A DNA stretch of 64,000 nucleotides, from assembly GCA_964521185.1 (NCBI GenBank), contig CAZFRC010000001.1, positions 7,023 to 71,022 on the forward strand, in the 5' to 3' direction. Numbering within the stretch: the first letter of the stretch is position 1; each line of letters starts with the position of its first letter. This DNA is from an uncultured Candidatus Saccharibacteria bacterium. Lineage in GTDB: Bacteria > Patescibacteriota > Minisyncoccia > Phycocordibacterales > UBA12088. Below, one piece after another: positions 1 to 64,000 of the stretch. The notes under the pieces are model-generated. The model saw only the letters and a list, made by a program, of their open reading frames with translations, had not been told where the DNA came from and searched no databases. A program made the position numbers and the translations under genes.

Positions 1-1018
1 CCGAGAGCGCGGTTCGTTTGCCGTTCAAGCTGTCTCGCGATGCGGAAATGGCCGAAAGAGACGCGCTAATGGCAGAACGCGCCGTATTAGCAGAAGTGAG
101 GTAGGTTGCGATTTCAGATTCCGAGATAGCTATTGAGGGAATAGCCCGATTCAGAGCTCCAATAATGGAACTCAAGTATCGTTCGACAACGCGAAGCTCA
201 TTTTCAGTCTTGGTAAGTTCGAGATCCAGATCTGTATTTTCCGATGGAGGTACATGCGCTTCCTGTCTTTTGATGATATCGCCGATAGAAATTCTCTGAT
301 TTTGTACCGTAAATATCAATTGAGAATCGGATGTTGAAAGGAGAAAACGAGGATTGATCGTCAGTGGATCTGCAAACATGACATCAGTTTGACGAAGTAC
401 CGCGTCACTCACGGCCGCATATGCGCTCCCTAGTGTTGTTCGAGCTCCCGATTCAGCTTCAAGAACCGCGCGTTCGGCATTTTGCACGTTTAACGAGAGA
501 ATAGCGAGTTGTTCGTCGCGCGTACCTTTCTGTACTTTTTGAAGTCCCGCACGAGCCGCTTGCAGTTGTCCTTCCGCTTGGAGTACAACGGCCCGTTCGC
601 GAGAGTTTTCCATTTCGGCAATAATCGAACCTGCGGCGACAGAACTTCCTACGGTTCGATATACGCCGATAACCTCCCCAGAGTTTTCAGTCCGGAGTTC
701 GGCTTCAGATTCCGACCGAACAGTGCCGGTTAGTGGAAGTGGAGCGCTTTCGTTTGACAATGTTCCAAGTGTGGCAACCAGCACGCCTTTTCCAGGAAGG
801 GGATTGAGAGATGGTGATTCGGATCCAAACGATAACCAAATCCCCGTGCCTCCCAAAATAATTACGAGACCAGCGATAAGGATAAGGGTTTTTTTCGAAG
901 CCAACATATCAGTTTGAAAACGGAGCCGATTCTCGTTGAAACGGGAAATTGACGCGTTCATCAAAAGTTTTTGGATTTTTTGAAGATTTTTTCGAATGAA
1001 GGTGGTAAATGATTCCAT
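1..1018 (-). CDS. Efflux transporter periplasmic adaptor (membrane-fusion protein, HlyD family); partial, C-terminus lies beyond the left window edge
   Basis: Manual reverse-strand translation gives an uninterrupted reading frame starting at ATG (complement of 1016-1018): MESFTTFIRKNL... It has an N-terminal membrane anchor (LILIAGLVIILGG), a long coiled-coil (VVLQAEGQLQAARAGLQKVQKGTRDEQLAILSLNVQNAERAVLEAE) and lipoyl/beta-barrel-like segments typical of membrane-fusion proteins. It is missing from the ORF track because it has no in-window stop. The plus-strand ORFs 509-733 and 723-917 are shadows of this gene. Confidence 0.6.
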   Translation of the reverse strand, partial: MESFTTFIRKNLQKIQKLLMNASISRFNENRLRFQTDMLASKKTLILIAGLVIILGGTGIWLSFGSESPSLNPLPGKGVLVATLGTLSNESAPLPLTGTVRSESEAELRTENSGEVIGVYRTVGSSVAAGSIIAEMENSRERAVVLQAEGQLQAARAGLQKVQKGTRDEQLAILSLNVQNAERAVLEAESGARTTLGSAYAAVSDAVLRQTDVMFADPLTINPRFLLSTSDSQLIFTVQNQRISIGDIIKRQEAHVPPSENTDLDLELTKTENELRVVERYLSSIIGALNRAIPSIAISESEIATYLTSANTARSAISASLSAISASRDSLNGKRTALS

Positions 1019-1172
1019 ACTATTGTTCGCCTATTATTCGCGACTAACTTCTTAATGATAAGACACGCCTCACACCCTGGGGACTTTGCGTGTCCATGTA
1101 ATTCTGTGCACTATAGCATATTCCAGCATACAGTTGGAAAAATATGAAAGATTGCGATACTATCATACAGCC

Positions 1173-1415
1173 ATGTTCAAAGAATTTATTGCGCGAAAAT
1201 TGATGGAACGACAGCTTCGCTCGCTTCCCCCCGCTCAACGCGACGCGTTCATGCATGCGTATCAAGCCAATCCAACTCTTTTCGCAACGATTGCGAGCGA
1301 AATAGAAGCAAAAAAGAAATCGGGGAAATCCGATCTTGTAGCCGCTATGGAAGTAATGAAATCTCACCAAAAAGAGCTACAGGAAGCGTTTGCAAAATCA
1401 GGCCTTACTCGATAG
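1173..1415 (+). CDS. Small hypothetical protein (~80 aa). The listed ORF begins at TTG 1086; the first ATG is at 1173
   Basis: ORF track 1086-1415. MFKEFIARKLMERQLRSLPPAQRDAFMHAYQ... No recognisable motif. Divergent from the adaptor gene. Confidence 0.3.
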   Translation: MFKEFIARKLMERQLRSLPPAQRDAFMHAYQANPTLFATIASEIEAKKKSGKSDLVAAMEVMKSHQKELQEAFAKSGLTR

Positions 1416-1489
1416 GTTTTTCGATGCTGTCCACAGGTAGGTTCTAAAAACGAGAGACGAACAATCTCTTGATACGATATACTTTTTCC

Positions 1490-2017
1490 ATGCCGGGAAT
1501 GATTCTTTTTCTCACGCTGCTTCAGCAAATCGGTATTTCGCTTGCTATTGGCTCGTCCACTTTTGCGCTCATTTTCTATTTCAAATCAATTCGGGATGGC
1601 CGCATTGATGATTCAGAACGGTCGTTCATGCACACGGTGTATCTTGTGCTTCGGATAGGTCTTGTAACGATCGTTATTTCAGAACTACTTTCCGTATTTG
1701 CTTGGTATGATGTCGGCAGTGTTGAGCGAATCGTGAATGCCACCTTCTGGTTTAAATGGACTCTTCTTGCGATTATTGTGGGCAACGCCCTTCTTATGGA
1801 TACCCAGATGATGCCTATGTGGCTTGGGCCAGGAATCGCAGGAGGGTCGTGGTATATGTTTGTGATTGCGCACACGCTCCGCCCGCTCGAAGCCCATTAC
1901 TTCACTTGGATATTCTACTATCTGGTTTTTGTTATTCTGTTCGTTGCGTTTCTCCATTTGGTTCGAATGGTATATGTTGACCATTCGTTTTTTTCCCGTG
2001 GTGTTGGGGAATCATAA
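1490..2017 (+). CDS. Hypothetical polytopic membrane protein
   Basis: ORF track 1469-2017 begins at TTG. The first ATG is at 1490 (MPGMILFLTLL...). Several hydrophobic helices. No known motif. Confidence 0.5.
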   Translation: MPGMILFLTLLQQIGISLAIGSSTFALIFYFKSIRDGRIDDSERSFMHTVYLVLRIGLVTIVISELLSVFAWYDVGSVERIVNATFWFKWTLLAIIVGNALLMDTQMMPMWLGPGIAGGSWYMFVIAHTLRPLEAHYFTWIFYYLVFVILFVAFLHLVRMVYVDHSFFSRGVGES

Positions 2018-2056
2018 TTAATAGCAAATGTTCAGATTCTTAATCGTAATATCGGC

Positions 2057-2641
2057 ATGGAACGAAAGAAAATTTTTGTGTTAGTTGGACATCCAGATTC
2101 CGACACGTTTTCTGGTGCGCTTGCAACGTCATATGTGAAAGGCGCTGAATCGAAAGGGCATGAAGTGCGGCGAGTAAATCTTGGAGAAGTTGCGTTTGAT
2201 CCCATCCTTCATAAAGGATATAAAGTGATTCAAGAACTTGAACCCGGTCTTAAAGAAATCCAAGGACACATTCTATGGGCGGATCATTTTGTAGTGGTGT
2301 ATCCAAACTGGTGGAATACCATGCCCGCGCTTCTCAAGGGTTTCTTTGATCGCGCATGGCTTCCGGGATTTGCATTTAATTTTGACAAGGTAAATCGTAA
2401 AATCATCAAACGACTCGCAGGAAAAACGGCTCGAGTGATCATTGCGGCCGGCACTAATAGCGGCTTCATCACGTGGTGGAAATATGGCGATTATAAAAAT
2501 GAAATCCAACGAGGTATTCTCGAATTTTCCGGATTTAATCCGGTGGAAATCTCTACTTTTGGTCCCTGCGACATATCTGGAGACGCCGAAAAAAATAACT
2601 GGATTTCTGAAGCGTATGCGCTCGGTGAAAAAGGCGCGTAG
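2057..2641 (+). CDS. Flavodoxin-like fold NAD(P)H dehydrogenase (quinone) / FMN-dependent reductase family protein
   Basis: KIFVLVGHPDSDTFSGALATSY...HFVVVYPNWWNTMPALLKGFFDRAW matches the Flavodoxin_2 / NAD(P)H:quinone oxidoreductase fold (MdaB/azoreductase-like). Confidence 0.75.
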   Translation: MERKKIFVLVGHPDSDTFSGALATSYVKGAESKGHEVRRVNLGEVAFDPILHKGYKVIQELEPGLKEIQGHILWADHFVVVYPNWWNTMPALLKGFFDRAWLPGFAFNFDKVNRKIIKRLAGKTARVIIAAGTNSGFITWWKYGDYKNEIQRGILEFSGFNPVEISTFGPCDISGDAEKNNWISEAYALGEKGA

Positions 2642-2646
2642 GGCGT

Positions 2647-4317
2647 ATGCATCCGGCATTTCGGTGGGTTGATCATTGGATTGCGTCCGCTGGAGCAGCC
2701 ATCCATTCGCCATTTTCATGGCTTGTTTCTTTTACCGCAATTGTTACGGTTCGTTTTTTACTCGAATCATTTTCAAGTCCTCTTAACGACGGACATATCG
2801 GGCTTTCTATTTCTTCCGCATTCCACACATGGTTTTTCTTTTTGTGCGCGGCGCTTGGCGTCACGTTGATTTTTCATTTTTTTACGCGCGTTTCGCTCCA
2901 TCGCGCGTTTGTTATCACCGGCGTATGCCTACCTCTTATCTGGCTTGCCCCCCTCATCGACCTCTTTTTTGGCGCTTGGAGGGGAGAGGGAGTGGCAATG
3001 GCATACAACGTTCACGCAGTATGGGGACTTTTTCAAGATTTTATTACCTATTTTGGACCAGAGCTGTGGCAAGGAATTACTATTGGCATCAGGATAGAAA
3101 TTGCTTGTATTCTTATCGGTTCGACGGTACTCGGTTATCTGGTAACGCGCTCAGTAGCGCGCTCCACCTTACTCTTGTTTGCGCTGTATGCCTATATATT
3201 TTGTATCACCGCATTTCCAAGCTTTCTCATATTCGGGATAGAACCGGAAGCTTTTTTGGGAACAGATTCAGAGCTTCGCGCCGCAGTATCCAGAAACATC
3301 GTAGCTGATATTTTACCTTATCTTCCAAACTCAAGAGAAGCTTCCGAATTAGAACTTCCGAGACTGTTTAATACGGTCTTCGATCAGTATATGATTGCTG
3401 CGCTCTCTTTCTTAGCAGTGTTTCTTGGGGGATTCGCTCTATACAGAATTTCTCCGGACATATGGAAAATTCATATTTATAATTCACGGCCAGAACGCGT
3501 GGCACATTACCTGCTTCTCGTAACCTTCGGTTTCTTTGTTGCGTATTTTGCAACTACCACCCATTCCCATCTGCCGCCTTTTGAACATTTTGTTCGATTG
3601 TTGCTTGCGTGTTTCGCGATGTATTGTGCGTGGATGCATGCGGTAAGTGTAAACGACATAGCGGATGAAAAGATTGATGCCATCTCCAACCCCTATCGTC
3701 CTCTTGCAAACGGAACACTTTCACGCGCCCAAATGCTGGACGGCGGAAAATTGTTTTTTGTTTTGGCGATCGCGATTGGATATGCCGCCTCTCCTCACGC
3801 GGCTCTTTTTGTCGCCGGAGTCATTTGCGTGTATCAGGTGTATTCTGCGTCTGGAACCCGGCTGAAGTTAGTGCCAATAGTGCCATCTTTTCTTATCGGT
3901 ATTGCGTGTGTTTTTGCTTTTAGTATAGGGTTTTTTACTGGAATGCCACACGCAGAATTTGCGGACATTCCTCGCGCTCTCATCATATTAATATTTTGCG
4001 GGTATACACTTGGCGCGACAATCCGCGATCTAAAAGATTATGAAGGCGATAAGGCGGGTGGCGCGCTCACTATTCCAGTTCTTTTTGGAAAAAAGTGGGG
4101 GGCAATCATCACCGGTATCGCGTTTAGCTCATCCCTTTTACTGGCCCCTCTTCTGTTCAATTTTTTCCCCATCATGTTTCTTTTTTCGGCTCCCGTTGCT
4201 TTTTTAGGTTTCTGGTTGACCGTGCGTTCCCCTTATAAAGAGTGGCCGCTCTTCATTCTGTATCTTCTATACTTTAGTTTTTTATTTACGTTGTGGGTTT
4301 TGCAAAATATTCTATAA
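2647..4317 (+). CDS. UbiA-family aromatic/polyprenyl prenyltransferase domain fused to a ~260-aa N-terminal polytopic membrane extension
   Basis: The C-terminal half carries both UbiA Asp-rich motifs: VNDIADEKIDAISNPYRPLANGTLS (NDxxDxxxD) and RDLKDYEGDKAGGALTIPVLFG (second DxxxD). The N-terminal ~260 aa is an extra multi-helix hydrophobic domain of unknown family. There is a 5-nt gap to the upstream reductase gene. Confidence 0.7.
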   Translation: MHPAFRWVDHWIASAGAAIHSPFSWLVSFTAIVTVRFLLESFSSPLNDGHIGLSISSAFHTWFFFLCAALGVTLIFHFFTRVSLHRAFVITGVCLPLIWLAPLIDLFFGAWRGEGVAMAYNVHAVWGLFQDFITYFGPELWQGITIGIRIEIACILIGSTVLGYLVTRSVARSTLLLFALYAYIFCITAFPSFLIFGIEPEAFLGTDSELRAAVSRNIVADILPYLPNSREASELELPRLFNTVFDQYMIAALSFLAVFLGGFALYRISPDIWKIHIYNSRPERVAHYLLLVTFGFFVAYFATTTHSHLPPFEHFVRLLLACFAMYCAWMHAVSVNDIADEKIDAISNPYRPLANGTLSRAQMLDGGKLFFVLAIAIGYAASPHAALFVAGVICVYQVYSASGTRLKLVPIVPSFLIGIACVFAFSIGFFTGMPHAEFADIPRALIILIFCGYTLGATIRDLKDYEGDKAGGALTIPVLFGKKWGAIITGIAFSSSLLLAPLLFNFFPIMFLFSAPVAFLGFWLTVRSPYKEWPLFILYLLYFSFLFTLWVLQNIL

Positions 4318-4351
4318 CATTCCAACCTTCTCCATTTATTGGCAATAAACT

Positions 4352-4466
4352 ATAAAACCGAATATTAGGGCAAGCTGATAAGAGATTCTTTTCGGATTTG
4401 GTGGCATAGGGGAGGCATGAACCGATCTAGTCGGGCAAGATTGCGCAATTACTTCGGTTTTTTTAA
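4352..4466 (+). terminator. Candidate structured RNA element ending in a U-tract (possible terminator or attenuator) between the UbiA-fusion gene and ychF
   Basis: 5' arm AAAACCGAA (4352-4360) can pair with either TTTTCGGATTT (~4392) or CTTCGGTTTTTTT (4454-4466). Internal hairpins CCGATCTAGTCGG and GCAAGATTGC, and the 10-nt perfect palindrome ATTGCGCAAT. The element ends in a T7 run. Confidence 0.3.
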
Positions 4467-4532
4467 TTTATATATTTCCACTTTGGCGAGACAATACCAC
4501 AGAAATCTTCTATACTTCAGCATATTTTTAAT

Positions 4533-5639
4533 ATGTTTAGCTCGAAACTATCGATAGGCATTGTCGGACTTCCAAACGTGGGCAAATCCACGCTGTTTAA
4601 CGCGCTTACCAAAAAAGCAGTTCCGGCTGAAAATTTTCCCTTCTGCACAATAGATCCGTCCGTTGGCATTGTCCCCGTGCCGGATGTCCGACTCCAAAGA
4701 CTCTCCGACCTTTCTCGTTCGAAAAAAACAATTCCCGCGGTTATCGAATTTGTCGATATTGCGGGACTTGTAAAGGGCGCATCCGAGGGACAAGGGCTTG
4801 GCAATCAATTTCTTTCGCATATCCGTGAGGTACATGCTATTGCGGAGGTTGTTCGTATTTTCGACGATCAGAATATTTTGCATGTTGAAGGAGAGGTGAA
4901 CCCCATATCTGACATCGAAATCATCAATCTTGAATTGGTACTTTCTGATCTTGATACTGTTTCCAAACGAATGGCCAATCTTGAACGCAATGTGAAGCGA
5001 GGAGACAAGGCAGCCATTCTTGAAAACGCCGCGCTCGCCAAAATTCGACTAGGACTCGAATCAGGAAAACTTGTACGATATATCGTACAAACTGAGGAGG
5101 AACGGAATGAAATTCAAAAACTTAATTTACTAACAGCCAAACCCATTTTGTATGTTTTGAACAAGAAAGCGGGGGGACATAATATCGATGAACACAATGA
5201 CGAACGCTGGCAGAGGCTAATGGAATTTTTGAAAGACAGCGGTGCTTCCTATGTGGTGGTGGATGCTGGTGTCGAGAATGAGTTAAAAGACGTGTCGGAC
5301 GAAGAAAAAGGAATTTTTCGACAAGAATTTGGCGTGCAAGACGATGGCATTAACTCCCTTATTACGGAAGGGTACAAAATGCTCGGACTTATCACCTATT
5401 TCACCACAGGAGAAGATGAGACGCGGGCGTGGACGATAGGAAAAGGATGGACGGCTCCCGAAGCAGGCACGGCAATCCATACCGATTTTCGAGACAAATT
5501 TATTCGTGCTGAAGTTGTTGCGTCTGATAAATTATTGTCGGCGGGCAGCTATATCGCCGCCCGCGAACAAGGTCTTGTCCGGACTGAAGGAAAGGAGTAC
5601 GTCGTCAAAGACGGCGACGTGATTGAATTCAAAATTTGA
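4533..5639 (+). CDS. ychF: Ribosome-binding ATPase YchF (Obg-family GTPase fold)
   Basis: IGIVGLPNVGKSTLFNALT (G1/Walker A), DIAGLVKGASEGQGLGNQFL, C-terminal TGS domain. 368 aa. Confidence 0.9.
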   Translation: MFSSKLSIGIVGLPNVGKSTLFNALTKKAVPAENFPFCTIDPSVGIVPVPDVRLQRLSDLSRSKKTIPAVIEFVDIAGLVKGASEGQGLGNQFLSHIREVHAIAEVVRIFDDQNILHVEGEVNPISDIEIINLELVLSDLDTVSKRMANLERNVKRGDKAAILENAALAKIRLGLESGKLVRYIVQTEEERNEIQKLNLLTAKPILYVLNKKAGGHNIDEHNDERWQRLMEFLKDSGASYVVVDAGVENELKDVSDEEKGIFRQEFGVQDDGINSLITEGYKMLGLITYFTTGEDETRAWTIGKGWTAPEAGTAIHTDFRDKFIRAEVVASDKLLSAGSYIAAREQGLVRTEGKEYVVKDGDVIEFKI

Positions 5640-5699
5640 AACTCTTTACAACCTCTAGGCATATTGTAGAGTGTTTCCATTAACGGCTAATCAATTATC

Positions 5700-6662
5700 A
5701 TGAGCGACGTATCAGAGTTTAATTCTCGACCGAAACTTTCTCCTAAGGATTTTGTCCTTCATCTCGGAGCAATGGTGGCGTTGTACATTTCATCCGGCGC
5801 GCTCCTCACTGTGCTATGGAATCATATCGACGCCCTGTTCAAAGACTCTCTCGAATATTGGCAGGATCCATACGGAAGCGGTATGCGATTTGCTATTTCC
5901 ATTCTTATTATTGCGTTTCCGCTATACCTTACGCTTACGCGCATAGTAAACGTGGATATGCGACGCAATCCGGAAAAACGGACACTGCCTTTTCGTAAAT
6001 GGCTTTTGTACCTCACTCTTCTTGCGGCGGGAGCCGGCATGGCAGTTGACGGCGTGTCATTGGTGTATACGTTCCTTGAGGGAGAAATTACCACTCGCTT
6101 TGTATTGAAAATACTCTCCACGTTTGTCGTATTTGCTGCAATATTTGCGTACTATCTCTACGATCTTCGCGGCATATGGGGAATGCGCGAAAGGATGTCC
6201 AAGCTTGTCGGAGCCGGAATTAGCGTGGTGGTTGTTGCTATTCTGACTGCAAGTTTCGTAGCGGTGGGAAGCCCTCTGACACAGCGTTTGGTGCGTTTTG
6301 ATATGCAAAAAATATCAGATCTCCAGATCATTCAATCTCAAGTGGTAAGTTATTGGCAACAAACGGAGACATTGCCCAAGTCGCTGGATGATATAGCGGG
6401 ATTTTCTGCGCCAACAGATTCGCAACATGAAACGTCATATGAATATGAGCGCGTGTCGGCGTTTACGTTCAAGCTGTGCGCAACGTTCAACCTCCCCTCA
6501 GAGGAGAAACCCGTGATTGAAAAAACGACATGGTATGGCATTCCCGGTGTCGTCAATTCCGAAGTGTGGACCCATGGGGCACACTACCAATGTTTCGAGC
6601 GAACCATTGACCCTGACCAGATCAATACTTTCGAAAAGAATATTCCGATAATGGTTCGATAG
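5700..6662 (+). CDS. Hypothetical membrane protein (multiple TM helices plus C-terminal soluble region)
   Basis: ORF track. Hydrophobic helices in the first ~190 aa. No family recognised. Confidence 0.5.
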   Translation: MSDVSEFNSRPKLSPKDFVLHLGAMVALYISSGALLTVLWNHIDALFKDSLEYWQDPYGSGMRFAISILIIAFPLYLTLTRIVNVDMRRNPEKRTLPFRKWLLYLTLLAAGAGMAVDGVSLVYTFLEGEITTRFVLKILSTFVVFAAIFAYYLYDLRGIWGMRERMSKLVGAGISVVVVAILTASFVAVGSPLTQRLVRFDMQKISDLQIIQSQVVSYWQQTETLPKSLDDIAGFSAPTDSQHETSYEYERVSAFTFKLCATFNLPSEEKPVIEKTTWYGIPGVVNSEVWTHGAHYQCFERTIDPDQINTFEKNIPIMVR

Positions 6663-6670
6663 CCTTTCTT

Positions 6671-9148
6671 ATGGCTCGCTACGATCATATTCACATTGAA
6701 AAAAAGTGGCAGGAACGATGGGAACGAGACGACTCATTCCAAGCGACTGAAAATATTGAGAAAAAAAAGTTTTACGCACTTATAGAATTTCCGTATCCGT
6801 CAGGTGCGGGACTTCATACGGGGCACATCAGAAGCTATACGGCCCTTGATGCGGTTGTACGGAAACGCCGTCGTGAAAACCAGGAAGTGCTATTTCCTAT
6901 CGGATGGGACGCCTTTGGCTTGCCGACAGAAAATTATGCTATTAAAACAGGCCGCAAGCCCAAAGAGATCACCAAAGAAAATACCGACACGTTTCGACGC
7001 CAGCTCAAATCCATAGGTCTTTCTTTTGACTGGAAACGAGAAATCAACACCACCGACCCCTCGTACTATAAGTGGACCCAGTGGATTTTTTTGCAGCTGT
7101 TTAAAAAGGGTCTTGCTTATAAATCAAAGACAGAGATTAACTGGTGTCCGAAAGATAAGATTGGTCTAGCTAACGAAGAGGTTATCGATGGAAAATGCGA
7201 GCGATGTGGTACCGAAGTAGAAAAGAGAGAAAAAGAGCAATGGATGTTGGCCATCACCAAATACGCAAAACGATTATATGACGATCTTCATACCGTCGAC
7301 TATATTGAACGGGCGAAAATTCAACAGCAAAATTGGATAGGGCCTTCGGAAGGATCGCTCATTACATTTCCACTTGTGGGAATTTCTGGACAACAAGATG
7401 GCGCTCATTCGGTCCAAATATTTACCACGCGATCTGATACTATATACGGCGCTACATTCGTGGTTGTATCGCCCGAGCTTGCAAAGAAATGGATGGAGAT
7501 GGGCTGGCAGATACCGATGGTCGCGAGCGCGTATGTTAACGAAACTCTGAAAGAGCGTGCGAAAGCAGGACGCAAAGACATTGAAGAAAAAACGGGTGTC
7601 GATACTGGAATCTTTGCCATCAACCCGGGAACGAAGGAAAGAATCCCCGTTTGGATCTCCAATTATATTTTGGGAGATGTAGGGACTGGCGCCATTATGG
7701 CTGTTCCTTCACACGATGAACGCGATAATGCGTTTGCAAAGAAATTCGGGCTTCCAATTTCAAGAATGGTCGTTGTTCCTCAAAAAGGATCAGCATCAGA
7801 CGATCTTTCTCATGGAGATCTTTCAAAAATAGCTCAGTATTATCAAAACGAATATGCCGGCTCTCCATTCACTGGTCATGGCATTGTAGTAAATTCTGGA
7901 GCGTACGACGGGCTCACATCAGAAGAAGCGAAAAGAAAAATAACCGAGGACGTGGGAGGGATATTGACTACAAAATATAAACTTCGGGATTGGGTGTTTT
8001 CTCGTCAGCGCTACTGGGGAGAACCCATACCCCTCGTGTATTGCGAATCGTGCGCGGAATGGATTCCTGTTCCTGAAGACGAACTCCCGATTACGTTGCC
8101 GGAGATTTCAAAATATGAATATACCGATACCGGGGAATCGCCGCTCGCAAATATCGCAGAATGGGTGAATACTACGTGTCCAAAATGCAATGGTCCGGCG
8201 AGACGAGAGACAGACACCATGCCAAATTGGGCGGGTTCCAGTTGGTACTATCTTCGATATACCGATCCAAAAAACGATACCAGATTGGCCGACTCAAAAA
8301 AACTCTCCTACTGGACTCCTGTGGATTGGTATAACGGCGGCATGGAACACACGGTTCTACATCTTCTCTATTCTCGGTTTTGGCATAAATTCTTGTTCGA
8401 TATTGGGGTTGCTCCTACTTCAGAACCTTATACAAAACGCACGAGCCACGGCCTTATCCTTGCGGAAGGAGGAGAAAAGATGTCGAAATCGAAAGGGAAC
8501 GTGGTGAATCCGGATGATATCGTGGAACGATTCGGGGCTGACGCGCTTCGTGTGTATGAGATGTTTATGGGGCCTTTCGAACAGGCGATTGCATGGTCGA
8601 CCGACGGATTGGTGGGAACACGACGATTCCTGGAACGCGTATATGCGCTTGCTGGCACGCTCAGCGATGCCCGCCCCTCCGACGCACTTTCTCGCATAGA
8701 ACATCAGAGTATTAAAAAAATAGGGGAGGATATCGAAGCGCTTAAAATGAATACCGCTGTGTCGCAGCTTATGATTTTTCAAAATGCGATTAGCAACGAA
8801 AAGAAAACTCCCAAGAGTTCGTTCGAAACCTTTTTATTGTTGCTTGCGCCGTTTGCGCCGCATATAACTGAAGAACTGTGGGAAATGCTTGGACATACCA
8901 CATCAATCCATAAAGAACCATGGCCGACTTTTAATCCGGACATTCTTGAAATCAAAGAAGCCTCTGTATCTGTGATGGTTGACGGAAAAGTCCGAGGATC
9001 TATAGTTCTTTCAGTTGGGATAAGCAAAGAAGAGGCGTTTGGAGAGGCACTTAAATTGGAAACAGTCAAAAAGTGGGTAGATGGAAAGACCCCAAAAACT
9101 GCCGCCTATGTGCCGGGAAAGATTATTAGCTTAACCACTAATGGCTAA
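6671..9148 (+). CDS. leuS: Leucyl-tRNA synthetase
   Basis: PYPSGAGLHTGHIRSY (HIGH region), KMSKSKGN, editing domain present, 825 aa. Confidence 0.95.
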   Translation: MARYDHIHIEKKWQERWERDDSFQATENIEKKKFYALIEFPYPSGAGLHTGHIRSYTALDAVVRKRRRENQEVLFPIGWDAFGLPTENYAIKTGRKPKEITKENTDTFRRQLKSIGLSFDWKREINTTDPSYYKWTQWIFLQLFKKGLAYKSKTEINWCPKDKIGLANEEVIDGKCERCGTEVEKREKEQWMLAITKYAKRLYDDLHTVDYIERAKIQQQNWIGPSEGSLITFPLVGISGQQDGAHSVQIFTTRSDTIYGATFVVVSPELAKKWMEMGWQIPMVASAYVNETLKERAKAGRKDIEEKTGVDTGIFAINPGTKERIPVWISNYILGDVGTGAIMAVPSHDERDNAFAKKFGLPISRMVVVPQKGSASDDLSHGDLSKIAQYYQNEYAGSPFTGHGIVVNSGAYDGLTSEEAKRKITEDVGGILTTKYKLRDWVFSRQRYWGEPIPLVYCESCAEWIPVPEDELPITLPEISKYEYTDTGESPLANIAEWVNTTCPKCNGPARRETDTMPNWAGSSWYYLRYTDPKNDTRLADSKKLSYWTPVDWYNGGMEHTVLHLLYSRFWHKFLFDIGVAPTSEPYTKRTSHGLILAEGGEKMSKSKGNVVNPDDIVERFGADALRVYEMFMGPFEQAIAWSTDGLVGTRRFLERVYALAGTLSDARPSDALSRIEHQSIKKIGEDIEALKMNTAVSQLMIFQNAISNEKKTPKSSFETFLLLLAPFAPHITEELWEMLGHTTSIHKEPWPTFNPDILEIKEASVSVMVDGKVRGSIVLSVGISKEEAFGEALKLETVKKWVDGKTPKTAAYVPGKIISLTTNG

Positions 9149-9190
9149 ACAGAGCCCTAATTTTGGATCTCTTGCGCCATATTGACAGAT

Positions 9191-10264
9191 ATGATAAAAA
9201 ATGGCCTACGGACTACCCCAAATATGCCCGGTCAGAAACTTTCTTTTAAACCAAAGATAGTGAGTAGACGCCTCCTTGAGGTGCTTCCAGAGCGTGCACG
9301 GACCATCCTTGAGGGACGGTATGGTCTTGGAAATTCAGTGCAACACGAGACGCTTGAATCAATTGGCTCTGCATACGGAATCACTCGCGAACGAGTGCGT
9401 CAGATTGAAAATTATGCTCTGAATTCGATTCGCAAGTCCGAAGCATACAAAAAAGAGAAAGGAATATTCGATGAACTCGAAACCAGGATGCGTGAAATGG
9501 GCACAGTGGTGACTGAAGAGGAATTTTTGAATCGATTTGCAAAAGATGAAGAAACTCGCAATTTCATACACTTTCTATTGGTCTTAGGCGATGCATTCGG
9601 GCTCAAAAAAGAAGATGCTGATTTTAAACACCGATGGCATGTCGACGCTGACGTATCTGCCGCAATAGAAAAAGCGCTTCAAGCGCTGTATGACGGTTTG
9701 TCCGACGATGATTTGGTGCCTGAAGGCGAGTTTATTTCGCGATTCCTTGACCACGTGAAGCATCTCTCTGAAGAATATAAAAACGCGGAAATTATTGAAC
9801 GATGGCTTGCGTTATCGAAAAAAATCGGAAAAAACCCTCTAGGAGAATGGGGAAGAGCAAGTTCGCCAAACGTTCGTACTAAAGGCATTCGTGATTATGC
9901 GTACCTCATCATCAAACGACACGGGTCTCCGATGCATTTCCGTGAAGTTGCCGCGGCGATTGCCGAAACGTTTAAACGTCGTGCCCACGAAGCAACGACA
10001 CACAACGAACTTATTAAAGACCCTCGTTTCGTGTTGGTAGGTCGAGGGTTATATGCGCTTTCTGAATGGGGGTATGCAAGTGGCGTTGTAAAAGATGTTA
10101 TTACATCACTCTTGAAGAAATTCGGTCCGATGTCGCGTGACCAAATTATCGAACGAGTCAAGAAAGAACGGTATGTGAAGGACAACACTATTCTGGTGAA
10201 TCTCCAAGACTCAACCCGATTTCGCCGAACGTCAGAAGGGCTCTATTCTCTCGTTGATCTTTAG
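9191..10264 (+). CDS. Putative transcription factor: sigma-70 region-4-like HTH at the N-terminus plus two C-terminal HARE-HTH (RNAP delta-like) winged-helix domains
   Basis: N-term: TILEGRYGLGNSVQHETLESIGSAYGITRERVRQIENYALNSIRK is a region 4.2-type HTH. C-term: DYAYLIIKRHGSPMHFREVAAAIAETF...RFVLVGRGLYALSEWGY and VKDVITSLLKKFGPMSRDQIIERV...RFRRTSEGLYSLV fit the HARE-HTH pattern (G.PM.F.EI...I...F..VGRG.Y.L). The track ORF begins at TTG 9182; the first ATG is at 9191. Confidence 0.55.
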   Translation: MIKNGLRTTPNMPGQKLSFKPKIVSRRLLEVLPERARTILEGRYGLGNSVQHETLESIGSAYGITRERVRQIENYALNSIRKSEAYKKEKGIFDELETRMREMGTVVTEEEFLNRFAKDEETRNFIHFLLVLGDAFGLKKEDADFKHRWHVDADVSAAIEKALQALYDGLSDDDLVPEGEFISRFLDHVKHLSEEYKNAEIIERWLALSKKIGKNPLGEWGRASSPNVRTKGIRDYAYLIIKRHGSPMHFREVAAAIAETFKRRAHEATTHNELIKDPRFVLVGRGLYALSEWGYASGVVKDVITSLLKKFGPMSRDQIIERVKKERYVKDNTILVNLQDSTRFRRTSEGLYSLVDL

Positions 10265-10328
10265 TACAAGAGATCCCCTCAAACGCGTGGATTAACGCCA
10301 CGGGTTCAATGTACAATATACAGACGGC

Positions 10329-11636
10329 ATGATAGAGAAATTTCTCGATGGGTTTGGATTTAATGTTGCGTATGTGGCTGTTGCCGCATTCATTGTAACC
10401 ATTCTGGCTCTTATTCGTTTTGAGCCACAGCTGGCAGTGCAAATTTCTACCAATATCCTAGTCCCCTCAATTCCCATCTGGCTCCCTCCGATACTGTTGT
10501 TGATATTTTGGAAATTATGGATTCAATATATTCGATTACTGTTCGCCACTTCACAACAATACGCATTGCTTGAAATAAAGCTTCCAAAAGAAATTGCTAA
10601 ATCACCGAAAGGAATGGAATTGTTCATGGCTTCAATATGGTCAAGAAGCGGCGAATCCACTTTTTTAGATAGAAGCTGGTATGGCAAACAACGGATTTTT
10701 TATTCGTTTGAAATAGTATCTACCGGAGGGAAAATTCACATGTATATCATGTGCCGAAAAGCGCTTGTCGAAATCACCCAAGCACGATTGTACGCCCAAT
10801 ACCCGGATTTAAGCATTAGCGAAGTTCCTGATTACGCGCGCATGTTTGATTTCGATCATCGATCTTCTAAATTAATCGCTACTGAATATAAATTACGAAA
10901 AAACGACGTGTACCCCATTCGCACCTACGTTGATTACGGATTGGATAAAGATCCGAAAGAAGAATACAAAGTCGATCCACTGACTTCCGTGTTTGAATTG
11001 TTGGGCGAGGTAAAACCTAATGAAAATTTTTGGATTCAGATTATTTTTCGAGCTCGCAAGTCTGACCAACCAGCTCCTGGGTTATGGGCAAAAATAACAA
11101 GCAAGAAAATAAATCAATTAGAAGAAGACGCTCAGAAAACCATAAAAGACATTCTCGCAAAAGCAAAATCTACAGACGCGACCCAAGATTACAACAAACT
11201 TACTAAGGGTCAGCAGTTTGTCATCGAGTCGATAGAACGAGCCACCAGCAAACTTCAGTTTGAGGTAGGTATGCGCGCGCTCTATTTTGCTCCAAAAGAC
11301 ACGTTCAGATTTTCCATAGCTTCAGCATTGTTTACTCTCATGAACCCATTCAACACCAATGATCTTAATGAATTCATTCCTACCCGCTTCCATGCCGGAT
11401 TTGATTATCCATGGCAAGATTTTCGAGATTTTCGTTCAATCCGAGTAATGTATCGAGCGTTTAACTACTATCGTCTTCGTGCGTATTTCAACCCTCCTTA
11501 CGAACAGAGACCTTTTGTGCTTAATTCTGAAGAACTCGCCACAATATTTCATTTTCCCGGTGCAACGCTTCAAACGCCCACGTTGGAAAAAATCCAATCA
11601 CGTCGTTTTGGTGCGCCCGCGAATCTTCCGATGTAA
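10329..11636 (+). CDS. Hypothetical membrane-anchored protein (two N-terminal TM helices, ~350-aa soluble domain)
   Basis: ORF track. No recognisable catalytic motif. Sits between the HARE-HTH protein and mltG. Confidence 0.5.
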   Translation: MIEKFLDGFGFNVAYVAVAAFIVTILALIRFEPQLAVQISTNILVPSIPIWLPPILLLIFWKLWIQYIRLLFATSQQYALLEIKLPKEIAKSPKGMELFMASIWSRSGESTFLDRSWYGKQRIFYSFEIVSTGGKIHMYIMCRKALVEITQARLYAQYPDLSISEVPDYARMFDFDHRSSKLIATEYKLRKNDVYPIRTYVDYGLDKDPKEEYKVDPLTSVFELLGEVKPNENFWIQIIFRARKSDQPAPGLWAKITSKKINQLEEDAQKTIKDILAKAKSTDATQDYNKLTKGQQFVIESIERATSKLQFEVGMRALYFAPKDTFRFSIASALFTLMNPFNTNDLNEFIPTRFHAGFDYPWQDFRDFRSIRVMYRAFNYYRLRAYFNPPYEQRPFVLNSEELATIFHFPGATLQTPTLEKIQSRRFGAPANLPM

Positions 11637-11656
11637 TATATACATAAGAGAAATCT

Positions 11657-12709
11657 ATGGATCATTCAGACAGTACCGTATTGCCACGATCGCGTCGAAA
11701 CATTCTTACACGAAGCGCTTCAAAAGTGGAAACATACACTCTCCGGGTAGGTACTTTGCCTCCAGGGCGTCTCATTGGAACAGGCATAATTGTTGGCGCT
11801 TTATGCATGGGAATATTTACAAGCGCGTGGACCATAGCGGCGCCATACTCTTTTCCTGAAGGCGATATCGTTGAAATACCGGAGGGGGCCACGCTCGAAA
11901 CTGCAGCCACAATTCTTCAGGACCGTGGCGTGATCAGATCGAAATGGCTGCTGCGCGGGTTCGTGTCGATTGTTGGAGATTCGACGGGGGTTATTGCGGG
12001 GAATTATTTTTTTGACGAACCTCTTTCCGCTATTTCAGTTGCATGGCGTATCACGCGGGGAATTTTCGAACTTGATCCTGTTCGCGTTACCATTCCGGAA
12101 GGATCGACGTCTTATCAGATAGGAGCCATCATCCAAGAATTCATACCGCGCTTTAATACCGAGCGTTTTGTGGTATTGGCAAAAGGCCGGGAGGGATACC
12201 TTTTCCCCGACACGTATTTTTTATTGCCGAATGTTCGACCAGACGCGGTAATTCGCGTTATGGAGCGCGCATTTGAAGAAGAGATCGCCACGATTCAAGA
12301 TGAAATCGAAGATTTCGGCAAACCCCTGCACGACATTATTACGATGGCTTCTTTGATTGAACGTGAAGCGCGGAATTATGAAGACCGCCAGCTCATTTCG
12401 GGTATTTTATGGAAACGACTTGAAATCGGCATGCCTCTTCAAGTTGACGCGGTATTTGGATACATCAAAGAATCGGAAACATACAGTCCGTCGTTTAAAG
12501 ATCTTGAAATTGAATCAAAGTACAATACCTATAAATACAAAGGTCTTCCACCAGGACCAATTGCAAACCCAGGCCTTGAAGCTATTAAAGCCGCGGTTCA
12601 TCCGATAGAGAGCGATTATCTTTTCTATCTAACCGGTCGGGACGGAAAATTTTACTACGGAGAGACATTCAAAGAGCATGTTCGAAATAGGGTGAGGTAT
12701 CTCAATTAG
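11657..12709 (+). CDS. mltG: Endolytic murein transglycosylase MltG (YceG family)
   Basis: N-terminal TM, then ITMASLIEREARNYEDRQLISGILWKRLEIGMPLQVDA...YNTYKYKGLPPGPIANPG...YLFYLTGRDGKFYY, the characteristic YceG-like signature. Confidence 0.85.
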   Translation: MDHSDSTVLPRSRRNILTRSASKVETYTLRVGTLPPGRLIGTGIIVGALCMGIFTSAWTIAAPYSFPEGDIVEIPEGATLETAATILQDRGVIRSKWLLRGFVSIVGDSTGVIAGNYFFDEPLSAISVAWRITRGIFELDPVRVTIPEGSTSYQIGAIIQEFIPRFNTERFVVLAKGREGYLFPDTYFLLPNVRPDAVIRVMERAFEEEIATIQDEIEDFGKPLHDIITMASLIEREARNYEDRQLISGILWKRLEIGMPLQVDAVFGYIKESETYSPSFKDLEIESKYNTYKYKGLPPGPIANPGLEAIKAAVHPIESDYLFYLTGRDGKFYYGETFKEHVRNRVRYLN

Positions 12710-12810
12710 ATCAACGCTTCTCTTAAAATTTTTGATTACATAAAGACATAACGGTTGCCTCGAGTGAGGCTTCGTCTTGTCAAAAGTTTCTATACTGATA
12801 CTCTCTTCCT

Positions 12811-13884
12811 ATGAAAGTGTTTGTCGGACTCTCTGGTGGCGTAGATTCTTCTGTGTCTGCCGTATTGCTGCGGGAACAGGGCCACGAAGTTACGGGGGTG
12901 TTCATCCGTGCATGGAAACCTCCGTTTATGGAATGTTCAATCAGCGCCGACCGCGAAAGCGCGCTTCATGCAGCGGTGTCAATCGGCATACCATTTAGGG
13001 AGCTGGATCTTTCTGATCTCTACAAAAAAGAAGTGGTTGATTATATGATTGAAGAATATCGGAGCGGTCGAACTCCAAATCCCGACGTTATGTGCAATCG
13101 ACACGTTAAGTTCGGTGGTTTTTTTAAATGGGCGATGAACGAGGGAGCAGACTTTATTGCAACGGGACATTACAGTCAGATCCGGCAAGCAATATCTAGT
13201 TCCGGAAGGAATACTTTTGAATTGCATCAGAGTGCAGACCCTAACAAGGACCAGTCATATTTTTTGTGGACCCTCCGGGAAGAGCAGTTATCGAAAGTGA
13301 TGTTTCCGGTCGGCGGTTTTACAAAAGACAAGGTCCGTGAAGAAGCCCGGCGATTCGGTTTGCCTGCCGCAGAAAAGAAGGATAGCCAAGGGCTGTGTTT
13401 TTTAGGAAAATTTGACGTTAAGGAATTCCTTGTTCATTTTGTAGACGAACGTCCCGGAATCGTACAAGATCTCGATGGCAACGCCATCGGCGTTCATCGC
13501 GGGGCGATGTTTTTTACGCTTGGAGAACGGCATGGGTTTACCGTTACCAAAAAGTTGCCGAACGATGGGCCGTGGTATGTGGTCGCGAAAGACATAGACG
13601 CAAACATCATCACCGTCGCTCAAAGAAATATTGAAAAGCCTGTGGGCGCGAGCACGCATGTTATTCTCGAGCAGGTGAATTGGATCAATGGAGTTCCCGA
13701 AGCAGAGAAGAAATATCAGTGCCGATTTCGATACCGTCAGCCTCTTCGTTCTTGCGTTATTGATATTACGAACAATGAGACACGGGTGATGTTCGAAACT
13801 CCACAGGAATACGCTACTCCTGGCCAATCGCTAGTCATATACGACCATTCACGTGTCGTCGGGGGAGGATCTATCAAACAATAG
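12811..13884 (+). CDS. mnmA: tRNA-specific 2-thiouridylase MnmA
   Basis: MKVFVGLSGGVDSSVSAVLL (PP-loop SGGxDS), catalytic Cys region CNRHVKFG, 357 aa. Confidence 0.9.
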   Translation: MKVFVGLSGGVDSSVSAVLLREQGHEVTGVFIRAWKPPFMECSISADRESALHAAVSIGIPFRELDLSDLYKKEVVDYMIEEYRSGRTPNPDVMCNRHVKFGGFFKWAMNEGADFIATGHYSQIRQAISSSGRNTFELHQSADPNKDQSYFLWTLREEQLSKVMFPVGGFTKDKVREEARRFGLPAAEKKDSQGLCFLGKFDVKEFLVHFVDERPGIVQDLDGNAIGVHRGAMFFTLGERHGFTVTKKLPNDGPWYVVAKDIDANIITVAQRNIEKPVGASTHVILEQVNWINGVPEAEKKYQCRFRYRQPLRSCVIDITNNETRVMFETPQEYATPGQSLVIYDHSRVVGGGSIKQ

Positions 13885-13908
13885 CGCCTCTTACGGTATA
13901 CTAGGACC

Positions 13909-14751
13909 ATGCCTCCAGAAATAATGGTCGTTAAAGCCGATGGAACGCGCGAGACGTTCCATCCTTCGAAACTCAGGGATTCCCTTGTCCGAAGCGGTGC
14001 TGACGAAGATGTCGTTTCGACTGTAGTCGAAACTATTGAATCGAATGTGGAAGACGGAATGTCTACTGATGAAATCTATCGGACTGCGTTCCGTCTTCTT
14101 CGCGAACACGCAAGACCCGCAGCTTCTCGTTACTCGCTTCGTCGCGCATTGTTTGACCTTGGACCCACGGGATTTCCATTTGAGGTGTTTGTTGCGGAAA
14201 TTTTTCGTGGCCAAGGTTTTGTCGCGCACACCGGAGTGATGGTTCCAGGGAAATGTGTATCACACGAAGTTGATGTAGTGGCAAAAAAAGACGACCGAAC
14301 TATCGGCGCAGAACTTAAATTTCATAATCAAATCGGATTGAAAACCGACATTAAAATAGCCCTATATGTTCATGCACGGTTTGAGGATATTCGTCTTGGT
14401 CATACGGGAGGAAAGAATCCGATTACGGAAGGAATGTTGATTACAAATACAAAATTTACCAAAGCGGCCATTGATTACGGCAAATGCGTGGGGCTATCAA
14501 TGATTGGATGGAGTTATCCTCAAAAAGGGAATCTTCAGGATTTAATTGAACAAACGGGATTGCATCCGCTCACATGCCTTACCACTCTTACTAATAGTCA
14601 AAAATCGGCCCTACTCAGCCAAAAAATTGTCCTATGTAAATCTATCCAAGAATCTCCAAAAACACTTGAAAAAATGGGTATTAAGAGTAATGCGATTCAA
14701 AAAATAATTGCAGAAGCCGATATCTTGTGCGCACCCCAATCTACGAGATAG
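13909..14751 (+). CDS. ATP-cone domain fused to a restriction-endonuclease-like (Mrr-cat / PD-(D/E)XK) domain, with a C-terminal helix-hairpin-helix-like tail
   Basis: N-term IMVVKADGTRETFHPSKLRDSLVRSG...STDEIYRTAFRLL is an ATP-cone (as in NrdR/RNR). Middle FPFEVFVAEIFRGQGF...SHEVDVVAKKDDRTIGAELKFHN gives D...E-x-K residues on a restriction-endonuclease fold. C-term GIKSNAIQKIIAEA is HhH-like. Confidence 0.6.
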   Translation: MPPEIMVVKADGTRETFHPSKLRDSLVRSGADEDVVSTVVETIESNVEDGMSTDEIYRTAFRLLREHARPAASRYSLRRALFDLGPTGFPFEVFVAEIFRGQGFVAHTGVMVPGKCVSHEVDVVAKKDDRTIGAELKFHNQIGLKTDIKIALYVHARFEDIRLGHTGGKNPITEGMLITNTKFTKAAIDYGKCVGLSMIGWSYPQKGNLQDLIEQTGLHPLTCLTTLTNSQKSALLSQKIVLCKSIQESPKTLEKMGIKSNAIQKIIAEADILCAPQSTR

Positions 14752-14804
14752 AATATCCCCATTAACAGCCTAGTTAGCATGGTATGTTTACTGGAGATTC
14801 GGAT

Positions 14805-15293
14805 ATGAATAAAAAGTTGGCATCTGCATTCGTATCAGGTTGTATTATTGGCGTATTGGGAGCTTGGGTGTTTTTTTCAGAAAAAGAAATCACCACAAAG
14901 GACGATGTTGATTCCAAAAGAGAAACTCCTTCTGTTTCAAAAGAAGAGAATATTCCTTTAGTCTTTACCCCAGACGGAACTTTTTTGGTGCCCAATCAAT
15001 CCTCTGGAAATACGGTACGAATTGACCGTGTCGAATTTCCTGAAGAAGGAGGTTGGTTGGTTATCCGGGAAGATCGAAATGGTGAAATTGGCAATGCGCT
15101 TGGCGCACGTCGGTTTGGAGATGGGGTTCAAAATGGGACAGTAGAACTCTTGCGTAATACACAAGCAGGAAAAAAATATTACGCCATCATGCATCGAGAC
15201 AACGGGGATTGGAAGTTTGAACTTTCCAATGACCAGCCCTATCAAGATATATTATTAAAACGACAAACTAAGGTAGAATTCATGGCGTTTTAG
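14805..15293 (+). CDS. Hypothetical membrane-anchored extracytoplasmic protein
   Basis: ATG 14805 is preceded by GGAG at good spacing. MNKKLASAFVSGCIIGVLGAWVFF signal/anchor. ORF track 14784-15293. Confidence 0.5.
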   Translation: MNKKLASAFVSGCIIGVLGAWVFFSEKEITTKDDVDSKRETPSVSKEENIPLVFTPDGTFLVPNQSSGNTVRIDRVEFPEEGGWLVIREDRNGEIGNALGARRFGDGVQNGTVELLRNTQAGKKYYAIMHRDNGDWKFELSNDQPYQDILLKRQTKVEFMAF

Positions 15294-15374
15294 AAAAAAG
15301 AGAAGATATTATAAGTACCATGACCGTCGCCTGACAAATGTCTTGCGGCGGTCGTGTTATACTCGTTGAATACT

Positions 15375-16163
15375 ATGGCTGGAAAATTGCCTCGAAGCGC
15401 TGAATGGAATTACGGGGGTCCGAAATGGAAACTCTCCCGTTCGAAGATAGACATGTTTATGGAATGCCAACGTTGTTTTTATCTGGACAACAAGCTTGGT
15501 ATAGCTCGTCCCCGAGGTCCCTCGTTTACCCTTAATACGGCGGTTGATACTCTGCTTAAAAAAGAATTCGATACGCACCGGATCAATAAAACCCCGCATC
15601 CTCTTATGGTTGAATACGCCATCGATGCGGTGCCGTTTTTACACAATGACCTGGGGATTTGGCGAGAAAATTTTCAAGGTATCCAATATTTTCATCAACC
15701 GACCGGTCTTACAGTATCGGGAGCAATAGATGATGTCTGGGTAAATTCCAAGGGTGAACTTATTGTGGTCGATTATAAATCCACAAGCAAAGAAGAACGT
15801 CCTTCGTCAATCGACGATCTTTATCCATCATACAAGCGCCAGATGGAAGTATATCAATGGCTGTTTCGACAAAATGGATTTGTGGTACTGCCCACAAGCT
15901 ATTTCATATATGTGAATGGAAAAACTGATGCCAGCGCGTTTGAAGGAAAACTTGAATTTGATACGGTGCTTATTCCTTATGTCGGTGACGATACTTGGAT
16001 TTTGTCTACTCTAGAAGAAATTAAAAAGGTCCTCGAAACAGATGCGATTCCTCCAGTGGGGATTAGTTTTGGCGGCGGCTCATGCGATTATTGTACATAC
16101 CGAGAAGCAGCGGGCAGGGCATTGCTTCACACACACCGTGAACAAAAAACAAAAACAGAATGA
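15375..16163 (+). CDS. PD-(D/E)XK nuclease of the Cas4/RecB-nuclease-domain type with a 4-Cys Fe-S cluster motif
   Basis: Motif II GAIDDVWV. Motif III GELIVVDYKSTSK (hhDYK). QxxxY motif RQMEVYQWLF. Cysteines CQRC near the N-terminus and CDYC near the C-terminus (Cas4/AddB-like cluster ligands). The track ORF begins at GTG 15354; the first ATG is at 15375. Confidence 0.65.
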   Translation: MAGKLPRSAEWNYGGPKWKLSRSKIDMFMECQRCFYLDNKLGIARPRGPSFTLNTAVDTLLKKEFDTHRINKTPHPLMVEYAIDAVPFLHNDLGIWRENFQGIQYFHQPTGLTVSGAIDDVWVNSKGELIVVDYKSTSKEERPSSIDDLYPSYKRQMEVYQWLFRQNGFVVLPTSYFIYVNGKTDASAFEGKLEFDTVLIPYVGDDTWILSTLEEIKKVLETDAIPPVGISFGGGSCDYCTYREAAGRALLHTHREQKTKTE

Positions 16164-16410
16164 TTTTATCAATGCTGTGCTTGCAGTGGTAAAAAATATC
16201 CCAAAAGGAGAGGTGTTAACATATGGAGAAGTGGCGCGTCGAGCTGGAAATCCAAAAGCTTTTCGGGCTGTAGGCACTATATTGTCGAAAAATTACAACA
16301 CTCTTATTCCTTGCCATAGAGTAATCCGATCAGACGGTACCGTGGGTAACTACAATCGAGGCGGAGCAACAATGAAGAAGAAGATACTTACTGTCGAAGG
16401 TGCGATATAA
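16138..16410 (+). CDS. Minimal methylated-DNA-protein-cysteine methyltransferase (Ogt/MGMT) C-terminal domain protein. The active-site PCHRV is retained; the start codon is uncertain
   Basis: FINAVLAVVKNIPKGEVLTYGEVARRAGNPKAFRAVGTILSKNYNTLIPCHRVIRSDGTVGNYNRGG matches the MGMT DNA-binding/active-site domain (Cys conserved). There is no in-frame ATG after the upstream gene's stop. Candidate starts are GTG 16138 (overlapping the nuclease gene by 26 nt), GTG 16177, or ATG 16042 (120-nt overlap). Confidence 0.55.
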   Translation: MNKKQKQNDFINAVLAVVKNIPKGEVLTYGEVARRAGNPKAFRAVGTILSKNYNTLIPCHRVIRSDGTVGNYNRGGATMKKKILTVEGAI

Positions 16411-16441
16411 TATGTTCTATCTCAGGCAAGTCGATTACTAA

Positions 16442-17152
16442 ATGCACAACAATATGTCATCAACACCTCCCCACACACAAAAAATGTCTTTTGGATTAAT
16501 ATTCGCAATTCTAGTCGGAACGTTAGTTATTTTGAGCGCACTCTATGTGAGATACTGGCAGATTCCCGAAAAACCAAATGACGGCATTGCTGCGACTGTG
16601 AATGGGAAAGAAATATCTATGGAGACTCTTGACCAGTATGTACGAGAAGCCTCTTCAGAACTCATTGACGAAGGGATTGATCCAAAAACTTCCGAGGGTC
16701 TTCAAGAAGCACGAAAAAAAGTGCTTCAAGAGCTCATCGATCATACATTGCTTTTAGAGTTTTCGACAAAGACACAGAAACCTATCCCGGATACGATCGT
16801 TGAAAATACATACCAGGAAGCTGTTGCTTCTTATGGTGGAGAAACAGAAGCCATTCGAATTTTGGCCGAGAAAGGAGTCACGCTTGAAATGCTTCGTGCG
16901 CGTCTAAAAGATCAACTTACCATAGCCCAATATCTTTCATCAGAAATACCCGAACAAAATTACCGAGCCACCGACGAGGAGTTAGGGGCGTTTTACGCAA
17001 CGTATGTTGTTTCTGTGGTTACCAATCCTCCTCCGTTTGAAAATCTTGCGGAATCCATCAGAGTTCAGGTTGAACAGGAAAAATTTGCGGCACTTTATAA
17101 ATCGTATGTGCGTCAACTTCGTGAATCTGCTTCAATAGACATCCGAATATAA
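16442..17152 (+). CDS. Membrane-anchored SurA-N/PpiD-like chaperone domain protein
   Basis: N-terminal TM (FGLIFAILVGTLVILSALYV), then ATVNGKEISMETLDQYVREASSELIDEG...LIDHTLLLEF resembling the SurA N-terminal chaperone domain. No PPIase motif seen. Confidence 0.45.
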   Translation: MHNNMSSTPPHTQKMSFGLIFAILVGTLVILSALYVRYWQIPEKPNDGIAATVNGKEISMETLDQYVREASSELIDEGIDPKTSEGLQEARKKVLQELIDHTLLLEFSTKTQKPIPDTIVENTYQEAVASYGGETEAIRILAEKGVTLEMLRARLKDQLTIAQYLSSEIPEQNYRATDEELGAFYATYVVSVVTNPPPFENLAESIRVQVEQEKFAALYKSYVRQLRESASIDIRI

Positions 17153-17227
17153 TCCGCTTTTCTTTCTATCTGCGACTGCCACAATGCATTTTGTAGAGAA
17201 AAGCGCCTCGTGATAGTGTGTTCTTCT

Positions 17228-19276
17228 ATGCCAGACTCAGCAGATACCATTCTCCATAACGACGAAGGAATGTGGCTTCCCAATCGGCTTCCGTTGAAGC
17301 GAATAGCCGATCGCCATAACGTGAACCTTCCTCCAAACTTTGGCGAAGAGGTAATGAAGAGGACCGTGCGGATGAATAACGGAGGCTCCGCTTCTTTTGT
17401 TTCTCCCCATGGGCTCATCGCAACCAATCACCATGTGGCAGAAAGCATTCTCTCCGACCTAAGCTCCGAATCGAAAGATTATATTCGCGACGGTTTTTAT
17501 GCTAAGACACAAGAAGAAGAAATTCCCGCTCCTGAACTCGAAGTCAACGTGCTCTGCGAGATCGAAGATGTAACCCTTCGGGTGAAGGCGGCAACTCCTG
17601 ACACCCTTTCTCCGGAATCTTCGCATGCAGCGCGCGATGCCGTGATTGCTGAGATTGAAAAAGAATCATTCGAAAAAACGGGACTTCGAAGCGATGTGGT
17701 AACTTTGTATCAAGGCGGAGTATATCATCTCTACCGTTACAAACGCTATCGCGACGTGCGGGTGGTATTTGCTCCTGAAAAACAAATCGCCTCCTTTGGA
17801 GGAGATTTCGATAATTACGAATATCCGCGGTACTGCCTTGATATCGCGTTCTTGCGCGTGTATGAAAACGGCACTCCGCTTTCTACACCAGACCATTTTG
17901 TATTTAAGACAGAGAGTCCAAAAAACGGCGATCTCTTGTTTATTGCAGGACATCCGGGAACCACGGATCGTCTTTCAACGTACGCCCACATCACATATCT
18001 TCGTGATCACGGATTGCCGCACCGACTCGATATTCTTCGGCGGTATGAAATTTCTCTGCAACAATTTTCAGGAAAGAGCCCCGAATCCAAACGTCGCGCG
18101 GGACCAGAACTTGGAGGTATTCAAAACGGACGAAAACGCTACGTGGGACAATTGTGGGCTCTTCAAGAACCGAATTTGATGGCGCGCGTTCACGAGCGTG
18201 AACGCGCGCTTAGAAACGCACTCTCAAATGCTCCGAAAGAGCTCCAGGAACGAGTCGGCGATCCATGGGACGACATAGAAAAAGTCTTACCGATAATGCG
18301 TTCGATGCGAGACGAGATTAATGTCTTTGAAAATTTGCGAGGATTTCGAACTGAATACATGGGCATAGCTCGTACCATCGTGCGATTGCTTACAGAAGAC
18401 CAAAAACCAAACGCAGAGCGTCTACCTGAATTTGGCGACGCAAGACGAGAATCGTTACTAGCCACTCTCTATGCACCCACTCCTCTCTACGACGATCTGG
18501 AAACCTGGAAATTAGCAGATTCACTCGCATATCTTCTTGAAACATTCACTGAAAAAGATTCTATGGTACGCACTATATTGAACGGGAAAAGCCCCCGCAA
18601 TCGAGCATCAGAACTCATTAGTACGACATCATTAAAAGATATCGACGTACGTAAGCGTCTTATCGGCGAAGGGGTGTCGCGCATTGGAGAATCAAAAGAT
18701 TCGATGATCGCGCTTGCGCTTTTTATTGATGAACGGGCGCGATCTATTCGAAAAAAATTTGAGACTGAAGTCGAAGAGGTTTTTGAACGTGCGCATGCAA
18801 AAATAGCTGAAGCACTTTTCAACCTTTATGGAGAAGATCTATATCCGGATGCGACTTTCACCTTGCGAGTTGCGGTTGGTACGGTGCAGAGCTTTAATCG
18901 CGAACAGATGGAAGTTCCTTCCCACACCGTCGTATCGGGAATAGTGCCTCATGGTATGGCGCATAATTTTGAACATCCTTGGGATTTGCCTCCCGCATGG
19001 GATCAGCATCGCAAGTGGATTGAGTCATCCACTTCGGCATTTAATTTTATCACTACACACGACACGCACGGAGGTAATTCAGGAAGTCCTGTGTTCACCA
19101 AAGAATTGGAGATTGTTGGGCTTTTGTTTGACGGCATTATGGAAGGGCAGGGAGACACGTACGTGTATACCGATGAGGTTTCAAGGAGCGTCTCAGTGCA
19201 TGCGGGGGTTATTATCGATTCTCTTACGAACGTATATCATGCCGATCGTCTTGTAAAAGAGCTTCGAAACGCGTAG
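17228..19276 (+). CDS. Peptidase family S46 (DPP7/DPP11-like dipeptidyl-peptidase)
   Basis: N-terminus DEGMWLPNRLP...GGSASFVSPHGLIATNHHV (catalytic His region). C-terminal GGNSGSPVFTKELEIVGLLFDG (catalytic Ser). ~680 aa. No signal peptide before the mature-type N-terminus. Confidence 0.8.
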   Translation: MPDSADTILHNDEGMWLPNRLPLKRIADRHNVNLPPNFGEEVMKRTVRMNNGGSASFVSPHGLIATNHHVAESILSDLSSESKDYIRDGFYAKTQEEEIPAPELEVNVLCEIEDVTLRVKAATPDTLSPESSHAARDAVIAEIEKESFEKTGLRSDVVTLYQGGVYHLYRYKRYRDVRVVFAPEKQIASFGGDFDNYEYPRYCLDIAFLRVYENGTPLSTPDHFVFKTESPKNGDLLFIAGHPGTTDRLSTYAHITYLRDHGLPHRLDILRRYEISLQQFSGKSPESKRRAGPELGGIQNGRKRYVGQLWALQEPNLMARVHERERALRNALSNAPKELQERVGDPWDDIEKVLPIMRSMRDEINVFENLRGFRTEYMGIARTIVRLLTEDQKPNAERLPEFGDARRESLLATLYAPTPLYDDLETWKLADSLAYLLETFTEKDSMVRTILNGKSPRNRASELISTTSLKDIDVRKRLIGEGVSRIGESKDSMIALALFIDERARSIRKKFETEVEEVFERAHAKIAEALFNLYGEDLYPDATFTLRVAVGTVQSFNREQMEVPSHTVVSGIVPHGMAHNFEHPWDLPPAWDQHRKWIESSTSAFNFITTHDTHGGNSGSPVFTKELEIVGLLFDGIMEGQGDTYVYTDEVSRSVSVHAGVIIDSLTNVYHADRLVKELRNA

Positions 19277-19312
19277 TATTTTGATAGTTGTCAATAATAT
19301 CTTTTGTATACT

Positions 19313-19528
19313 ATGGACTGGTTTCTTATTGGGCGTTCGCTGCAAATGATGGGAGAAGTCATGCTTGGGCTTTCTGTCATATTAGTGCATCTTCGTATTA
19401 TTCAAGAACGAAAAATCGATGGGGCGGTGCTCCACGCTATGAAAAACGAGCGCGTGATAGCTTTTGCTGCCATTGCGTTCCTGATTATCGGATACCTTCT
19501 TGAGCTTTTCGCCCTTGATTATTTGTAA
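19313..19528 (+). CDS. Small hypothetical membrane protein (~71 aa, two TM helices)
   Basis: ORF track 19304-19528 begins at TTG. ATG at 19313 (MDWFLIGRSLQMMGEVMLGLSVILV...). Confidence 0.4.
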   Translation: MDWFLIGRSLQMMGEVMLGLSVILVHLRIIQERKIDGAVLHAMKNERVIAFAAIAFLIIGYLLELFALDYL

Positions 19529-19540
19529 AATCTTTATTCC

Positions 19541-21442
19541 ATGACACCGAACGAAGTGCGGTTGAAATATCTAACCTTCTTCAAAGCTCGAGGACACGAA
19601 ATTGTGCCTTCTTCTTCTTTGGTTCCTGAAAATGATCCGACGACTCTTTTCACGGGATCGGGCATGCAACCGCTTCTTCCGTATCTTTTGGGACAGCCGC
19701 ACCCGAAGGGGACGCGATTGGCAGATTCACAAAAATGCTTTCGCTCGATGGATATTGAGGAGGTGGGGGACAACCGCCACACGACTTTTTTCGAGATGCT
19801 TGGAAATTGGTCGCTCGGAGATTATTTTAAAAAAGAACAGCTGCGATGGTGTTTTACTTTTTTGGTCGAAGAAATTGGACTTGATCCAAACAAACTTTAT
19901 GTAACCGTTTTTATTGGCGACGAAAAGAACGCTATACCACGTGATACCGAAGCGGTATCTATTTGGAAAGAATTGTTTAAGGAAAAAGGAATCGACGCGA
20001 AAGATGTACTTATCGGCTCCGAAGCAAATGGGTATGAAAAGGGGATGCAGGGAGGACGCATTTTTTATTATGACGCGAAAAAAAACTGGTGGAGTCGGGC
20101 AGGAGTTCCGGAACATATGCCCCAAGGAGAACCGGGAGGGCCCGATTCAGAAGTGTTTTATGATTTTGGAACACCTCATGAACAAAAATGGGGTAAAGAA
20201 TGCCATCCGAACTGTGATTGCGGACGCTTCCTTGAAATCGGAAATTCGGTCTTCATGCAATACATAAAACAGGCAGACGGCTCATTTGCGCTACTTCCCA
20301 AACAGAATGTTGATTTTGGTGGAGGTCTTGAACGGATAGTAATGGCAGCCGCAAACAATCCCGACATTATTGCGACTAATCACGCCGCTATCATTGCCCA
20401 CCTTGAACACGCGTCGGGAAAAAAGTATGGAACGGACGAAAAAGAGACCCGCGCGTTTCGCATCATCGCTGACCATATGAAGGCGGCAGTGTTTCTTATC
20501 AATGACGGGGTTCGACCATCAAACACTGATCAGGGATATTTTGTCCGCCGGTTATTACGTCGGAGCGTGCAATACGCTGATCGATTGGGAATTACAGAAA
20601 GCACGCTGTCAGGAGTAGTGAAACCTATTGTCGTAATGTATACCGAACAGTATCCAGAAATTTCGGCTCACCTCGAAGAAATTGCCCATACGGTAAGAGA
20701 AGAGGAGGAGCGATTTCGACAAACCCTCGCGCGCGGCTTGAAAGAATTTGAAAAACTGGTTTCAGGCCCCATTTCTGCAGAAAATGCATTCAGATTATTT
20801 TCCACATACGGCTTTCCCTTTGAAATGACCCTTGAGCTTGCGGCAGAGCGGGGTGTCCAGGTTGATGAGGCTGGTTTTAAAGAAGAAATGAAGAAACACC
20901 AAGAGGAATCAAGGGCGGGTTCGGAACAAAAGTTTAAGGGCGGGCTTGCGGATGCTTCCGTCGAAACGACACGGCTTCATACCGCGCACCACTTATTACT
21001 TAAAGCACTCCAAATTGTGCTTGGATCACACGTGAAGCAGCGGGGAAGCAACATTACCGCGGAACGGCTTCGTATTGATTTCTCTCATCCCGAAAAAATG
21101 ACGGTAGAGCAATTGTCTGAAGTGGAAAAAATTGTAAACGAAAAAATCAAAGAGCAATTGCCGATGGTCCGATCTATCCTGCCAAAAGAAGAAGCAGAAA
21201 AACTCGGCGCCGAACATGAATTCGGAGCCAAATATCCCGACATGGTCTCTGTATACTCCCTGGGACCTGTTGGAGCATCCGAACGAGACCCACAGTTTAA
21301 CAAAGCGTTTTCCATTGAATTTTGCGGTGGACCTCATGTGGGAAACACTTCGGAGCTTGGCACTTTCACCATTCTCAAAGAAGAAGCGGTGGCAGCGGGA
21401 ATTCGAAGAATAAAAGCGGTACTCCGCTACGATGATTTTTGA
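19541..21442 (+). CDS. alaS: Alanyl-tRNA synthetase, short form (catalytic, tRNA-recognition and editing domains; no C-terminal C-Ala domain)
   Basis: N-terminal class II AlaRS core (FFKARGHEIVPSSSLVP...DPTTLFTGSGMQ). Editing-domain motifs HTAHHLLLKAL and FCGGPHVGNT. The ORF ends at 633 aa, immediately after the editing domain. Confidence 0.9.
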   Translation: MTPNEVRLKYLTFFKARGHEIVPSSSLVPENDPTTLFTGSGMQPLLPYLLGQPHPKGTRLADSQKCFRSMDIEEVGDNRHTTFFEMLGNWSLGDYFKKEQLRWCFTFLVEEIGLDPNKLYVTVFIGDEKNAIPRDTEAVSIWKELFKEKGIDAKDVLIGSEANGYEKGMQGGRIFYYDAKKNWWSRAGVPEHMPQGEPGGPDSEVFYDFGTPHEQKWGKECHPNCDCGRFLEIGNSVFMQYIKQADGSFALLPKQNVDFGGGLERIVMAAANNPDIIATNHAAIIAHLEHASGKKYGTDEKETRAFRIIADHMKAAVFLINDGVRPSNTDQGYFVRRLLRRSVQYADRLGITESTLSGVVKPIVVMYTEQYPEISAHLEEIAHTVREEEERFRQTLARGLKEFEKLVSGPISAENAFRLFSTYGFPFEMTLELAAERGVQVDEAGFKEEMKKHQEESRAGSEQKFKGGLADASVETTRLHTAHHLLLKALQIVLGSHVKQRGSNITAERLRIDFSHPEKMTVEQLSEVEKIVNEKIKEQLPMVRSILPKEEAEKLGAEHEFGAKYPDMVSVYSLGPVGASERDPQFNKAFSIEFCGGPHVGNTSELGTFTILKEEAVAAGIRRIKAVLRYDDF

Positions 21443-21510
21443 ATCTCGAGATAAGAAATTCACACGTAATCAAAAACGATTAGGCTCCTAGATGCGTTAT
21501 ACTACGCAAT

Positions 21511-22719
21511 ATGAGGTGGGGAAACTTTTTTAAGAGAAAGATTCGACATGATGTCACAGCTATTTTTGACCTTGGGAGTTCGACAGTAAACGGAGCACTT
21601 GTAGAAATTCGTCCGAAAGAAAAACCTCTGATTCGATACGCAACGAGAGAGCCCCTTGCTCTTCACGAAAAGGCCTCTTCTGAATACTTGGTGCGATCGA
21701 TGATATCTGGACTTATGGCAGTTTCTTTGCGTATACAAGAAGAAGGAATACGCGAATTTGCTTCAACACATAAGGAAATACTACGAGTAAAAAAAATATT
21801 GGTTATAGTAGGCTCCCCATGGTATATTTCAGAAAATCATTTTGGCGTCCTAGAAAAACAGCGCCCATTCAAAATTACGAAAGACATTATCGCGAGTATC
21901 ACCAAAGAAGAACAAAAACGGTTTGCGAAGATATACGGAGCTACTCCGGAAGGAACGACGCTTTTTGAACAAGCAACTTTCGAAATTGAACTTAATGAGT
22001 ATCCGATTAAAAACCCCTACGGTTATCACGCTCGCAAAGTTGGAGTAGGTTTATTTGAGAGTGTCATGTCTGAAACCGTACGCACAAAAACATTGGAGAC
22101 GATTCAATTCATCGCACCCCATGCGGAAATTACGTTCCACACTCGAGGTCTTGCACTTTTCTCTGTACTCCGTGATCTATTCCATAACGACCATTCTTAT
22201 ATCATTGCTGATATTACGGGAGAGGTTACTGACTTGTTTATTGTGTATGAAGACAAACTAAGGGGTGTCGGTTCGTTTCCCCTCGGTACCCATGCCTTGA
22301 TTCGCGGGATTCAAAAATCATCCAAAATAGGTATGGATGAGGCGCGTACGAGGCTCGAAATGGCGCGCGCCAACGTGCTCGAAAAAGGCGAACGTGCGAT
22401 AGTTGAAGAACTCATACACAAAGGGGTTGTGATGTGGCAGAAAGAATGCACGGCGAATCTCAAAACACTTGTCCCCGATATACCTCTTCCTCGTACCATT
22501 TTTCTTTCTGTCGACAGTCGGTATGCAGAATGGTTTAAAAAATCTCTTGAGGCGACCCCCCTCCCTCGCGCCGCGTTTTCAGATCGAGGATTTCTTCCAC
22601 GCGTTCTCTCTAACAGTTCGCTCAAGTCTTTTTGCGAAATGGAACGAGTTTCCACGACACACCCACTTATCCCCCTGAATGCACTTTTTTTACAAAAACT
22701 GCAATCAGGTGCATACTAA
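21511..22719 (+). CDS. Actin-like ATPase fold protein (FtsA/PilM-like), hypothetical
   Basis: AIFDLGSSTVNGALVEI (phosphate-1-like) and IADITGEVTDLFIV (phosphate-2-like, degenerate). GTHALIRGIQKSSKIGMDEARTRLEMA resembles the FtsA/PilM adenosine motif. 402 aa. Confidence 0.45.
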   Translation: MRWGNFFKRKIRHDVTAIFDLGSSTVNGALVEIRPKEKPLIRYATREPLALHEKASSEYLVRSMISGLMAVSLRIQEEGIREFASTHKEILRVKKILVIVGSPWYISENHFGVLEKQRPFKITKDIIASITKEEQKRFAKIYGATPEGTTLFEQATFEIELNEYPIKNPYGYHARKVGVGLFESVMSETVRTKTLETIQFIAPHAEITFHTRGLALFSVLRDLFHNDHSYIIADITGEVTDLFIVYEDKLRGVGSFPLGTHALIRGIQKSSKIGMDEARTRLEMARANVLEKGERAIVEELIHKGVVMWQKECTANLKTLVPDIPLPRTIFLSVDSRYAEWFKKSLEATPLPRAAFSDRGFLPRVLSNSSLKSFCEMERVSTTHPLIPLNALFLQKLQSGAY

Positions 22720-22738
22720 AAAGCACATTTTTTAAAAT

Positions 22739-24115
22739 ATGGATTCATCTCGTAAACCACCACTCCAAGATATTGTTTCAAAACCATCACGCCAGCCGCG
22801 TGTTCGAAAAGAAATTATAAAAGAACAAGAAGGAAGTTATGCCTCGCATACCCCAAATACGATAGATCAACCAGCATATTCGAGGGATATGAGGACGAAT
22901 CACCCCCTCACGCCATTATCGCGAAACGGTTACAAAAGAAAAATGCCTCTGGTATCACTGTTCGTGGGCGCGGCAGGAGCGTTAGCAATAGGGTTCTTCT
23001 TTTTTTCGATTATTTTTAGCCGAGCGGATGTTCTTTTGTCAGTTAAGGAAATTCAAACCACGGTTAATGGCGTATTTGAAATACCCCCGTTCCAAAACGG
23101 TTCGATTGATGCGCTCACCTATCGCGTCCTTACGCTCTCAGAAGACTTTACAAAAGAAATCCCCGCAACGGGCGAAGAGCAGGTATCCGAACGCGCCAGC
23201 GGGCGATTGGTTGTCTATAATAATTTCAACACGTCTCCCCAATTATTGATTAAAAATACGCGATTTGAAACTCCGGAAGGGCTTATTTACCGAATTTCGG
23301 AATCAGTAACCGTTCCCGGTCAAAAACGAGGATCTGATGGAAAGATGATGCCGGGGAGCATCGAGGTCACTGTGCACGCTGATGAGCCCGGAGATCGATA
23401 TAACATAGGGTTAACTGATTTTACTATTCCAGGATTTAAAGGAACGTCTCGATTCGAAGGTTTTTTCGCACGATCAAAGACGTCAATGACGGGGGGATTC
23501 GTTGGAAAACGGAAAACTGCTCCTGCTTCGGAAATATCACTCGCTCGCGAAATACTCCGCCGAGAGGCTTCTCAAAAATTGAGAGCGCGCTCCGAAGCCG
23601 AAGTACCTGAGGGATTTCAAATATTACAAACTGGAACATATGAGGAATTCGAAGAATTACCTCTCCAATCCGGCGACAACGATTCCGCTGTTTCCGTAGT
23701 GCTCCGAGCCTCTCTCTATGCTCCCATAGTGCCAGTCAATCTCTTGGCTAAGACGATAGCCGGCTCCGTGGTACCCTCCTATGATGCAAACGAAGAGGTG
23801 ACGATAGGAGAGAAGTCTGCCTTGTCATACATCCGTACGGATTCGGATCCCTTTGATCCCCGAAGTGGCACCGATCTCACCCTCACTATATCCGGAGATA
23901 TTGCTATAGTGTGGGTGCTAAATCCGGAGGCTCTTGTCTCCGATTTGGCAGGAAAAAGCGTTGAAGCGGTCCCCACTATTCTTGGGGGATATCCGGCGGT
24001 CGAAAGAGTTCGAAATATAAGTATCCGACCCTTCTGGAAGGACACATTTCCAGAAAACCCTGAAGATATCCGACTTACCCTCAGTTCTTCTCTTGACGTA
24101 CAGCAACAACCCTGA
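22739..24115 (+). CDS. Hypothetical single-pass membrane protein with a large extracytoplasmic domain
   Basis: ~75-aa basic cytoplasmic N-terminus, one TM (LVSLFVGAAGALAIGFFFFSIIF), 360-aa C-terminal domain without recognised motifs. 4 codons downstream of the actin-like gene. Confidence 0.45.
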   Translation: MDSSRKPPLQDIVSKPSRQPRVRKEIIKEQEGSYASHTPNTIDQPAYSRDMRTNHPLTPLSRNGYKRKMPLVSLFVGAAGALAIGFFFFSIIFSRADVLLSVKEIQTTVNGVFEIPPFQNGSIDALTYRVLTLSEDFTKEIPATGEEQVSERASGRLVVYNNFNTSPQLLIKNTRFETPEGLIYRISESVTVPGQKRGSDGKMMPGSIEVTVHADEPGDRYNIGLTDFTIPGFKGTSRFEGFFARSKTSMTGGFVGKRKTAPASEISLAREILRREASQKLRARSEAEVPEGFQILQTGTYEEFEELPLQSGDNDSAVSVVLRASLYAPIVPVNLLAKTIAGSVVPSYDANEEVTIGEKSALSYIRTDSDPFDPRSGTDLTLTISGDIAIVWVLNPEALVSDLAGKSVEAVPTILGGYPAVERVRNISIRPFWKDTFPENPEDIRLTLSSSLDVQQQP

Positions 24116-24151
24116 TAATATGCCGAAACTCTCTAAGAGCGTTATTTTGTG

Positions 24152-24367
24152 ATGACAACAGGAAGCGAATCACAGACAATTGACGGCACAGTGCTTGAAA
24201 CGTTGCCGAACACGCTTTTTAAAGTTTCGCTTCCAAACGGAGAGGAAGTCCTTGCGTATTTGGCGGGTAAAATGAGACTCCATCGAATCAAGGTTTTGGT
24301 GGGAGATCTTGTGCGTCTGGAGCTCGACCCTTATGGGGGGAGAGCGCGTATTGTTAAACGACTGTAA
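24152..24367 (+). CDS. infA: Translation initiation factor IF-1
   Basis: [59 protein letters not shown] matches the S1-like IF-1 fold. The track ORF begins at GTG 24149. Confidence 0.85.
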
Positions 24368-24382
24368 TTTTATTTTATTTCC

Positions 24383-24499
24383 ATGAAGGTCCGTTCGTCT
24401 CTCAAAAAACGAAGTCCTAACGATCAGTTTGTTCGTAGACGCGGACGATTGTATATCATTAACAAAAAGAATCCTCGTTTAAAACAACGTCAAGGGTAA
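24383..24499 (+). CDS. rpmJ: 50S ribosomal protein L36, Cys-less (zinc-independent) form
   Basis: 38-aa [41 protein letters not shown]. Its length, its position between infA and rpsM and its KQRQG C-terminus match L36, but all four Zn ligands (C,C,C,H) are replaced. It is below the ORF-track size cutoff. Confidence 0.8.
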
Positions 24500-24503
24500 A
24501 TGT

Positions 24504-24884
24504 ATGCGTATCGCCGGTATAACAATTCCAGACGGAAAGCGGCTTGAGATTGGCCTCACGGCGATTTACGGTATTGGTCGTCCTCGTGCGCATAAAATCT
24601 TGGAAGAAGCCGGAATTTCTTTTGATAAAAAACCCCCTCAATTAACGACTGAAGAAGAAAATGCGATTCGAAAAGCACTTGAATCCACAGGAGCCATCGA
24701 AGGAGAACTCCGACGATTGGTAGGCGCGAATATAAAGCGTTTAAAAGATATTGGATCGTACCGAGGTTCTCGTCATGCAAAGCGCCTTCCCGCGCGAGGA
24801 CAACGCACCAAAACGAATGCTCGAACATTAAAAGGGGTACGGAAAACGATGAGTTCCGGACGTCGTAAGCTTGAAAAAACATAA
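24504..24884 (+). CDS. rpsM: 30S ribosomal protein S13
   Basis: [29 protein letters not shown]... Confidence 0.95.
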
Positions 24885-24963
24885 TATCCGTTATTTGTGG
24901 AATGTAGCCCATGCCTAATGGTCGCTACAAACTACAGGCTATATATCATCAAGTAACATACCT

Positions 24964-25398
24964 ATGGGTAAGAAACGAATTGTAAAAAAAGGAGGATCAG
25001 GACTCGATGCGGGACTTAAGTCGCGCTCTCTTTCTCGCGTGCCACGTCGAAGGATTGAACGTGGAATTTTGTATGTTAACGCAAGCTATAACAATACGTT
25101 GCTTTCTTTGGCAGATGAAAAAGGGGGCGTAGTGATTGCTTCTTCAAGTGGTGCCCTCGGTTTCAAGGGTGCAAAAAAGGCTACACCGTTTGCCGCAGCA
25201 AAAGTTGCTGAATTGATTGGAGAGAAAGCGCAAATACTTGGAATACAAGAGGTTGATGTAGTGGTGCGGGGCGTTGGGGCCGGCCGTGAATCGTCAATCC
25301 GAGCGTTTGCGGGAAAGGGAATTGGCATTGCCAGAATCGTTGACGAAACACCAATTACCCACAATGGACCGCGACCCCCAAAACCACGCCGCGTATAA
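24964..25398 (+). CDS. rpsK: 30S ribosomal protein S11
   Basis: GILYVNASYNNTLLSLADEKGGVVIASSSGALGFKGAKKATPFAAAKVAE... Confidence 0.95.
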   Translation: MGKKRIVKKGGSGLDAGLKSRSLSRVPRRRIERGILYVNASYNNTLLSLADEKGGVVIASSSGALGFKGAKKATPFAAAKVAELIGEKAQILGIQEVDVVVRGVGAGRESSIRAFAGKGIGIARIVDETPITHNGPRPPKPRRV

Positions 25399-25419
25399 CA
25401 TTATTCACACCACAATTCT

Positions 25420-26022
25420 ATGAAACTTGGACCACGATATAAAATTTGCCGACGATTGGGCGCTCCTATTTTTGAAAAGTGTCAATCGCAACGATATGTA
25501 TTATCTGAGAACAAGAAAACCCCGAAACAATCTCGCGGTTTCTCTGAATATGGACGCCAACTAATAGAAAAACAGAAAGCGCGACTCGCCTACGGTCTTT
25601 CTGAAAAACAATTCGCTGCGTATGTGAAAAATGCTACGCAATACGGAGGCGCTAATCCTATAGGAACGCTCGTTGCTTCTCTGGAGTCCCGCCTTGATAA
25701 TGCGGTATATCGTGCGGGATTCGCCAAAACCCGCCGCCTTGCTCGTCAATTGGTCTCGCATGGACATTTCACCGTCGATGGAAGACGAGTCTCGATACCA
25801 TCCTACGCACTTAAAATAGCTAACGTGTTTGCGGTGCGTGAAGGAAGCCGTTCCTTACCCTATTTTGTTGCCGTGAAAGATTTTACCGAGGGAGTAAAGG
25901 CGCCCTCATGGATTTCTGTTGACCTTTCAAATCAGACCGCGACGGTTTCGAGCGCGCCGTCGACGGAATTAATAGAGGCTCCCGCCGACCTCAAAGCAGT
26001 GCTCGAATTTTATAGTCGTTAG
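25420..26022 (+). CDS. rpsD: 30S ribosomal protein S4
   Basis: MKLGPRYKICRRLGAPIFEKCQ..., S4 domain RLDNAVYRAGFAKTRRLARQLVSHGHFTVDGRRV. Confidence 0.95.
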   Translation: MKLGPRYKICRRLGAPIFEKCQSQRYVLSENKKTPKQSRGFSEYGRQLIEKQKARLAYGLSEKQFAAYVKNATQYGGANPIGTLVASLESRLDNAVYRAGFAKTRRLARQLVSHGHFTVDGRRVSIPSYALKIANVFAVREGSRSLPYFVAVKDFTEGVKAPSWISVDLSNQTATVSSAPSTELIEAPADLKAVLEFYSR

Positions 26023-26052
26023 TACTAGCCAAGTCATAATTAATAGAACCAT

Positions 26053-27024
26053 ATGGAATATCACGTCGCTCTTCCGTCAAAGCCACGCATTATTTCTGAG
26101 GAAGGATTCTCAGGGGTATATGAGATTGATGGGTTGTATCCTGGTTATGGACATACGCTTGGAAATTCATTACGCCGCATCATTCTTTCATCTCTCCCGG
26201 GAGCCGCAATTACTACAGTAAAGATTGAGGACGTTCCTCATGAATTTTCGACAATCGAAGGAGTGCAAGAAGATGTCATCACTATCCTGCTCAATTTGAA
26301 AAAAGTACGTCTGGCTCTTCAAGGAGAAGAACCGCAGATTATGAGACTCCGTGTAAAAGGGCCGAGTGTTGTTACTGCGGCCTCGTTCGAGACCGGAAGC
26401 CAAATTTCTATACTGAACCCCGAACAACATATAGCTGAAATAACTAAGAAAAACACAGAACTCTCCATTGAGGTAACTGTTGAGAAAGGCTTGGGGTATG
26501 TGGCGCGTGAAGTAATCCAAGAAGGAAAAGTCGACATCGGAATTATTGCTCTCGACGCGTCTTTTACGCCGATCCGCCGCGCAAATTATGAAGTCGAGAA
26601 CATGCGCGTCGGCGATCGAACCGATTTTAATCGTCTCCGTTTACACCTTGAAACAGACGGAACAATTACCCCTCGTGACGCTCTTGAACATTCAATCAAA
26701 ATCATGGTTGAACAGCTCCGCGCGGTAATTGGATTCAAAGAGGAAGAAGTTCCTGTCGAAACCTCAGAAACAGTGGAAACAGAAACAGTACCAAACTCTC
26801 CTAAGCGAGATTCCGTAGACACCACCGAGATTATGAAAACTCGCATCGAAACTCTCGACTTGTCTGCACGTACTATTCACTCACTCACCGAATCCGGCAT
26901 CCGTACAATAGGCGGACTTGCACGAAAAAAAGAGGAAGATATATTAGGCATCGAAGGAATCGGGGTCAAAGGACTCCAGGAAATTCGTCGAGCGCTTTCA
27001 CAATTCGGCATAACGCTTAAATAA
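26053..27024 (+). CDS. rpoA: DNA-directed RNA polymerase subunit alpha
   Basis: N-terminal dimerisation/insert domains and C-terminal alphaCTD (LDLSARTIHSLTESGIRTIGGLARKKEEDILGIEGIGVKGLQEIRRAL). Canonical position between rpsD and rplQ. Confidence 0.95.
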   Translation: MEYHVALPSKPRIISEEGFSGVYEIDGLYPGYGHTLGNSLRRIILSSLPGAAITTVKIEDVPHEFSTIEGVQEDVITILLNLKKVRLALQGEEPQIMRLRVKGPSVVTAASFETGSQISILNPEQHIAEITKKNTELSIEVTVEKGLGYVAREVIQEGKVDIGIIALDASFTPIRRANYEVENMRVGDRTDFNRLRLHLETDGTITPRDALEHSIKIMVEQLRAVIGFKEEEVPVETSETVETETVPNSPKRDSVDTTEIMKTRIETLDLSARTIHSLTESGIRTIGGLARKKEEDILGIEGIGVKGLQEIRRALSQFGITLK

Positions 27025-27046
27025 CACTGCTCGCAGCGTATTATCT

Positions 27047-27403
27047 ATGAAGCATCATGATCGTAATAGAAAATTCAGTCGCGAACGCAAGGTGCGAAGA
27101 GCTTTTTTGACGTCTCTCGTCACCAATCTTATTCTCAAAGAAAAGATACAGACGACTGAAGCAAGAGCAAAAGAAATACGTCCACTTCTTGAGCGGTTGG
27201 TAACAAAAGGAAAACAGGGAACGCTTGCGTCCCGACGGTTGGTGCTTGCTAGACTCGATAACCATAGCAAGGCAACGAAAAAATTATTTGAAACAATAGC
27301 GCCTCGATACGAAAAAAGAGGTGGTGGATACACAAGAATTACCCGAACAGGAATCCGGGGAAGGAACGATGGTCGAACATACGCGGTCATTGAATTTGTA
27401 TAA
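27047..27403 (+). CDS. rplQ: 50S ribosomal protein L17
   Basis: MKHHDRNRKFSRERKVRRAFLTSLVTNLILKEKIQTTEARAKE... Confidence 0.95.
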   Translation: MKHHDRNRKFSRERKVRRAFLTSLVTNLILKEKIQTTEARAKEIRPLLERLVTKGKQGTLASRRLVLARLDNHSKATKKLFETIAPRYEKRGGGYTRITRTGIRGRNDGRTYAVIEFV

Positions 27404-27409
27404 AGACTT

Positions 27410-27763
27410 ATGGAACCACAAACTATTACCATTGATGCCGCAGGAAAATCAATCGGACGTGTAGCTTCCGAAGTGGCAACCGTTCTTATGGGAAAAAACC
27501 GAACTGATTTTGTTCGACACGCAATACCGAAAGCGCGCATAACTGTTTTGAATGCAAGCCGACTTCATATCAGAGATCGAAAGAAAAAGGGAAAGGTGTA
27601 TGAGCGCTATAGCGGATACCCAGGAGGACTCAAAACAGAGACACTCGGACAGCGTATCGCGAGGAAGGGAAACGCGGATATCTTAAAGAACGCAATACAG
27701 GGTATGCTACCAAAGAACAAGCTTCGATCCGATATGTTGCGACACCTTACTATAATCAATTAA
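27410..27763 (+). CDS. rplM: 50S ribosomal protein L13
   Basis: ITIDAAGKSIGRVASEVATVLMGKNRTDF...GMLPKNKLRSDMLRHLTI. Confidence 0.9.
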   Translation: MEPQTITIDAAGKSIGRVASEVATVLMGKNRTDFVRHAIPKARITVLNASRLHIRDRKKKGKVYERYSGYPGGLKTETLGQRIARKGNADILKNAIQGMLPKNKLRSDMLRHLTIIN

Positions 27764-27773
27764 TCACTCCTGT

Positions 27774-28178
27774 ATGAACACAAAAACCGAATATCTCGTA
27801 GAGACTGTCGGACGGAGAAAAACAGCCATCGCCCGTGTGCGGGCATGGAACACCGCGAAGCAGTCGGTAACTATTAACGACAAAACTGTTGAAGAATATT
27901 TTGATACGCCGGAACTTCGTCAAAAAGCTATCCAGGTACTAACCGCTTTCGAACTCCCCTCAAAACTTACAATGACAGTACGAGTTTCTGGCGGAGGAAC
28001 TTCTTCTCAGGCCGAAGCAGTATGTCATGGTATCGCTCGTGCCGTTGTATCGATATATCCAGAACTTCGAATTCCCATCAAAACTGGTGGATTTTTGAAA
28101 CGTGACGCTCGAGAAAAAGAACGTCGGAAATTTGGACTTAAAAAAGCGAGAAAAAGAAAGCAGTGGAGTAAACGCTAA
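27774..28178 (+). CDS. rpsI: 30S ribosomal protein S9
   Basis: VSGGGTSSQAEAVCHGIARAVV...KRDAREKERRKFGLKKARKRKQWSKR. Confidence 0.95.
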   Translation: MNTKTEYLVETVGRRKTAIARVRAWNTAKQSVTINDKTVEEYFDTPELRQKAIQVLTAFELPSKLTMTVRVSGGGTSSQAEAVCHGIARAVVSIYPELRIPIKTGGFLKRDAREKERRKFGLKKARKRKQWSKR

Positions 28179-28268
28179 TTCCTCCCGGAACATACACGCT
28201 TTCGGCAGAAAGACGGATGTAGGGATGTTTGTTGACACCCTGTTTTTTTTCATGCAAACTAATGCCGC

Positions 28269-28886
28269 ATGACAGATCATCATTTTAAAAAATCGATGAA
28301 TACTGATGGCTCTGACGTTGCCAAAGAGATGGAAGTAGAAGATGAAGCGTCCGAAGACCTTGCATTTGAGGCTGATAATGAAACGCTTCAGGATAAAATT
28401 AAAATTCTACGGAAAAAGCTTACGGAGTGCGAAAAAAAAGGTCTTGAATCACTTACGGGCTGGCAAAGGGCAAGGGCAGATCTTGTTAACTACCGCAAGG
28501 ACGTCGAATCACAACTTTCTCAGCAGACACAACGAGTAATTCGCGGTGTCATTGAAGAACTGTTGCCTGTATTGGACAGTTTTTCACTTGCATTTCAAAA
28601 TCCTACATGGAAAAATTTCGATTCTACGTGGCGAAAAGGTTTGGAGGGAGTGCGTGACCAGTTGCTTGTGTCGCTGAAAATGTATGGACTCGAACCTTTC
28701 GCCCCTTCAGAGAATGAAGTTTTTGATCCGAACCTGCACGAATCGATACAGTCGGTAAATACTACGTCAGAAGATCTTGATCACAAAATATCTCATACCC
28801 TTCAAGAAGGGTATCGTATTCACGGAGAGGTAATACGTCCTGCAAAAGTTATTATTTTTTCGTATAATGAAAAACCAAAACAATAA
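28269..28886 (+). CDS. grpE: Nucleotide exchange factor GrpE
   Basis: [21 protein letters not shown] and C-terminal beta-domain. Immediately upstream of dnaK. Confidence 0.9.
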
Positions 28887-28930
28887 AATTACCAGGTTTA
28901 ATTATATTAAAAGCAATAACTGAAATAGAT

Positions 28931-30799
28931 ATGACAAAGATTTTAGGAATCGATCTTGGAACTACCAATTCGGCAATGGCCATTGTTGAAGCAGGAGAGC
29001 CTCGTATCATCGAAAACGCTGAAGGAACACGAACTACGCCTTCTGTGGTTGCTATTTCAAAAACCGGCGAACGATTGGCGGGCCTGATCGCCCGTCGACA
29101 AGCCGTCACGAACCCTAAAAACACCGTATACCAAATCAAACGTTTTATTGGACATACATTTGACGAACCCGGGGTATCAAAAGACAGGGAAGCGGTTCCA
29201 TACGAGATGCGAAAGAGTGATAACGGAGGGGTTGAAGTGAAAATGGGAGAAAAATGGCATCGTCCCGAAGAAATTTCCGCAATGATTCTCCAAAAACTAA
29301 AACAGGATGCCGAGGCAAAATTAGGAACAACTATCACCGAAGCCGTTATCACCGTACCTGCATATTTTAATGATGCGCAGCGGCAAGCAACAAAAGACGC
29401 AGGAAAAATTGCCGGCCTCGACGTCAAACGCATTATTAATGAACCAACCGCAGCAGCTCTCGCGTACGGTTTCAACAAAAAAAAGAACGAGAAGATTGCG
29501 GTGTTTGACTTTGGAGGGGGGACATTCGATATTTCAATCTTAGAGGTGGGTGACGATGTTATTGAGGTAAAAGCAACCGATGGCGACGCGCATCTTGGAG
29601 GTAAAGACATCGATCAAAAGATCATCGCGTATTTGGGCAGTGAATTCAAAAAAGAAAGCGGGATTGATATATTAGCCGACCCATTGGCGCGCCAGCGTCT
29701 TGATGAAGCCGCTGAAAAAGCAAAAATTGAACTTTCCACCGCGGTGACCACGGAAGTGAACATCCCGTTCATCACTTCGGATTCCTCTGGTCCTCGCCAT
29801 CTCTTGCTCACACTCACACGCGCAAAACTCGAAGAACTGTCTACAGAATTCATTGAACGAGCAATGAGTATTACCAAGCGCGCGATGGATGCGTCACCGT
29901 TTAAGGTGGGAGAAATCCAAGAAGTTATTCTGGTGGGAGGACAAACCCGCATGCCAGCAATTCAAAATGCCGTGAAGACGTTTTTCAGCAAAGATCCTCA
30001 TATGGGTGTTAATCCTGATGAGGTGGTCGCAATCGGCGCGGCCATTCAAGGCGGGATTCTTGCCGGCGATGTCAAAGATGTGCTTTTACTTGATGTGATA
30101 CCACTTTCGTTGGGTATTGAAACTATGGGAGGTGTTGCCACTAAACTTATCGAAAAAAACACTACGATCCCTACGAGCCGTTCTCAGACATTTTCAACGG
30201 CAGCGGACAATCAAACAAGCGTTGAAATTCATATTGTGCAGGGAGAGCGGGCGATGGCAAATGACAACAAAAGTCTCGGACGGTTTATATTGGACGGCAT
30301 TCCTCCGGCGCCCCGTGGCATGCCGCAGGTCGAAGTAACGTTTGATCTGGACGCAAACGGCATCCTCTCCGTAACTGCAAAAGATAAATCGACAGGAAAA
30401 GAGCAGAGCGTCCGTATTGAGGCTAGAAGCGGCCTTACAGAAGAAGAAGTGAAAAAAATGCAGGCTGATGCCGCGGCGCACGAAAACGAAGACAAAACAA
30501 AACGAGAACTTGCAGAAATCAGAAATATTGCAGATCAACTCATATATACGGGGGAAAAATCTCTCAAAGATCATGGAGACAAAATTCCTTCCGAAACAAA
30601 AACAGACATCGAGGCCAAAATAGCCGCTTTAAAATCCGCACGTGAAGGAGGTGACGCTGCTCTCATTAAAAAAGAGACTGAGGCGCTTTCTGTCGTACTG
30701 CAAAAAATTGGAGAACTCGTGTCAAAAAACGCTTCTTCAGAACATACGGAGCCAAAGGAGGGAGGAGAGAATCCGATACGTGACGCGGAAACGCAATAA
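28931..30799 (+). CDS. dnaK: Chaperone DnaK (Hsp70)
   Basis: [46 protein letters not shown] and other Hsp70 signatures. 622 aa. Confidence 0.97.
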
Positions 30800-30804
30800 T
30801 CACT

Positions 30805-31881
30805 ATGGGAGGTAAAGATTATTACAAAATATTAGGAGTCGATCGAAACGCTTCCAAGGAAGAAATTAAGAAAGCGTTCCGTAAACTCGCGCATAAATAC
30901 CATCCGGACAAAAAAGATGGAGATGAAGCGCGGTTCAAGGAAGTATCGGAGGCGTATACAGTACTTTCAGACGACCAGAAGCGTTCTACATACGATCAAT
31001 TCGGAGAGAATTTCCAAGGAACAGCGGGAGGAGCAGGGGAGCCTTTTGGCGGTTTCGATTTTTCGGGATTTAGTCAAGGATTTGGGGAAAATGGTTTCGA
31101 ATTTGACCTAGGCGACATTTTTGGAGATCTTTTCGGCGGAGGGAACCGAAAACGCACGCGCCGTGGAAGAGATATTTCTATCGATCTTATGGTTCCTTTT
31201 GTCGATGCGATATTCGGCACTGAGCGTAATGTGCTTCTCACCAAAACGAACGCTTGTGTTGCTTGTAAAGGGAAAGGAGGCAAGCCTGATTCGGGAACAA
31301 TACCGTGCGGAACGTGTCGTGGAAGCGGGCGCATTCATGAGGAACGACGAACAATTATGGGAACTGTTTCCACGGCGCGAGAATGTTCAAACTGTGGCGG
31401 TTCGGGAACCGTGCCCAAAGAACGATGTGAGAAATGTAAGGGGACCGGAGTCCAGCGAGAACAAGGAGAAATGAAAATTGCAGTACCTGCGGGTATAGAA
31501 AATGGTGAAATGATTCGTCTTATTGGGCAAGGAGAGGCCATATTAAATGGTTCTCCAGGAGATTTATATGTCAAAATTCATGTTGAGCCCCACAAGACAC
31601 TTCGTCGCGAAGGTCCTAATCTTTTAACCGAAATCTCTATTAAGCTGAGCGACGCGTTGCTTGGCGGAACTGCCACGGTAGAGACATTGGACGGCCCAAC
31701 GACTATCAAAATTCCTTCGGGAATCACATTCGGAGAAACACTTCGAGTGCGTGGAAAAGGAGGAGTCTTAAAGAACGGAGGACGTGGAGATTTGTTTGTG
31801 ACAACACGAATAGCAATGCCGCAGCATTTATCAAAGAAAGCCGAGAAGATTGTTGAAGAACTCCGAAATGAGGGGTACTGA
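30805..31881 (+). CDS. dnaJ: Chaperone DnaJ
   Basis: J-domain with HPD (YHPDKK), G/F region, four CxxCxGxG zinc-finger repeats. Confidence 0.95.
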
Positions 31882-31903
31882 CCTGCTTTCTCTCCCCAGT
31901 TTC

Positions 31904-31934
31904 TTGATAAAATCTTTAATTTCTTTGGTATATA
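31904..31934 (+). promoter_or_regulatory. Possible sigma-70-type promoter (TTGATA, 18-19 nt spacer, GTATAT/TATATA) for the membrane-protein/ArgRS-like gene group
   Basis: Read directly: TTGATA 31904-31909, TATATA 31929-31934. The start codon GTG 31953 follows ~12 nt after the predicted TSS. Confidence 0.3.
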
Positions 31935-31952
31935 CTCTCTCCATGACTCGTA

Positions 31953-32477
31953 GTGTTTTCGAAGGATGAGGTTCCCAATCTTCTTATGGATTCAATAGCA
32001 TCAAGTGCACTTGCGGTAGGAGGAGATGCGTGGGGGAACCTCATGTCGCTTTCCGCAGACATACTGGTAATTATCGCCTTGTTTGGAGCAATATTCTTTT
32101 TTGCTACGTTTCGAGGAAACGATCAGTTGATAGGGCTTTTGATTGCTTCATACATGGGGCTCTCCATTGAAAATGCATTTCCGCTCGGTTCAAACCCTCC
32201 GCGTTTTCTTTCCCTTTTGTTATTTGTGGGTGCCACCACCGGCGCATACATCGTCGTCGTACGCTTGCTCTCTCTCTACGGCACTGAGGGTGGAATACGC
32301 ACGTTAGTGTGGCGTCTGATTATATCTGGAGTAGCGACAATTTTTTTCCTATCAATCGCCATACATGAAATTCCTATTGGATACACATTTGACATTATAA
32401 CTATTGACTTTCTTACAGAGCCCTACGCGCATTTTGCTGCAATCGTCTTGCCCTTGATAATTTTCTTCTTTTTATGA
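31953..32477 (+). CDS. Hypothetical polytopic membrane protein
   Basis: ORF track. GTG start at 31953 (alternative ATG 31986). 5-6 hydrophobic helices. Confidence 0.5.
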   Translation: MFSKDEVPNLLMDSIASSALAVGGDAWGNLMSLSADILVIIALFGAIFFFATFRGNDQLIGLLIASYMGLSIENAFPLGSNPPRFLSLLLFVGATTGAYIVVVRLLSLYGTEGGIRTLVWRLIISGVATIFFLSIAIHEIPIGYTFDIITIDFLTEPYAHFAAIVLPLIIFFFL

Positions 32478-32493
32478 TTACTCATCAGGTACG

Positions 32494-32522
32494 TTGACTC
32501 ACGCGATATTTCTACATATGAT
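32494..32522 (+). promoter_or_regulatory. Candidate sigma-70 promoter: TTGACT, 17-nt spacer, TATGAT
   Basis: TTGACT 32494-32499, spacer 32500-32516, TATGAT 32517-32522. ~40 nt upstream of the 32562 ATG. Confidence 0.45.
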
Positions 32523-32561
32523 ACATACGATAAGCATATTGCTCATTCAGCATCACTCACA

Positions 32562-33134
32562 ATGATAACTTCCGCATTCGGTATCGCATCTGGTGTCTTG
32601 ACACTCGTGGGCCTCTTAATATATGCGCGAAGCATTGTCCTTGGCTTCACCAAACCTTCTCAGGTGACTTGGAGCATTTGGACACTAAATGCGTTTCTCC
32701 TTCTCGGTAGTTATTATTTATCCGGCGCGCGCGATACGGCCTGGCTTTCGGTAGGATACGCCATCGGCTTGTGCGTTATTTCAATTCTTTCTCTGAAATA
32801 TGGCATCACCGGATGGGGCACGCTTGATAAAGTATGCCTTGCGGGAGCGCTGCTCGCTGCAGGGTTGTGGATCTGGACTGGATCCGCGTTATTGGCATTC
32901 ATACTCACACTCATCATAGATATGCTGGGCATTATTCCTACTATTTGGAAAACCTGGTTTGAACCCGGCGAAGAAGATTTAACATCTTGGACAATTCTTT
33001 TAATCGGTGGAATATCGAGTATATTTGCTATCGAAAAATGGGAATTTGTAGTTGCCTCGTATCCTCTTCAAATCACTGTTACTACACTAATTATTGTACT
33101 TTTTATCCTTATACGAAAACCCCAGCATTTATGA
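32562..33134 (+). CDS. Hypothetical polytopic membrane protein (6-7 TM)
   Basis: ORF track. Its stop TGA 33132-33134 overlaps the ATG of the next gene (ATGA). Confidence 0.5.
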   Translation: MITSAFGIASGVLTLVGLLIYARSIVLGFTKPSQVTWSIWTLNAFLLLGSYYLSGARDTAWLSVGYAIGLCVISILSLKYGITGWGTLDKVCLAGALLAAGLWIWTGSALLAFILTLIIDMLGIIPTIWKTWFEPGEEDLTSWTILLIGGISSIFAIEKWEFVVASYPLQITVTTLIIVLFILIRKPQHL

Positions 33135-34375
33135 TGCGAAATCTCCCAACTCCTGACTTCAACACAACAATAACAAACCCTCTAGAAGAACTACAGCACC
33201 TGGTTATTGGTGAAATCAATACAATCTATCCTGAACTAGGAGGAGATTTCAAATTGGTTCTTGAAAGCCCTCCCCCTCATATTCATGCAGATTATTCTTT
33301 CGCCGTATATACACTCTCAATGCGCATCAAACAGGACAAGAAGGAAATCGCCGAAAATATTGCTTCCGCAATTTTACGTACGCGACACCATCTGATTACT
33401 GCCGTGGACGTCGTGGGTCCTTATGTCAATGTTGTAATAAACAAATCTCGATTTTCTGAACAGGCATTGCTCTACATACAAAAACGCGGAGATCAATTTG
33501 GGGTTGAATATCTTTCCCATGAACCCTCAATGGTAATATCATATTTATCTTCTCAAAATACCGTACCCGATGGCATTGAAACATCACGCATGCTTTGGAC
33601 TGGCGGAATAATAGGACGCCTAGCCTCTAAAAATGGAACAAAAGTCACCCACGAATGGTACGGCTCCGACATTGCTTCCTTCGATCTTCTTCCTCATACT
33701 GATTTTCTGATCACACCACATATACGAAGCAATTTTTCTTCTTTAGGAGAAAAATTGGTCGCAGAGACGCTCCGTAAAGGCAAGGCGGCATATATTCCAG
33801 GTTCACGCGCGGTATTTTTAGACTTCAACGGCACCCCTTTTGTTCTTCAAAAACACAGTGGCCAAATCGCCAATATCGCCCAAGACATTGCGTATATTCA
33901 AGATACAGTGGCAAGAAATTCTCCAACCCGAATCATTAGCGTATCTCTCCAAAAAGAAGCGGACGATATGCGCGCTGTCTTTGATTGCGCGCGCTACCTA
34001 GAATGCCTTGCTTCCGATATTGCTTATTCCGCGACAACCATCCGTATACCAATAGAGGAATCTAATTCTGTAATTGATCCAAACACTCCGGCTGGAACAC
34101 ACCGAAATTCTGAAACACAATATTCAGATACGCTGAACGAAGAAGGGCGCCTCTTCGATCTCACGAAGACTCTCCTCCTGTTTCCTCGTGTGCTCCACAT
34201 TGTTCAACATTCTTTTGAACCAAACGAACTCTTTTCATTTCTTAGCAAACTGGAGCTTAAATCACGGCAGTTGCATATGGGCCCAGAAGTCATCTCGACA
34301 GTTCAACATATCCTAGAGGAAGGTTACAGATATCTCGGATTACAATTCCCCGACAAGAAACTGATGAATTTCTGA
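33131..34375 (+). CDS. Arginyl-tRNA-synthetase-like protein with degenerate catalytic motifs (pseudo-ArgRS paralogue or highly divergent ArgRS)
   Basis: ArgRS N-terminal additional domain: PPPHIHADYSFAVYTLSMRIKQDKKEIAENIASAIL...ITAVDVVGPYVNVVIN (cf. GDY..N.AM.LAK.L...PR.IAE.I...L...I.KVEIAGPGFIN). The core aligns with ArgRS (RLASKNGTKVTHEWYGSD vs [20 protein letters not shown]), but the HIGH position reads PDGIETSR instead of xHVGHxRS. The DALR-type C-terminus is retained (YRYLGLQFPDKKLMNF vs LDLLGIEAPERM). 414 aa, against ~550-580 for canonical ArgRS. The real start is the ATG at 33131, not the 32987 ORF-track start. Confidence 0.65.
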   Translation: MMRNLPTPDFNTTITNPLEELQHLVIGEINTIYPELGGDFKLVLESPPPHIHADYSFAVYTLSMRIKQDKKEIAENIASAILRTRHHLITAVDVVGPYVNVVINKSRFSEQALLYIQKRGDQFGVEYLSHEPSMVISYLSSQNTVPDGIETSRMLWTGGIIGRLASKNGTKVTHEWYGSDIASFDLLPHTDFLITPHIRSNFSSLGEKLVAETLRKGKAAYIPGSRAVFLDFNGTPFVLQKHSGQIANIAQDIAYIQDTVARNSPTRIISVSLQKEADDMRAVFDCARYLECLASDIAYSATTIRIPIEESNSVIDPNTPAGTHRNSETQYSDTLNEEGRLFDLTKTLLLFPRVLHIVQHSFEPNELFSFLSKLELKSRQLHMGPEVISTVQHILEEGYRYLGLQFPDKKLMNF

Positions 34376-35605
34376 AGAAATAAGTATCGGACGGTAATGA
34401 TATGTCCCCTTATATTTTGAGTAGTTTGCTTTTGGGCCATATCCGCCAAACGGTTCATTGCCGCGCTCCACATCGTTGAGGATCTTATTTTGCAAAACCA
34501 CTGTATTGGGTATTTCAAACGTGAGAGGATGTTTTGAAAATACAGAAGCATACATGGCAACATCTCGATATCTCGGAGCTAAAAAATATTGCTGCAACTC
34601 CGTCTCATTGGTATACACCAATATATAGAATACAGGACTAAAAAATTCAAAAGGGGTGAAATTGGAAAGATCCTTGAGCGTCTCCACGATTACCGTAGGG
34701 AACACTGTGTGGTGTTCATCTACCGTTCCTCCGTATACAATCGTGTTTTTATGTTGATCGAAAAACGCCTGTACTGTTGCCGACTGTTCGGATTTAAGAA
34801 GAGGGCCTATCCTGACGTCTCGGTTATGGTAATCTTCCCCTATGCGAATCTCTGCAAGTGAAGCAATGAGTTCACTTTTAAAATCAGAGAGGACACGTTC
34901 ATGAACAAATATAATGTCCGAACCATGGCAATCTTGCCCGCTGTTAAAAATCCTGGCTTCGATTGTCTTTGCAACTGATTCTTTCAAATCTGCCGAATCG
35001 GTGATCACGATCGGATTCACCCCATATCCGGAGTAGATAAAGAGAGCCTGAGGACAGGCAGCCTCAACATCTTTTGCGTTTTCGTATCGCCCAGTAAACA
35101 CCACTACGTCGGCGACAGATACAAACGCCTCCAGGTACACACTTCGATCCACGTCGACAAAACGCACATGAGGGAATACTGTATTAATTTCAAGGAGCTC
35201 ACAGATCTGCTTCATGAGATTCCGCATCAAAAGCGGCGGCCTCGCGATGAGCTCTTTGCTCATAAATCCAGGAACTATGCCGTAAAGGATAAGGGAATAC
35301 AGGGGAAGATTGATGGGAAAAAATACGCACATTAAATCCACAAAACCCTTTGAAAGAAAATCGTGTTCTTTGTTAAGATTCCGCAGACAATCAATCGATC
35401 TTACTATTTCATCTTTGACGGTTTCAAAACTTTCATACGTAAGCAGAAGCTCGGTCAGTTGCTCCTGCTTTGTTTCTATACAATGAATAAGCGTCTGTGA
35501 CGCGTGATCGATTTCAGTAATACGTTTTTTTACGTCTATGTCAGAGCGTAAATAAGAAGACACGAGTACTATCATACCATATAAATTGGAGGGGGGCTGA
35601 AGCAT
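34340..35605 (-). CDS. Aldehyde dehydrogenase superfamily protein (short, divergent)
   Basis: ALDH Cys motif FNSGQDCHGSD, Glu motif EFFSPVFYIL, and YSGYGVNPIVITDSADL (cf. ELGGKSPNIVFADADL). 421 aa. Its 3' end overlaps the ArgRS-like gene by 36 nt (convergent). Confidence 0.7.
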   Translation of the reverse strand: MLQPPSNLYGMIVLVSSYLRSDIDVKKRITEIDHASQTLIHCIETKQEQLTELLLTYESFETVKDEIVRSIDCLRNLNKEHDFLSKGFVDLMCVFFPINLPLYSLILYGIVPGFMSKELIARPPLLMRNLMKQICELLEINTVFPHVRFVDVDRSVYLEAFVSVADVVVFTGRYENAKDVEAACPQALFIYSGYGVNPIVITDSADLKESVAKTIEARIFNSGQDCHGSDIIFVHERVLSDFKSELIASLAEIRIGEDYHNRDVRIGPLLKSEQSATVQAFFDQHKNTIVYGGTVDEHHTVFPTVIVETLKDLSNFTPFEFFSPVFYILVYTNETELQQYFLAPRYRDVAMYASVFSKHPLTFEIPNTVVLQNKILNDVERGNEPFGGYGPKANYSKYKGTYHYRPILISSEIHQFLVGEL

Positions 35606-35673
35606 GCTCCCTCAAAGGTTGTGGAAAAATATCTATTCACACAAAGTTTATCTAGTAGTATTATAAAAAAACC

Positions 35674-36504
35674 GTGATGTTGCTCCAGCGTCAAATCGAT
35701 TCTCTTTTCTTAATAGGAATATACGCATTAGTTATTGCGTGGTGGATAACCATCTATGCACGGGGCATTGAGGGAACTTCTGAAAACTATCTGTTCAGTC
35801 TGCTCTATAGTGGAATGCCGCTTGGCTGGGGAATCATTGGATTCATGAGATCTCGAAGCTGGGGTGGGTTTTCAAGTTCAATGGGACGCGCGGTTTTCTT
35901 CCTCTCAGCCGGTATATTTGCGTGGGGCATAGGAAATCTTATTTTTGGGTACTACAATTTAATTCTTAAGGTTGAAATACCTTATCCTTCTCTTGCTGAT
36001 ATGGGATTTGTACTTCTGTATCCGCTTTCAGCTATCGGAGTGTTGTACCTTTCCCGCGCCACGGGAGCTCTGTCAAAACTACGCAGTCTTACGGGAAAAG
36101 TCATTCTGTTGATTATCCCTGTCTGTATGATGTTCCTATCTTATTACCTCCTAGTAACAATAGCTCGAGATGGAGTTATCACAAAACACGCAGGGGACCT
36201 GCTTAAAGTCATTCTTGACGTGGCCTATCCTATAGGCGATGTTATTACGATTACCCTTGCATCAATCGTATACGCTCTTTCTTTTCGTCAGCTCGGAGGC
36301 GTTTTTCGGACGCCCGTCATCCTTATTCTGCTTAGTTTCGTATCATTCTACTTTGCCGACTTTCTCTTTTCCTATACTACCACCGTCGGAACTTATTTTG
36401 TGGGGAAATGGGTAGATATCTTTTATCCGACCGCTTTTGTGCTTATCGGGTTGGGATTAAGCCTGTTAAGTCCCAACATCGTTTCAGAGTCAGTCAACGA
36501 TTGA
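35674..36504 (+). CDS. Hypothetical polytopic membrane protein (~8 TM)
   Basis: ORF track. Hydrophobic throughout. Confidence 0.5.
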   Translation: MMLLQRQIDSLFLIGIYALVIAWWITIYARGIEGTSENYLFSLLYSGMPLGWGIIGFMRSRSWGGFSSSMGRAVFFLSAGIFAWGIGNLIFGYYNLILKVEIPYPSLADMGFVLLYPLSAIGVLYLSRATGALSKLRSLTGKVILLIIPVCMMFLSYYLLVTIARDGVITKHAGDLLKVILDVAYPIGDVITITLASIVYALSFRQLGGVFRTPVILILLSFVSFYFADFLFSYTTTVGTYFVGKWVDIFYPTAFVLIGLGLSLLSPNIVSESVND

Positions 36505-36520
36505 TGCAACAAAAAGAATT

Positions 36521-36808
36521 ATGACGGCGGTAACCTTACAACAAATCGCAATTAATATCGTTAGAGAACAGGAACTTGTCATCGGACCCTTAGCTTGGAT
36601 TGAAGCGATGAAAGTCAGAGGCATACAGGTAAACCGAGAACAAAAGGAGCTACTGATTCTAAACGAGGATCCAAAAGAGACGGTGGATCGGTTGGTTGCT
36701 CAGTATGAACATCTTTTTGGCCTGGCATCAAAAGAGGTGTGCAAAGAGGCTGCCTCTGCTCTGATTGCTGATCTGCCTGAAACCGAAATTCCGAACAGTC
36801 TCCGATAA
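36521..36808 (+). CDS. Small hypothetical cytoplasmic protein (95 aa)
   Basis: ORF track. No motif recognised. Lies between the membrane protein and the histidine kinase. Confidence 0.4.
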   Translation: MTAVTLQQIAINIVREQELVIGPLAWIEAMKVRGIQVNREQKELLILNEDPKETVDRLVAQYEHLFGLASKEVCKEAASALIADLPETEIPNSLR

Positions 36809-36829
36809 TATAGACAGCCCCACGTTACC

Positions 36830-38233
36830 ATGCCAAATATTCCCGACACTCAGCCATCGTCTGAAGAATTCAAAACGATTACCGAAAATCTCTATAAGCA
36901 GAACCTCGAGCTTTCGGTAATCAACAAAACGCTCTCGCTTCTCCAAGAGCTTTATAAAATCAGCATTCAGAATCTTGGGTCACGCCAGATTTCGGCCCGT
37001 ATTAGCGAAACGATTCGATCCAGCCTGAATTTCGAACGAGTCAGCATCCTCCGATACACAGCTGAATTAGACAGCCTTACACAAATCGCATCAGCAGAAT
37101 CTACACGTTTCCATGTCGCCCGCGGCGACTCGCCGTCTTATTTCGATAATGACTCAACCATAGAAAACGCCTCCATTCATGCGTTCTTTTCCGATCCTAT
37201 CAGCAAAAACCAGATGGGTTATACCGAAGATGTTTCATTAGTATGGGGAACCTATGTTCCAAAAGAATCTCTTCTGAAAATAATTTCAGAAGGCCATGTT
37301 CGCTCTGTTATCGCGTTTCCTCTCATCATTGAAGATAAAGTGGTCGGCACATGGGTTAGTATTTTAAACCGTCCCTATACGGAACTTGCCACGTACGAAA
37401 AAAAGTCCATAGAAAGCATTTCAAACGTGATTGCTGTCGCGCTTGATAAGGCACTTTTGTATGAAAAATTAAGAGAAAGCAACGAACAACTCGCCCAAAG
37501 CAACGATCGTTTGAAAGAACTCGACCAGCTTAAGACGGAATTTGTATCGATAGCGTCGCACCAATTACGCGCTCCAATTACCGCAATCAAAGGATACGCG
37601 TCACTTATTATCGAAGGGTCGTTCGGCGAGGTGCCCGAAGCGCTTCGCGGAGCCTCCGAACGCATTTTTGAATCGAGTAAATTTATGGCGACTATCATCG
37701 AAGACTTTCTTAATATCACTCGTATCGAACAGGGACATATCAAATACTCTTTGGAAGATTTCAATGTAGTATCCCTTGCATCAAGGGTGGTTGAAGAATA
37801 TCAACATTCTGCACATGAGAAAAAGTTGGGGCTTTCCCTTGAATCTCCCAAAACCACAATCATTGTCCATGCGGATGAAGGAAAAATAAAACAAGCAATC
37901 ACTAACTTGGTAGACAACGCGATAAAATATACGAGCGCGGGTACTATCAGGGTCGTCATTAACATAGTGCCAGAACGCAATAATGTTCAAATTCAAGTCA
38001 TTGATACTGGGATTGGAATCTCCGCTACCGATCAAAATCGATTATTTCAAAAATTTTCTCGAGCAAAAAACGCAAACAATGTAAACGTGCTAGGCACAGG
38101 TCTAGGACTCTATGTGGTGCACGAAATGATGAAAGTACAAGGAGGGAATGTCTCGGTTTTTTCTGAAGGGGAAGGGAAAGGGTCTACATTCACCCTTGAA
38201 ATTCCCCTATCCGAAGAGCAAAAATCAAAATAA
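36830..38233 (+). CDS. GAF-domain sensor histidine kinase
   Basis: H-box SHQLRAPITAIKGYASL, N-box DNAIKYT, G-boxes IDTGIGI and GTGLGLYVV. GAF-like domain upstream of DHp. No response regulator nearby. Confidence 0.85.
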   Translation: MPNIPDTQPSSEEFKTITENLYKQNLELSVINKTLSLLQELYKISIQNLGSRQISARISETIRSSLNFERVSILRYTAELDSLTQIASAESTRFHVARGDSPSYFDNDSTIENASIHAFFSDPISKNQMGYTEDVSLVWGTYVPKESLLKIISEGHVRSVIAFPLIIEDKVVGTWVSILNRPYTELATYEKKSIESISNVIAVALDKALLYEKLRESNEQLAQSNDRLKELDQLKTEFVSIASHQLRAPITAIKGYASLIIEGSFGEVPEALRGASERIFESSKFMATIIEDFLNITRIEQGHIKYSLEDFNVVSLASRVVEEYQHSAHEKKLGLSLESPKTTIIVHADEGKIKQAITNLVDNAIKYTSAGTIRVVINIVPERNNVQIQVIDTGIGISATDQNRLFQKFSRAKNANNVNVLGTGLGLYVVHEMMKVQGGNVSVFSEGEGKGSTFTLEIPLSEEQKSK

Positions 38234-38274
38234 CCGCTTCGCAAGATGGTTTTTTTCTGATACTATCGCTCTGT

Positions 38275-39222
38275 ATGGGAACCAATAAAAAACGTCTCTT
38301 GACAGGGCTCCAACCTTCTGGTCAATTGCATATTGGTAATTATTTTGGAGCGCTCAAGCCCTTTGTTGAGCAATATAAAAATTTTGACAGCGTTCTGATG
38401 GTTGCCGACTACCACGCCCTGACTTCGGTTAAAAATCCAGCCACTTTGAGACAGCGCATCACCGATGTAGTTAAAGACTACCTTGCGCTCGGCATTGACC
38501 CGAATACCGTCATATTGTTTAAACAGTCAGATATCGCAGCACATACTGAGCTTGCTTGGATTTTCGAATGTTTAGTGAGCGTACCCTTTCTGATGCAGGG
38601 TCACGCGTATAAAGATAAAATAGCAAAAGGAATTGAGGCAAATGCGGGACTATTTAACTATCCCATGCTTATGGCAGCCGACATCCTGTTGTACGACACT
38701 GACGTCGTCCCTGTCGGTGAAGATCAACGTCAGCACATCGAATATGCTCGCGAAGCTGCAAACAAATTTAACAACGTATTTGGCGAAACGTTCACTGAAC
38801 CGGATGGAATGATTTTAAAAGGGGTGGGAATCATTCCCGGCACCGATGGCCAAAAGATGAGCAAAAGTTATGGAAATACCATACCGTTGTTCGGTTCTAA
38901 AGATGATATTGCGAAAGCGGTAATGAGTATTGTAACTGACTCGTCTGGAGAATTTCCTATACACGTGCATGCAATACACGCGTTGTACAAAACCACATCA
39001 GAACTGCAGGTACTCTACGAAACTAATAAACATAATTACAAAACCCTCAAAGAAGCGCTCATCGAAGATATAGAACATACGGCGATGCCCATGCGAGAAA
39101 AACGAAATTCTATTTCGGACGAGTATGTGTGGCGCGTATTGGCCGAAGGGGCTGAAAAAGCTCAAGCTATCGCGTCAAAAAAAATAGAGCTTGTGCGTCA
39201 GCGAGTAGGCGTAGTGTTATAA
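38275..39222 (+). CDS. trpS: Tryptophanyl-tRNA synthetase
   Basis: LTGLQPSGQLHIGNYFGA (HIGH region) and KMSKSYGN. Confidence 0.95.
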   Translation: MGTNKKRLLTGLQPSGQLHIGNYFGALKPFVEQYKNFDSVLMVADYHALTSVKNPATLRQRITDVVKDYLALGIDPNTVILFKQSDIAAHTELAWIFECLVSVPFLMQGHAYKDKIAKGIEANAGLFNYPMLMAADILLYDTDVVPVGEDQRQHIEYAREAANKFNNVFGETFTEPDGMILKGVGIIPGTDGQKMSKSYGNTIPLFGSKDDIAKAVMSIVTDSSGEFPIHVHAIHALYKTTSELQVLYETNKHNYKTLKEALIEDIEHTAMPMREKRNSISDEYVWRVLAEGAEKAQAIASKKIELVRQRVGVVL

Positions 39223-39236
39223 ATTAATCTCTTAGT

Positions 39237-40568
39237 ATGGAACGCGCCCTTATCAAAGATTTACACGATTATATAGGAAAAGAAGTAAAGATTGCGGGTT
39301 GGGTAGACACGCGCCGCGATCATGGAAAACTCGCATTTTTTGATATTCGAGATAGGTCAGGCATTCTTCAAACCGTTATCCTTCCGAACCACACGGAAGC
39401 GGTGGCAGCTTCCAAGGAACTTCGTGGAGAATGGGTGGTTGAATGTGTTGGTGTTGTGAACTCGCGACCAGAGAAAATGGTTAACCCTCTTTTGCCAACA
39501 GGGGATATAGAACTTGAAATAACCGCTATCAATATACTTTCGCGGGCGCAGGAACTTCCTTTCGAAAAAGATACCGAGGTCAATCTCGACACCCATCTTG
39601 ATTATCTCCCCTATACCCTCCGATCGAAACGCAGCCAGGACATCTTTACGGTGCAATCCACCATACTTGAGGCGTATCGAGAATCACTCAGACTTCAAGG
39701 ATTTCGAGAATTTCAAGCTCCCGCAATCGTAGGAGGAGATGCGGAAGGCGGTTCAGCAGTTTTTAAAATCAATTATTTCAACAATATCGGAGCATATCTT
39801 GCCACAAGCCCCCAGCTATATAAAGAGATAATGGTTGGAGCATTTGAACGAGCCTTTACCGTCGCAAAGGTATTTCGAGCAGAAAAAAGTGCCACGACGC
39901 GGCATTTGGCGGAAATAACTCAAATGGATTTTGAAATGGGTTTTATACAAAATCATAACGACGTAATGACAGTTCTTGAAAAGGTCATCAGGCATGTGGT
40001 TGCCACAGTCAAAGAACGCCACTCTGACGTATTCCGCTCCATGCAGATTGAACCCCCTCTCGCCCCAGAATCATTCCCCGTACTTACACTAACCGAAGCG
40101 CAACATATTCTTGAGGCAGAAATGAAAACAAAAGTGGTGGGAGAGCTCGATATGGCGCCGGAACATGAACGGGTGATTTGCGAATGGGCGCTTCGAGAAA
40201 AAAAATCAGATTTTATTTTCATCACCCACTACCCAACTAACAGTCGTGCTTTTTACACATATGAGGATCCGACTGAAAAACCATTTTCGAGAAGTTTCGA
40301 CCTTTTATTTAGAGGTATCGAAATAAACAGTGGAAGTCAGCGTATCCACGAATACGACGCTTTGGTGACCCGCATGAAAGAACGTGGTATGGATCCAAAG
40401 AAATTCTCTTACTATCTGCAAGCCTTCAAATACGGCATGCCTCCCCACGGAGGATGTTCGACAGGTCTTGAACGCTTTACGGCACGAATGTTACAAATCC
40501 AAAATGTAAAGGAGGCGACCGCATTTCCTCGCGACATTAATCGCATTGATTCTCTCCTCTCACAATAA
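39237..40568 (+). CDS. aspS: Aspartyl-tRNA synthetase, type 2 (archaeal/eukaryal-like, probably non-discriminating)
   Basis: Class IIb: N-terminal OB fold, motif 2 FRAEKSATTRHLAEITQMDFEM, motif 3 GSQRIHEYDALVTRMKERGMDPKKFSYYLQAFKYGMPPHGGCSTGLERF. YLxAFxYGMPPHGG is AspRS-type rather than AsnRS-type. 443 aa. Confidence 0.8.
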   Translation: MERALIKDLHDYIGKEVKIAGWVDTRRDHGKLAFFDIRDRSGILQTVILPNHTEAVAASKELRGEWVVECVGVVNSRPEKMVNPLLPTGDIELEITAINILSRAQELPFEKDTEVNLDTHLDYLPYTLRSKRSQDIFTVQSTILEAYRESLRLQGFREFQAPAIVGGDAEGGSAVFKINYFNNIGAYLATSPQLYKEIMVGAFERAFTVAKVFRAEKSATTRHLAEITQMDFEMGFIQNHNDVMTVLEKVIRHVVATVKERHSDVFRSMQIEPPLAPESFPVLTLTEAQHILEAEMKTKVVGELDMAPEHERVICEWALREKKSDFIFITHYPTNSRAFYTYEDPTEKPFSRSFDLLFRGIEINSGSQRIHEYDALVTRMKERGMDPKKFSYYLQAFKYGMPPHGGCSTGLERFTARMLQIQNVKEATAFPRDINRIDSLLSQ

Positions 40569-40581
40569 GGCTAGTCATATC

Positions 40582-41322
40582 ATGATTGGGGAAACACGTT
40601 ATCATGTACGCACGGATATCTTCGAAGGCCCATTAGAACTTCTCTTGGAACTTATTGAACGAAGAACATTAGCTATCAATGAAGTCTCGCTTGCCAAAGT
40701 GGCAGACGATTTTATTAACTACGTTAATACGCATGCCAATTTTCCCATTGCTGAAACAGCCCACTTTGTGTTGATCGCAGCAACACTTCTCTTGATAAAA
40801 TCGAAATCGCTACTCCCAACCATGGAACTTACCGAGGAAGAGAGGGCTTCGGTTGAAGATTTGGAACGACGTCTTGTTCTATATAGAAAATTTCGAGAAA
40901 TTGCTGATCGGCTACAACAGGGAGCAACATGCGCATCTCTCTATGCTCGAGAACGTGCAGTCGAACGCCCTATTGTATTTGCGCCACATTCCAAGATGAC
41001 GCTCCCAAACATTCACGCCAGTATCGTGTCCCTTATTTCATCGCTTCGAGCCAATGAACATTCGATCCCCAAAACAGTGGTGAAAAAGGTGATTAGCCTT
41101 GAAGAAATGATCGAGCAATTGGCTAAGCGCATCCAATCGAGTTTGAAAGTATCGTTTCGTGAATTTTCAAAAAAAGATCGTGCCGAACGTATGGAAGTGA
41201 TTGTGGGATTTCTTGCAATGCTTGAACTGGTAAAACAAGGAATGATTGCGGTTGTCCAAGAAGACCGTTTTTCTGATATTATTATGTCGAATGATCGGAT
41301 AGATACCCCACGATACGTATGA
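40582..41322 (+). CDS. scpA: Segregation and condensation protein A
   Basis: FEGPLELLLELIERRTLAINEVSLAKVADDF matches the ScpA N-terminus. ATG at 40582 follows the aspS stop. Overlaps scpB by 4 nt. Confidence 0.85.
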   Translation: MIGETRYHVRTDIFEGPLELLLELIERRTLAINEVSLAKVADDFINYVNTHANFPIAETAHFVLIAATLLLIKSKSLLPTMELTEEERASVEDLERRLVLYRKFREIADRLQQGATCASLYARERAVERPIVFAPHSKMTLPNIHASIVSLISSLRANEHSIPKTVVKKVISLEEMIEQLAKRIQSSLKVSFREFSKKDRAERMEVIVGFLAMLELVKQGMIAVVQEDRFSDIIMSNDRIDTPRYV

Positions 41323-41882
41323 CGACAGATATTGAAGCCACCCTTGAGGCAATTCTTTTTTACTTTGCCGAACCAGTATCGCTACGAAAACTGTCAGAGA
41401 TCACAGGTGTTTCTGCGACTGAGGTTTCCGCCGCACTTCAAACTTTGCAAACAAATCTTGAATCAAGGGGTATACGACTCGTGCACATACACGAAGAATA
41501 CGAACTCCGTACCGCACCGAACGCCGCCCATTGGATTGAAAAAATTCGAAAAGAGGAGCTTTCAAGGGATTTGGGACGCGCCGGACTTGAGACTCTTGCT
41601 ATTGTATTATACCAAGGTCCAATATCCCGTGCAGATATCGATTACATCCGAGGAGTAAATTCGTCATTCATTTTAAGAGCTTTGCTAATGCGGGGACTCA
41701 TTGAGCGGGTACCGAATCCCAAAGATGATCGAGCGTATTTGTATAAAGGCACACATGAATTATTAGGATATTTTGGCGTTACCTCAATGCAAGAACTTCC
41801 CGAATATGAAAAAATAATTGCAGACCTCTCTCTCCTTAAAGAAACCACAACGAACCCCGAAGCAACACAATCCTCTTCTTGA
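41319..41882 (+). CDS. scpB: Segregation and condensation protein B
   Basis: LEAILFYFAEPVSLRKLSEITGVS...two winged-helix repeats. Confidence 0.85.
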   Translation: MTTDIEATLEAILFYFAEPVSLRKLSEITGVSATEVSAALQTLQTNLESRGIRLVHIHEEYELRTAPNAAHWIEKIRKEELSRDLGRAGLETLAIVLYQGPISRADIDYIRGVNSSFILRALLMRGLIERVPNPKDDRAYLYKGTHELLGYFGVTSMQELPEYEKIIADLSLLKETTTNPEATQSSS

Positions 41883-41883
41883 T

Positions 41884-42903
41884 ATGCCCTCTATCGAATC
41901 CGATTCAAATATTTCGCCAACCGATGTTCAAAGCGAAACAGCATGGCATTTGGTATCAGGCCTTATTCTCACGACCATACTTCTCTTTGGCAGTATTGGA
42001 TGGGGGTTTTCCTTATCTTATTATCAGAAACCAATACCGAATCAAAACAATGTGGGAGCCGCCCATGTTCTTTCTCCGTTTGAAACTCTTCATATCCGGG
42101 GAAAAGCTGTGTATGTGTACGACGTCGCTAAACGGAAAGTTATCTATGAAAAAAATGCGTCCGCTCAACTCCCATTGGCTTCTCTCACCAAACTTCTCAC
42201 CGTTTTGCTTGCGATTGAACATCGATCTCTCAACGATCGTCTTATAATTCCGAAATTTGTACCCGAAGCGAGTGGTGGAAGTCTTCTTGTGCCCGGAAGT
42301 ACTTGGTCTATTCGAGACCTTATCACATACGCACTGGTTGCTTCTTCAAACGATGCGGCGGCGGCGCTTGCGTATGCGGTGTTGGTGGCACAAGGAGAGA
42401 TGACCATCTCTTCTCTTTCGGAACTCTATGAATTATCTTCTAAAATTCTTAATATAAAATCAGAAGCGTTAGGACTTACTGAAACTTATTTCTTAAATCC
42501 AACAGGTCTTGATTCTTCAGAAGAAGTAGCAGGCGCGTATGGTTCTGCGCAAAACGTTGGCACAGTACTCGAAGCGCTAATACTTCGATATCCAGAATTA
42601 ATGGTTGACTCAACAATTTCAACCATAACAATACACAACGCGGAAGGGGAAAGTGTTACGATCGAAAACACAAATCCTGATGCTTCTGCTATTGCCGGCA
42701 TTTCCGCTTCTAAAACTGGTTATACCGATCTTGCCGGAGGTAATCTAGCAATAGCCTTCAATGCAGAAAAGGATTCTCATCCGATTATAATAGTAGTTCT
42801 TGGATCGACCCGTGAAGATCGTTTTCATGACGTAGAAAGTCTTGTTGCCGTCATACAACACCTCTTCAATACAGAACAGCCGGTACATTCATTATCTCTT
42901 TGA
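41884..42903 (+). CDS. D-alanyl-D-alanine carboxypeptidase (peptidase S11, PBP5-like)
   Basis: SxxK ASLTKLLT, SxN ASSNDAAAAL, KTG SKTGYT. N-terminal TM. ATG at 41884 immediately after the scpB stop. Confidence 0.8.
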   Translation: MPSIESDSNISPTDVQSETAWHLVSGLILTTILLFGSIGWGFSLSYYQKPIPNQNNVGAAHVLSPFETLHIRGKAVYVYDVAKRKVIYEKNASAQLPLASLTKLLTVLLAIEHRSLNDRLIIPKFVPEASGGSLLVPGSTWSIRDLITYALVASSNDAAAALAYAVLVAQGEMTISSLSELYELSSKILNIKSEALGLTETYFLNPTGLDSSEEVAGAYGSAQNVGTVLEALILRYPELMVDSTISTITIHNAEGESVTIENTNPDASAIAGISASKTGYTDLAGGNLAIAFNAEKDSHPIIIVVLGSTREDRFHDVESLVAVIQHLFNTEQPVHSLSL

Positions 42904-42934
42904 AGAGTCCGCATTTGGAGATATACTGGTTCCC

Positions 42935-43990
42935 ATGCTTGATACGCTCAAAGTAGTCCTTCCTGCGATACTTGCGTTCTCAATTGGAATAGGTATCACT
43001 CCCGTAATTACTCATTACCTCTACAAATATCGTGTATGGAAAAAACGTCCAGGAAAAACAGCGCTTGATGGTTCGGAGGCGGTTGAATTCAATAAAATTG
43101 ACAGGGGGAGAGAGGGGCACGTGCCACGCATGGGAGGAATTGTAATATGGGCTAGCGTATTCCTTGCGACCGGAGTGTTATTCATGTGTTCGCGCCTATT
43201 TCCAGGATCCATATTCGGCAAACTTGATTTTCTGAGCAGAGACCAAACTTGGATACCGCTTAGCACTCTTTTGGTCGGAGGTGTTGTGGGATTCATTAAC
43301 GACCTCCTTGATGTTCGAGAAGAAGCCCGAGGTATTCCACTCAACATTCGACTGTTTGTAGTGACAGCGCTTTCTGGAGCTATTGGATGGTGGTTTTATG
43401 CCAAACTCGGGGTATCGGCAATAGGTATTCCATTCTTTGGATCGGTGCCAACAGACGGGTTAATAGTTCCTTTGTTTATTCTTGTTTCCCTTGTGTTATA
43501 CGCAAGTGGCGTCATCGACGGAATTGATGGATTGTCCGGAGGTGTATTTGCGTCGGTATTTTCCGCATTTGCTATTATTGCATTTTCTCAAAATCAAATT
43601 AATTTAGCAGCATTCTGCGCAGCCATGACAGGAGGGTTATTGGCATTTTTATGGTTCAACATTCCTCCAGCACGTTTTTGGATGACGGAAACTGGTACTA
43701 TGGGAATCACCCTTACTATCGCAACCGTGGCTTTTCTTGCAAACCTCAAAGGAGAGGGCAGGGGAATTGCCGCACTTCCTATAGTTGGCGCGCTTCTTTT
43801 TGCCACCGTTGCCTCCAACATCCTTCAAGTAACTTGGAAACGCCTCTTCAGGAGGAAATTATTCAAAATCGCACCGCTCCATCATCACTTTGAATCTATC
43901 GGCTGGCCCGGATATAAGGTCACCATGCGTTACTGGGTACTTTCGATTATTTTTGCCTTCTCAGGAGTGTTAGTGGCGTTATCGGGTTAA
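42935..43990 (+). CDS. mraY: Phospho-N-acetylmuramoyl-pentapeptide transferase
   Basis: Polytopic protein. GLDGL-type motif IDGIDGLSGG. C-terminal APLHHHFESIGWPGYKVTMRYW. Confidence 0.9.
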   Translation: MLDTLKVVLPAILAFSIGIGITPVITHYLYKYRVWKKRPGKTALDGSEAVEFNKIDRGREGHVPRMGGIVIWASVFLATGVLFMCSRLFPGSIFGKLDFLSRDQTWIPLSTLLVGGVVGFINDLLDVREEARGIPLNIRLFVVTALSGAIGWWFYAKLGVSAIGIPFFGSVPTDGLIVPLFILVSLVLYASGVIDGIDGLSGGVFASVFSAFAIIAFSQNQINLAAFCAAMTGGLLAFLWFNIPPARFWMTETGTMGITLTIATVAFLANLKGEGRGIAALPIVGALLFATVASNILQVTWKRLFRRKLFKIAPLHHHFESIGWPGYKVTMRYWVLSIIFAFSGVLVALSG

Positions 43991-44000
43991 AAGGCTATCC

Positions 44001-45101
44001 ATGTTTCATCCATTTGCCAAAATCGACCGCCCTTTTTTAATTATCACCCTAGTTCTTATTACATTTGGTTTTTTGATATTCTGTTCGGCCGCCCTCGGAT
44101 TACTTGCACGAAGCGGAGCCCCGTTTTCAGTAGTAGCAACAAATCAAATAGTATTTGGAATCATCGGAGGTCTCGGCGCTCTATTCTTTGCCTTGCTTTT
44201 GCCGCTTTCATTTCTCTTTAAATATTCCTGGTGGTTTCTTGCTGGAGCGGTCATACTCATGCTTCTTGTATTTATCCCGGGTATCGGTCTTGAGGCTGGA
44301 GGCGCCCGCCGATGGATTGATCTTGGAATAGCAACCTTCCAGCCTTCTGAGCTTTTGAAAATAGCCCTTATTCTTGTATACGCTCGCACACTTTCCAAAG
44401 CCAAGCAGCACGTCCAAAGTTTTCAAAATGGTCTTTTGCCGCTACTGATCCTCCTGTCTCTTTCCGGGACGCTCATGCTGCTTCAACCGGATACTGGAAC
44501 CTTTCTTATAATGGCAGCTTCGCTTGTCGCTATGTTCATTGCAGCGGGAGGTCGCGCTCGCGACCTCACGATCCTCTTCCTTATTGCTGTTGTTGGAATT
44601 ATGATACTCGCGTTTTTTCGCCCTTACGTTGCTGACCGTATTAGTACTTTTATTGACCCGAACAGCGATCCCCACGGTTCAAGCTATCAGCTCCAACAAT
44701 CCTTAATCGCCATTGGGTCCGGGGGATTGTGGGGCCGGGGATTTGGGCAGAGCGTGCAGAAATTCGACTATCTGCCAGAACCCATCGGAGATTCGATTTT
44801 TGCTGTGTACGCGGAAGAATTTGGATTTTTGGGGAGTATGGTGCTTCTTAGTCTGTTTGTGGCCTTATCGCTTCGAGGACTTCGAATTGCGAGCAATGCA
44901 AAAGATCTCTTTGGTGGACTCGTTGTCGTGGGAATTGTTATACTGATAACGTCCCAGTCCTACGTCAACATGGCCGCAATGCTTGGACTTATTCCGTTAA
45001 CCGGAGTTCCTTTATTGTTCGTAAGTCACGGTGGTTCTGCATTATTACTTGCGTTATTTGAAGTAGGGCTGGTATTGAATATTTCACGACGGCGAACATG
45101 A
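44001..45101 (+). CDS. ftsW: SEDS-family peptidoglycan glycosyltransferase FtsW/RodA
   Basis: 10-TM protein with MLGLIPLTGVPLLFVSHGGSALL (SEDS signature). Confidence 0.9.
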   Translation: MFHPFAKIDRPFLIITLVLITFGFLIFCSAALGLLARSGAPFSVVATNQIVFGIIGGLGALFFALLLPLSFLFKYSWWFLAGAVILMLLVFIPGIGLEAGGARRWIDLGIATFQPSELLKIALILVYARTLSKAKQHVQSFQNGLLPLLILLSLSGTLMLLQPDTGTFLIMAASLVAMFIAAGGRARDLTILFLIAVVGIMILAFFRPYVADRISTFIDPNSDPHGSSYQLQQSLIAIGSGGLWGRGFGQSVQKFDYLPEPIGDSIFAVYAEEFGFLGSMVLLSLFVALSLRGLRIASNAKDLFGGLVVVGIVILITSQSYVNMAAMLGLIPLTGVPLLFVSHGGSALLLALFEVGLVLNISRRRT

Positions 45102-46228
45102 AAATAGTATTTACTGGAGGTGGAAGCGGGGGGCATTTTTACCCCATTATAGCCATAGCGGAAGCTTTGGAGGATATTGTAGAGAAAAAAAATCTAATAA
45201 AACCAGCATTGTATTACATGGGCCCAACTCCATACGACGAGAGGCTTTTGTTTGAACATGAGATCCAATATTTGCAGGCACCAGCAGGAAAGATGCGGAT
45301 GTATAGCGATATAAAAAATGTATTCGATTACTTTCGTACTTTTATAGGCGTTGTCAAATCGATTTTTGTACTATGGAGCATTTTCCCTGACGTGGTGGTG
45401 TCGAAAGGAGGATACGCGAGTTTTCCCACTACAGTAGCCGCGTGGCTGCTCGGTATTCCTATTTTTGTCCATGATTCAGATGCGATTCCCGGACGGGCAA
45501 ATATATGGGCGGGACAACACGCCCGCGCTGTAGCAGTATCTTATCCAGAAGCAGCGGAATATTTTCAAAAAAAAGAAGTCGTGGTGTTTACTGGAAATCC
45601 TGTAAGGAAAGAATTGCAGCACGCGGCTCGTGAAGGAGGTCATGACTTTTTCAAGTTGCAACCATTACTGAAGACAATACTCGTGCTTGGCGGTTCACAA
45701 GGCGCGACTTTTCTTAACGACGTGATTCTCGAAGCGCTGCCACTCATAGTCAACGATTACCAGATTATTCACCAGACGGGAACCGCAAACGAACAAGAAG
45801 TGTCTTCTACTGCCAATGTAATTCTAGAAAACAATCCTCATAAAAATCGGTATTATCCTGTTGGATATTTAAATGCCGCGGCACTCAAAATGGCCGCGGG
45901 TGCTGCCGATCTTGTGGTATCACGGGCCGGAAGTGGCAGTATTTTTGAAATAGCCGCATGGGGAAAACCTTCCATTCTTATACCGATTCCAAAAGATATT
46001 AGTCGTGACCAGCACACTAATGCGTTTGCATATGCGCGAACAGGAGCTGCAACAGTGATTGAACAGAATAATTTCACCCCACACGTCCTAATTGCAGAAT
46101 TACATCGAATTCTCGATAATCCGGGTATTTACGAAGCACTCGCAAAAGCCGCTTCGAATTTTGGAAAAAAAGATGCCGCGCAAAAAATAGCCGAGAAAAT
46201 CGTCGCACTTGTTATAGAACATGAATAA
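45098..46228 (+). CDS. murG: UDP-N-acetylglucosamine--N-acetylmuramyl-(pentapeptide) pyrophosphoryl-undecaprenol N-acetylglucosamine transferase
   Basis: MKIVFTGGGSGGHFYPIIAIAEAL. GT28 N- and C-terminal domains. 4-nt overlap with ftsW. Confidence 0.9.
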   Translation: MKIVFTGGGSGGHFYPIIAIAEALEDIVEKKNLIKPALYYMGPTPYDERLLFEHEIQYLQAPAGKMRMYSDIKNVFDYFRTFIGVVKSIFVLWSIFPDVVVSKGGYASFPTTVAAWLLGIPIFVHDSDAIPGRANIWAGQHARAVAVSYPEAAEYFQKKEVVVFTGNPVRKELQHAAREGGHDFFKLQPLLKTILVLGGSQGATFLNDVILEALPLIVNDYQIIHQTGTANEQEVSSTANVILENNPHKNRYYPVGYLNAAALKMAAGAADLVVSRAGSGSIFEIAAWGKPSILIPIPKDISRDQHTNAFAYARTGAATVIEQNNFTPHVLIAELHRILDNPGIYEALAKAASNFGKKDAAQKIAEKIVALVIEHE

Positions 46229-47546
46229 AGGTGTCATTACCCGTTTTGCGCCAAGTCCAACCGGCTTTCTTCATGCCGGTAACTACAGGACAGCGGTGTT
46301 TGCATATCTTTTTGCTCGACACGCCAAAGGAGCGTTTGTGCTACGTATTGAAGACACAGATCGCATACGATCTAAAAAAGAATATGAAGATAACATTCTC
46401 GAGTGCCTGAACTGGCTTACGCTTGAACATGATGCGTTTTACAGACAGAGCGATCATGTCAATCGGCACCGTGAACTTCTTGAACGTCTTATTTCAGAAG
46501 ACAAAGCCTATCTATCAAAAGAAGCTGACGAAGAAGGGAAGCGTGGTGAAGTGATTCGTTTTCGAAATCCCAAAAAACTTGTTACCTTTGTAGACGCTAT
46601 TCGAGGTCCCATTACTGTGGATACCACTGATCTTGGTGATTTCGTTATTGCAAAAGCTTTGGATGAACCTGTATTTCATTTTGTAGTGGTCGTCGATGAT
46701 TTTGATGAAGGGATTTCTCATGTGATACGTGGAGAAGACCATATTTCGAATACTCCGCGCCAAATTTTGATCCAAGAGGCACTTGGATTTTCGATGCCTA
46801 TCTATGCACATCTTCCGCTTGTCATCGGCAAAGATCGAACAAAATTGTCCAAGCGTCGAGGCGCGAAACCTCTACTTGAATATCGAAACATGGGGATTCT
46901 GTCTGATGCGCTTTTAAACTACATTGCACTTCTTGGATGGAATCCTGGCACACCACAAGAAATATTTAGCAAAGAAAATCTTATCGAATCGTTTTCTCTT
47001 GAAAAAATACAACGAAGTCCTGGCATGTTCGACGAAGAAAAACTTCGATGGGTAAACAAAAAACACATCGAGCTTCTTTCCGATGAAGAAATCAAAAAAA
47101 ACATAACGCCGCTTGTCCAGTCTACTATAGCCAATAGTGCTGTGGTGATATCTGACATCAAAACCAGAATAAGCGCGTTTAGTGATGTAACCACGCTGGC
47201 ACATAATGGCGAATTTGATGTATATACTAAAAAACCAACACTTGAGCCCAAAAAACTGCCCTGGCGTGAATCAAACCCAGAAAAAACAAAACACGTTTTG
47301 CGTGAGACCATCGATATTTTGAAAAAAAAGGAAGGGGCAATAACCATTGATTCCATGAAAGAGACTCTTTCTCCGCTCGTCGAAAAAGAAGGGAAGGGGG
47401 CTGTGTTGTGGCCAATCCGATACGCACTCTCTGGTAAAGATCGGTCTCCTGATCCCTACACCCTTTTGGCTGCTATTGAAGAGATATATGGACGAGGAGA
47501 AGTATTAGCTCGACTGGAAGCCGCACATGATATTTTATTAGGATGA
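46221..47546 (+). CDS. gltX: Glutamyl-tRNA synthetase (possibly non-discriminating)
   Basis: RFAPSPTGFLHAGNYRTAVF (HIGH region), KLSKRRGA. 441 aa. 8-nt overlap with murG. Confidence 0.95.
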   Translation: MNKGVITRFAPSPTGFLHAGNYRTAVFAYLFARHAKGAFVLRIEDTDRIRSKKEYEDNILECLNWLTLEHDAFYRQSDHVNRHRELLERLISEDKAYLSKEADEEGKRGEVIRFRNPKKLVTFVDAIRGPITVDTTDLGDFVIAKALDEPVFHFVVVVDDFDEGISHVIRGEDHISNTPRQILIQEALGFSMPIYAHLPLVIGKDRTKLSKRRGAKPLLEYRNMGILSDALLNYIALLGWNPGTPQEIFSKENLIESFSLEKIQRSPGMFDEEKLRWVNKKHIELLSDEEIKKNITPLVQSTIANSAVVISDIKTRISAFSDVTTLAHNGEFDVYTKKPTLEPKKLPWRESNPEKTKHVLRETIDILKKKEGAITIDSMKETLSPLVEKEGKGAVLWPIRYALSGKDRSPDPYTLLAAIEEIYGRGEVLARLEAAHDILLG

Positions 47547-47574
47547 ATGAAAGTCAGAGGGCAAAAAGCATGCT

Positions 47575-48945
47575 ATGAAATATGACACGATAAAGCCGAG
47601 CCATAGATTAACATCCCTGTGTGTTCTTACCATAACCCTCATCCTTGTCGGATGTATATTGACATACACTGAAGTTCGTGTTAAAGCTCAATCTGGAATA
47701 GACGACATTCAAAGAGAAATCGAGAGTCGTAATAGCCGCATACAAGTTTTAGAACAAGAAATCCAACAATATCAAAAAGAACTCGATATTGTTGGTAAGG
47801 AAAAACAAACGCTCGAAACAACAGTGCGCACCCTCGATTTATCGAGGCAGCAACTAAGCACATCCATAAAAGTCACTGAAAATCGCATTGATGCCGCGGA
47901 TGCGACCCTTAAAGAATTGTCTTCTGAAATTGAGACACGAAATAATCAGATTGAACGCGGCAGAGAAGTCATTGCTGACGCTCTTATGTTTCGCTATAAA
48001 GCCGATTCGAATTCCATCGTTGAATACATTCTCGCAAAAGATACCCTCGCCGATGTATGGGAAGGTGTAGACGCTCTTGTACAATTTCAATCTTCTATTA
48101 AAACACACATCGCCGATCTCCAAGGACTTCGAGAAGATCTTGAAAAAGCGCATGTAGAGTCCGAATCCAAACGGAATCAGTTGGCAGCACTACGTCGAAA
48201 TCTCGCAAATGAAAAATCCGCTCTCGACGCTGCACGTCGGGAAAAAGATGCTCTACTCAAAGACACTAAAAATAAGGAAGAGAACTACCAAAAGATCATC
48301 GCTGACAAAACAAAAGCCCGACAACAATTTGAACAAGAACTAGCTCGATATGAAGTCGAACTGCGTTACGCTCTTGACCCGACTAAGATTCCTGCGATAG
48401 GGAGTGGAGTATTGGCATGGCCTTTTGATCTTGATTACATGGCGAAATGTGAAAGCTACAAAAAAACACTGGGAAATATTCGCTGCGTAACACAAATGTT
48501 TGGCAACACCTCTTTTGCTAAAAGCGGCGCCTATAATGGAAAAGGGCATAACGGGATTGATTTTCGAGCCCCCTATGGCACAAGAATCACTTCAGCTCTA
48601 TCGGGAACAGTGCGGGGAGTCGGCAATACCGATCTTGTGCGCGGCTGTTATTCGTATGGCCAATGGGTTCTGGTAGATCATCGAAATGGTCTTTCTTCTT
48701 TGTATGCGCATCTCTCTTCTACAAGTGTTCGCACAGGAGAATCAATAGGCACAGGAGATACCGTTGGATTCAGCGGCATGACTGGATATGCAACAGGTCC
48801 ACACCTTCATTTTTCAGTCTTTGCAACCGACGGTGTGAAAATAGTGACACTAGGGTCTCATACGGGCCAAAAAACGCCGTGTGCTCGCGCCACCATGCCT
48901 GTGGCTGGTTTTGAAGCATATCTTGATCCTCTTCAGTATCTTTGA
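47575..48945 (+). CDS. M23 (LytM-type) metallopeptidase with N-terminal TM and long coiled-coil (EnvC-like)
   Basis: Coiled-coil ~aa 40-260. M23 motifs GHNGIDFRAPYGT, YAHLSS, GYATGPHLHFSVF (HxxxD...HxH). Confidence 0.85.
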   Translation: MKYDTIKPSHRLTSLCVLTITLILVGCILTYTEVRVKAQSGIDDIQREIESRNSRIQVLEQEIQQYQKELDIVGKEKQTLETTVRTLDLSRQQLSTSIKVTENRIDAADATLKELSSEIETRNNQIERGREVIADALMFRYKADSNSIVEYILAKDTLADVWEGVDALVQFQSSIKTHIADLQGLREDLEKAHVESESKRNQLAALRRNLANEKSALDAARREKDALLKDTKNKEENYQKIIADKTKARQQFEQELARYEVELRYALDPTKIPAIGSGVLAWPFDLDYMAKCESYKKTLGNIRCVTQMFGNTSFAKSGAYNGKGHNGIDFRAPYGTRITSALSGTVRGVGNTDLVRGCYSYGQWVLVDHRNGLSSLYAHLSSTSVRTGESIGTGDTVGFSGMTGYATGPHLHFSVFATDGVKIVTLGSHTGQKTPCARATMPVAGFEAYLDPLQYL

Positions 48946-49067
48946 GAATCATTCGTATTATATCCACAGAGGATTGTACCTACTATTTGTAACCAGGATA
49001 CAATTGCTACTAGGGCGATTACTAACTTTTAATTAGTCAGCGGAAATATCTGCGCTGATATATTGTT

Positions 49068-49310
49068 ATGGGGATGAAACAAATCCACATGGTTACATTC
49101 TTATTATTAGTGGTCGGAGGTCTTAACTGGCTCCTTGAGGCATTTGGATACAATCTAGTCTATATGCTGTTCGGAGGGCTTTTGGATGGCATGGTGGAGC
49201 GAGCAGTCTATATATTGGTAGGTCTTTCGGCGATATACGAACTTCTTACCCATAAAAAGACCTGTCGAGCATGCACCACAGAAAACGGCGGTGCTTCAAG
49301 CACAATGTAA
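49068..49310 (+). CDS. DUF378-family small membrane protein
   Basis: LLLVVGGLNWLLEAFGYNLVYMLFGG...VYILVGLSAIYEL fits the DUF378 pattern (GLNWGL...FNLV..LFG...Y.IVGLSA). 80 aa. Confidence 0.65.
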   Translation: MGMKQIHMVTFLLLVVGGLNWLLEAFGYNLVYMLFGGLLDGMVERAVYILVGLSAIYELLTHKKTCRACTTENGGASSTM

Positions 49311-49350
49311 ACAAATAAAAAGAACAAGGCAGGTTGTAGCAGCTTGCAAC

Positions 49351-49392
49351 AAACAATCGCGCATTTTTTACATGCGCGATTGTTTGTTTTGG
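49351..49392 (+). terminator. Rho-independent terminator downstream of the DUF378 gene
   Basis: Perfect 14-bp inverted repeat AAACAATCGCGCAT / ATGCGCGATTGTTT around a 7-nt loop, followed by GTTTTGG. Confidence 0.6.
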
Positions 49393-49662
49393 TACATAGA
49401 CAGGGAAGTTTTTTCAATTCCTTTGGAATTTGTTGAAAACGAAAGAAAGTCTGTCCGTTTAGCAACCGCCTTCTTTCTCAAGTATATAGGTCGGAAAATG
49501 TATATTGTGCGACGTATCCTCCCTTAGGGCTTTCAGCCCTGTTCCAAGCTAATCCCGCCCGCGACAAACTTCCCTGTCTTGAACACCTTACCCAATCAAG
49601 CTACTAAACCGCGCTGTTTTCAATAAACTTTGATATGTTGGTACTCCCTTAAAGAAGCCAAG

Positions 49663-49701
49663 ACACAAAAATATCTTCCGTATGGGAAGATATTTTTGTG
49701 T
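49663..49701. terminator. Bidirectional hairpin terminator at the convergence point (serves the minus-strand SLT-like gene; also T-rich on the plus side)
   Basis: Perfect 17-bp inverted repeat GACACAAAAATATCTTCC / GGAAGATATTTTTGTGTC with loop GTATG, followed on the + strand by CCTTTATTTTT. It sits 5 nt past the stop of the minus-strand gene ending at 49706. Confidence 0.55.
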
Positions 49702-49705
49702 CCCT

Positions 49706-50176
49706 TTATTTTTGGGCAATGTGTCCGCCATCGCTCCAGCATTTTGCTGAAGAATTCCAAGGTCGAACCCCCTCTCGTTCGTATAAATATCGTGCGTACC
49801 CAAGATTCCCTTCCAGGGTATCAATGTCATACCCGAGTTTTTGTGCCGTCTCGCGATGATAATATTCATTAATCTGCATCACTCCAATATCGCCGGAATT
49901 GATTTCTCCTCTTATAGGATTGCCGTCATTGTCAAATTGTCTCAGCCGTGATTCACACCAAGCCACGCTGCGCATGATAGGCGCATCGCTCCAATACACG
50001 TGGACGATCTCCTTCACATTCCCCCTATTGGCAGCAAAGACATCATTGCCTTGTGGAGCGCCAAGCATAACAGGAGTTCCTAATGAAGTCGCTACCGCCA
50101 TTGCTATAACTGCGAATATGATAAGCCTTTTCTTAGTTAGATAAATATTCCCTTGCTCGACATTTTCAATCGACAA
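49706..50176 (-). CDS. Membrane-anchored lysozyme-like / lytic-transglycosylase (SLT)-domain protein
   Basis: N-terminal anchor IIFAVIAMAVATSLG. Catalytic-Glu motif AWCESRLRQF. GVMQINEYYH (cf. SLT GLMQ). The start codon is TTG (complement of 50174-50176). Confidence 0.6.
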   Translation of the reverse strand: MSIENVEQGNIYLTKKRLIIFAVIAMAVATSLGTPVMLGAPQGNDVFAANRGNVKEIVHVYWSDAPIMRSVAWCESRLRQFDNDGNPIRGEINSGDIGVMQINEYYHRETAQKLGYDIDTLEGNLGYARYLYEREGVRPWNSSAKCWSDGGHIAQK

Positions 50177-50491
50177 AAGAAAATGCCCGCTCTTCGCGGG
50201 ACGAAGTCAAAATACCTTAAAATAGAGTTTCTGTCAATACTTCAAAATATTTCTGTACTTATGTCAATATATGATGACAAAAAAAGGCTTGGAATATGGT
50301 TATTTTAAGATGCTATTAAACCTTATGTATCTGTACAACAACATTAATGAAGGTCAAGAAGGTACTCAGGAAACCTAGTACGAGAGCGAGAGCTTCTCTG
50401 TCTTCAACCCAGCTCTTTTTATTATGATGATGCTCCATAATTTTTTATGCGTATTATGAGAATAGTATAACGAATCTTCTTTTTTTTACTC

Positions 50492-51352
50492 CTATTTATC
50501 AACAGCGGCAAGCTTGGAAAAACCTCCCCAAAGCCCCCCAAAATCGCCCAAGGCCGCACTTCGAACTTCTGGGGCATTCCCTGCAAGCTGGTTGTTGAGA
50601 TTATCCGATACAATCTGCAGAGGAATGCGGGGGTCGCCCACTATCATGGAACCTCCGAGCACAATGCGGTCAGGAGACCAATGTAATGTGACATTATAAA
50701 GACCGAACGATAACCATTTCGCCAGCACGTTCCATACAGGATCCTCTTGGGGAATTTCATATGGTTTTATGCCACGACGTTTTTCGAGGCCGCTTCCCGA
50801 AATCATTGACTCAAGATCCACCACACCCTTTGTATTTCGAACACACTCTGGACACATAGTCTGGTCCGCGTCGATAATTTGATGACCTGGTTCAAATCCT
50901 AAACTGGCTTTGTCAATCTTTCCATCCACAATCCGCACCCCTCCAACTCCAGTGCTCACGGTAATATACGCAAGTATAGAACTCCCGCGCCCCGCTCCTT
51001 GTGTTGACTCGCCAAGCCCAATAAGCGCAGTGTCATTTTCAAACCATACAGGCAACCCAATCGTGTCTCCAAAGACTTCGGTAAGAGACGGGCCAACCCA
51101 ATCCTGAGGCATATTTGGAGATTGAAGAAGCTTAGTACGATCTTTATTAAATGTTCCTGCTACCCCGCACGATATTCCAGACACTGACCCTGATGAAATG
51201 GCATGTGCTGTCAGAACCGACACAATCGCAGCTGCTGCTTCTGTGGGAGTTTTCGGTGTTTTTGAAATTACGGGGGGAAACAAAAACTCTTTGCCGTCAT
51301 TTGACAACGCGATTCTCATTTTTGTTCCTCCTATATCAACAGCGACAAACAT
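50492..51352 (-). CDS. ROK-family sugar kinase (glucokinase-like)
   Basis: MFVAVDIGGTKMRIAL. ROK zinc motif GHQIIDADQTMCPECVRNTKGVVDLE. 286 aa. Confidence 0.85.
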   Translation of the reverse strand: MFVAVDIGGTKMRIALSNDGKEFLFPPVISKTPKTPTEAAAAIVSVLTAHAISSGSVSGISCGVAGTFNKDRTKLLQSPNMPQDWVGPSLTEVFGDTIGLPVWFENDTALIGLGESTQGAGRGSSILAYITVSTGVGGVRIVDGKIDKASLGFEPGHQIIDADQTMCPECVRNTKGVVDLESMISGSGLEKRRGIKPYEIPQEDPVWNVLAKWLSFGLYNVTLHWSPDRIVLGGSMIVGDPRIPLQIVSDNLNNQLAGNAPEVRSAALGDFGGLWGGFSKLAAVDK

Positions 51353-51355
51353 ATT

Positions 51356-52657
51356 CTACATTTCGCTTAATATACGGCGTGTTTCTGTTTTGTACATCTC
51401 GACGTCCGGTTGGTTAAAAGGATCAACACCCAAAAGATGCCCGGCAAACACTACCCCGACCATCTGCCAATACATATACGCCCCGATTTCTTCAAGCGAG
51501 CGAGTTTCCAAAGTGCATTCCACAAATGGAATGCCCTGCTCTCGATACGTATGCAATGTCCCTTGATAAATAGCCTGATATACGCTGCGCGCTGATTTTC
51601 CCGAAAGATTGGAAAGTACGAATGGAAAAGTGCGTTCAGTTGGAATAAAGGAATCGTTCGTTCCGTCATCTTCAACGGAAACAATTAACGCCGTCTTATC
51701 CAATGGTCCGCCAAACGTAAGCTGGGCTACCGAATGAAGATCCGCACTACCTAATGATACGGTTGGAGTAATGCCTATTCTCGACTGTGATATTCCGGTT
51801 GATATTGTCTTTCCAAGGCTTTCTGCGATCAACTGTCTCCCCCACTTCCCCAACGTTTCTAAATACGGATCAAAAAAGAACAGATCGTGTATGGGACGTC
51901 CTTTTTGAAAATGATGAGCGAGAAATATACCGTACAACAGGGCTTCATCCGAAGTAACTGATTTCGAAATGCTATCTTTCGCTCCTTTCAAAAATGCAGA
52001 AATATCGATTCCAAGAAGTGAAAGAGGTACGATCGACGAGGAAGATCCAACGGAATATCGGCCGCCAATCATCTTTTGATGGCCAATGCGATACATTGTT
52101 TTTGCCCCTGCTTCTTCAAACAAAGGAGTGTCTTCTTCAACTACAACAACGGTACGTCCGTACACCGCGTCTCCAAAACGCTTGCGTGCTTCTTGGAGTA
52201 ATATTTCCGAGTTTCCAACTGTTTCCGTGGTATTTCCTGATTTACTGACAATAACAAATACGCATTCGTCAACTGAACCAGCGGCGTCTAAAAACATTGC
52301 CGCGTCAGCGAGCGTGCGGGGATGAATAGTATCAAGCCAAATCAATTTTGGAATTCGTACTGTTGCGAGATCAAACACGCCAAACTGCGCGTCGTAAACT
52401 GCACGAGTACCCAATATCGAACCCCCCGCCCCAACCACAAACACAAAACGAAGCGAGGGTGAAGATATCGCGTTTCGCATCTCCTCATAGGTTCCTAACG
52501 TCCTATGGTCAAAAGGGGCACGAACAAACGAATGCCAATCGGTATAGGCTTCTTGTACTGAAGCGCGTTCCAACATTTCACGAAGCGAGTCGGTCTTTGC
52601 TCGAGCCTGAAGCAGAACATCTCTATCAATCATTGCATTATTAAAAGAGAGTTTCAT
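51356..52657 (-). CDS. pgi: Glucose-6-phosphate isomerase
   Basis: PGI signatures IVSKSGNTTET and MIGGRYSVGSSSSIVPL. 433 aa. Confidence 0.9.
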   Translation of the reverse strand: MKLSFNNAMIDRDVLLQARAKTDSLREMLERASVQEAYTDWHSFVRAPFDHRTLGTYEEMRNAISSPSLRFVFVVGAGGSILGTRAVYDAQFGVFDLATVRIPKLIWLDTIHPRTLADAAMFLDAAGSVDECVFVIVSKSGNTTETVGNSEILLQEARKRFGDAVYGRTVVVVEEDTPLFEEAGAKTMYRIGHQKMIGGRYSVGSSSSIVPLSLLGIDISAFLKGAKDSISKSVTSDEALLYGIFLAHHFQKGRPIHDLFFFDPYLETLGKWGRQLIAESLGKTISTGISQSRIGITPTVSLGSADLHSVAQLTFGGPLDKTALIVSVEDDGTNDSFIPTERTFPFVLSNLSGKSARSVYQAIYQGTLHTYREQGIPFVECTLETRSLEEIGAYMYWQMVGVVFAGHLLGVDPFNQPDVEMYKTETRRILSEM

Positions 52658-52684
52658 GCCAGTCTTTAATATACCATCACCGCA

Positions 52685-53413
52685 TCATCCGACCACCTTT
52701 TCTTTTCCGCCGCAAAGTTCGTTTACCACAATAGAATACGCTTCATCAACCGAATCAACCACATAAAACAAATCAAGATCTTCTTTACTAATTGTGCGCT
52801 GTCTCTCTAAAAGTTCTGTCCGAAACCAACCGACAAGCGGTTCCCAATAATTCTTTCCAAACAAGATAATAGGCACTCGTTTAATCTTTTTCGTTTGCAC
52901 GAGAGTGATAAGTTCAAAAAATTCATCAAGGGTCCCAAATCCTCCGGGCATAAATATGTATACCTCTGACGCAAAAGCGAGCATCACGCGTCTTGTGAAG
53001 AAATAATGGAATCGTTCGCTGACAGTGAGATAGAGATTTACTGCCTGTTCTGCGGGAAGGTCGATATTGAGACCTATTGAATGACCTCCCGCATCATATG
53101 CCCCTTTGTTTGCGGCCGCCATTATGCCATTACCTCCTCCAGTGATAATAGCAAACCCGATCTTAGAAAGTTTTTCAGACAAAATGATAGTATCTTTACT
53201 ATAAGCATTGTCGAGTCCAAATCGAGCTGATCCATAAAAAGTGGCAGCGAGACTGAACTTGCGAAGTAACTCAAATCCTGAAATCAATTCAGCCATTATT
53301 TTGAATATGCGCCACGAACTGATTTCTTCGCTCTCTCCGCGTAACAATTCCCGATCAATACGACACGTATCTCCTTTTCCGACAACACTGATATGTGGGG
53401 TTTTCTCTTTCAT
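52685..53413 (-). CDS. LOG-family protein (cytokinin riboside 5'-monophosphate phosphoribohydrolase-like, TIGR00730)
   Basis: IITGGGNGIMAAANKGA...YIFMPGGFGTLDEFFE (PGGxGTxxE). Confidence 0.85.
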   Translation of the reverse strand: MKEKTPHISVVGKGDTCRIDRELLRGESEEISSWRIFKIMAELISGFELLRKFSLAATFYGSARFGLDNAYSKDTIILSEKLSKIGFAIITGGGNGIMAAANKGAYDAGGHSIGLNIDLPAEQAVNLYLTVSERFHYFFTRRVMLAFASEVYIFMPGGFGTLDEFFELITLVQTKKIKRVPIILFGKNYWEPLVGWFRTELLERQRTISKEDLDLFYVVDSVDEAYSIVVNELCGGKEKVVG

Positions 53414-53463
53414 TGTATATACTAGATTTACTCCATTAAGTATACCGGCACAGAGAGGAAATG

Positions 53464-54759
53464 TCAGCGCGGTTCTTCCTCAAAAAAACCTCGGGCGTTA
53501 AGCGCTTCGTGTATGCGAAGAATGGCGCGCTCAAACGCTGCGTCGCGAAGCGATACATGTTCACGCACGTGGTGATTCCATATATCCTCAAACGCCCCTT
53601 GCATTACAGTATGCATTCTTTGCTCGACTTCCTCAAGAGACCAGTAATGATACGTTCGGTTTTGCACCCATTCGAAGTATGACACTATAACCCCTCCCCC
53701 ATTAGCAAGCACATCAGGAATAACAGTGATTCCTTTTGCATCCAACACCGTGTCCGCGTCTGCCGTGGTGGGACCATTTGCAAGCTCTAACAAAACAGAA
53801 GCGCGCACACGTTCTGCGTTGTCTGCACGAATTTGATTATCTAATGCCGCGGGAATAAGCACATCGCATGGAGTTTCAATAAGCTCATCATTTGAAATGA
53901 TTTCAATGTGGTCTCGATCCATCCGTTCCATGTCGCAAACCGATCCTTCACAATACATTCCGTGAAGCGACCCGTGTTTCTGGCGTTCTTTTTCGACTGC
54001 ATACGGATCTATGCCTCCGCCATTCGATCGAATTGCTCCTTTACTGTCTCCAAGCGCAACTATGGTATATCCTTTTGAATGAAGGATTTTTGCCGCATGC
54101 GCGCCAACATTGCCAAATCCTTGGATGGCGACAGTGGTAGATTCTGCTCTCTTCCCTACTTTTTGCATATATGCGTCAAGTGCGATAGCACCTCCAAGTG
54201 CTGTAGATGTTTCGCGCCCCAGGCTTCCTCCTAAAATGAGCGGTTTTCCAGTGATAACCCCGGGCTCACTGTGACCGACAAATCTTTCATACTCATCGAG
54301 CATGTAGCCCATGATCTTTGGATTGGTATGTACGTCTGGCGCAGGGATGTCCCTATCAACACCTATGTGCGGGGCCATGGCTTTGATCCATTCTCGCGCT
54401 ACTGTTTCTAGTTCTTTTTCTGAAGCTTTTTTTGGATCGAATTCCGCACCTCCCTTTGCTCCTCCAAGAGGGATATTTACCACTGCGCACTTAATCGCCA
54501 TACTTGCGGCAAGCGCTTTGACTTCATCGAGATCGGCGCCAGGATGAAACCGGATTCCTCCTTTATACGGTCCTCGAGCATTTGAAAATTGCACTCGATA
54601 GATTGGAATGTTCTGCAATACACCCCCGATGGGGACTGAGAGCGTCTCGGTATGAACGGCGTCCGGTGTGCTTAATTTTTGAACGATTGCATCTCCTAAA
54701 TTAAGGCGTTCGGCTGTTTTCTTGAGGCGTACAGTATAATTTTCAAATGGAGTTGCCAT
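53464..54759 (-). CDS. gdhA: NAD(P)-specific glutamate dehydrogenase
   Basis: KGGIRFHPGADLDEVKALAASMAIKCAVVNIPLGGAKGG (Glu/Leu/Phe/Val dehydrogenase active-site Lys region). GFGNVG Rossmann motif. 431 aa. Confidence 0.9.
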   Translation of the reverse strand: MATPFENYTVRLKKTAERLNLGDAIVQKLSTPDAVHTETLSVPIGGVLQNIPIYRVQFSNARGPYKGGIRFHPGADLDEVKALAASMAIKCAVVNIPLGGAKGGAEFDPKKASEKELETVAREWIKAMAPHIGVDRDIPAPDVHTNPKIMGYMLDEYERFVGHSEPGVITGKPLILGGSLGRETSTALGGAIALDAYMQKVGKRAESTTVAIQGFGNVGAHAAKILHSKGYTIVALGDSKGAIRSNGGGIDPYAVEKERQKHGSLHGMYCEGSVCDMERMDRDHIEIISNDELIETPCDVLIPAALDNQIRADNAERVRASVLLELANGPTTADADTVLDAKGITVIPDVLANGGGVIVSYFEWVQNRTYHYWSLEEVEQRMHTVMQGAFEDIWNHHVREHVSLRDAAFERAILRIHEALNARGFFEEEPR

Positions 54760-54791
54760 GTGGCACAGTATACCACCGGTGGTTTGCCTCT

Positions 54792-56366
54792 TTAATAGAA
54801 TCGGGTTTCGTCTTCTTTTTCACGCAAAAACGCGAAGAATGCGTCAAGGGTGCCGAGTAAACGCTTGAATGGAGTTTCAATAATAAAGTCGAGAATAAAA
54901 ACAAATATATTGATGCGGGAGAATTTTCTCGACAACCAACGCCCTGCCCGCACAAGCGGCAAGAGCAATAAATTCAACAAAAGACGGAGAGTGCCTCCTC
55001 CTTCGTCGGCGATTTTCCATCGTGCCGCAACATAGCGAAGACGAATTCCGAAATAGCTTACAAATGTGAGGAAGAAGAGAAAGAGTCCAATGGATATGGG
55101 ATTGAATGAAAGCGCCTCGAGTGTAGAAATCACAGATCCTAAAGTAAACACGAACAAGAATACGTATAAAAACGAAAGTACGAATGTGAGCGCGCCCCCC
55201 TCACTCCCGGGCACCACCACTCCACGACGGATAGTTCCGGCTAATACATCTTTCACTTCCGCAATAATTTTTAAAGTATTTTTTGCGTCTGGTTTTTTTA
55301 TGGTTTGTGTCATCACCAACAGCGCCACCGGATGAAAAATCGAGTTAGTAATGAGTGCCGGATAGTGGAGGGCTCCGAGTATGAATCGCTCATATGGAAG
55401 TTCAACAGCAAACGTGAGCGTGATTTTAGTGATGAGCAGATAAATAACCGCGCGGATACCGCTGCGCTTCACACGGTTATACTCACGAGTATATGCTTTG
55501 TCGCAAAAAGCAGTAATTTCTTTTTCGAGCAGCGTCGTATCATTGAATACATTTGAGGCGCCCTCACGATATTTTTTGAGGATCGAAAGAATGACTGAGT
55601 AAGCAATCCCTTCGTTTCTAAGCCGTGCGGCGATACGCGTATGAAGCCCGTCTTCAATGGCGGCATCTGAAACCATAAGTGCGTGGATATAACGAGAGAT
55701 ATTGTCTTCGTTCATTTCCATGTCGCTCCATTCGGGTATGAATCGTCTCCACAGAGCCACCCGAAGTCTAAGCTGATCTTCTGTCAACAGCGTCTCGCGG
55801 CAAGCCAGATACATAGCCACGTCGATATCTTCTTGAGGAAGACCTATGTCACGGAACTGAATTTTCAATTTGGCGCGGTTATAAAATGATTCGACTACCG
55901 ATTCCTCTTCGTGGGTCGGAAATAACAACATCGAAATTTCCCCCGCGGCAATTTCAACCACGCGATCTTTTACCGCAATCCCTTTTGGCCCGCGTTCCGT
56001 AAGTATCTTGCGCAAAATAATATGCTTTCGAAGAATCCGTTCAATATCGTACGCGAGGGATTCAGGTACCGAATGATTGGGTATATACCCCCCATGCACC
56101 AATTCACGCATGAATGTAATTCCAGGTTTTTCATCCAACACCTCTGGGGTGATATATCTTCGAAGAATGCGGACGAGTGCATGATGACGAATCAAGTGTT
56201 CGTCTTTGTAATCAAGTGCGTAGCGAAGCTTTTCATAAAATGTGCCTGTCTTAGTGGTGAGTTCGTGCGCTTCTACTGAAGGGCCTCCATCATACATCTG
56301 CTCACGCGGTCCTTTTTGATAACGTGAGGCAAGGTCTTGAATCAAAATTTGCACAGGTGAATTCAT
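54792..56366 (-). CDS. Hypothetical protein: ~330-aa cytoplasmic N-terminal domain plus C-terminal multi-TM region
   Basis: ORF track. No motif recognised. 4-nt gap to the upstream exonuclease gene. Confidence 0.5.
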   Translation of the reverse strand: MNSPVQILIQDLASRYQKGPREQMYDGGPSVEAHELTTKTGTFYEKLRYALDYKDEHLIRHHALVRILRRYITPEVLDEKPGITFMRELVHGGYIPNHSVPESLAYDIERILRKHIILRKILTERGPKGIAVKDRVVEIAAGEISMLLFPTHEEESVVESFYNRAKLKIQFRDIGLPQEDIDVAMYLACRETLLTEDQLRLRVALWRRFIPEWSDMEMNEDNISRYIHALMVSDAAIEDGLHTRIAARLRNEGIAYSVILSILKKYREGASNVFNDTTLLEKEITAFCDKAYTREYNRVKRSGIRAVIYLLITKITLTFAVELPYERFILGALHYPALITNSIFHPVALLVMTQTIKKPDAKNTLKIIAEVKDVLAGTIRRGVVVPGSEGGALTFVLSFLYVFLFVFTLGSVISTLEALSFNPISIGLFLFFLTFVSYFGIRLRYVAARWKIADEGGGTLRLLLNLLLLPLVRAGRWLSRKFSRINIFVFILDFIIETPFKRLLGTLDAFFAFLREKEDETRFY

Positions 56367-56369
56367 ACG

Positions 56370-56957
56370 CTATGCGAAGGGTATTGGATATTGGTTAAAC
56401 TCCGGAAGAAATTTCTGACCATATAACAGTCGTGAAGCTACTTCAGCATGACACAAAGCGCCCGTAAGCGCATTATGAGGCTCAGGCTCTTGGGGAATAC
56501 CCACATAATTTAATATGCGATCAAGATCTAACGCCGATCGATGATGCAAGAGCGGCGGCTCTATTCCCCGCTTCACCATGTGCATCCATGCAAGCGTATG
56601 AGTGTCGATAGTTCGATATGCAAATGGCCAATTCAATCCCGCCCGCGCAGCTGCTGCTTTTAAAAAATCTCTGTCGAACGAAACATTTTGTCCAACCAGT
56701 GTTTGATTTTCGGCATCTTCTCCCCACGCGATAAAAGCGCTCACTGCCTCTCCCTCGCTCTTCCGATTAGGATTTTGAATTTCTTCTTTAGTAAATCCAT
56801 TTACAACGAGCGCATCATCCATAATATGCGCACCGTCCCATATGCGACATTCATCATAAAATTGACGTTCTGGATGAAGAAGATCAATCGCGCCGATTGA
56901 GACTATCGAATGTTTATGATAGTCCGTTCCCGACGCTTCAACGTCTACAACAATCAT
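56370..56957 (-). CDS. DEDD-family 3'-5' exonuclease domain protein (DnaQ-like)
   Basis: Exo I MIVVDVEASGTD. Exo II NVSFDRDFL. Exo III region EPHNALTGALCHAEV (His present; the usual Asp reads Gly). Start taken at ATG 56957 to avoid a 65-nt overlap with the upstream gene (the ORF track extends to 57032). Confidence 0.7.
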   Translation of the reverse strand: MIVVDVEASGTDYHKHSIVSIGAIDLLHPERQFYDECRIWDGAHIMDDALVVNGFTKEEIQNPNRKSEGEAVSAFIAWGEDAENQTLVGQNVSFDRDFLKAAAARAGLNWPFAYRTIDTHTLAWMHMVKRGIEPPLLHHRSALDLDRILNYVGIPQEPEPHNALTGALCHAEVASRLLYGQKFLPEFNQYPIPFA

Positions 56958-56967
56958 GAAATGTATA

Positions 56968-57360
56968 TTATATACCCGGACAATTTGCTGCCGGACGATA
57001 CCCTGCGTTTTCCGCATCCTCCTTGCTGTCAAACCAAACCTTGTTTTCTTCTTTCATACGAGAAACTCCAGAGCACCAAGGCAAATGGTATACGGAGCCG
57101 TTTTTTGAAGCAACATAAGAACCCTTTTTTTGTTCAATTATGCCAGCAGAAGAAGCCGGTTGATTTTCAGAAATATGGCTCATTTGCTGCATATTTTTGG
57201 CTTGTTCCCCACCAATTATATTGACTTTTGGTCTTTCTATTGTAGAAAGTCTTCCCAGTGCAAAAGCAGAGAAACCAACAAGAACAATTACTGTCGGCAC
57301 AAAAACAGAATCGTTGGCAAAAACAGCCTTGCAACGCTCGCTTATTTCTTGTATAGTCAT
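56968..57360 (-). CDS. Membrane-anchored protein with a C-terminal Ada-like metal-binding domain variant
   Basis: TM VFVPTVIVLVGFSAFAL. C-term GSVYHLPWCSGVSRMKEENKVWFDSKEDAENAGYRPAANC resembles the Ada N-terminal zinc domain (Y..P.C....N..F.S...A...G.RPC) but has only 2 Cys plus His. The track ORF begins at GTG 57438; in-frame ATGs are at 57408 and 57360. Confidence 0.45.
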   Translation of the reverse strand: MTIQEISERCKAVFANDSVFVPTVIVLVGFSAFALGRLSTIERPKVNIIGGEQAKNMQQMSHISENQPASSAGIIEQKKGSYVASKNGSVYHLPWCSGVSRMKEENKVWFDSKEDAENAGYRPAANCPGI

Positions 57361-57445
57361 ACGGCTTTTATTATAAGGCACCGGAGGTTTGTAACCCCAC
57401 ACGATCATGTGATTACAAACCGCCCTCGAAAAATACACACTTGAT

Positions 57446-57718
57446 ATGGCACATCGTAAAGCCGGCGGTACAGCGAAAAACCTTAGAGATTCACAGCCGA
57501 AATATCTCGGTATAAAGCTCTATGAAGGTGAGAAAGCAAAACCTGGCGCTATTATCATTCGTCAACGCGGCAGTCGATTTGAAGCTGGGAAAAACGTGAA
57601 AACAGGCAAAGATTATACTTTGTATGCAGTGGCAAATGGCATTGTTTCTTTTCGTGAAAAACGCTTTACTAAATTTGACGGTCGTGTAGTTCGAAAGAAC
57701 GTTGTGGATGTGCAATAA
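57446..57718 (+). CDS. rpmA: 50S ribosomal protein L27
   Basis: MAHRKAGGTAKNLRDSQPKYLGIKLYEGEKAKPGAIIIRQRGSRFEAGKNV. No N-terminal propeptide extension. Not adjacent to rplU. Confidence 0.95.
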   Translation: MAHRKAGGTAKNLRDSQPKYLGIKLYEGEKAKPGAIIIRQRGSRFEAGKNVKTGKDYTLYAVANGIVSFREKRFTKFDGRVVRKNVVDVQ

Positions 57719-57797
57719 CATTCATTTTTGATAGTCTCTCCTAATTACGTTACAAGAAGTTCCGAACAGAACGGGAGCGTATATTTCAATAATGTAT

Positions 57798-57823
57798 AAA
57801 ATATTCACGATCGCGAATATTTT
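57798..57823. promoter_or_regulatory. 26-bp near-perfect palindrome (AAAATATTC-ACGATCGC-GAATATTTT) between rpmA and the GGCT-like gene; candidate operator or weak terminator
   Basis: Read directly. Two 9-bp perfect inverted arms flank a CGATCG-containing core. The stem is AT-rich and lacks a clear U-tract. Confidence 0.3.
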
Positions 57824-57931
57824 ACATTACTGATTTGATAAGAAATTGCACCAATAAGCTCATTTGAAACTTAAGAGACGCTATACTGCATCCTTGAAAA
57901 AACGCGTGCATTCGGTAGAAATATTTTTGTT

Positions 57932-58405
57932 ATGGACATGTATATATTCGGTTATGGGTCGCTCATGAATCTAGAAAGTCTCCGAAGGACACTCCCTCGC
58001 GAACACAGCACCATTCCCGCTATTCTTCGAGGATATCAGCGCAAAATGAACGCGCCCGGAAAAGGATACGTGTATTTGAACTTAATCCAGAACAAGGATA
58101 TGAGTGTACGCGGAGTATTGATTCCCATAACGTCCGAAGAGCTCGAGCTGCTCAAGGAGCGGGAATATGGATATAGCTTTGTGGAAGTCTCACACCAGCT
58201 TGCTATGCCAAGAGATACTGATCTTCCAGTGTACGCGTTTATCGCGCCCGATGACAGACACCACGAACACAAAGTGTTACGGAGTTATCTGCTTACCTGC
58301 TTAACTGCCCTCCCCCACGAAGAACGAGAAGCATGGATCCAAGAGACCATTATTGAAAACGAGATCGAGGAAGATGCCGGCGACACTCAAGAAGAAAACG
58401 CCTAA
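57932..58405 (+). CDS. Gamma-glutamylcyclotransferase-like (AIG2/GGCT fold) protein
   Basis: MYIFGYGSLMNLESL (YGSL motif) and downstream E residue (SEELELLKEREYGY). Confidence 0.75.
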   Translation: MDMYIFGYGSLMNLESLRRTLPREHSTIPAILRGYQRKMNAPGKGYVYLNLIQNKDMSVRGVLIPITSEELELLKEREYGYSFVEVSHQLAMPRDTDLPVYAFIAPDDRHHEHKVLRSYLLTCLTALPHEEREAWIQETIIENEIEEDAGDTQEENA

Positions 58406-58450
58406 TGTCGATTATGCAGCCATTCAAAAATTCCAAGTGAATCAGCTTTT

Positions 58451-60121
58451 TTAACCCTTTTTCCCTTTACCGTTACCGTTACCTTTGCGCTGCATTGCTT
58501 CTGCTTTCAATCTCGCAGCCTCATCCGCAAGTCTTCTCCCCCTCTCTCTTTCTCCCTTCCTCTTTTCTCTTTCTGCTTTAGTAACTATATCTTTTATCAC
58601 AGGATTCAAACAAGCGGCCGCTTTCAGCTCACTCGGAAAGGAACTCATATCGAGAGGCGTGGTTGCCCCCACTTTTACTCGAGAGCTGCCTCCCGCATAC
58701 ACAATTTCCCAATAAGGGGCGCCTTTTTTAGAAATTTTCTGTACAATACGAACAGCACCCATCCCATCAGAAAGCGTAATGAGGAACCCTTCAGTGGGTA
58801 ATCCTGCTCCACTCCCACTTCGTCCCCCTTCTTTCATTTCCTCACGCTCTTTTTTAACCCGATCCCTTTCCCTTCTCAGTTCTTCGGTTCTACCGCTTAT
58901 ATCGTTGTTTCTTCGTTCGTTAAACGCTTTCCAAAAGGGAGACTCGTTCATCCTACCAAAAAGCATTCGAAAAACCTGAGCTTCTTTAGAAAGTTTGTCT
59001 ATCAGATTGAGTGTTTCTTGCGCTTCTTTGTTCCCGGCATTCGCTAATATAGTCAGGATATGAGTGGTGCCAGGTTCTTCTAAAAAACGTAGCGTATGTT
59101 CATGATGCACGCCATCTGCCCCTATCCCCATTTGCCACGGAACTATTTCTCTTGGACTCTCTATCTGCATATTTCCCGTAAACAGCAACACTGAATCCAG
59201 TATTCTTTGCTTCACGCTTCTTATCAAGGACCGATCACCATTTAGCTCGCTCAAGAGAACGTCTGAAAGTTTTGGGTTTCCAGTAATTGTTTCAAGTCTT
59301 GCAAAAGCCGCCTTATGAAGTCTGTTTATTTTTTCTGCGTTTTCTTGTGCGTCTCTTAAAAATTCCCCAGACATTTCTGCTTCCCTACTTTTTCCTTCTC
59401 GACCCCCTGTTTTTTTTGGAGCATATCGGTCCCGATACTCTCGTAATCGACTTACAATTAGATCGGGAACTATATTTTTTCCACCTTCTTCTAGTGTCGG
59501 ATGGCCGAGTTGTAGAGAAATTTTTTGAAGTTCTTCAAGTAATGCTGCTTCTGCCTGTAATCTTTCTGTCAGTATTGCATTCATACGATTTCTTCTTTCT
59601 TCTTCAATCGCCTCTCTTTGTCTGTCAATCTCTGCGGTAATTCTACCAAGAATAGAGTCGAGTTCTGACTGGATCGACTCCGTCAGTTTTAATCCCAAAG
59701 GATTCTGCTTCTCATTCTTTAATTTATCTCTCATATCGAAGAGTCTCCTTAAAGAATTTCCTGTTTTCTCGGTGATAATATTATTTGCTAATAAAGCCGG
59801 GATGTCGGATGTATCTATATTTCGAAAAGCCGCCCCTGTTATATTTTTTTGCGCTTCATCAGTATGATTGATGGCTCTTAAAAGTTTTTCTATTACAGCA
59901 TCCCTCTCCTCAATAACACGATCAATGTCTTCTTGGCTAATCCGCACTGCTCGTATTGCCTCCTCTCCTTCTCGTAATAACGCCTCAATATCGGTATCTG
60001 GAATATCTATAGGGGCTCCACCTGATGGAACAAGCGAAGGCGTTGATTGTTCTTTTTTTAGACCTTCCCCTCCCTTTCTATCCCCACTGCCATTCAACCC
60101 ATTTTTACCTTCAACAGACAT
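58451..60121 (-). CDS. Hypothetical 556-aa cytoplasmic protein, highly charged with long coiled-coil segments
   Basis: ORF track. ATG at complement of 60119-60121. No TM. Lys/Arg/Glu-rich ends (…RKGNGNGKGKKG). No catalytic motif recognised. Confidence 0.5.
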   Translation of the reverse strand: MSVEGKNGLNGSGDRKGGEGLKKEQSTPSLVPSGGAPIDIPDTDIEALLREGEEAIRAVRISQEDIDRVIEERDAVIEKLLRAINHTDEAQKNITGAAFRNIDTSDIPALLANNIITEKTGNSLRRLFDMRDKLKNEKQNPLGLKLTESIQSELDSILGRITAEIDRQREAIEEERRNRMNAILTERLQAEAALLEELQKISLQLGHPTLEEGGKNIVPDLIVSRLREYRDRYAPKKTGGREGKSREAEMSGEFLRDAQENAEKINRLHKAAFARLETITGNPKLSDVLLSELNGDRSLIRSVKQRILDSVLLFTGNMQIESPREIVPWQMGIGADGVHHEHTLRFLEEPGTTHILTILANAGNKEAQETLNLIDKLSKEAQVFRMLFGRMNESPFWKAFNERRNNDISGRTEELRRERDRVKKEREEMKEGGRSGSGAGLPTEGFLITLSDGMGAVRIVQKISKKGAPYWEIVYAGGSSRVKVGATTPLDMSSFPSELKAAACLNPVIKDIVTKAEREKRKGERERGRRLADEAARLKAEAMQRKGNGNGKGKKG

Positions 60122-60226
60122 GATTGATTACGGTTAGCTTCTAAAATTTTTACAATATTTACAATATTATTGTAATACAACGCCAAAAAGAGCAAAGAGA
60201 GGTATCCCCCATATCACACAAGAGGA

Positions 60227-60667
60227 TTATAGAGCTTTAATTTTGACCACAATCCCGATCATTTGATTCTGCACGGAGACAGGCATGGCATAATCACCGA
60301 TTTCCTTGATGGCATGAGGAAGATGGATGGCGCTTGGGTGCACTTTGATTCCTTTTTCTGACAGAGCGTTTGCAATGTCAGATGCTTTAATGCCCTGAAA
60401 TAAATGTCCTTTTTCGTTGGTTTTTGCCCTGATTTCAATAGGAGTTTCGGCAACCATCTGAAGATCTTTAATAAGATTAAGGGAGGCTGATTCGCGTGCT
60501 GCGGCCACCGCCGCGGCGCGCGCTTCAACGTCCGCAATTCTCTGTTTCGATGCTATTTCCGCTAATTTCCTTGGAAAGAGAAAATTCCGCGCATATCCTT
60601 CCGCGACTTCCTTTACTTCATTTTTCTTACCGATTTTTGGCACGTCACGCAGTAATATAATTTTCAT
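60227..60667 (-). CDS. rplI: 50S ribosomal protein L9
   Basis: [36 protein letters not shown]... Confidence 0.9.
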
Positions 60668-60712
60668 ATCCTAGTATTGTCCGTCGAAAAAGAATCCGAT
60701 CCCTGCATCTAT

Positions 60713-61990
60713 CTACCTGCCTTCAATCAAGAATTTCATAGCCCGTTCCATTTGAGGATCGTTCCCCGCTTTCCGGTCAAGGTCAGTAAGAGGAACTTCT
60801 ATGTCTGGTTTGAGACCGTTTGCAGAAATAGAAACGCCCATTGGGGTTTTCCATTGCGCTACAGTGATTTTGAGCGCGGTTTCGTCGGTAAGCGAAATCA
60901 ATTCCTGTACCGATCCTTTTCCAAAAGTTTTTTCGCCAATCAACGTGGCAACTCCATGCTCTCGAAGCGCACCCGCAACAATTTCTGAAGCCGATGCAGA
61001 ACCCTGGTCGACTAGGATTACCACCTTGAGATTTTGTCTGAATAAATCATAGCCCTTGCTTCGATATACGCGCGAACCCCCGTTTTTTCCAAAATCCTCT
61101 TCGACAATCACCGTACCCGTTGGCACAAACCAACTCGTGATATCAACGGCTGCCTCAAGAAATCCTCCCGGATTTCCTCGAAGGTCAATGATGAGCTTGT
61201 TTGAGCCGGTTAAAATGAAATCCCGAAGCGCCATGCGGAACTGACTAGTCGCAAGTGCAGAAAAATTATAGAGGCTTATGACGAACACGCCGTTTGGTTT
61301 AAATGCAGAATGTATGGTTGGAATAGTGATACTCTCTCGAGTGAGCGTAATTTCGATAATCTCGTTTTTTTCTCCTCTTGATAGAGTAAGCGCCACTTTG
61401 GTTCCAATTTCACCACGAATACGAGTAACGCCGTCTTGTGTCGAAAATCCTTCCGTAGACTCTCCATTGATTCGAAGAATCTTATCGCCCGCGCGAATTC
61501 CTGCCCGATATGCCGGCGTGTCTTTAAGCGGTGCAATGACTGTGAGAATCCCTTCCGTAACGCCGATCTCCATTCCCGCACCCCCAAAACTTCCACTCAT
61601 TTCTTCGGTAAAAATTTGATTCTCTACGGGCGGTAAAAATACGGTGTAAGGATCCCCAAAACTTCGCGCAAGTCCTCCTATGGCGCCCCAAAGCTTGTCC
61701 TCGTCTGTTATTTCAACCGTGGTAGAGGCTGGCACAAATCGTTCATCGAGCAAATTCCACGCTTTATAGAGCGGCGTCAAATCAATATCTCCTGGTGGAT
61801 TTTGGTCTACAAAAGTAAATGTTGCCACTGCATCAAGCTTGTCGAGACCGCCCACAAACAATCCGCATGTAAACGCGATAAGCACAATACCCAACACTGT
61901 TGTTCCGCGAGCGGCAATCTCACGGAGAGCTTTGTTGAATGCATTCATAGGAGCATTATCTCCCCATATGTGCTGTGGGTCAAATTCCAA
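60713..61990 (-). CDS. ctpA: Carboxyl-terminal processing protease (peptidase S41)
   Basis: PDZ domain, LIIDLRGNPGGFLEAAVDI, VILVDQGSASASEIVAGAL...GEKTFGKGSVQ. Confidence 0.9.
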   Translation of the reverse strand: MEFDPQHIWGDNAPMNAFNKALREIAARGTTVLGIVLIAFTCGLFVGGLDKLDAVATFTFVDQNPPGDIDLTPLYKAWNLLDERFVPASTTVEITDEDKLWGAIGGLARSFGDPYTVFLPPVENQIFTEEMSGSFGGAGMEIGVTEGILTVIAPLKDTPAYRAGIRAGDKILRINGESTEGFSTQDGVTRIRGEIGTKVALTLSRGEKNEIIEITLTRESITIPTIHSAFKPNGVFVISLYNFSALATSQFRMALRDFILTGSNKLIIDLRGNPGGFLEAAVDITSWFVPTGTVIVEEDFGKNGGSRVYRSKGYDLFRQNLKVVILVDQGSASASEIVAGALREHGVATLIGEKTFGKGSVQELISLTDETALKITVAQWKTPMGVSISANGLKPDIEVPLTDLDRKAGNDPQMERAMKFLIEGR

Positions 61991-62014
61991 AGTCCCTGTA
62001 TTATTACTAGAATC

Positions 62015-62935
62015 ATGATGGTTCGATACTCACACGGGAATATCCTTTGGGTTGATCTTGATTCGCCAACTGTAGAAGAAGTGCGTTCAGTGATGAACGA
62101 ATTTTCTCTTGATCCGGAGATCGGTGAGGAGCTGCTCGCGCCTTCACTTCGTCCCCGCGTCGATTTTTTTGGCAACTGCCTTTATGTCATTCTCCACTTC
62201 CCCGCCCTTCGTCACACCCACCGAACTGATAAAAACATTGGACAAGAAGTAGATTTCATTATTGGAAAAAAATTTATCATTACCACGAGATACGAAACCA
62301 TTGATCCGCTTCATAAATTCTCTAAGATGTTTGAGGTAGACAGTATTTTGGGGCGGAAACTTCCGGGTGATCATGCCGGTTTTTTGTTCTACGCAATGAT
62401 TAAAAAACTCTATCGTTCGCTTGAGCATGAACTCGATCATATAAAAGATCGTTTGGAAGAAACAGAACTCGGCGTTTTTTCCGGCGACGAGCGAAAAATG
62501 CTTTACACTCTATCGCAAATCAGCCGAGATTTGCTTAACTTTCAACAATCACTTCGTCATCATTCGGATATCCTCGAATCGTTCAGCGTGGCGGCGACCA
62601 AATTTTTTGGAGAAGATTTCATGCCATACACGACCGGAATAGCGAGTGAATTTCACCGTGTGCGGCGCGGCATTGATGGAAACGCCGCTTCACTTCGAGA
62701 GCTTCGAGAAACAAACGCGGCACTCCTTTCCACAAAACAAAATGAGATCATGCAGCGATTTACTATCCTTGCGTTTGTGGTATTTCCACTTACCCTCATT
62801 ACCCAAATATTCGGGATGAACACGGTCGAAACGCCCCTGATTGGACAACCGAATGATTTCTGGCTCGTAATCGGCCTCATGATCACCACAACCATGCTAA
62901 TGTTTGTGTATTTCAAATACAAAAAATGGCTTTAA
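62015..62935 (+). CDS. corA: Magnesium/cobalt transporter CorA
   Basis: C-terminal FPLTLITQIFGMNTVETP (GMN motif) and two TM helices. Start at the tandem ATG 62015. The 61802 ORF-track start lies inside ctpA on the opposite strand. Confidence 0.85.
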   Translation: MMVRYSHGNILWVDLDSPTVEEVRSVMNEFSLDPEIGEELLAPSLRPRVDFFGNCLYVILHFPALRHTHRTDKNIGQEVDFIIGKKFIITTRYETIDPLHKFSKMFEVDSILGRKLPGDHAGFLFYAMIKKLYRSLEHELDHIKDRLEETELGVFSGDERKMLYTLSQISRDLLNFQQSLRHHSDILESFSVAATKFFGEDFMPYTTGIASEFHRVRRGIDGNAASLRELRETNAALLSTKQNEIMQRFTILAFVVFPLTLITQIFGMNTVETPLIGQPNDFWLVIGLMITTTMLMFVYFKYKKWL

Positions 62936-63041
62936 AAAGGATAGGAATACGCAAATTTAAAGAAATTGGATCTTATCCAAACGTCAAGTTCTCAATATCC
63001 AAATTTATTACACCCCATTTATATGATAGGATGGGGCGGCA

Positions 63042-64000
63042 TGATTCGGGGAAAAAACCTTCCCATTCCAATATATTTTACTAATACTCTATCCGGAGTA
63101 AAAGAAGAATTTACACCGCTTCGCGGGAAAACGGTTCGGATGTATAACTGCGGGCCTACGGTATATGACTATGCCCATATCGGGAATCTTCGCGCGTTTC
63201 TCCTTGCCGACACTATTCGACGAGTACTTGAATTGAACGGGTATCGCGTGCTTCAGGTTATGAACATTACCGATATCGGACATTTAACATCGGATGCGGA
63301 TTCCGGTGACGATAAAATGGTAGTTGCGTTGAAACGAGAGGGTGTTTCGATGGATCTTGTAGGACTTAAAAAAGTGGCCGATAAATTTGCCTCTGCGTTT
63401 GAAGAAGACGCGCAAAAAATGAACTTTAAGTCGCCGCGGGCGAGGCCGCGGGCGAGCGAATATATTCCGGAGTACATCGCACTCATTCAGACGCTTGTGT
63501 CAGATGGATATGCGTATGAAATTGGAGACGGCGTATATTTTGACGTATCCAGATTCCATGATTATGGAAAATTGGGTTCAGTTAATGTTGCCGGACTTCG
63601 AGAAGGTGCTCGCATTCATTCAAATACGGAAAAAAAGGGCCCTCTTGATTTTACGTTGTGGAAGAAAGCTCGAAGCAGTATTGGATGGGAGAGTCCGTGG
63701 GGGCGAGGGTTTCCTGGTTGGCACATTGAATGTTCTGCAATGATTCGAAGCGAGCTTGGCGACACCATCGATATTCATACCGGAGGGATTGACCACATTC
63801 CGGTCCATCACAACAATGAAATCGCGCAGTCAGAATCAGTAACGAAAAAGCCGCTTGCCCGTTTCTGGCTCCATCAAGAATTCCTGAGAGTAGACAACGC
63901 TCGCATGGGTAAGTCGCTTGGAAATTTTTTTACCCTTCGTGACATTGAGGCAAAAGGCGTTCACCCTCTTTCGTATCGTTATTGGCTTTTGACCGGCCAT
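63042..64000 (+). CDS. cysS: Cysteinyl-tRNA synthetase, N-terminal ~319 codons (continues beyond the right window edge)
   Basis: MYNCGPTVYDYAHIGNLRAF (HIGH region), FPGWHIECSAM, GGIDHIPVHHNNEIAQSES, KMGKSLGNFF. No stop before position 64000. Confidence 0.9.

What the first reader, a model, noticed from the sequence alone, without database searches (positions are those of the whole stretch)
2057..4317. NAD(P)H:quinone-reductase-like flavoprotein adjacent to a UbiA prenyltransferase carrying a ~260-aa extra N-terminal membrane domain
Both UbiA Asp-rich motifs are intact, so the C-terminal half should be an active prenyltransferase. The N-terminal extension of about six helices is not part of any UbiA subfamily I recognise. 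The gene is separated by only 5 nt from a flavodoxin-fold quinone-reductase-like gene. It follows a membrane-protein gene, which suggests a small operon for a prenylated redox or lipid carrier. The operon reading is inference. If the host is a quinone-less CPR-type organism, the substrate could be envelope-related (e.g. polyprenyl-phosphate or ether-lipid) instead.
Basis: partly seen in the sequence, partly recalled or inferred. Interest (0 to 1): 0.5.

Follow-up and report, generated by a model that had tools for sequence, protein, structure and literature searches.

The report
UbiA prenyltransferase with orphan membrane domain
This gene encodes a membrane prenyltransferase permanently fused to a conserved six-helix membrane domain of unknown fold; the fusion is found in over a thousand protein clusters, mostly from ultra-small CPR bacteria, whereas the flavoprotein gene next to it is a neighbour only in this one lineage.

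Summary
Window 2057-2641 encodes a 194-aa Flavodoxin_2 NAD(P)H:quinone-reductase-like protein. Five nt later, 2647-4317 encodes a 556-aa protein with an intact UbiA domain (aa ~279-556) and a ~278-aa, six-TM N-terminal domain.

The N-domain is not a one-off. It is fused to UbiA in 1,338 representative protein clusters, mostly from Patescibacteria/CPR. Its polar residues (R36, E40, D105, Y120, G147, Y181) are as conserved as the catalytic Asp motifs. It matches no Pfam or NCBIfam family and no solved structure, although its AlphaFold model is confident.

The UbiA half is nearest to DGGGP synthase, chlorophyll synthase and homogentisate phytyltransferase, but scores far below every curated cut-off. 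It is not MenA, UbiA or CtaB.

The operon reading fails. In the closest relatives the flavoprotein is followed directly by YchF with no UbiA gene. In 80 other family loci the fusion gene lies beside KsgA/UvrD and T4SS-like genes.

Best reading: a two-site isoprenoid-lipid enzyme, with prenyl transfer at the cytoplasmic face and an unknown head-group-handling site predicted at the outer face. The substrate is unknown. This is a new architectural variant of a known superfamily, of moderate interest.

The parts
1469..2017 (+). 182-aa multi-pass membrane protein, no Pfam family. It belongs to the flavoprotein's conserved neighbourhood, not to the fusion-gene family.
   Evidence: 43% identical homologue directly upstream of the flavoprotein in L092. 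Absent from all 90 fusion-family loci.
2057..2641 (+). 194-aa Flavodoxin_2 / NAD(P)H:quinone-oxidoreductase-like flavoprotein. It is a neighbour of the fusion gene by lineage-specific rearrangement only.
   Evidence: Pfam E=9.5e-32. PDB 3lcm E=8e-20. 2,257 homologues, many at 60-69% identity. Followed directly by YchF in relatives L091-L093.
2642..2646 (+). 5-nt spacer (GGCGT) between the flavoprotein stop codon and the fusion-gene ATG. An AGGG lies 5-8 nt upstream of the ATG.
   Evidence: Read directly from the sequence.
2647..3480 (+). N-terminal orphan domain (aa 1-278): amphipathic helix plus six TM helices (about 22-40, 58-80, 87-109, 145-165, 173-197, 246-267), with a variable loop at about 198-245 that is predicted to be extracytoplasmic.
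2752..2775 (+). N-domain motif R36-x3-E40-x2-S43 at the predicted outer end of TM1 (family consensus RFxLESFSSP).
   Evidence: R36 98%, E40 98%, S43 93% conserved in 144 members.
2824..2826 (+). H60 at the predicted outer start of TM2.
   Evidence: 88% conserved.
2950..3006 (+). P102-x2-D105 at the predicted outer end of TM3, then G115 and Y120 in the TM3-TM4 loop.
   Evidence: P102 99%, D105 99%, G115 95%, Y120 100% conserved.
3073..3099 (+). G143-x-T145-x-G147-x3-E151 (consensus GATxGIRIE) at the predicted outer start of TM4.
   Evidence: G143 95%, T145 89%, G147 100%, E151 86% conserved.
3187..3219 (+). Y181, F185 and P191 in TM5.
   Evidence: 97%, 94% and 97% conserved.
3481..4317 (+). UbiA-superfamily prenyltransferase domain (aa 279-556, nine TM helices) plus the stop codon.
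   Evidence: Pfam UbiA E=6.7e-27. Foldseek AfUbiA 4tq3 TM-score 0.73. Family profile against PDB sequences: DGGGPS 6m31 E=1.9e-23.
3652..3678 (+). Asp-rich motif 1, N336-D337-x2-D340-x3-D344.
   Evidence: N336 97%, D340 99%, D344 99% conserved. Corresponds to N62/D66/D70 of MjDGGGPS (PMC9385802).
3841..3861 (+). Motif 2, Y399-x5-R405.
   Evidence: Y399 97% and S400 98% conserved. R405 is nearly invariant.
4027..4050 (+). Asp-rich motif 3, D461-x-K463-D464-x2-G467-D468.
   Evidence: 96-99% conserved.
4318..4532 (+). 215-nt spacer between the fusion gene and ychF. In relatives the flavoprotein-ychF gap is 37-82 nt.
   Evidence: No convincing terminator; promoter-like hits are not above shuffled expectation.
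4533..5639 (+). YchF GTPase/ATPase, the gene that normally follows the flavoprotein directly.
   Evidence: NCBIfam TIGR00092 E=2.2e-129. 67% identical in L091-L093.

Best explanation
Window 2647-4317 encodes a member of a large, uncharacterised family of two-module integral membrane enzymes, found mostly in Patescibacteria/CPR.

Shown:
- The C-terminal module is a complete UbiA-fold prenyltransferase with all three catalytic motifs. It is nearest to the DGGGP-synthase / chlorophyll-synthase / homogentisate-phytyltransferase branch and is not a MenA, UbiA(4-HB) or heme-O synthase.
- The N-terminal module is an autonomous six-TM domain. In every case I could examine it is in the same protein as the UbiA module, or is an adjacent separate gene in one split form.
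- The N-module has no detectable relative in Pfam, NCBIfam or the PDB, and carries an invariant polar cluster (R36, E40, S43, H60, D105, Y120, T145, E151, Y181).
- The adjacent flavoprotein is a lineage-specific neighbour. The fusion gene was inserted or relocated into an otherwise conserved flavoprotein-YchF junction.

Inferred:
- The UbiA site faces the cytoplasm. There it transfers a prenyl group from a prenyl diphosphate to a lipid-like acceptor bearing a hydroxyl or phosphate group, in a Mg2+-dependent reaction.
- The positive-inside rule puts the N-module's polar cluster in the outer leaflet. There it most likely binds or processes the polar head of the same isoprenoid lipid, by delivering a scavenged acceptor, translocating the product, or modifying its head group.
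- The product is probably an envelope or membrane isoprenoid lipid, not a respiratory quinone.
For: Architecture and family:
- Homologues of 500-575 aa cover 92-98% of the query.
- There are 176 relatives in species genomes. Of the best 80, 67 are named as CPR groups.
- The N-domain profile finds 1,338 clusters at E<=1e-3, and nearly all of the 150 listed are 500-570 aa.
- The N and C modules co-occur in the same ORF in 99 of 99 hits in the window and fetched loci.

Conservation and topology:
- N-module polar residues are 86-100% conserved in 144 members, equal to the Asp motifs.
- K+R counts per loop alternate 2.5 / 0.4 / 1.7 / 1.9 / 2.5 / 1.8 for loops of 21 / 17 / 6 / 35 / 7 / 48 residues, and the UbiA motif loops are K/R-rich.

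Structure:
- The full model has pLDDT 88.3 and pTM 0.89. The N-module alone has pLDDT 87.7 and pTM 0.87.
- Only the UbiA half matches the PDB: AfUbiA TM 0.73, then DGGGPS.
- hhalign shows the N-module is not a UbiA duplicate (probability 0.6%) and not an internal repeat (0.8%).

Subfamily:
- Family profile against PDB sequences: DGGGPS 1.9e-23, chlorophyll synthase 7.5e-20, AfUbiA 1.4e-13, ApUbiA 1.3e-7, DPPR synthase 6.6e-6.
- NCBIfam: PRK12884, ChlG, HPT and DGGGPS models hit 25 of 25 members; MenA 7 of 25 weakly; CtaB 1 of 25; UbiA 1 of 25.

Other evidence:
- Variants with C-terminal AttH/CrtC lipocalin domains (P0243) fit an isoprenoid lipid handled outside the membrane.
- Flavoprotein adjacency is incidental.
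- GC, GC3 and codon usage of the fusion gene match its neighbours.
- The junction is confirmed in a second assembly.
Against: - No substrate, product or activity is known for any member.
- Similarity to DGGGPS, ChlG and HPT is far below every curated cut-off (for example 81.8 bits against 269), so the acceptor cannot be inferred.
- The outer-face placement of the N-module cluster rests on hydrophobicity and positive-inside counts, not on coordinates or experiment. I could not inspect the model's 3-D geometry, so the cluster might instead line a lateral path to the UbiA site.
- Neighbourhoods (KsgA, UvrD, ComM, LysM-M23, T4SS-like genes, or other housekeeping genes) give no pathway clue.
- Few parcubacterial phyla carry the MVA pathway and MEP is sparse in CPR (PMC6107057), so the source of a prenyl-diphosphate donor is unclear.
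- A few loci carry non-CPR labels with different contexts, so CPR restriction is not strict.
Confidence: 0.55

Rival explanations
1. The flavoprotein and the UbiA fusion are co-transcribed and functionally coupled: the UbiA enzyme makes a prenylated redox carrier (a quinone-like molecule) that the NAD(P)H:quinone reductase-like flavoprotein reduces.
For: Same strand, a 5-nt gap and a plausible short SD-like AGGG before the ATG. The arrangement is reproduced in an independent assembly. The flavoprotein's nearest solved relatives are quinone reductases.
Against: Relatives with 66-69% identical flavoprotein and 67% identical YchF have no UbiA gene between them. Only 1 of 80 other family loci has a flavoprotein homologue, on the opposite strand 2.3 kb away. 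The UbiA domain does not match MenA, UbiA or MqnP models. No quinone-biosynthesis gene occurs in the 64 kb. The flavoprotein instead travels with an RND efflux pump block.
Confidence: 0.07
2. The UbiA module is a true DGGGP-synthase orthologue, and the protein makes archaeal-type diether lipids in CPR bacteria.
For: The best PDB sequence match is MjDGGGPS (E=1.9e-23). DGGGPS NCBIfam models hit 25 of 25 members. All three DGGGPS motifs are present. Bacterial DGGGPS homologues, including one in a Parcubacteria genome, have been reported (PMC7852524).
Against: Scores are 53-58 bits against equivalog cut-offs of 296-353 bits, and the ChlG and HPT models score equally well. No GGGPS/PcrB, G1P dehydrogenase or CarS was seen in the window or among the recurrent neighbours. 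Authors warn that bacterial UbiA homologues of DGGGPS probably have other functions (PMC7852524; PMC6431249). This reading does not explain the N-module.
Confidence: 0.13
3. The UbiA module works like DPPR synthase. It transfers a phosphoribosyl or other diphosphate-activated head group onto a polyprenyl phosphate such as Und-P. The N-module then processes or flips the polyprenyl-phospho-sugar for an extracytoplasmic envelope glycan.
For: The genome uses polyprenyl-P carriers (MraY, FtsW, MurG at 42.8-46.2 kb). This chemistry needs no prenyl-diphosphate supply, which fits the MVA/MEP-poor Parcubacteria. The family profile does detect M. tuberculosis DPPR synthase 8j8j (E=6.6e-6; Foldseek E=7.9e-4). 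Phosphatase-UbiA pairings and fusions are known (NCBIfam PRK08238 is hit by 4 of 25 members). The outer-face polar cluster would suit head-group chemistry.
Against: Similarity to DPPR synthase is much weaker than to DGGGPS or ChlG. No glycosyltransferase or epimerase partners are found in the conserved neighbourhoods. The N-module has no PAP2, HAD or GT-C signature.
Confidence: 0.13
4. The N-module has no chemistry of its own. It is a structural scaffold (oligomerisation, membrane anchoring, extension of the lipid tunnel) or a regulatory or partner-binding module for the UbiA enzyme.
For: High pTM (0.89) suggests a rigid single body. There is no recognisable catalytic signature or fold relative. 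The two modules are obligately associated.
Against: Eight or more charged or polar residues at 86-100% conservation, clustered at one membrane face, are atypical of a scaffold. The domain folds confidently alone and exists as a separate gene in at least one contig.
Confidence: 0.12

Closest known systems
Digeranylgeranylglyceryl phosphate synthase (archaeal DGGGPS, e.g. M. jannaschii, PDB 6m31/7bpu)
   Same: UbiA fold with nine TM helices, an N-terminal amphipathic helix, and the motifs N/D-x3-D, Y-x5-K/R and D-x2-D-x3-D. It is the best sequence-profile match among solved structures (E=1.9e-23) and a Foldseek hit.
   Different: Scores are 5-6 fold below the equivalog cut-offs. DGGGPS is about 280 aa and has no six-TM N-terminal module. 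No GGGPS, G1PDH or CarS partners are seen. The hosts are mostly CPR bacteria rather than archaea.
Chlorophyll/bacteriochlorophyll synthase (ChlG/BchG) and homogentisate phytyltransferase
   Same: They match the family about as well as DGGGPS does (ChlG 9sau E=7.5e-20; ChlG and HPT models hit 25 of 25 members). They share C20 prenyl-diphosphate donors.
   Different: All scores are far below cut-offs. No photosynthesis or tocopherol context. No N-terminal module.
AfUbiA / ApUbiA (archaeal UbiA homologues of unknown or 4-HB-type function, PDB 4tq3, 4od4)
   Same: The best structural superposition of the C-terminal half (TM-score 0.73 normalised to the target).
   Different: 17-21% identity. They are single-domain proteins.
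Decaprenyl-phosphate phosphoribosyltransferase (Rv3806c, PDB 8j8j) with its partner phosphatase, and HAD-UbiA fusions (NCBIfam PRK08238)
   Same: A UbiA-fold enzyme making an envelope lipid-linked precursor, paired or fused with a second head-group-processing module. This is a conceptual precedent for 'UbiA plus accessory enzyme'.
   Different: Much weaker sequence similarity (E=6.6e-6). In the known cases the accessory module is a PAP2 or HAD phosphatase, not this six-TM domain.
Lipocone superfamily (VanZ, YfiM, PTDSS, TelC; Burroughs, Nicastro & Aravind 2025, PMC12419801)
   Same: Membrane helical domains with a conserved His/Glu/Asp cluster, predicted to act on phosphate-linked head groups of phospholipids or polyisoprenoid lipids in the outer leaflet. 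One family (YfiM-1) is operonically linked to a UbiA-like prenyltransferase. The N-module has H60 (TM2), D105 (end of TM3) and E151 (TM4) on the predicted outer face.
NAD(P)H:quinone oxidoreductases of the Flavodoxin_2 family (S. mutans Smu.1420 3lcm, NQO1/NQO2, MdaB, KefF/G), for the neighbouring gene
   Same: Pfam Flavodoxin_2 at full length (E=9.5e-32). 3lcm E=8e-20 over residues 5-180.
   Different: Below the NCBIfam equivalog cut-off (66.7 bits against 162). In relatives it sits downstream of an RND efflux pump and upstream of YchF, not next to any prenyltransferase.

Membership tests
UbiA prenyltransferase superfamily (PF01040) | Profile match above the curated gathering threshold | tested here: met
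   94.8 bits against a cut-off of 34.2, E=6.7e-27, aa 297-529.
UbiA prenyltransferase superfamily (PF01040) | First Asp-rich motif N/D-D-x2-D-x3-D on the TM2-TM3 loop | tested here: met
   N336-D337-I-A-D340-E-K-I-D344. 97-99% conserved in 144 members.
UbiA prenyltransferase superfamily (PF01040) | Second Asp-rich motif D-x2-D-x3-D on the TM6-TM7 loop, and the Y-x5-K/R motif | tested here: met
   D461-L-K-D464-Y-E-G-D468 and Y399-x5-R405. Motif definitions from PMC9385802.
UbiA prenyltransferase superfamily (PF01040) | Nine-TM UbiA fold | tested here: met
   The AF2 model has nine helices at aa 282-555. Foldseek AfUbiA 4tq3 TM-score 0.73, probability 1.00.
UbiA prenyltransferase superfamily (PF01040) | Mg2+-dependent prenyl (or phosphoribosyl) transfer activity | not testable with these tools
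   Needs a biochemical assay.
DGGGP synthase (EC 2.5.1.42) | Score at or above the NCBIfam equivalog cut-off | tested here: not met
   PRK12882 58.2 bits against 296. PRK12883 53.2 against 353. PRK12872.1-1 34.2 against 278. The same holds for all 25 members.
DGGGP synthase (EC 2.5.1.42) | Genomic co-occurrence with GGGPS (PcrB), G1P dehydrogenase and CarS | tested here: inconclusive
   None in the 64-kb window and none among the recurrent neighbours in 80 loci. Whole genomes could not be examined.
MenA / UbiA (4-HB) / MqnP quinone prenyltransferases | Match to the subfamily models and presence of a quinone pathway | tested here: not met
   No MenA, UbiA or MqnP model is hit by the window protein at E<=0.1. 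Across the family MenA is hit weakly by 7 of 25 members, UbiA by 1 of 25 and MqnP by 1 of 25. No quinone genes occur in the window.
Heme O synthase (CtaB/CyoE), including CtaA-CtaB fusions | Match to TIGR01473. For fusions, a COX15/CtaA N-terminal domain with paired heme-ligand histidines. | tested here: not met
   No hit for the window protein, and 1 of 25 family members. There is no COX15-CtaA Pfam hit on the N-module. Only one conserved His (H60) is present.
Chlorophyll synthase ChlG/BchG | Score at or above the subfamily or equivalog cut-off | tested here: not met
   59.5 bits against 313 (PRK07566). 59.6 against 212.3 (TIGR01476). 44.5 against 436 (TIGR02056).
Decaprenyl-phosphate phosphoribosyltransferase (DPPR synthase) | Closest similarity to Rv3806c-type sequences or structures | tested here: not met
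   8j8j E=6.6e-6 against 1.9e-23 for DGGGPS. Foldseek rank 14.
Lipocone superfamily (for the N-module) | Four-helix cone core recoverable by sequence-profile or structure search against known members (VanZ, DUF2279, DUF2238, DUF4056, PSS, TelC, SAA, Wnt) | tested here: not met
Lipocone superfamily (for the N-module) | Conserved His (H2), Glu (H3) and Asp (H4) lining an outer-leaflet pocket | tested here: inconclusive
   H60 (TM2), D105 (end of TM3) and E151 (TM4) are conserved and predicted to lie on the outer face. However, the identities of the acidic residues are swapped, and their geometry could not be inspected.
Flavodoxin_2 NAD(P)H:quinone oxidoreductase (neighbouring gene) | Pfam match above threshold over the full domain | tested here: met
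   110.7 bits against 27, residues 4-174 of 194. 3lcm E=8e-20.
Flavodoxin_2 NAD(P)H:quinone oxidoreductase (neighbouring gene) | Conserved functional linkage with the UbiA fusion (operon membership) | tested here: not met
   the adjacency is found only in this genome and its identical second assembly.

The most novel reading that the evidence does not exclude
The six-TM N-module is a new kind of outer-leaflet lipid head-group enzyme or translocase that is obligately coupled to a cytoplasmic-face UbiA prenyltransferase. Together they would form a mainly CPR pathway that builds or salvages isoprenoid-based envelope lipids or lipid carriers. This would be a missing piece of how ultra-small bacteria without recognisable lipid or isoprenoid biosynthesis make and maintain their membranes and cell walls.
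Probability: 0.2. Interest if true: 0.8.

Novelty: new variant of a known kind. Interest (0 to 1): 0.5.

Why it matters
CPR/Patescibacteria make up a large share of bacterial diversity, yet how they obtain membrane lipids and polyprenyl carriers is an open question. Here is a conserved membrane enzyme present in more than 1,300 protein clusters at 50% identity. Its catalytic half is recognisably a prenyltransferase. The other half is an orphan domain that folds confidently, has catalytic-grade conservation and has no structural relative. That makes it a concrete, clonable candidate for CPR isoprenoid-lipid chemistry and for a new membrane-protein fold. The analysis also corrects a tempting but wrong operon inference: the quinone-reductase-like neighbour is not a conserved partner.

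Tried and rejected
1. Paralogue check. The other 556-aa ORF (58451-60121, minus strand) is unrelated.
2. Pfam and NCBIfam on the N-module give nothing consistent, singly and across 25 members at E<=10.
3. The PDB sequence-profile search with the N-module gives nothing.
6. The N-module is not a cryptic UbiA duplicate or an internal 3+3 repeat (hhalign).
7. Rhomboid, CPBP, PAP2, Lgt, GT-C, CtaA, GtrA, DedA and DUF368 were considered from motif memory. None is supported by Pfam or fold search.
8. Lipocone membership was read up and tested. There is no sequence or fold support, so it is kept as an analogy only.
9. Neighbourhood-based function inference led nowhere. Recurrent neighbours are KsgA, UvrD, ComM, LysM-M23 and a T4SS-like block. 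Atypical loci have DnaA, Maf, RecN-like, PurQ-like and S11 peptidase genes. There is no lipid pathway clue.
10. Mobile-element or recent-HGT origin of the insertion has no support. There are no flanking repeats of note, and GC, GC3 and codon usage are native.
11. Terminator and promoter scans around the genes were not above shuffled expectation.
12. Literature searches for UbiA in CPR, Saccharibacteria or Patescibacteria found no description of this architecture.


Full report
**Observation**

Window 2057-2641 (+) encodes 194 aa and 2647-4317 (+) encodes 556 aa, with a 5-nt spacer between them.

- The 194-aa protein is a full-length Flavodoxin_2 domain (E=9.5e-32). Its nearest solved relative is the S. 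mutans NADPH quinone oxidoreductase 3lcm (E=8e-20).
- The 556-aa protein matches Pfam UbiA only over aa 297-529 (E=6.7e-27). Nothing in Pfam or NCBIfam covers aa 1-280.
- The upstream gene 1469-2017 is a multi-pass membrane protein.
- The same gene order is found in an independent assembly (Logan SRR10095373, L096), so the junction is real.

**The extension defines a family**

- A homology search returned about 24 proteins of 500-575 aa that cover 92-98% of the query at 26-35% identity. They align end to end (A1).
- A scan of one genome per species found 176 relatives. Of the best 80 loci, 67 are named as Patescibacteria/CPR groups (Paceibacterota, 'Saccharibacteria', Moraniibacteriota, Zambryski-, Taylor-, Kaiser-, Nomura- and Magasanikbacteria), 7 are unclassified and 6 carry other phylum names.
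- Two of those 6 have the typical CPR neighbourhood and are probably mis-binned. The other four are undecided.
- A profile of the N-terminal 278 aa alone (A2), searched against 1.84 billion representative proteins, found 1,338 clusters at E<=1e-3 and 1,081 at E<=1e-10. Nearly all of the 150 listed are 500-570 aa, that is, fused to UbiA.
- In the window and about 1 Mb of fetched loci, the N-module and UbiA-module HMMs hit the same ORF in 99 of 99 cases, and neither occurs alone.
- Variants exist. P0243 (797 aa, marine) adds AttH/CrtC-type lipocalin domains, P0258 adds TPR repeats and P0025 adds about 340 aa of unknown sequence.
- On one short contig the N-module is a separate 285-aa gene, followed 24 nt later by another ORF.

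**The UbiA half**

- All three catalytic motifs defined for MjDGGGPS (PMC9385802) are present and 96-99% conserved across 144 members: N336/D340/D344, Y399-x5-R405 and D461/D464/D468.
- The AlphaFold model (pLDDT 88.3, pTM 0.89) superposes on AfUbiA (TM 0.73) and DGGGPS.
- The family profile ranks solved relatives as follows:

| Solved relative | E-value |
|---|---|
| DGGGPS | 1.9e-23 |
| Chlorophyll synthase | 7.5e-20 |
| AfUbiA | 1.4e-13 |
| ApUbiA | 1.3e-7 |
| DPPR synthase | 6.6e-6 |
| UBIAD1 | 1.1e-3 |

- Against NCBIfam, all 25 members hit PRK12884, ChlG, homogentisate phytyltransferase and DGGGPS models, but at 50-80 bits against cut-offs of 212-436 bits.
- MenA is hit weakly by 7 of 25 members, heme O synthase by 1 of 25 and UbiA by 1 of 25.
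- It is therefore an unclassified clade near the C20-donor branch, and not a quinone or heme prenyltransferase.

**The N-terminal module**

- It folds confidently on its own (pLDDT 87.7, pTM 0.87) into an amphipathic helix plus six TM helices, with a variable loop at about 198-245.
- It has no consistent Pfam match in 25 members even at E<=10 and no PDB sequence match.
- It is not a degenerate UbiA copy or an internal repeat (hhalign probabilities 0.6% and 0.8%).
- Its polar residues are as conserved as the catalytic Asp residues in 144 members: R36 98%, E40 98%, S43 93%, H60 88%, P102 99%, D105 99%, G115 95%, Y120 100%, G143 95%, T145 89%, G147 100%, E151 86%, Y181 97%, F185 94%, P191 97%.
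- Family-averaged hydrophobicity and K+R counts give an N-in, six-TM topology. The short K/R-rich loops (81-86 and 166-172) lie inside.
- By that topology all the conserved polar positions sit at the outer ends of TM1-TM5 and in the TM3-TM4 loop, while the UbiA Asp-rich loops are on the K/R-rich cytoplasmic side.
- This opposite-face arrangement is an inference from topology rules. I could not inspect coordinates.

**The flavoprotein is not a conserved partner**

- It has 2,257 homologues, many at 60-69% identity, and one is named for Paceibacterota.
- In the three nearest long contigs the order is RND pump, MFP, small ORFs, (membrane protein), Flavodoxin_2, YchF, DUF5671, LeuRS, Sigma70_r4/HARE-HTH, DUF8128, YceG. 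This is the window's order, but with YchF directly after the flavoprotein.
- tblastn confirms these relationships: 43-69% identity for the flanking genes, and no fusion gene in those loci.
- Conversely, in 80 family loci the recurrent neighbours are KsgA (53), UvrD (52), an unknown protein of about 294 aa (42), LysM-M23, ComM and a T4SS-like block.
- A flavoprotein homologue occurs once, on the opposite strand 2.3 kb away.
- The fusion gene's GC, GC3 and codon usage match its neighbours, and no flanking repeats stand out. The simplest reading is relocation or an old insertion in this lineage.

**Host and pathway context**

Pfam scans of essentially all window ORFs found ribosomal proteins, aminoacyl-tRNA synthetases, DnaK/DnaJ/GrpE, RpoA, MraY-FtsW-MurG, CorA and CPR-typical DUFs. 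They found no quinone, heme-O/A, cytochrome or polyprenyl-synthase genes. Published work reports the MVA pathway in only a few parcubacterial phyla and a sparse MEP pathway in CPR (PMC6107057), so the prenyl donor supply is itself unclear.

**Mechanism**

I commit to a two-site isoprenoid-lipid enzyme.

- The UbiA module performs Mg2+-dependent prenyl transfer at the cytoplasmic face onto a lipid-like acceptor. The intact active site and fold are shown. The substrate is unknown.
- The N-module's outer-leaflet polar cluster binds or processes the head group of the same lipid, by acceptor delivery, product translocation or head-group modification. This step is inferred, at roughly 0.3 probability.

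Precedents are the Rv3806c-plus-phosphatase pair, HAD-UbiA fusions, and the Lipocone domains predicted to act on outer-leaflet head groups, one family of which is operonic with UbiA-like genes (PMC12419801). Membership of Lipocone was tested and is not supported.

**Verdict**

This is a new architectural variant of the UbiA superfamily, with an orphan and possibly new-fold partner domain, widespread mainly in CPR. I found no description of it in the literature I could search. Interest is moderate (0.5). It is a good experimental handle on CPR envelope-lipid biology, but its function is unknown.

Noticed in passing
window 1-12709; L091, L092, L093, L096: A conserved Paceibacterota-type gene block: RND efflux pump and MFP, small ORFs, membrane protein, Flavodoxin_2, YchF, DUF5671, LeuRS, a Sigma70_r4+HARE-HTH protein, a DUF8128-like protein, YceG. 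The flavoprotein may belong functionally with the efflux pump (detoxification) rather than with the prenyltransferase.
   Followed up: partly
window 1086-1415 (+): A 109-aa ORF with no Pfam match is a real conserved gene (44% identity in L091 and L093, upstream of the flavoprotein).
   Followed up: partly
window 9182-10264 (+): A 360-aa protein combining Sigma-70 region 4 with a HARE-HTH domain. This is an unusual architecture, conserved at 62-65% identity in the relatives.
   Followed up: no
window 17210-19276 (+): A full-length Peptidase_S46 (DPP7/DPP11-type dipeptidyl peptidase, E=4e-176) in a CPR-like genome. It may be a horizontally acquired peptide-scavenging enzyme.
   Followed up: no
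window 32562-34375 (+): The arginyl-tRNA synthetase region looks odd. A 190-aa ORF overlaps a 462-aa TTG-start ORF in which only the Arg_tRNA_synt_N domain is detected. Possible frameshift, split gene or very divergent catalytic core.
   Followed up: no
window 21511-22719 (+), 54792-56366 (-), 58451-60121 (-): Large ORFs (402, 524 and 556 aa) with no Pfam match. The 556-aa one is unrelated to the fusion protein despite its identical length.
   Followed up: partly
L001-L090 (e.g. L003 8001-17632, L005 6001-13626): In most CPR genomes the fusion gene sits at the boundary between a ComM / LysM-M23 / UvrD / KsgA block and a T4SS-like block (unknown secreted proteins of about 294 aa and about 563 aa, a TrbL_3-like membrane protein, PrgI, TraC-like, VirB4-like). 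This synteny is conserved across several CPR classes.
   Followed up: partly
L094 881-3274; L095 860-3253 (protein P0243): A marine (Tara) variant of the family carries two C-terminal AttH/CrtC-type lipocalin domains. By topology these are predicted to be extracytoplasmic, which hints at an isoprenoid lipid handled outside the membrane.
   Followed up: partly
JGI 3300071325, contig of 2543 bp (protein P0158): The N-module occurs as a separate 285-aa gene, followed 24 nt later by another ORF cut by the contig end. This is a possible split form of the fusion, or a frameshift. The DNA was not retrievable.
   Followed up: partly
window 4262-4286 and 4505-4529: An imperfect 25-nt direct repeat (13-nt exact core ATCTTCTATACTT) at the 3' end of the fusion gene and immediately upstream of the ychF start. 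It is probably chance, and its position does not fit a target-site duplication.
   Followed up: partly
L040, L046, L062, L083: Four family loci are labelled Verrucomicrobiota, Gammaproteobacteria or Alphaproteobacteria (L062 has 59% GC). They have non-CPR-typical housekeeping neighbours (DnaA, Maf, RecN-like, PurQ-like, S11 peptidase). The family may not be strictly confined to CPR, or these contigs may be mis-binned.
   Followed up: partly

Follow-up and report, generated by a model that had tools for sequence, protein, structure and literature searches.

What does a homologue of arginyl-tRNA synthetase (ArgRS) do once the class I signature of its catalytic core is gone? The question arises from an open reading frame in the window, the whole 64-kb stretch of DNA analysed here. 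An earlier note, made from the sequence alone, had offered two explanations for it: a catalytically dead synthetase paralogue recruited to a membrane-associated function, or the organism's only ArgRS in an extraordinarily divergent form.

An eroded homologue of ArgRS

The gene and its three domains are placed as follows.
33131..34375, + strand: ArgRS-like pseudo-synthetase gene, 414 aa (translation, Pfam, PDB, profile and fold comparisons)
33167..33505, + strand: Add1 domain (ArgRS N-terminal, tRNA D-loop-binding), residues 13-125 (Pfam PF03485)
33506..34045, + strand: remnant Rossmann-fold core, residues 126-305 (MAFFT alignment with 10 canonical ArgRS; structure model)
34136..34372, + strand: shortened C-terminal helical domain of the DALR/Add2 type, residues 336-414 (profile alignments to 2zue and 6ao8)

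The open reading frame encodes an ArgRS homologue that is eroded yet full-length. Its N-terminal add-1 domain, already named in the earlier note, was recognised by Pfam (Arg_tRNA_synt_N, PF03485; 31.2 bits vs a cut-off of 21.5, E-value 3.4e-7), and a phmmer search of the PDB with the protein returned ArgRS alone (2zue, 1e-5). With a profile of the family, the PDB matches reached 4.9e-29 for 2zue and 6e-27 for 6ao8, the latter running across almost the entire chain. The AlphaFold model has a pLDDT of 84, and in Foldseek its top 20 matches were ArgRS (TMq 0.52-0.71), with 19 full-length ArgRS chains at 0.60-0.71; CysRS/MshC, MetRS and class I LysRS ranked below.

Conservation within the family is highest in Add1, with a mean pairwise identity of 31.6% compared to 24% in the N-terminal half of the Rossmann fold. 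The core gave no match to tRNA-synt_1d (PF00750) at E<=1, and its strands and helices were modelled at a pLDDT of about 90. At the C-terminus, DALR_1 (PF05746) scored 17.2 bits, below the Pfam cut-off of 22.3. Despite missing the Pfam thresholds, both regions are predicted to fold like ArgRS, and the C-terminal helical domain is homologous to that of ArgRS by profile and fold; the DALR-type C-terminus proposed earlier thus stands as homology, though not as a Pfam assignment. The anticodon-binding domain is trimmed, carrying a 13-aa deletion relative to canonical ArgRS, and the C-terminal tail is gone in most family members. As had been estimated, the protein falls about 150 aa short of canonical ArgRS (414 vs 558-639 aa).

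Loss of the catalytic features

The residues at the HIGH position lie here.
33566..33589, + strand: PDGIETSR, residues 146-153, in place of the class I HIGH signature (alignments)

Alignments to ArgRS agreed with the earlier reading that PDGIETSR replaces HIGH. It aligns to PLHMGHAR or MHVGHLRS of ArgRS, and only the trailing arginine (R153) is retained, a residue that is 95% conserved in the family. A regular expression for H-x-G-[HNS] gave zero matches anywhere in the ArgRS-like protein; H-x-G-H was absent from all 20 relatives examined, five of which have deleted the loop at this position. The earlier note had not remarked on the second class I motif, and aligning the KMSKS position revealed that this loop is missing too: aligned with 10 canonical ArgRS, the protein shows a deletion of the KMSK loop and of about 55 residues after it, and a KMSK pattern search of the protein found none. 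The roughly 100-aa Ins-1 is likewise deleted, and the G-x-EQ-x-x-HF motif is not conserved in the family and is missing from the core of the window protein. The claim that the core aligns through the GDWG region did not hold, since the protein reads merely GSDIAS there.

The arginine-binding residues have fared no better. In E. coli ArgRS, the D118A and D317A substitutions each abolish arginine binding (PMC3956977). The positions of E. coli D118, Y313 and D317 are occupied by Ser, Asn and Asp in the ArgRS-like protein, and across the family they are N or variable, variable, and H, Y, Q or variable, respectively; the arginine-binding residues are not conserved. Other synthetases encoded in the window served as controls, with LeuRS, TrpRS and GluRS retaining HIGH, and LeuRS and TrpRS retaining KMSKS. 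Judged by its residues, the ArgRS-like protein has lost everything required for Arg-AMP synthesis: HIGH and the KMSK loop are gone, and the arginine-binding residues are no longer conserved. These alignments mark it as an ArgRS paralogue predicted to be catalytically inactive, a pseudo-synthetase, hereafter pseudo-ArgRS.

A probable tRNAArg-reading site

One motif in the Add1 domain has been spared.
33416..33430, + strand: GPYVN, residues 96-100, carrying the Tyr-x-Asn motif of the pocket that recognises A20 of tRNAArg (family conservation)

G96 and N100 do not vary among 20 family members, and conservation is 95% at P97 and Y98; the canonical ArgRS of a related locus (L032) likewise has GPYVN. 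The role of the Tyr-x-Asn motif in A20 recognition of tRNAArg has been described (PMC3956977, section 7). Because the invariant residues of the family include this Add1 pocket, the pseudo-ArgRS has most likely kept the ability to bind tRNAArg, whether charged or uncharged, as suggested by five residues together with the retained fold. The window protein is acidic (pI 5.9) and the median pI of the family is 8.7, which makes charge an equivocal sign of RNA binding. Neither the window nor the 14 related loci contain tRNA genes, and the window gave no Rfam matches, for which reason we dropped the idea of a neighbouring RNA or tRNA partner.

Probable coupling to an upstream membrane protein

Two features precede the pseudo-ArgRS gene.
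32494..32522, + strand: candidate sigma-70-like promoter match, TTGACT-17-TATGAT, with 10 of 12 matches, 5' of the memB190 gene
32562..33134, + strand: memB190, 7-helix membrane protein of 190 aa, PnuC/SWEET-like (3+1+3) candidate transporter, whose stop overlaps the ArgRS-like start

The translations agreed with the proposed ATGA overlap at 33131-33134, in which the ATG of the ArgRS-like gene (33131-33133) and the TGA of memB190 (33132-33134) interlock. A memB gene lies upstream of the pseudo-ArgRS gene in 10 of 14 loci, and the two overlap by 4-11 nt in five, namely the window (with its ATGA), L003, L023, L027 and L030. In one case the two are fused (P0012, locus L025); the fusion comes from a single 4-kb metagenomic contig, and an assembly error of 1 nt could mimic it where start and stop overlap. 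Three loci have another membrane partner instead, a DMT-like protein of 4 helices that weakly matched TMEM234/DMT, and one locus has no adjacent partner.

The earlier note had described the ArgRS-like gene as coupled to two membrane-protein genes under a common promoter, and each half of this description stood only in part. The first membrane ORF (31953-32477) was considered as a module member and rejected, since none of the other 14 loci carries a homologue of it; genuine coupling is thus limited to a single upstream membrane gene. The promoter-like site exists, but it lies downstream of that first ORF and could therefore serve only the memB190 and ArgRS-like genes; moreover, such sites were not above chance in the region (9 found vs 11.7 expected in shuffles).

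As to what memB190 might transport, its best structural match by two methods was the nicotinamide-riboside transporter PnuC, found with a low-confidence model (pLDDT 61). Identity to PnuC (4qtn) is just 9-10%, Pfam NMN_transporter (PF04973) did not match any of eight memB homologues at E<=10, and the memB profile found no PDB sequence even at E<=10. We accordingly treat memB190 as a candidate PnuC-like transporter by its modelled fold.

A conserved module with an ALDH-like enzyme

Four further genes follow.
34340..35605, - strand: ALDH-superfamily protein, 421 aa, convergent (Pfam Aldedh), sharing 36 nt at its 3' end with the ArgRS-like gene
35674..36504, + strand: memC276, polytopic membrane protein conserved in the module (homologues in 10 loci)
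36521..36808, + strand: p95, conserved 95-aa soluble protein (homologues after memC in 7 loci)
36830..38233, + strand: GAF-HisKA-HATPase sensor histidine kinase, usually the final module gene (Pfam)

The module thus runs in the order small membrane protein, pseudo-ArgRS, convergent ALDH-like protein, polytopic membrane protein, 95-aa protein and GAF histidine kinase. The ALDH-like protein carries a clear Aldedh domain (PF00171; 9.1e-25, 87.6 bits vs a cut-off of 23), and its gene sits convergent after the pseudo-ArgRS gene in all 13 loci whose downstream side is visible, with a 3' overlap in 12. It is about 50% identical between loci compared to 25-30% for the pseudo-ArgRS. Both Cys302 and Asn169 are retained, and the sequence GQDC is invariant in 13 homologues. 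Alignment to 4qet revealed that the Glu268 position is S, N or D in this family (Ser in the window) and that Lys192 has become an invariant Arg. In ordinary ALDHs, the Lys192 and Glu268 residues act in thiol activation and thioester hydrolysis (PMC6127216). Given their replacement, a non-hydrolytic reaction, either reductive or acyl-transfer, is plausible for the ALDH-like enzyme. Its nearest sequence relatives in the PDB are, weakly, betaine- and amino-aldehyde dehydrogenases.

Of the remaining members, the memC276 family gave no Pfam or NCBIfam match, and memC is fused to a TrmB-type HTH in L003. The p95 family matched neither Pfam nor the PDB. Histidine kinase homologues occupy the same position in L026, L027, L029 and L032 and lie nearby in L002. 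We also considered an anti-phage defence system and rejected it, as PADLOC gave no module match other than a generic kinase-domain one. The ALDH-like gene, the most constant partner, had escaped the earlier note, as had the downstream membrane protein, the 95-aa protein and the GAF-histidine kinase.

A probable tRNAArg-binding subunit at a transporter-like protein

Taking the module as a whole, the best reading in our view is that the pseudo-ArgRS is a subunit without catalytic function, probably binding tRNAArg and attached to a transporter-like protein, and we lean towards it with some reserve. Translation of the pseudo-ArgRS would be coupled to that of the 7-helix PnuC-like membrane protein, on whose cytoplasmic face it would dock, as we infer from the 4-11-nt start/stop overlaps and the one natural fusion. 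More speculatively, it might act there as a membrane-tethered tRNAArg-binding sensor or adaptor. Through such a sensor, the transporter and the ALDH-like enzyme next to it might respond to the state of the tRNAArg pool, in a manner perhaps resembling that of the inactive HisRS-like domain of GCN2, which reads uncharged tRNA.

Another reading dispenses with tRNA altogether, and we regard it as conceivable but doubtful. The pseudo-ArgRS would here be a small-molecule receptor, its eroded cleft or the adenine pocket of Add1 binding the cargo of the PnuC-like or DMT-like transporter and trapping or gating the substrate on the cytoplasmic side, much as NadR traps PnuC-imported nicotinamide riboside; the ALDH-like enzyme would then convert the compound. 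The structural match of memB190 to PnuC fits this idea, given that Pnu transporters depend on cytoplasmic trapping partners, although the assignment comes from a low-confidence model. That another small transporter-like protein can take the place of the membrane partner, that the anticodon-binding domain is trimmed, and that the PDB relatives of the ALDH-like protein are, if weakly, betaine- and amino-aldehyde dehydrogenases would all suit a receptor. However, conservation does not extend to the canonical ligand-binding residues, and we found no other conserved pocket, while the retained three-domain, tRNA-embracing scaffold, and the A20 motif especially, would stay unexplained.

Catalysis dependent on aminoacyl-tRNA is a further explanation that we judge unlikely. 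In it, the pseudo-ArgRS would hold Arg-tRNAArg, as cyclodipeptide synthases hold their substrates, and present the ester to the ALDH-like cysteine; NAD(P)H would reduce the resulting thioester to an arginine aldehyde, comparable to glutamyl-tRNA reductase, or the arginyl group would pass to another acceptor, and the small membrane protein would export or import the partner molecule. The ALDH-like gene is the most constant neighbour and overlaps at its 3' end, its far better conservation is what one would expect of an enzyme with its adaptor, and the kept Cys302 and Asn169 with replaced Glu268 and Lys192 make the chemistry plausible; the retained A20 pocket would serve this role as well. On the other hand, the pseudo-ArgRS shows no conservation of the residues that would hold the arginyl moiety, the overlaps and the fusion join it to the membrane protein rather than to the ALDH-like protein, and the two genes are convergent and not co-transcribed. 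Moreover, we know of no ALDH-family enzyme that acts on aminoacyl-tRNA. In its most specific form, which we consider quite improbable, the module would perform a second, unrelated aminoacyl-tRNA reduction, in which a dead ArgRS, as an adaptor specific for tRNAArg, would pass Arg-tRNAArg to a Glu268-less ALDH-family thiol reductase; an arginine aldehyde or derivative would arise at the membrane, where the fused PnuC-like or DMT-like protein would move it. If true, this would amount to a CPR-specific tRNA-dependent small-molecule pathway.

A paralogous family of CPR-type bacteria

About 20 relatives of 398-571 aa, 25-30% identical, were recovered by exhaustive HMMER search; a word-indexed search with the single sequence had given only the protein itself and weak ArgRS matches, and a profile run through that index found two members. 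Related loci were sampled with a 7-sequence alignment through one peptide pattern, which covers few loci. No family protein tested against the canonical ArgRS equivalog model TIGR00456 reached its cut-off of 261.65 bits (50.8 for the window protein, 31.8-128.7 for the relatives), and the family members have lost domains to graded extents, ranging from 571 aa and 128.7 bits down to 398-424 aa and 31.8-58 bits. In locus L032, a canonical ArgRS (384.9 bits in TIGR00456, HIGH and KMSSR present) is encoded about 500 bp upstream of the family member P0026, and the family is therefore a paralogue and not the sole ArgRS. Open reading frames are intact in 15 loci of several lineages, including Saccharibacteria and Peribacteria MAGs. 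So far the family has been seen only in CPR/Patescibacteria-type genomes, to which, by the sequences recovered, it and its six-gene module appear confined. In the literature we found no description of the family, its module or any ArgRS-like paralogue; the pseudo-ArgRS module of CPR-type bacteria is conserved and previously undescribed.

It is very improbable that the gene is a decaying, functionless leftover of a duplicated argS. Such a leftover could be expected to evolve fast and shed domains, as this family does, and at S243 and A247, two core positions that hardly vary in the family, the window copy differs from its relatives. These signs are opposed by the intact reading frames across lineages, by a gene order kept at 25-30% identity, by start/stop overlaps that suggest translational coupling, and by the invariant motifs and confidently predicted fold (pLDDT 84); CPR genomes are, moreover, streamlined.

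That the open reading frame is the organism's sole ArgRS, extremely divergent yet active, is scarcely credible: a tblastn search with four ArgRS queries did find no canonical argS within the 64-kb window, and canonical KMSK is missing from many ArgRS (PMC3956977), but HIGH is lost in all 20 relatives, with its loop deleted in five, the loop equivalent to KMSK and the counterparts of D118, Y313 and D317 have gone as well, the TIGR00456 score is 50.8 against a cut-off of 261.65, the other synthetases of the window are ordinary (AlaRS 414 bits, GluRS 255 bits, TrpRS 201 bits), and one contig carries both P0026 and a canonical ArgRS.

Between the two explanations offered at the outset, the dead paralogue with a membrane role gains support from the family-wide motif loss, the conserved and once fused memB, and the canonical argS beside P0026, while the sole divergent ArgRS is effectively rejected for the family. 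The earlier interpretation was in this sense borne out in part, its second membrane gene and its analogy to MprF/LysX having fallen away.

Relation to known systems

Compared to canonical ArgRS (TIGR00456; 1bs2/1f7u, 1iq0, 2zue, 4oby and 6ao8), the pseudo-ArgRS shares the three-part architecture, the fold and the Tyr-x-Asn A20 pocket of Add1, and it keeps R153, part of the 'vL.k.DG' strand and the 'LGLQFP' end of the C-terminal helical domain. It differs in lacking HIGH, the KMSK loop with the next ~55 aa, Ins-1 and EQ..HF, and in the 13-aa anticodon-domain deletion.

The MprF/LysX analogy rested on a likeness that does exist, an aaRS-related protein joined physically to a membrane protein. 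LysX combines an active LysRS with a DUF2156-type transferase and a large flippase domain for tRNA-dependent aminoacyl-phosphatidylglycerol synthesis. Here, in contrast, the aaRS part is predicted to be inactive, and Pfam found no DUF2156-type transferase or flippase domain in the seven neighbouring proteins or their homologues.

Comparable are the HisRS-like domain of GCN2 and HisZ, non-catalytic aaRS paralogues in which a synthetase scaffold no longer aminoacylates and has taken on a binding or regulatory role. Their parent is the class II HisRS, whereas here it is the class I ArgRS, and the partners here are a membrane transporter-like and an ALDH-like protein. Cyclodipeptide synthases are class I Rossmann-fold relatives without ATP-binding signatures and provide a precedent for a dead core that binds aminoacyl-tRNA. 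They derive from TyrRS/TrpRS and consist of the catalytic domain only, without Add1 or an anticodon-binding domain, and they gave no sequence or fold match to the pseudo-ArgRS. HisZ, the GCN2 HisRS-like domain and the cyclodipeptide synthases each revealed new biology. The general category of non-catalytic aaRS paralogues has been reviewed (PMC9437257), and neither the text of that review nor the literature searched contained an ArgRS-derived example. Another recognised family is NrtL (NF045898, 'ArgS-related anticodon-binding protein'), an ArgS-derived and presumably non-catalytic family defined by NCBI, on which we found no paper. The ArgRS-like protein did not match it at E<=1, and the best family member, P0015, scored 23.7 bits against a cut-off of 340.

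We found no description of an ArgRS-derived pseudoenzyme, nor of a synthetase-derived one wired to a membrane transporter-like protein. CPR bacteria cannot make most amino acids, nucleotides and lipids and must obtain them from hosts. If a tRNAArg-reading protein does sit on a transporter, it would link translation status to uptake or metabolism in these poorly understood organisms. A practical consequence concerns annotation, as such genes risk being mislabelled argS from the N-terminal domain alone.

Relationship to ArgRS and loss of catalytic features

The open reading frame at 33131-34375 encodes a protein of 414 residues that, as the earlier note had proposed, is genuinely related to ArgRS. 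Its N-terminal Add1 region scored 31.2 bits against Pfam Arg_tRNA_synt_N (cut-off 21.5), P. horikoshii ArgRS was its only PDB sequence match, and the profile of its family matched two ArgRS chains, one at 4.9e-29 and the other, over nearly its whole length, at 6e-27. An AlphaFold model built with 20 relatives (pLDDT 84.4, pTM 0.78; residues 1-12 and 307-332 disordered) retrieved ArgRS as all of its top 20 Foldseek matches in the PDB (E down to 5e-16; TMq 0.52-0.71, and 0.60-0.71 among the 19 full-length chains), followed by CysRS and MshC. The gene and its neighbours are arranged as follows.

31953-32477: hydrophobic ORF of 174 aa in the gap between dnaJ and the module
32562-33134, plus strand: 190-aa membrane protein
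33131-34375, plus strand: ArgRS-like protein (pseudo-ArgRS)
34340-35605, minus strand: ALDH-like protein
35674-36504, plus strand: 276-aa polytopic membrane protein
36521-36808, plus strand: 95-aa protein
36830-38233, plus strand: GAF-HisKA kinase

The reported overlap with the upstream gene was confirmed: within ATGA at 33131-34, the ATG of the ArgRS-like ORF overlaps the TGA of the 190-aa ORF. A longer ORF could begin at a TTG at 32987; the ATG is favoured because public gene calls place the start there and because the conserved N-terminal motif NPLEEL begins 10-20 residues past the start in all relatives.

A word-indexed protein search with the window protein recovered only itself. Exhaustive HMMER searching of 1.84 billion representatives yielded about 20 relatives of 398-571 aa (E 1e-31 to 1e-9; about 25-30% identity), with canonical ArgRS ranked under them (E>=1e-7). 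No member carries H-x-G-H in the family alignment. The window protein has PDGIETSR, aligned to PLHMGHAR or MHVGHLRS of ArgRS, in agreement with the earlier reading, and five members have deleted the nine-residue loop at this position. Alignment with ten canonical ArgRS revealed that the 'H..fG....KMS(T/S)R.G' loop with about 55 following residues and the 'G.EQ..HF' motif are missing. Positions equivalent to E. coli D118, Y313 and D317 are unconserved; in the E. coli enzyme, D118A and D317A abolish arginine binding (PMC3956977). The window protein and most members have lost the Ins-1 insertion (about 100 aa), which four long forms retain (P0006, P0019, P0020, P0021), and the anticodon-binding-type domain is thirteen residues short. 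Against TIGR00456 (cut-off 261.65 bits), the window protein scored 50.8 bits and its relatives from 128.7 (P0019) down to 31.8 (P0026), all well under the cut-off, a spread of sequence scores that looks like an erosion gradient within the family. As a control, LeuRS, TrpRS and GluRS of the same window keep the HIGH signature (HTGH, HIGN and HAGN), the first two also KMSKS, and have ordinary Pfam scores; synthetases of this lineage are thus not aberrant as a rule. The window protein thus lacks every catalytic hallmark of ArgRS and retains Add1, and the alignments identify it as a predicted non-catalytic ArgRS paralogue within a conserved module.

A recurrent gene module

Fifteen loci were compared: the window (identical to L001), L002 from a Candidatus Saccharibacteria MAG, L003 from a Candidatus Peribacteria MAG, L012 and L023-L033. 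A convergent ALDH-family gene lies directly downstream of the ArgRS-like gene in all 13 loci where that side is visible, and in 12 of these (window, L002, L012, L023, L024, L026-L030, L032, L033) the two genes share 4-57 nt at their 3' ends (34340-34375 in the window, 36 nt). This recurrent overlap could be mere compaction, or could reflect antisense or transcriptional coupling. On the other side, the reading frame of the pseudo-ArgRS overlaps that of a small membrane protein, and in one relative the two are fused. Homologues of the 190-aa protein stand directly upstream in 10 of the 14 loci with that side visible, five of them overlapping the ArgRS-like start by 4-11 nt, and on one contig (L025) membrane protein and ArgRS-like protein form a single 654-aa polypeptide (P0012). 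The 276-aa protein past the ALDH-like gene recurs in 10 loci, the 95-aa protein in seven and the GAF-HisKA kinase in six. For the hydrophobic ORF at 31953-32477, neither a family match nor a homologue in any of the 14 other loci turned up; it may be confined to this lineage or may be no genuine gene. Of the two membrane-protein genes that the earlier note coupled to the ArgRS-like gene, only the 190-aa one thus stands.

For the 190-aa protein, no relatives were found in Pfam, NCBIfam or PDB sequences. Its predicted model has seven helices at low confidence (pLDDT 61) and retrieved PnuC at Foldseek ranks 1 and 2 (probability 0.99-1.0, TMq 0.51-0.55), with subsequent matches at TM <=0.41. In an hhalign comparison, TM1-2 match TM5-6 in register (local E 0.0087), as a 3+1+3 SWEET/PnuC-type repeat would give. 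These results support a putative PnuC-like transporter as a lead rather than as an assignment of membership.

Three long-form loci have a different upstream partner, a small protein (107-117 aa, four helices) whose match to TMEM234/DMT is weak:

L024 286-636: four-helix partner
L026 137-490: four-helix partner
L028 6062-6385, minus strand: four-helix partner

The Ins-1-retaining long forms pair with a DMT/TMEM234-like rather than a PnuC-like protein, so that the partner switch follows the sub-family. In L003 (7539-9185), the 276-aa protein homologue carries a fused N-terminal TrmB/ArsR-type HTH, which suggests a sensing or regulatory role and implies a membrane-bound one-component regulator. 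Three loci have SAM-related genes next to the module. L032 carries, at the upstream position, an AdoMet decarboxylase gene (4664-5086; TIGR03330, 77.5 bits), L025 a MetK (SAM-synthetase)-like ORF (2-865; recognized by eye from the translated sequence alone) and L027 a class I SAM methyltransferase (11350-12312). These genes could point to polyamine or arginine-derived chemistry, or be coincidence. Upstream of the L028 module, genes at 297-4699 (DHQ-synthase-like, GHMP kinase, short-chain dehydrogenase, NUDIX/NDPSase, amidohydrolase) resemble a cyclitol or sugar-nucleotide biosynthesis cluster.

The ALDH-like protein is about 50% identical across loci and retains the Cys302 nucleophile ('FN.GQDC'), the Asn169 motif ('P.NLP') and 'EFF.P'; Glu268 is replaced by S, N or D, and Lys192 by an invariant Arg. 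Both residues are catalytic in ordinary ALDHs, for thiol activation and thioester hydrolysis (PMC6127216), and because they are replaced the protein is not a standard hydrolytic aldehyde dehydrogenase. A second ALDH-like paralogue of 623 aa is encoded in L002 (5400-7271), where an APH-type phosphotransferase gene (4270-5355) precedes it. It shares 31% identity and both the 'NG.G.NP' and 'GQDC' motifs with the ALDH-like protein of the window, and is extended at its C-terminus by about 200 aa.

Possible function of the pseudo-ArgRS

Invariant or 95%-conserved family positions cluster in Add1 (P17, P48, D54, G96, P97, Y98, N100), where mean pairwise identity is highest (31.6%, versus 24% for the N-terminal Rossmann half). 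Y98-x-N100, inside 'GPYVN', is the counterpart of the Tyr/Phe-Asn motif that in ArgRS makes up the A20 pocket, A20 being the main identity nucleotide of tRNAArg (PMC3956977, section 7); GPYVN is identical in the canonical ArgRS of L032. From this pattern we infer that selection may act on reading of the tRNAArg D-loop and not on catalysis. Residues 243/247 of the window protein are Ser/Ala, where relatives have Asp (85%) and Thr (95%) ('VLQK.D.S.T'); its pI of 5.9 places it among few acidic members (family median 8.7).

The pseudo-ArgRS should lie at the cytoplasmic face of the 190-aa protein; in the fused form it follows TM7, which has a basic tail. It would still bind tRNAArg via Add1. We propose that it may serve as a membrane-tethered tRNAArg-binding sensor or adaptor, which would connect the transporter-like protein and the ALDH-like enzyme with the tRNAArg pool. 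The earlier suggestion of a dead paralogue with a membrane-associated role is supported by the catalytic loss and the upstream overlap and fusion, and is considerably extended, its function being putative. The MprF/LysX theme of the note finds no support, all domains of these proteins being absent from the window protein.

Two alternatives are serious rivals to the sensor or adaptor. By analogy with Glu-tRNA reductase, an aminoacyl-tRNA-dependent reaction might proceed with the ALDH-like thiol enzyme; cyclodipeptide synthases, to which the window protein does not belong, offer a parallel, using aminoacyl-tRNA without ATP motifs. Alternatively, the protein might serve the transporter as a receptor or trap for a small molecule, tRNA being uninvolved. 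That it is the organism's only, highly divergent ArgRS, as the earlier note had also considered, is unlikely: tblastn with four ArgRS queries found no canonical argS within the 64-kb window, but catalytic features are stripped family-wide, and on contig L032 P0026 and its usual neighbours lie about 500 bp downstream of a canonical ArgRS (566 aa, 384.9 bits, with 'HIGH', 'KMSSR', 'LYMTSD' and 'EQNFYF'). This coexistence settles paralogue status at the family level, and the sole-ArgRS reading is rejected there. A functionless argS remnant is likewise unlikely, given the genomic context conserved across loci.

The GCN2 HisRS-like domain and HisZ are likewise synthetase-derived pseudoenzymes; the window protein would work in a similar way but belongs to neither, nor does it match the NCBIfam 'ArgS-related anticodon-binding protein NrtL'. 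No bacterial ArgRS-like paralogue emerged from the literature searches, and ArgRS goes unmentioned in the text of a review of duplicated aaRS from 2022. The family, with its conserved partner set, appears to add a novel, CPR-restricted form to the known aaRS pseudoenzymes.

Other genes in the window

With six canonical aaRS genes in 64 kb, the surroundings of the pseudo-ArgRS are unusually synthetase-rich.

6671-9148: LeuRS gene
19541-21442: AlaRS gene
38275-39222: TrpRS gene
39237-40568: AspRS gene
46221-47546: GluRS gene
about 63100-64000: CysRS gene, running off the window end

The window also encodes a UbiA-family prenyltransferase extended at its N-terminus by about 290 unannotated aa (2647-4317) and a full-length S46 (DPP7/11-type) peptidase (17210-19276).
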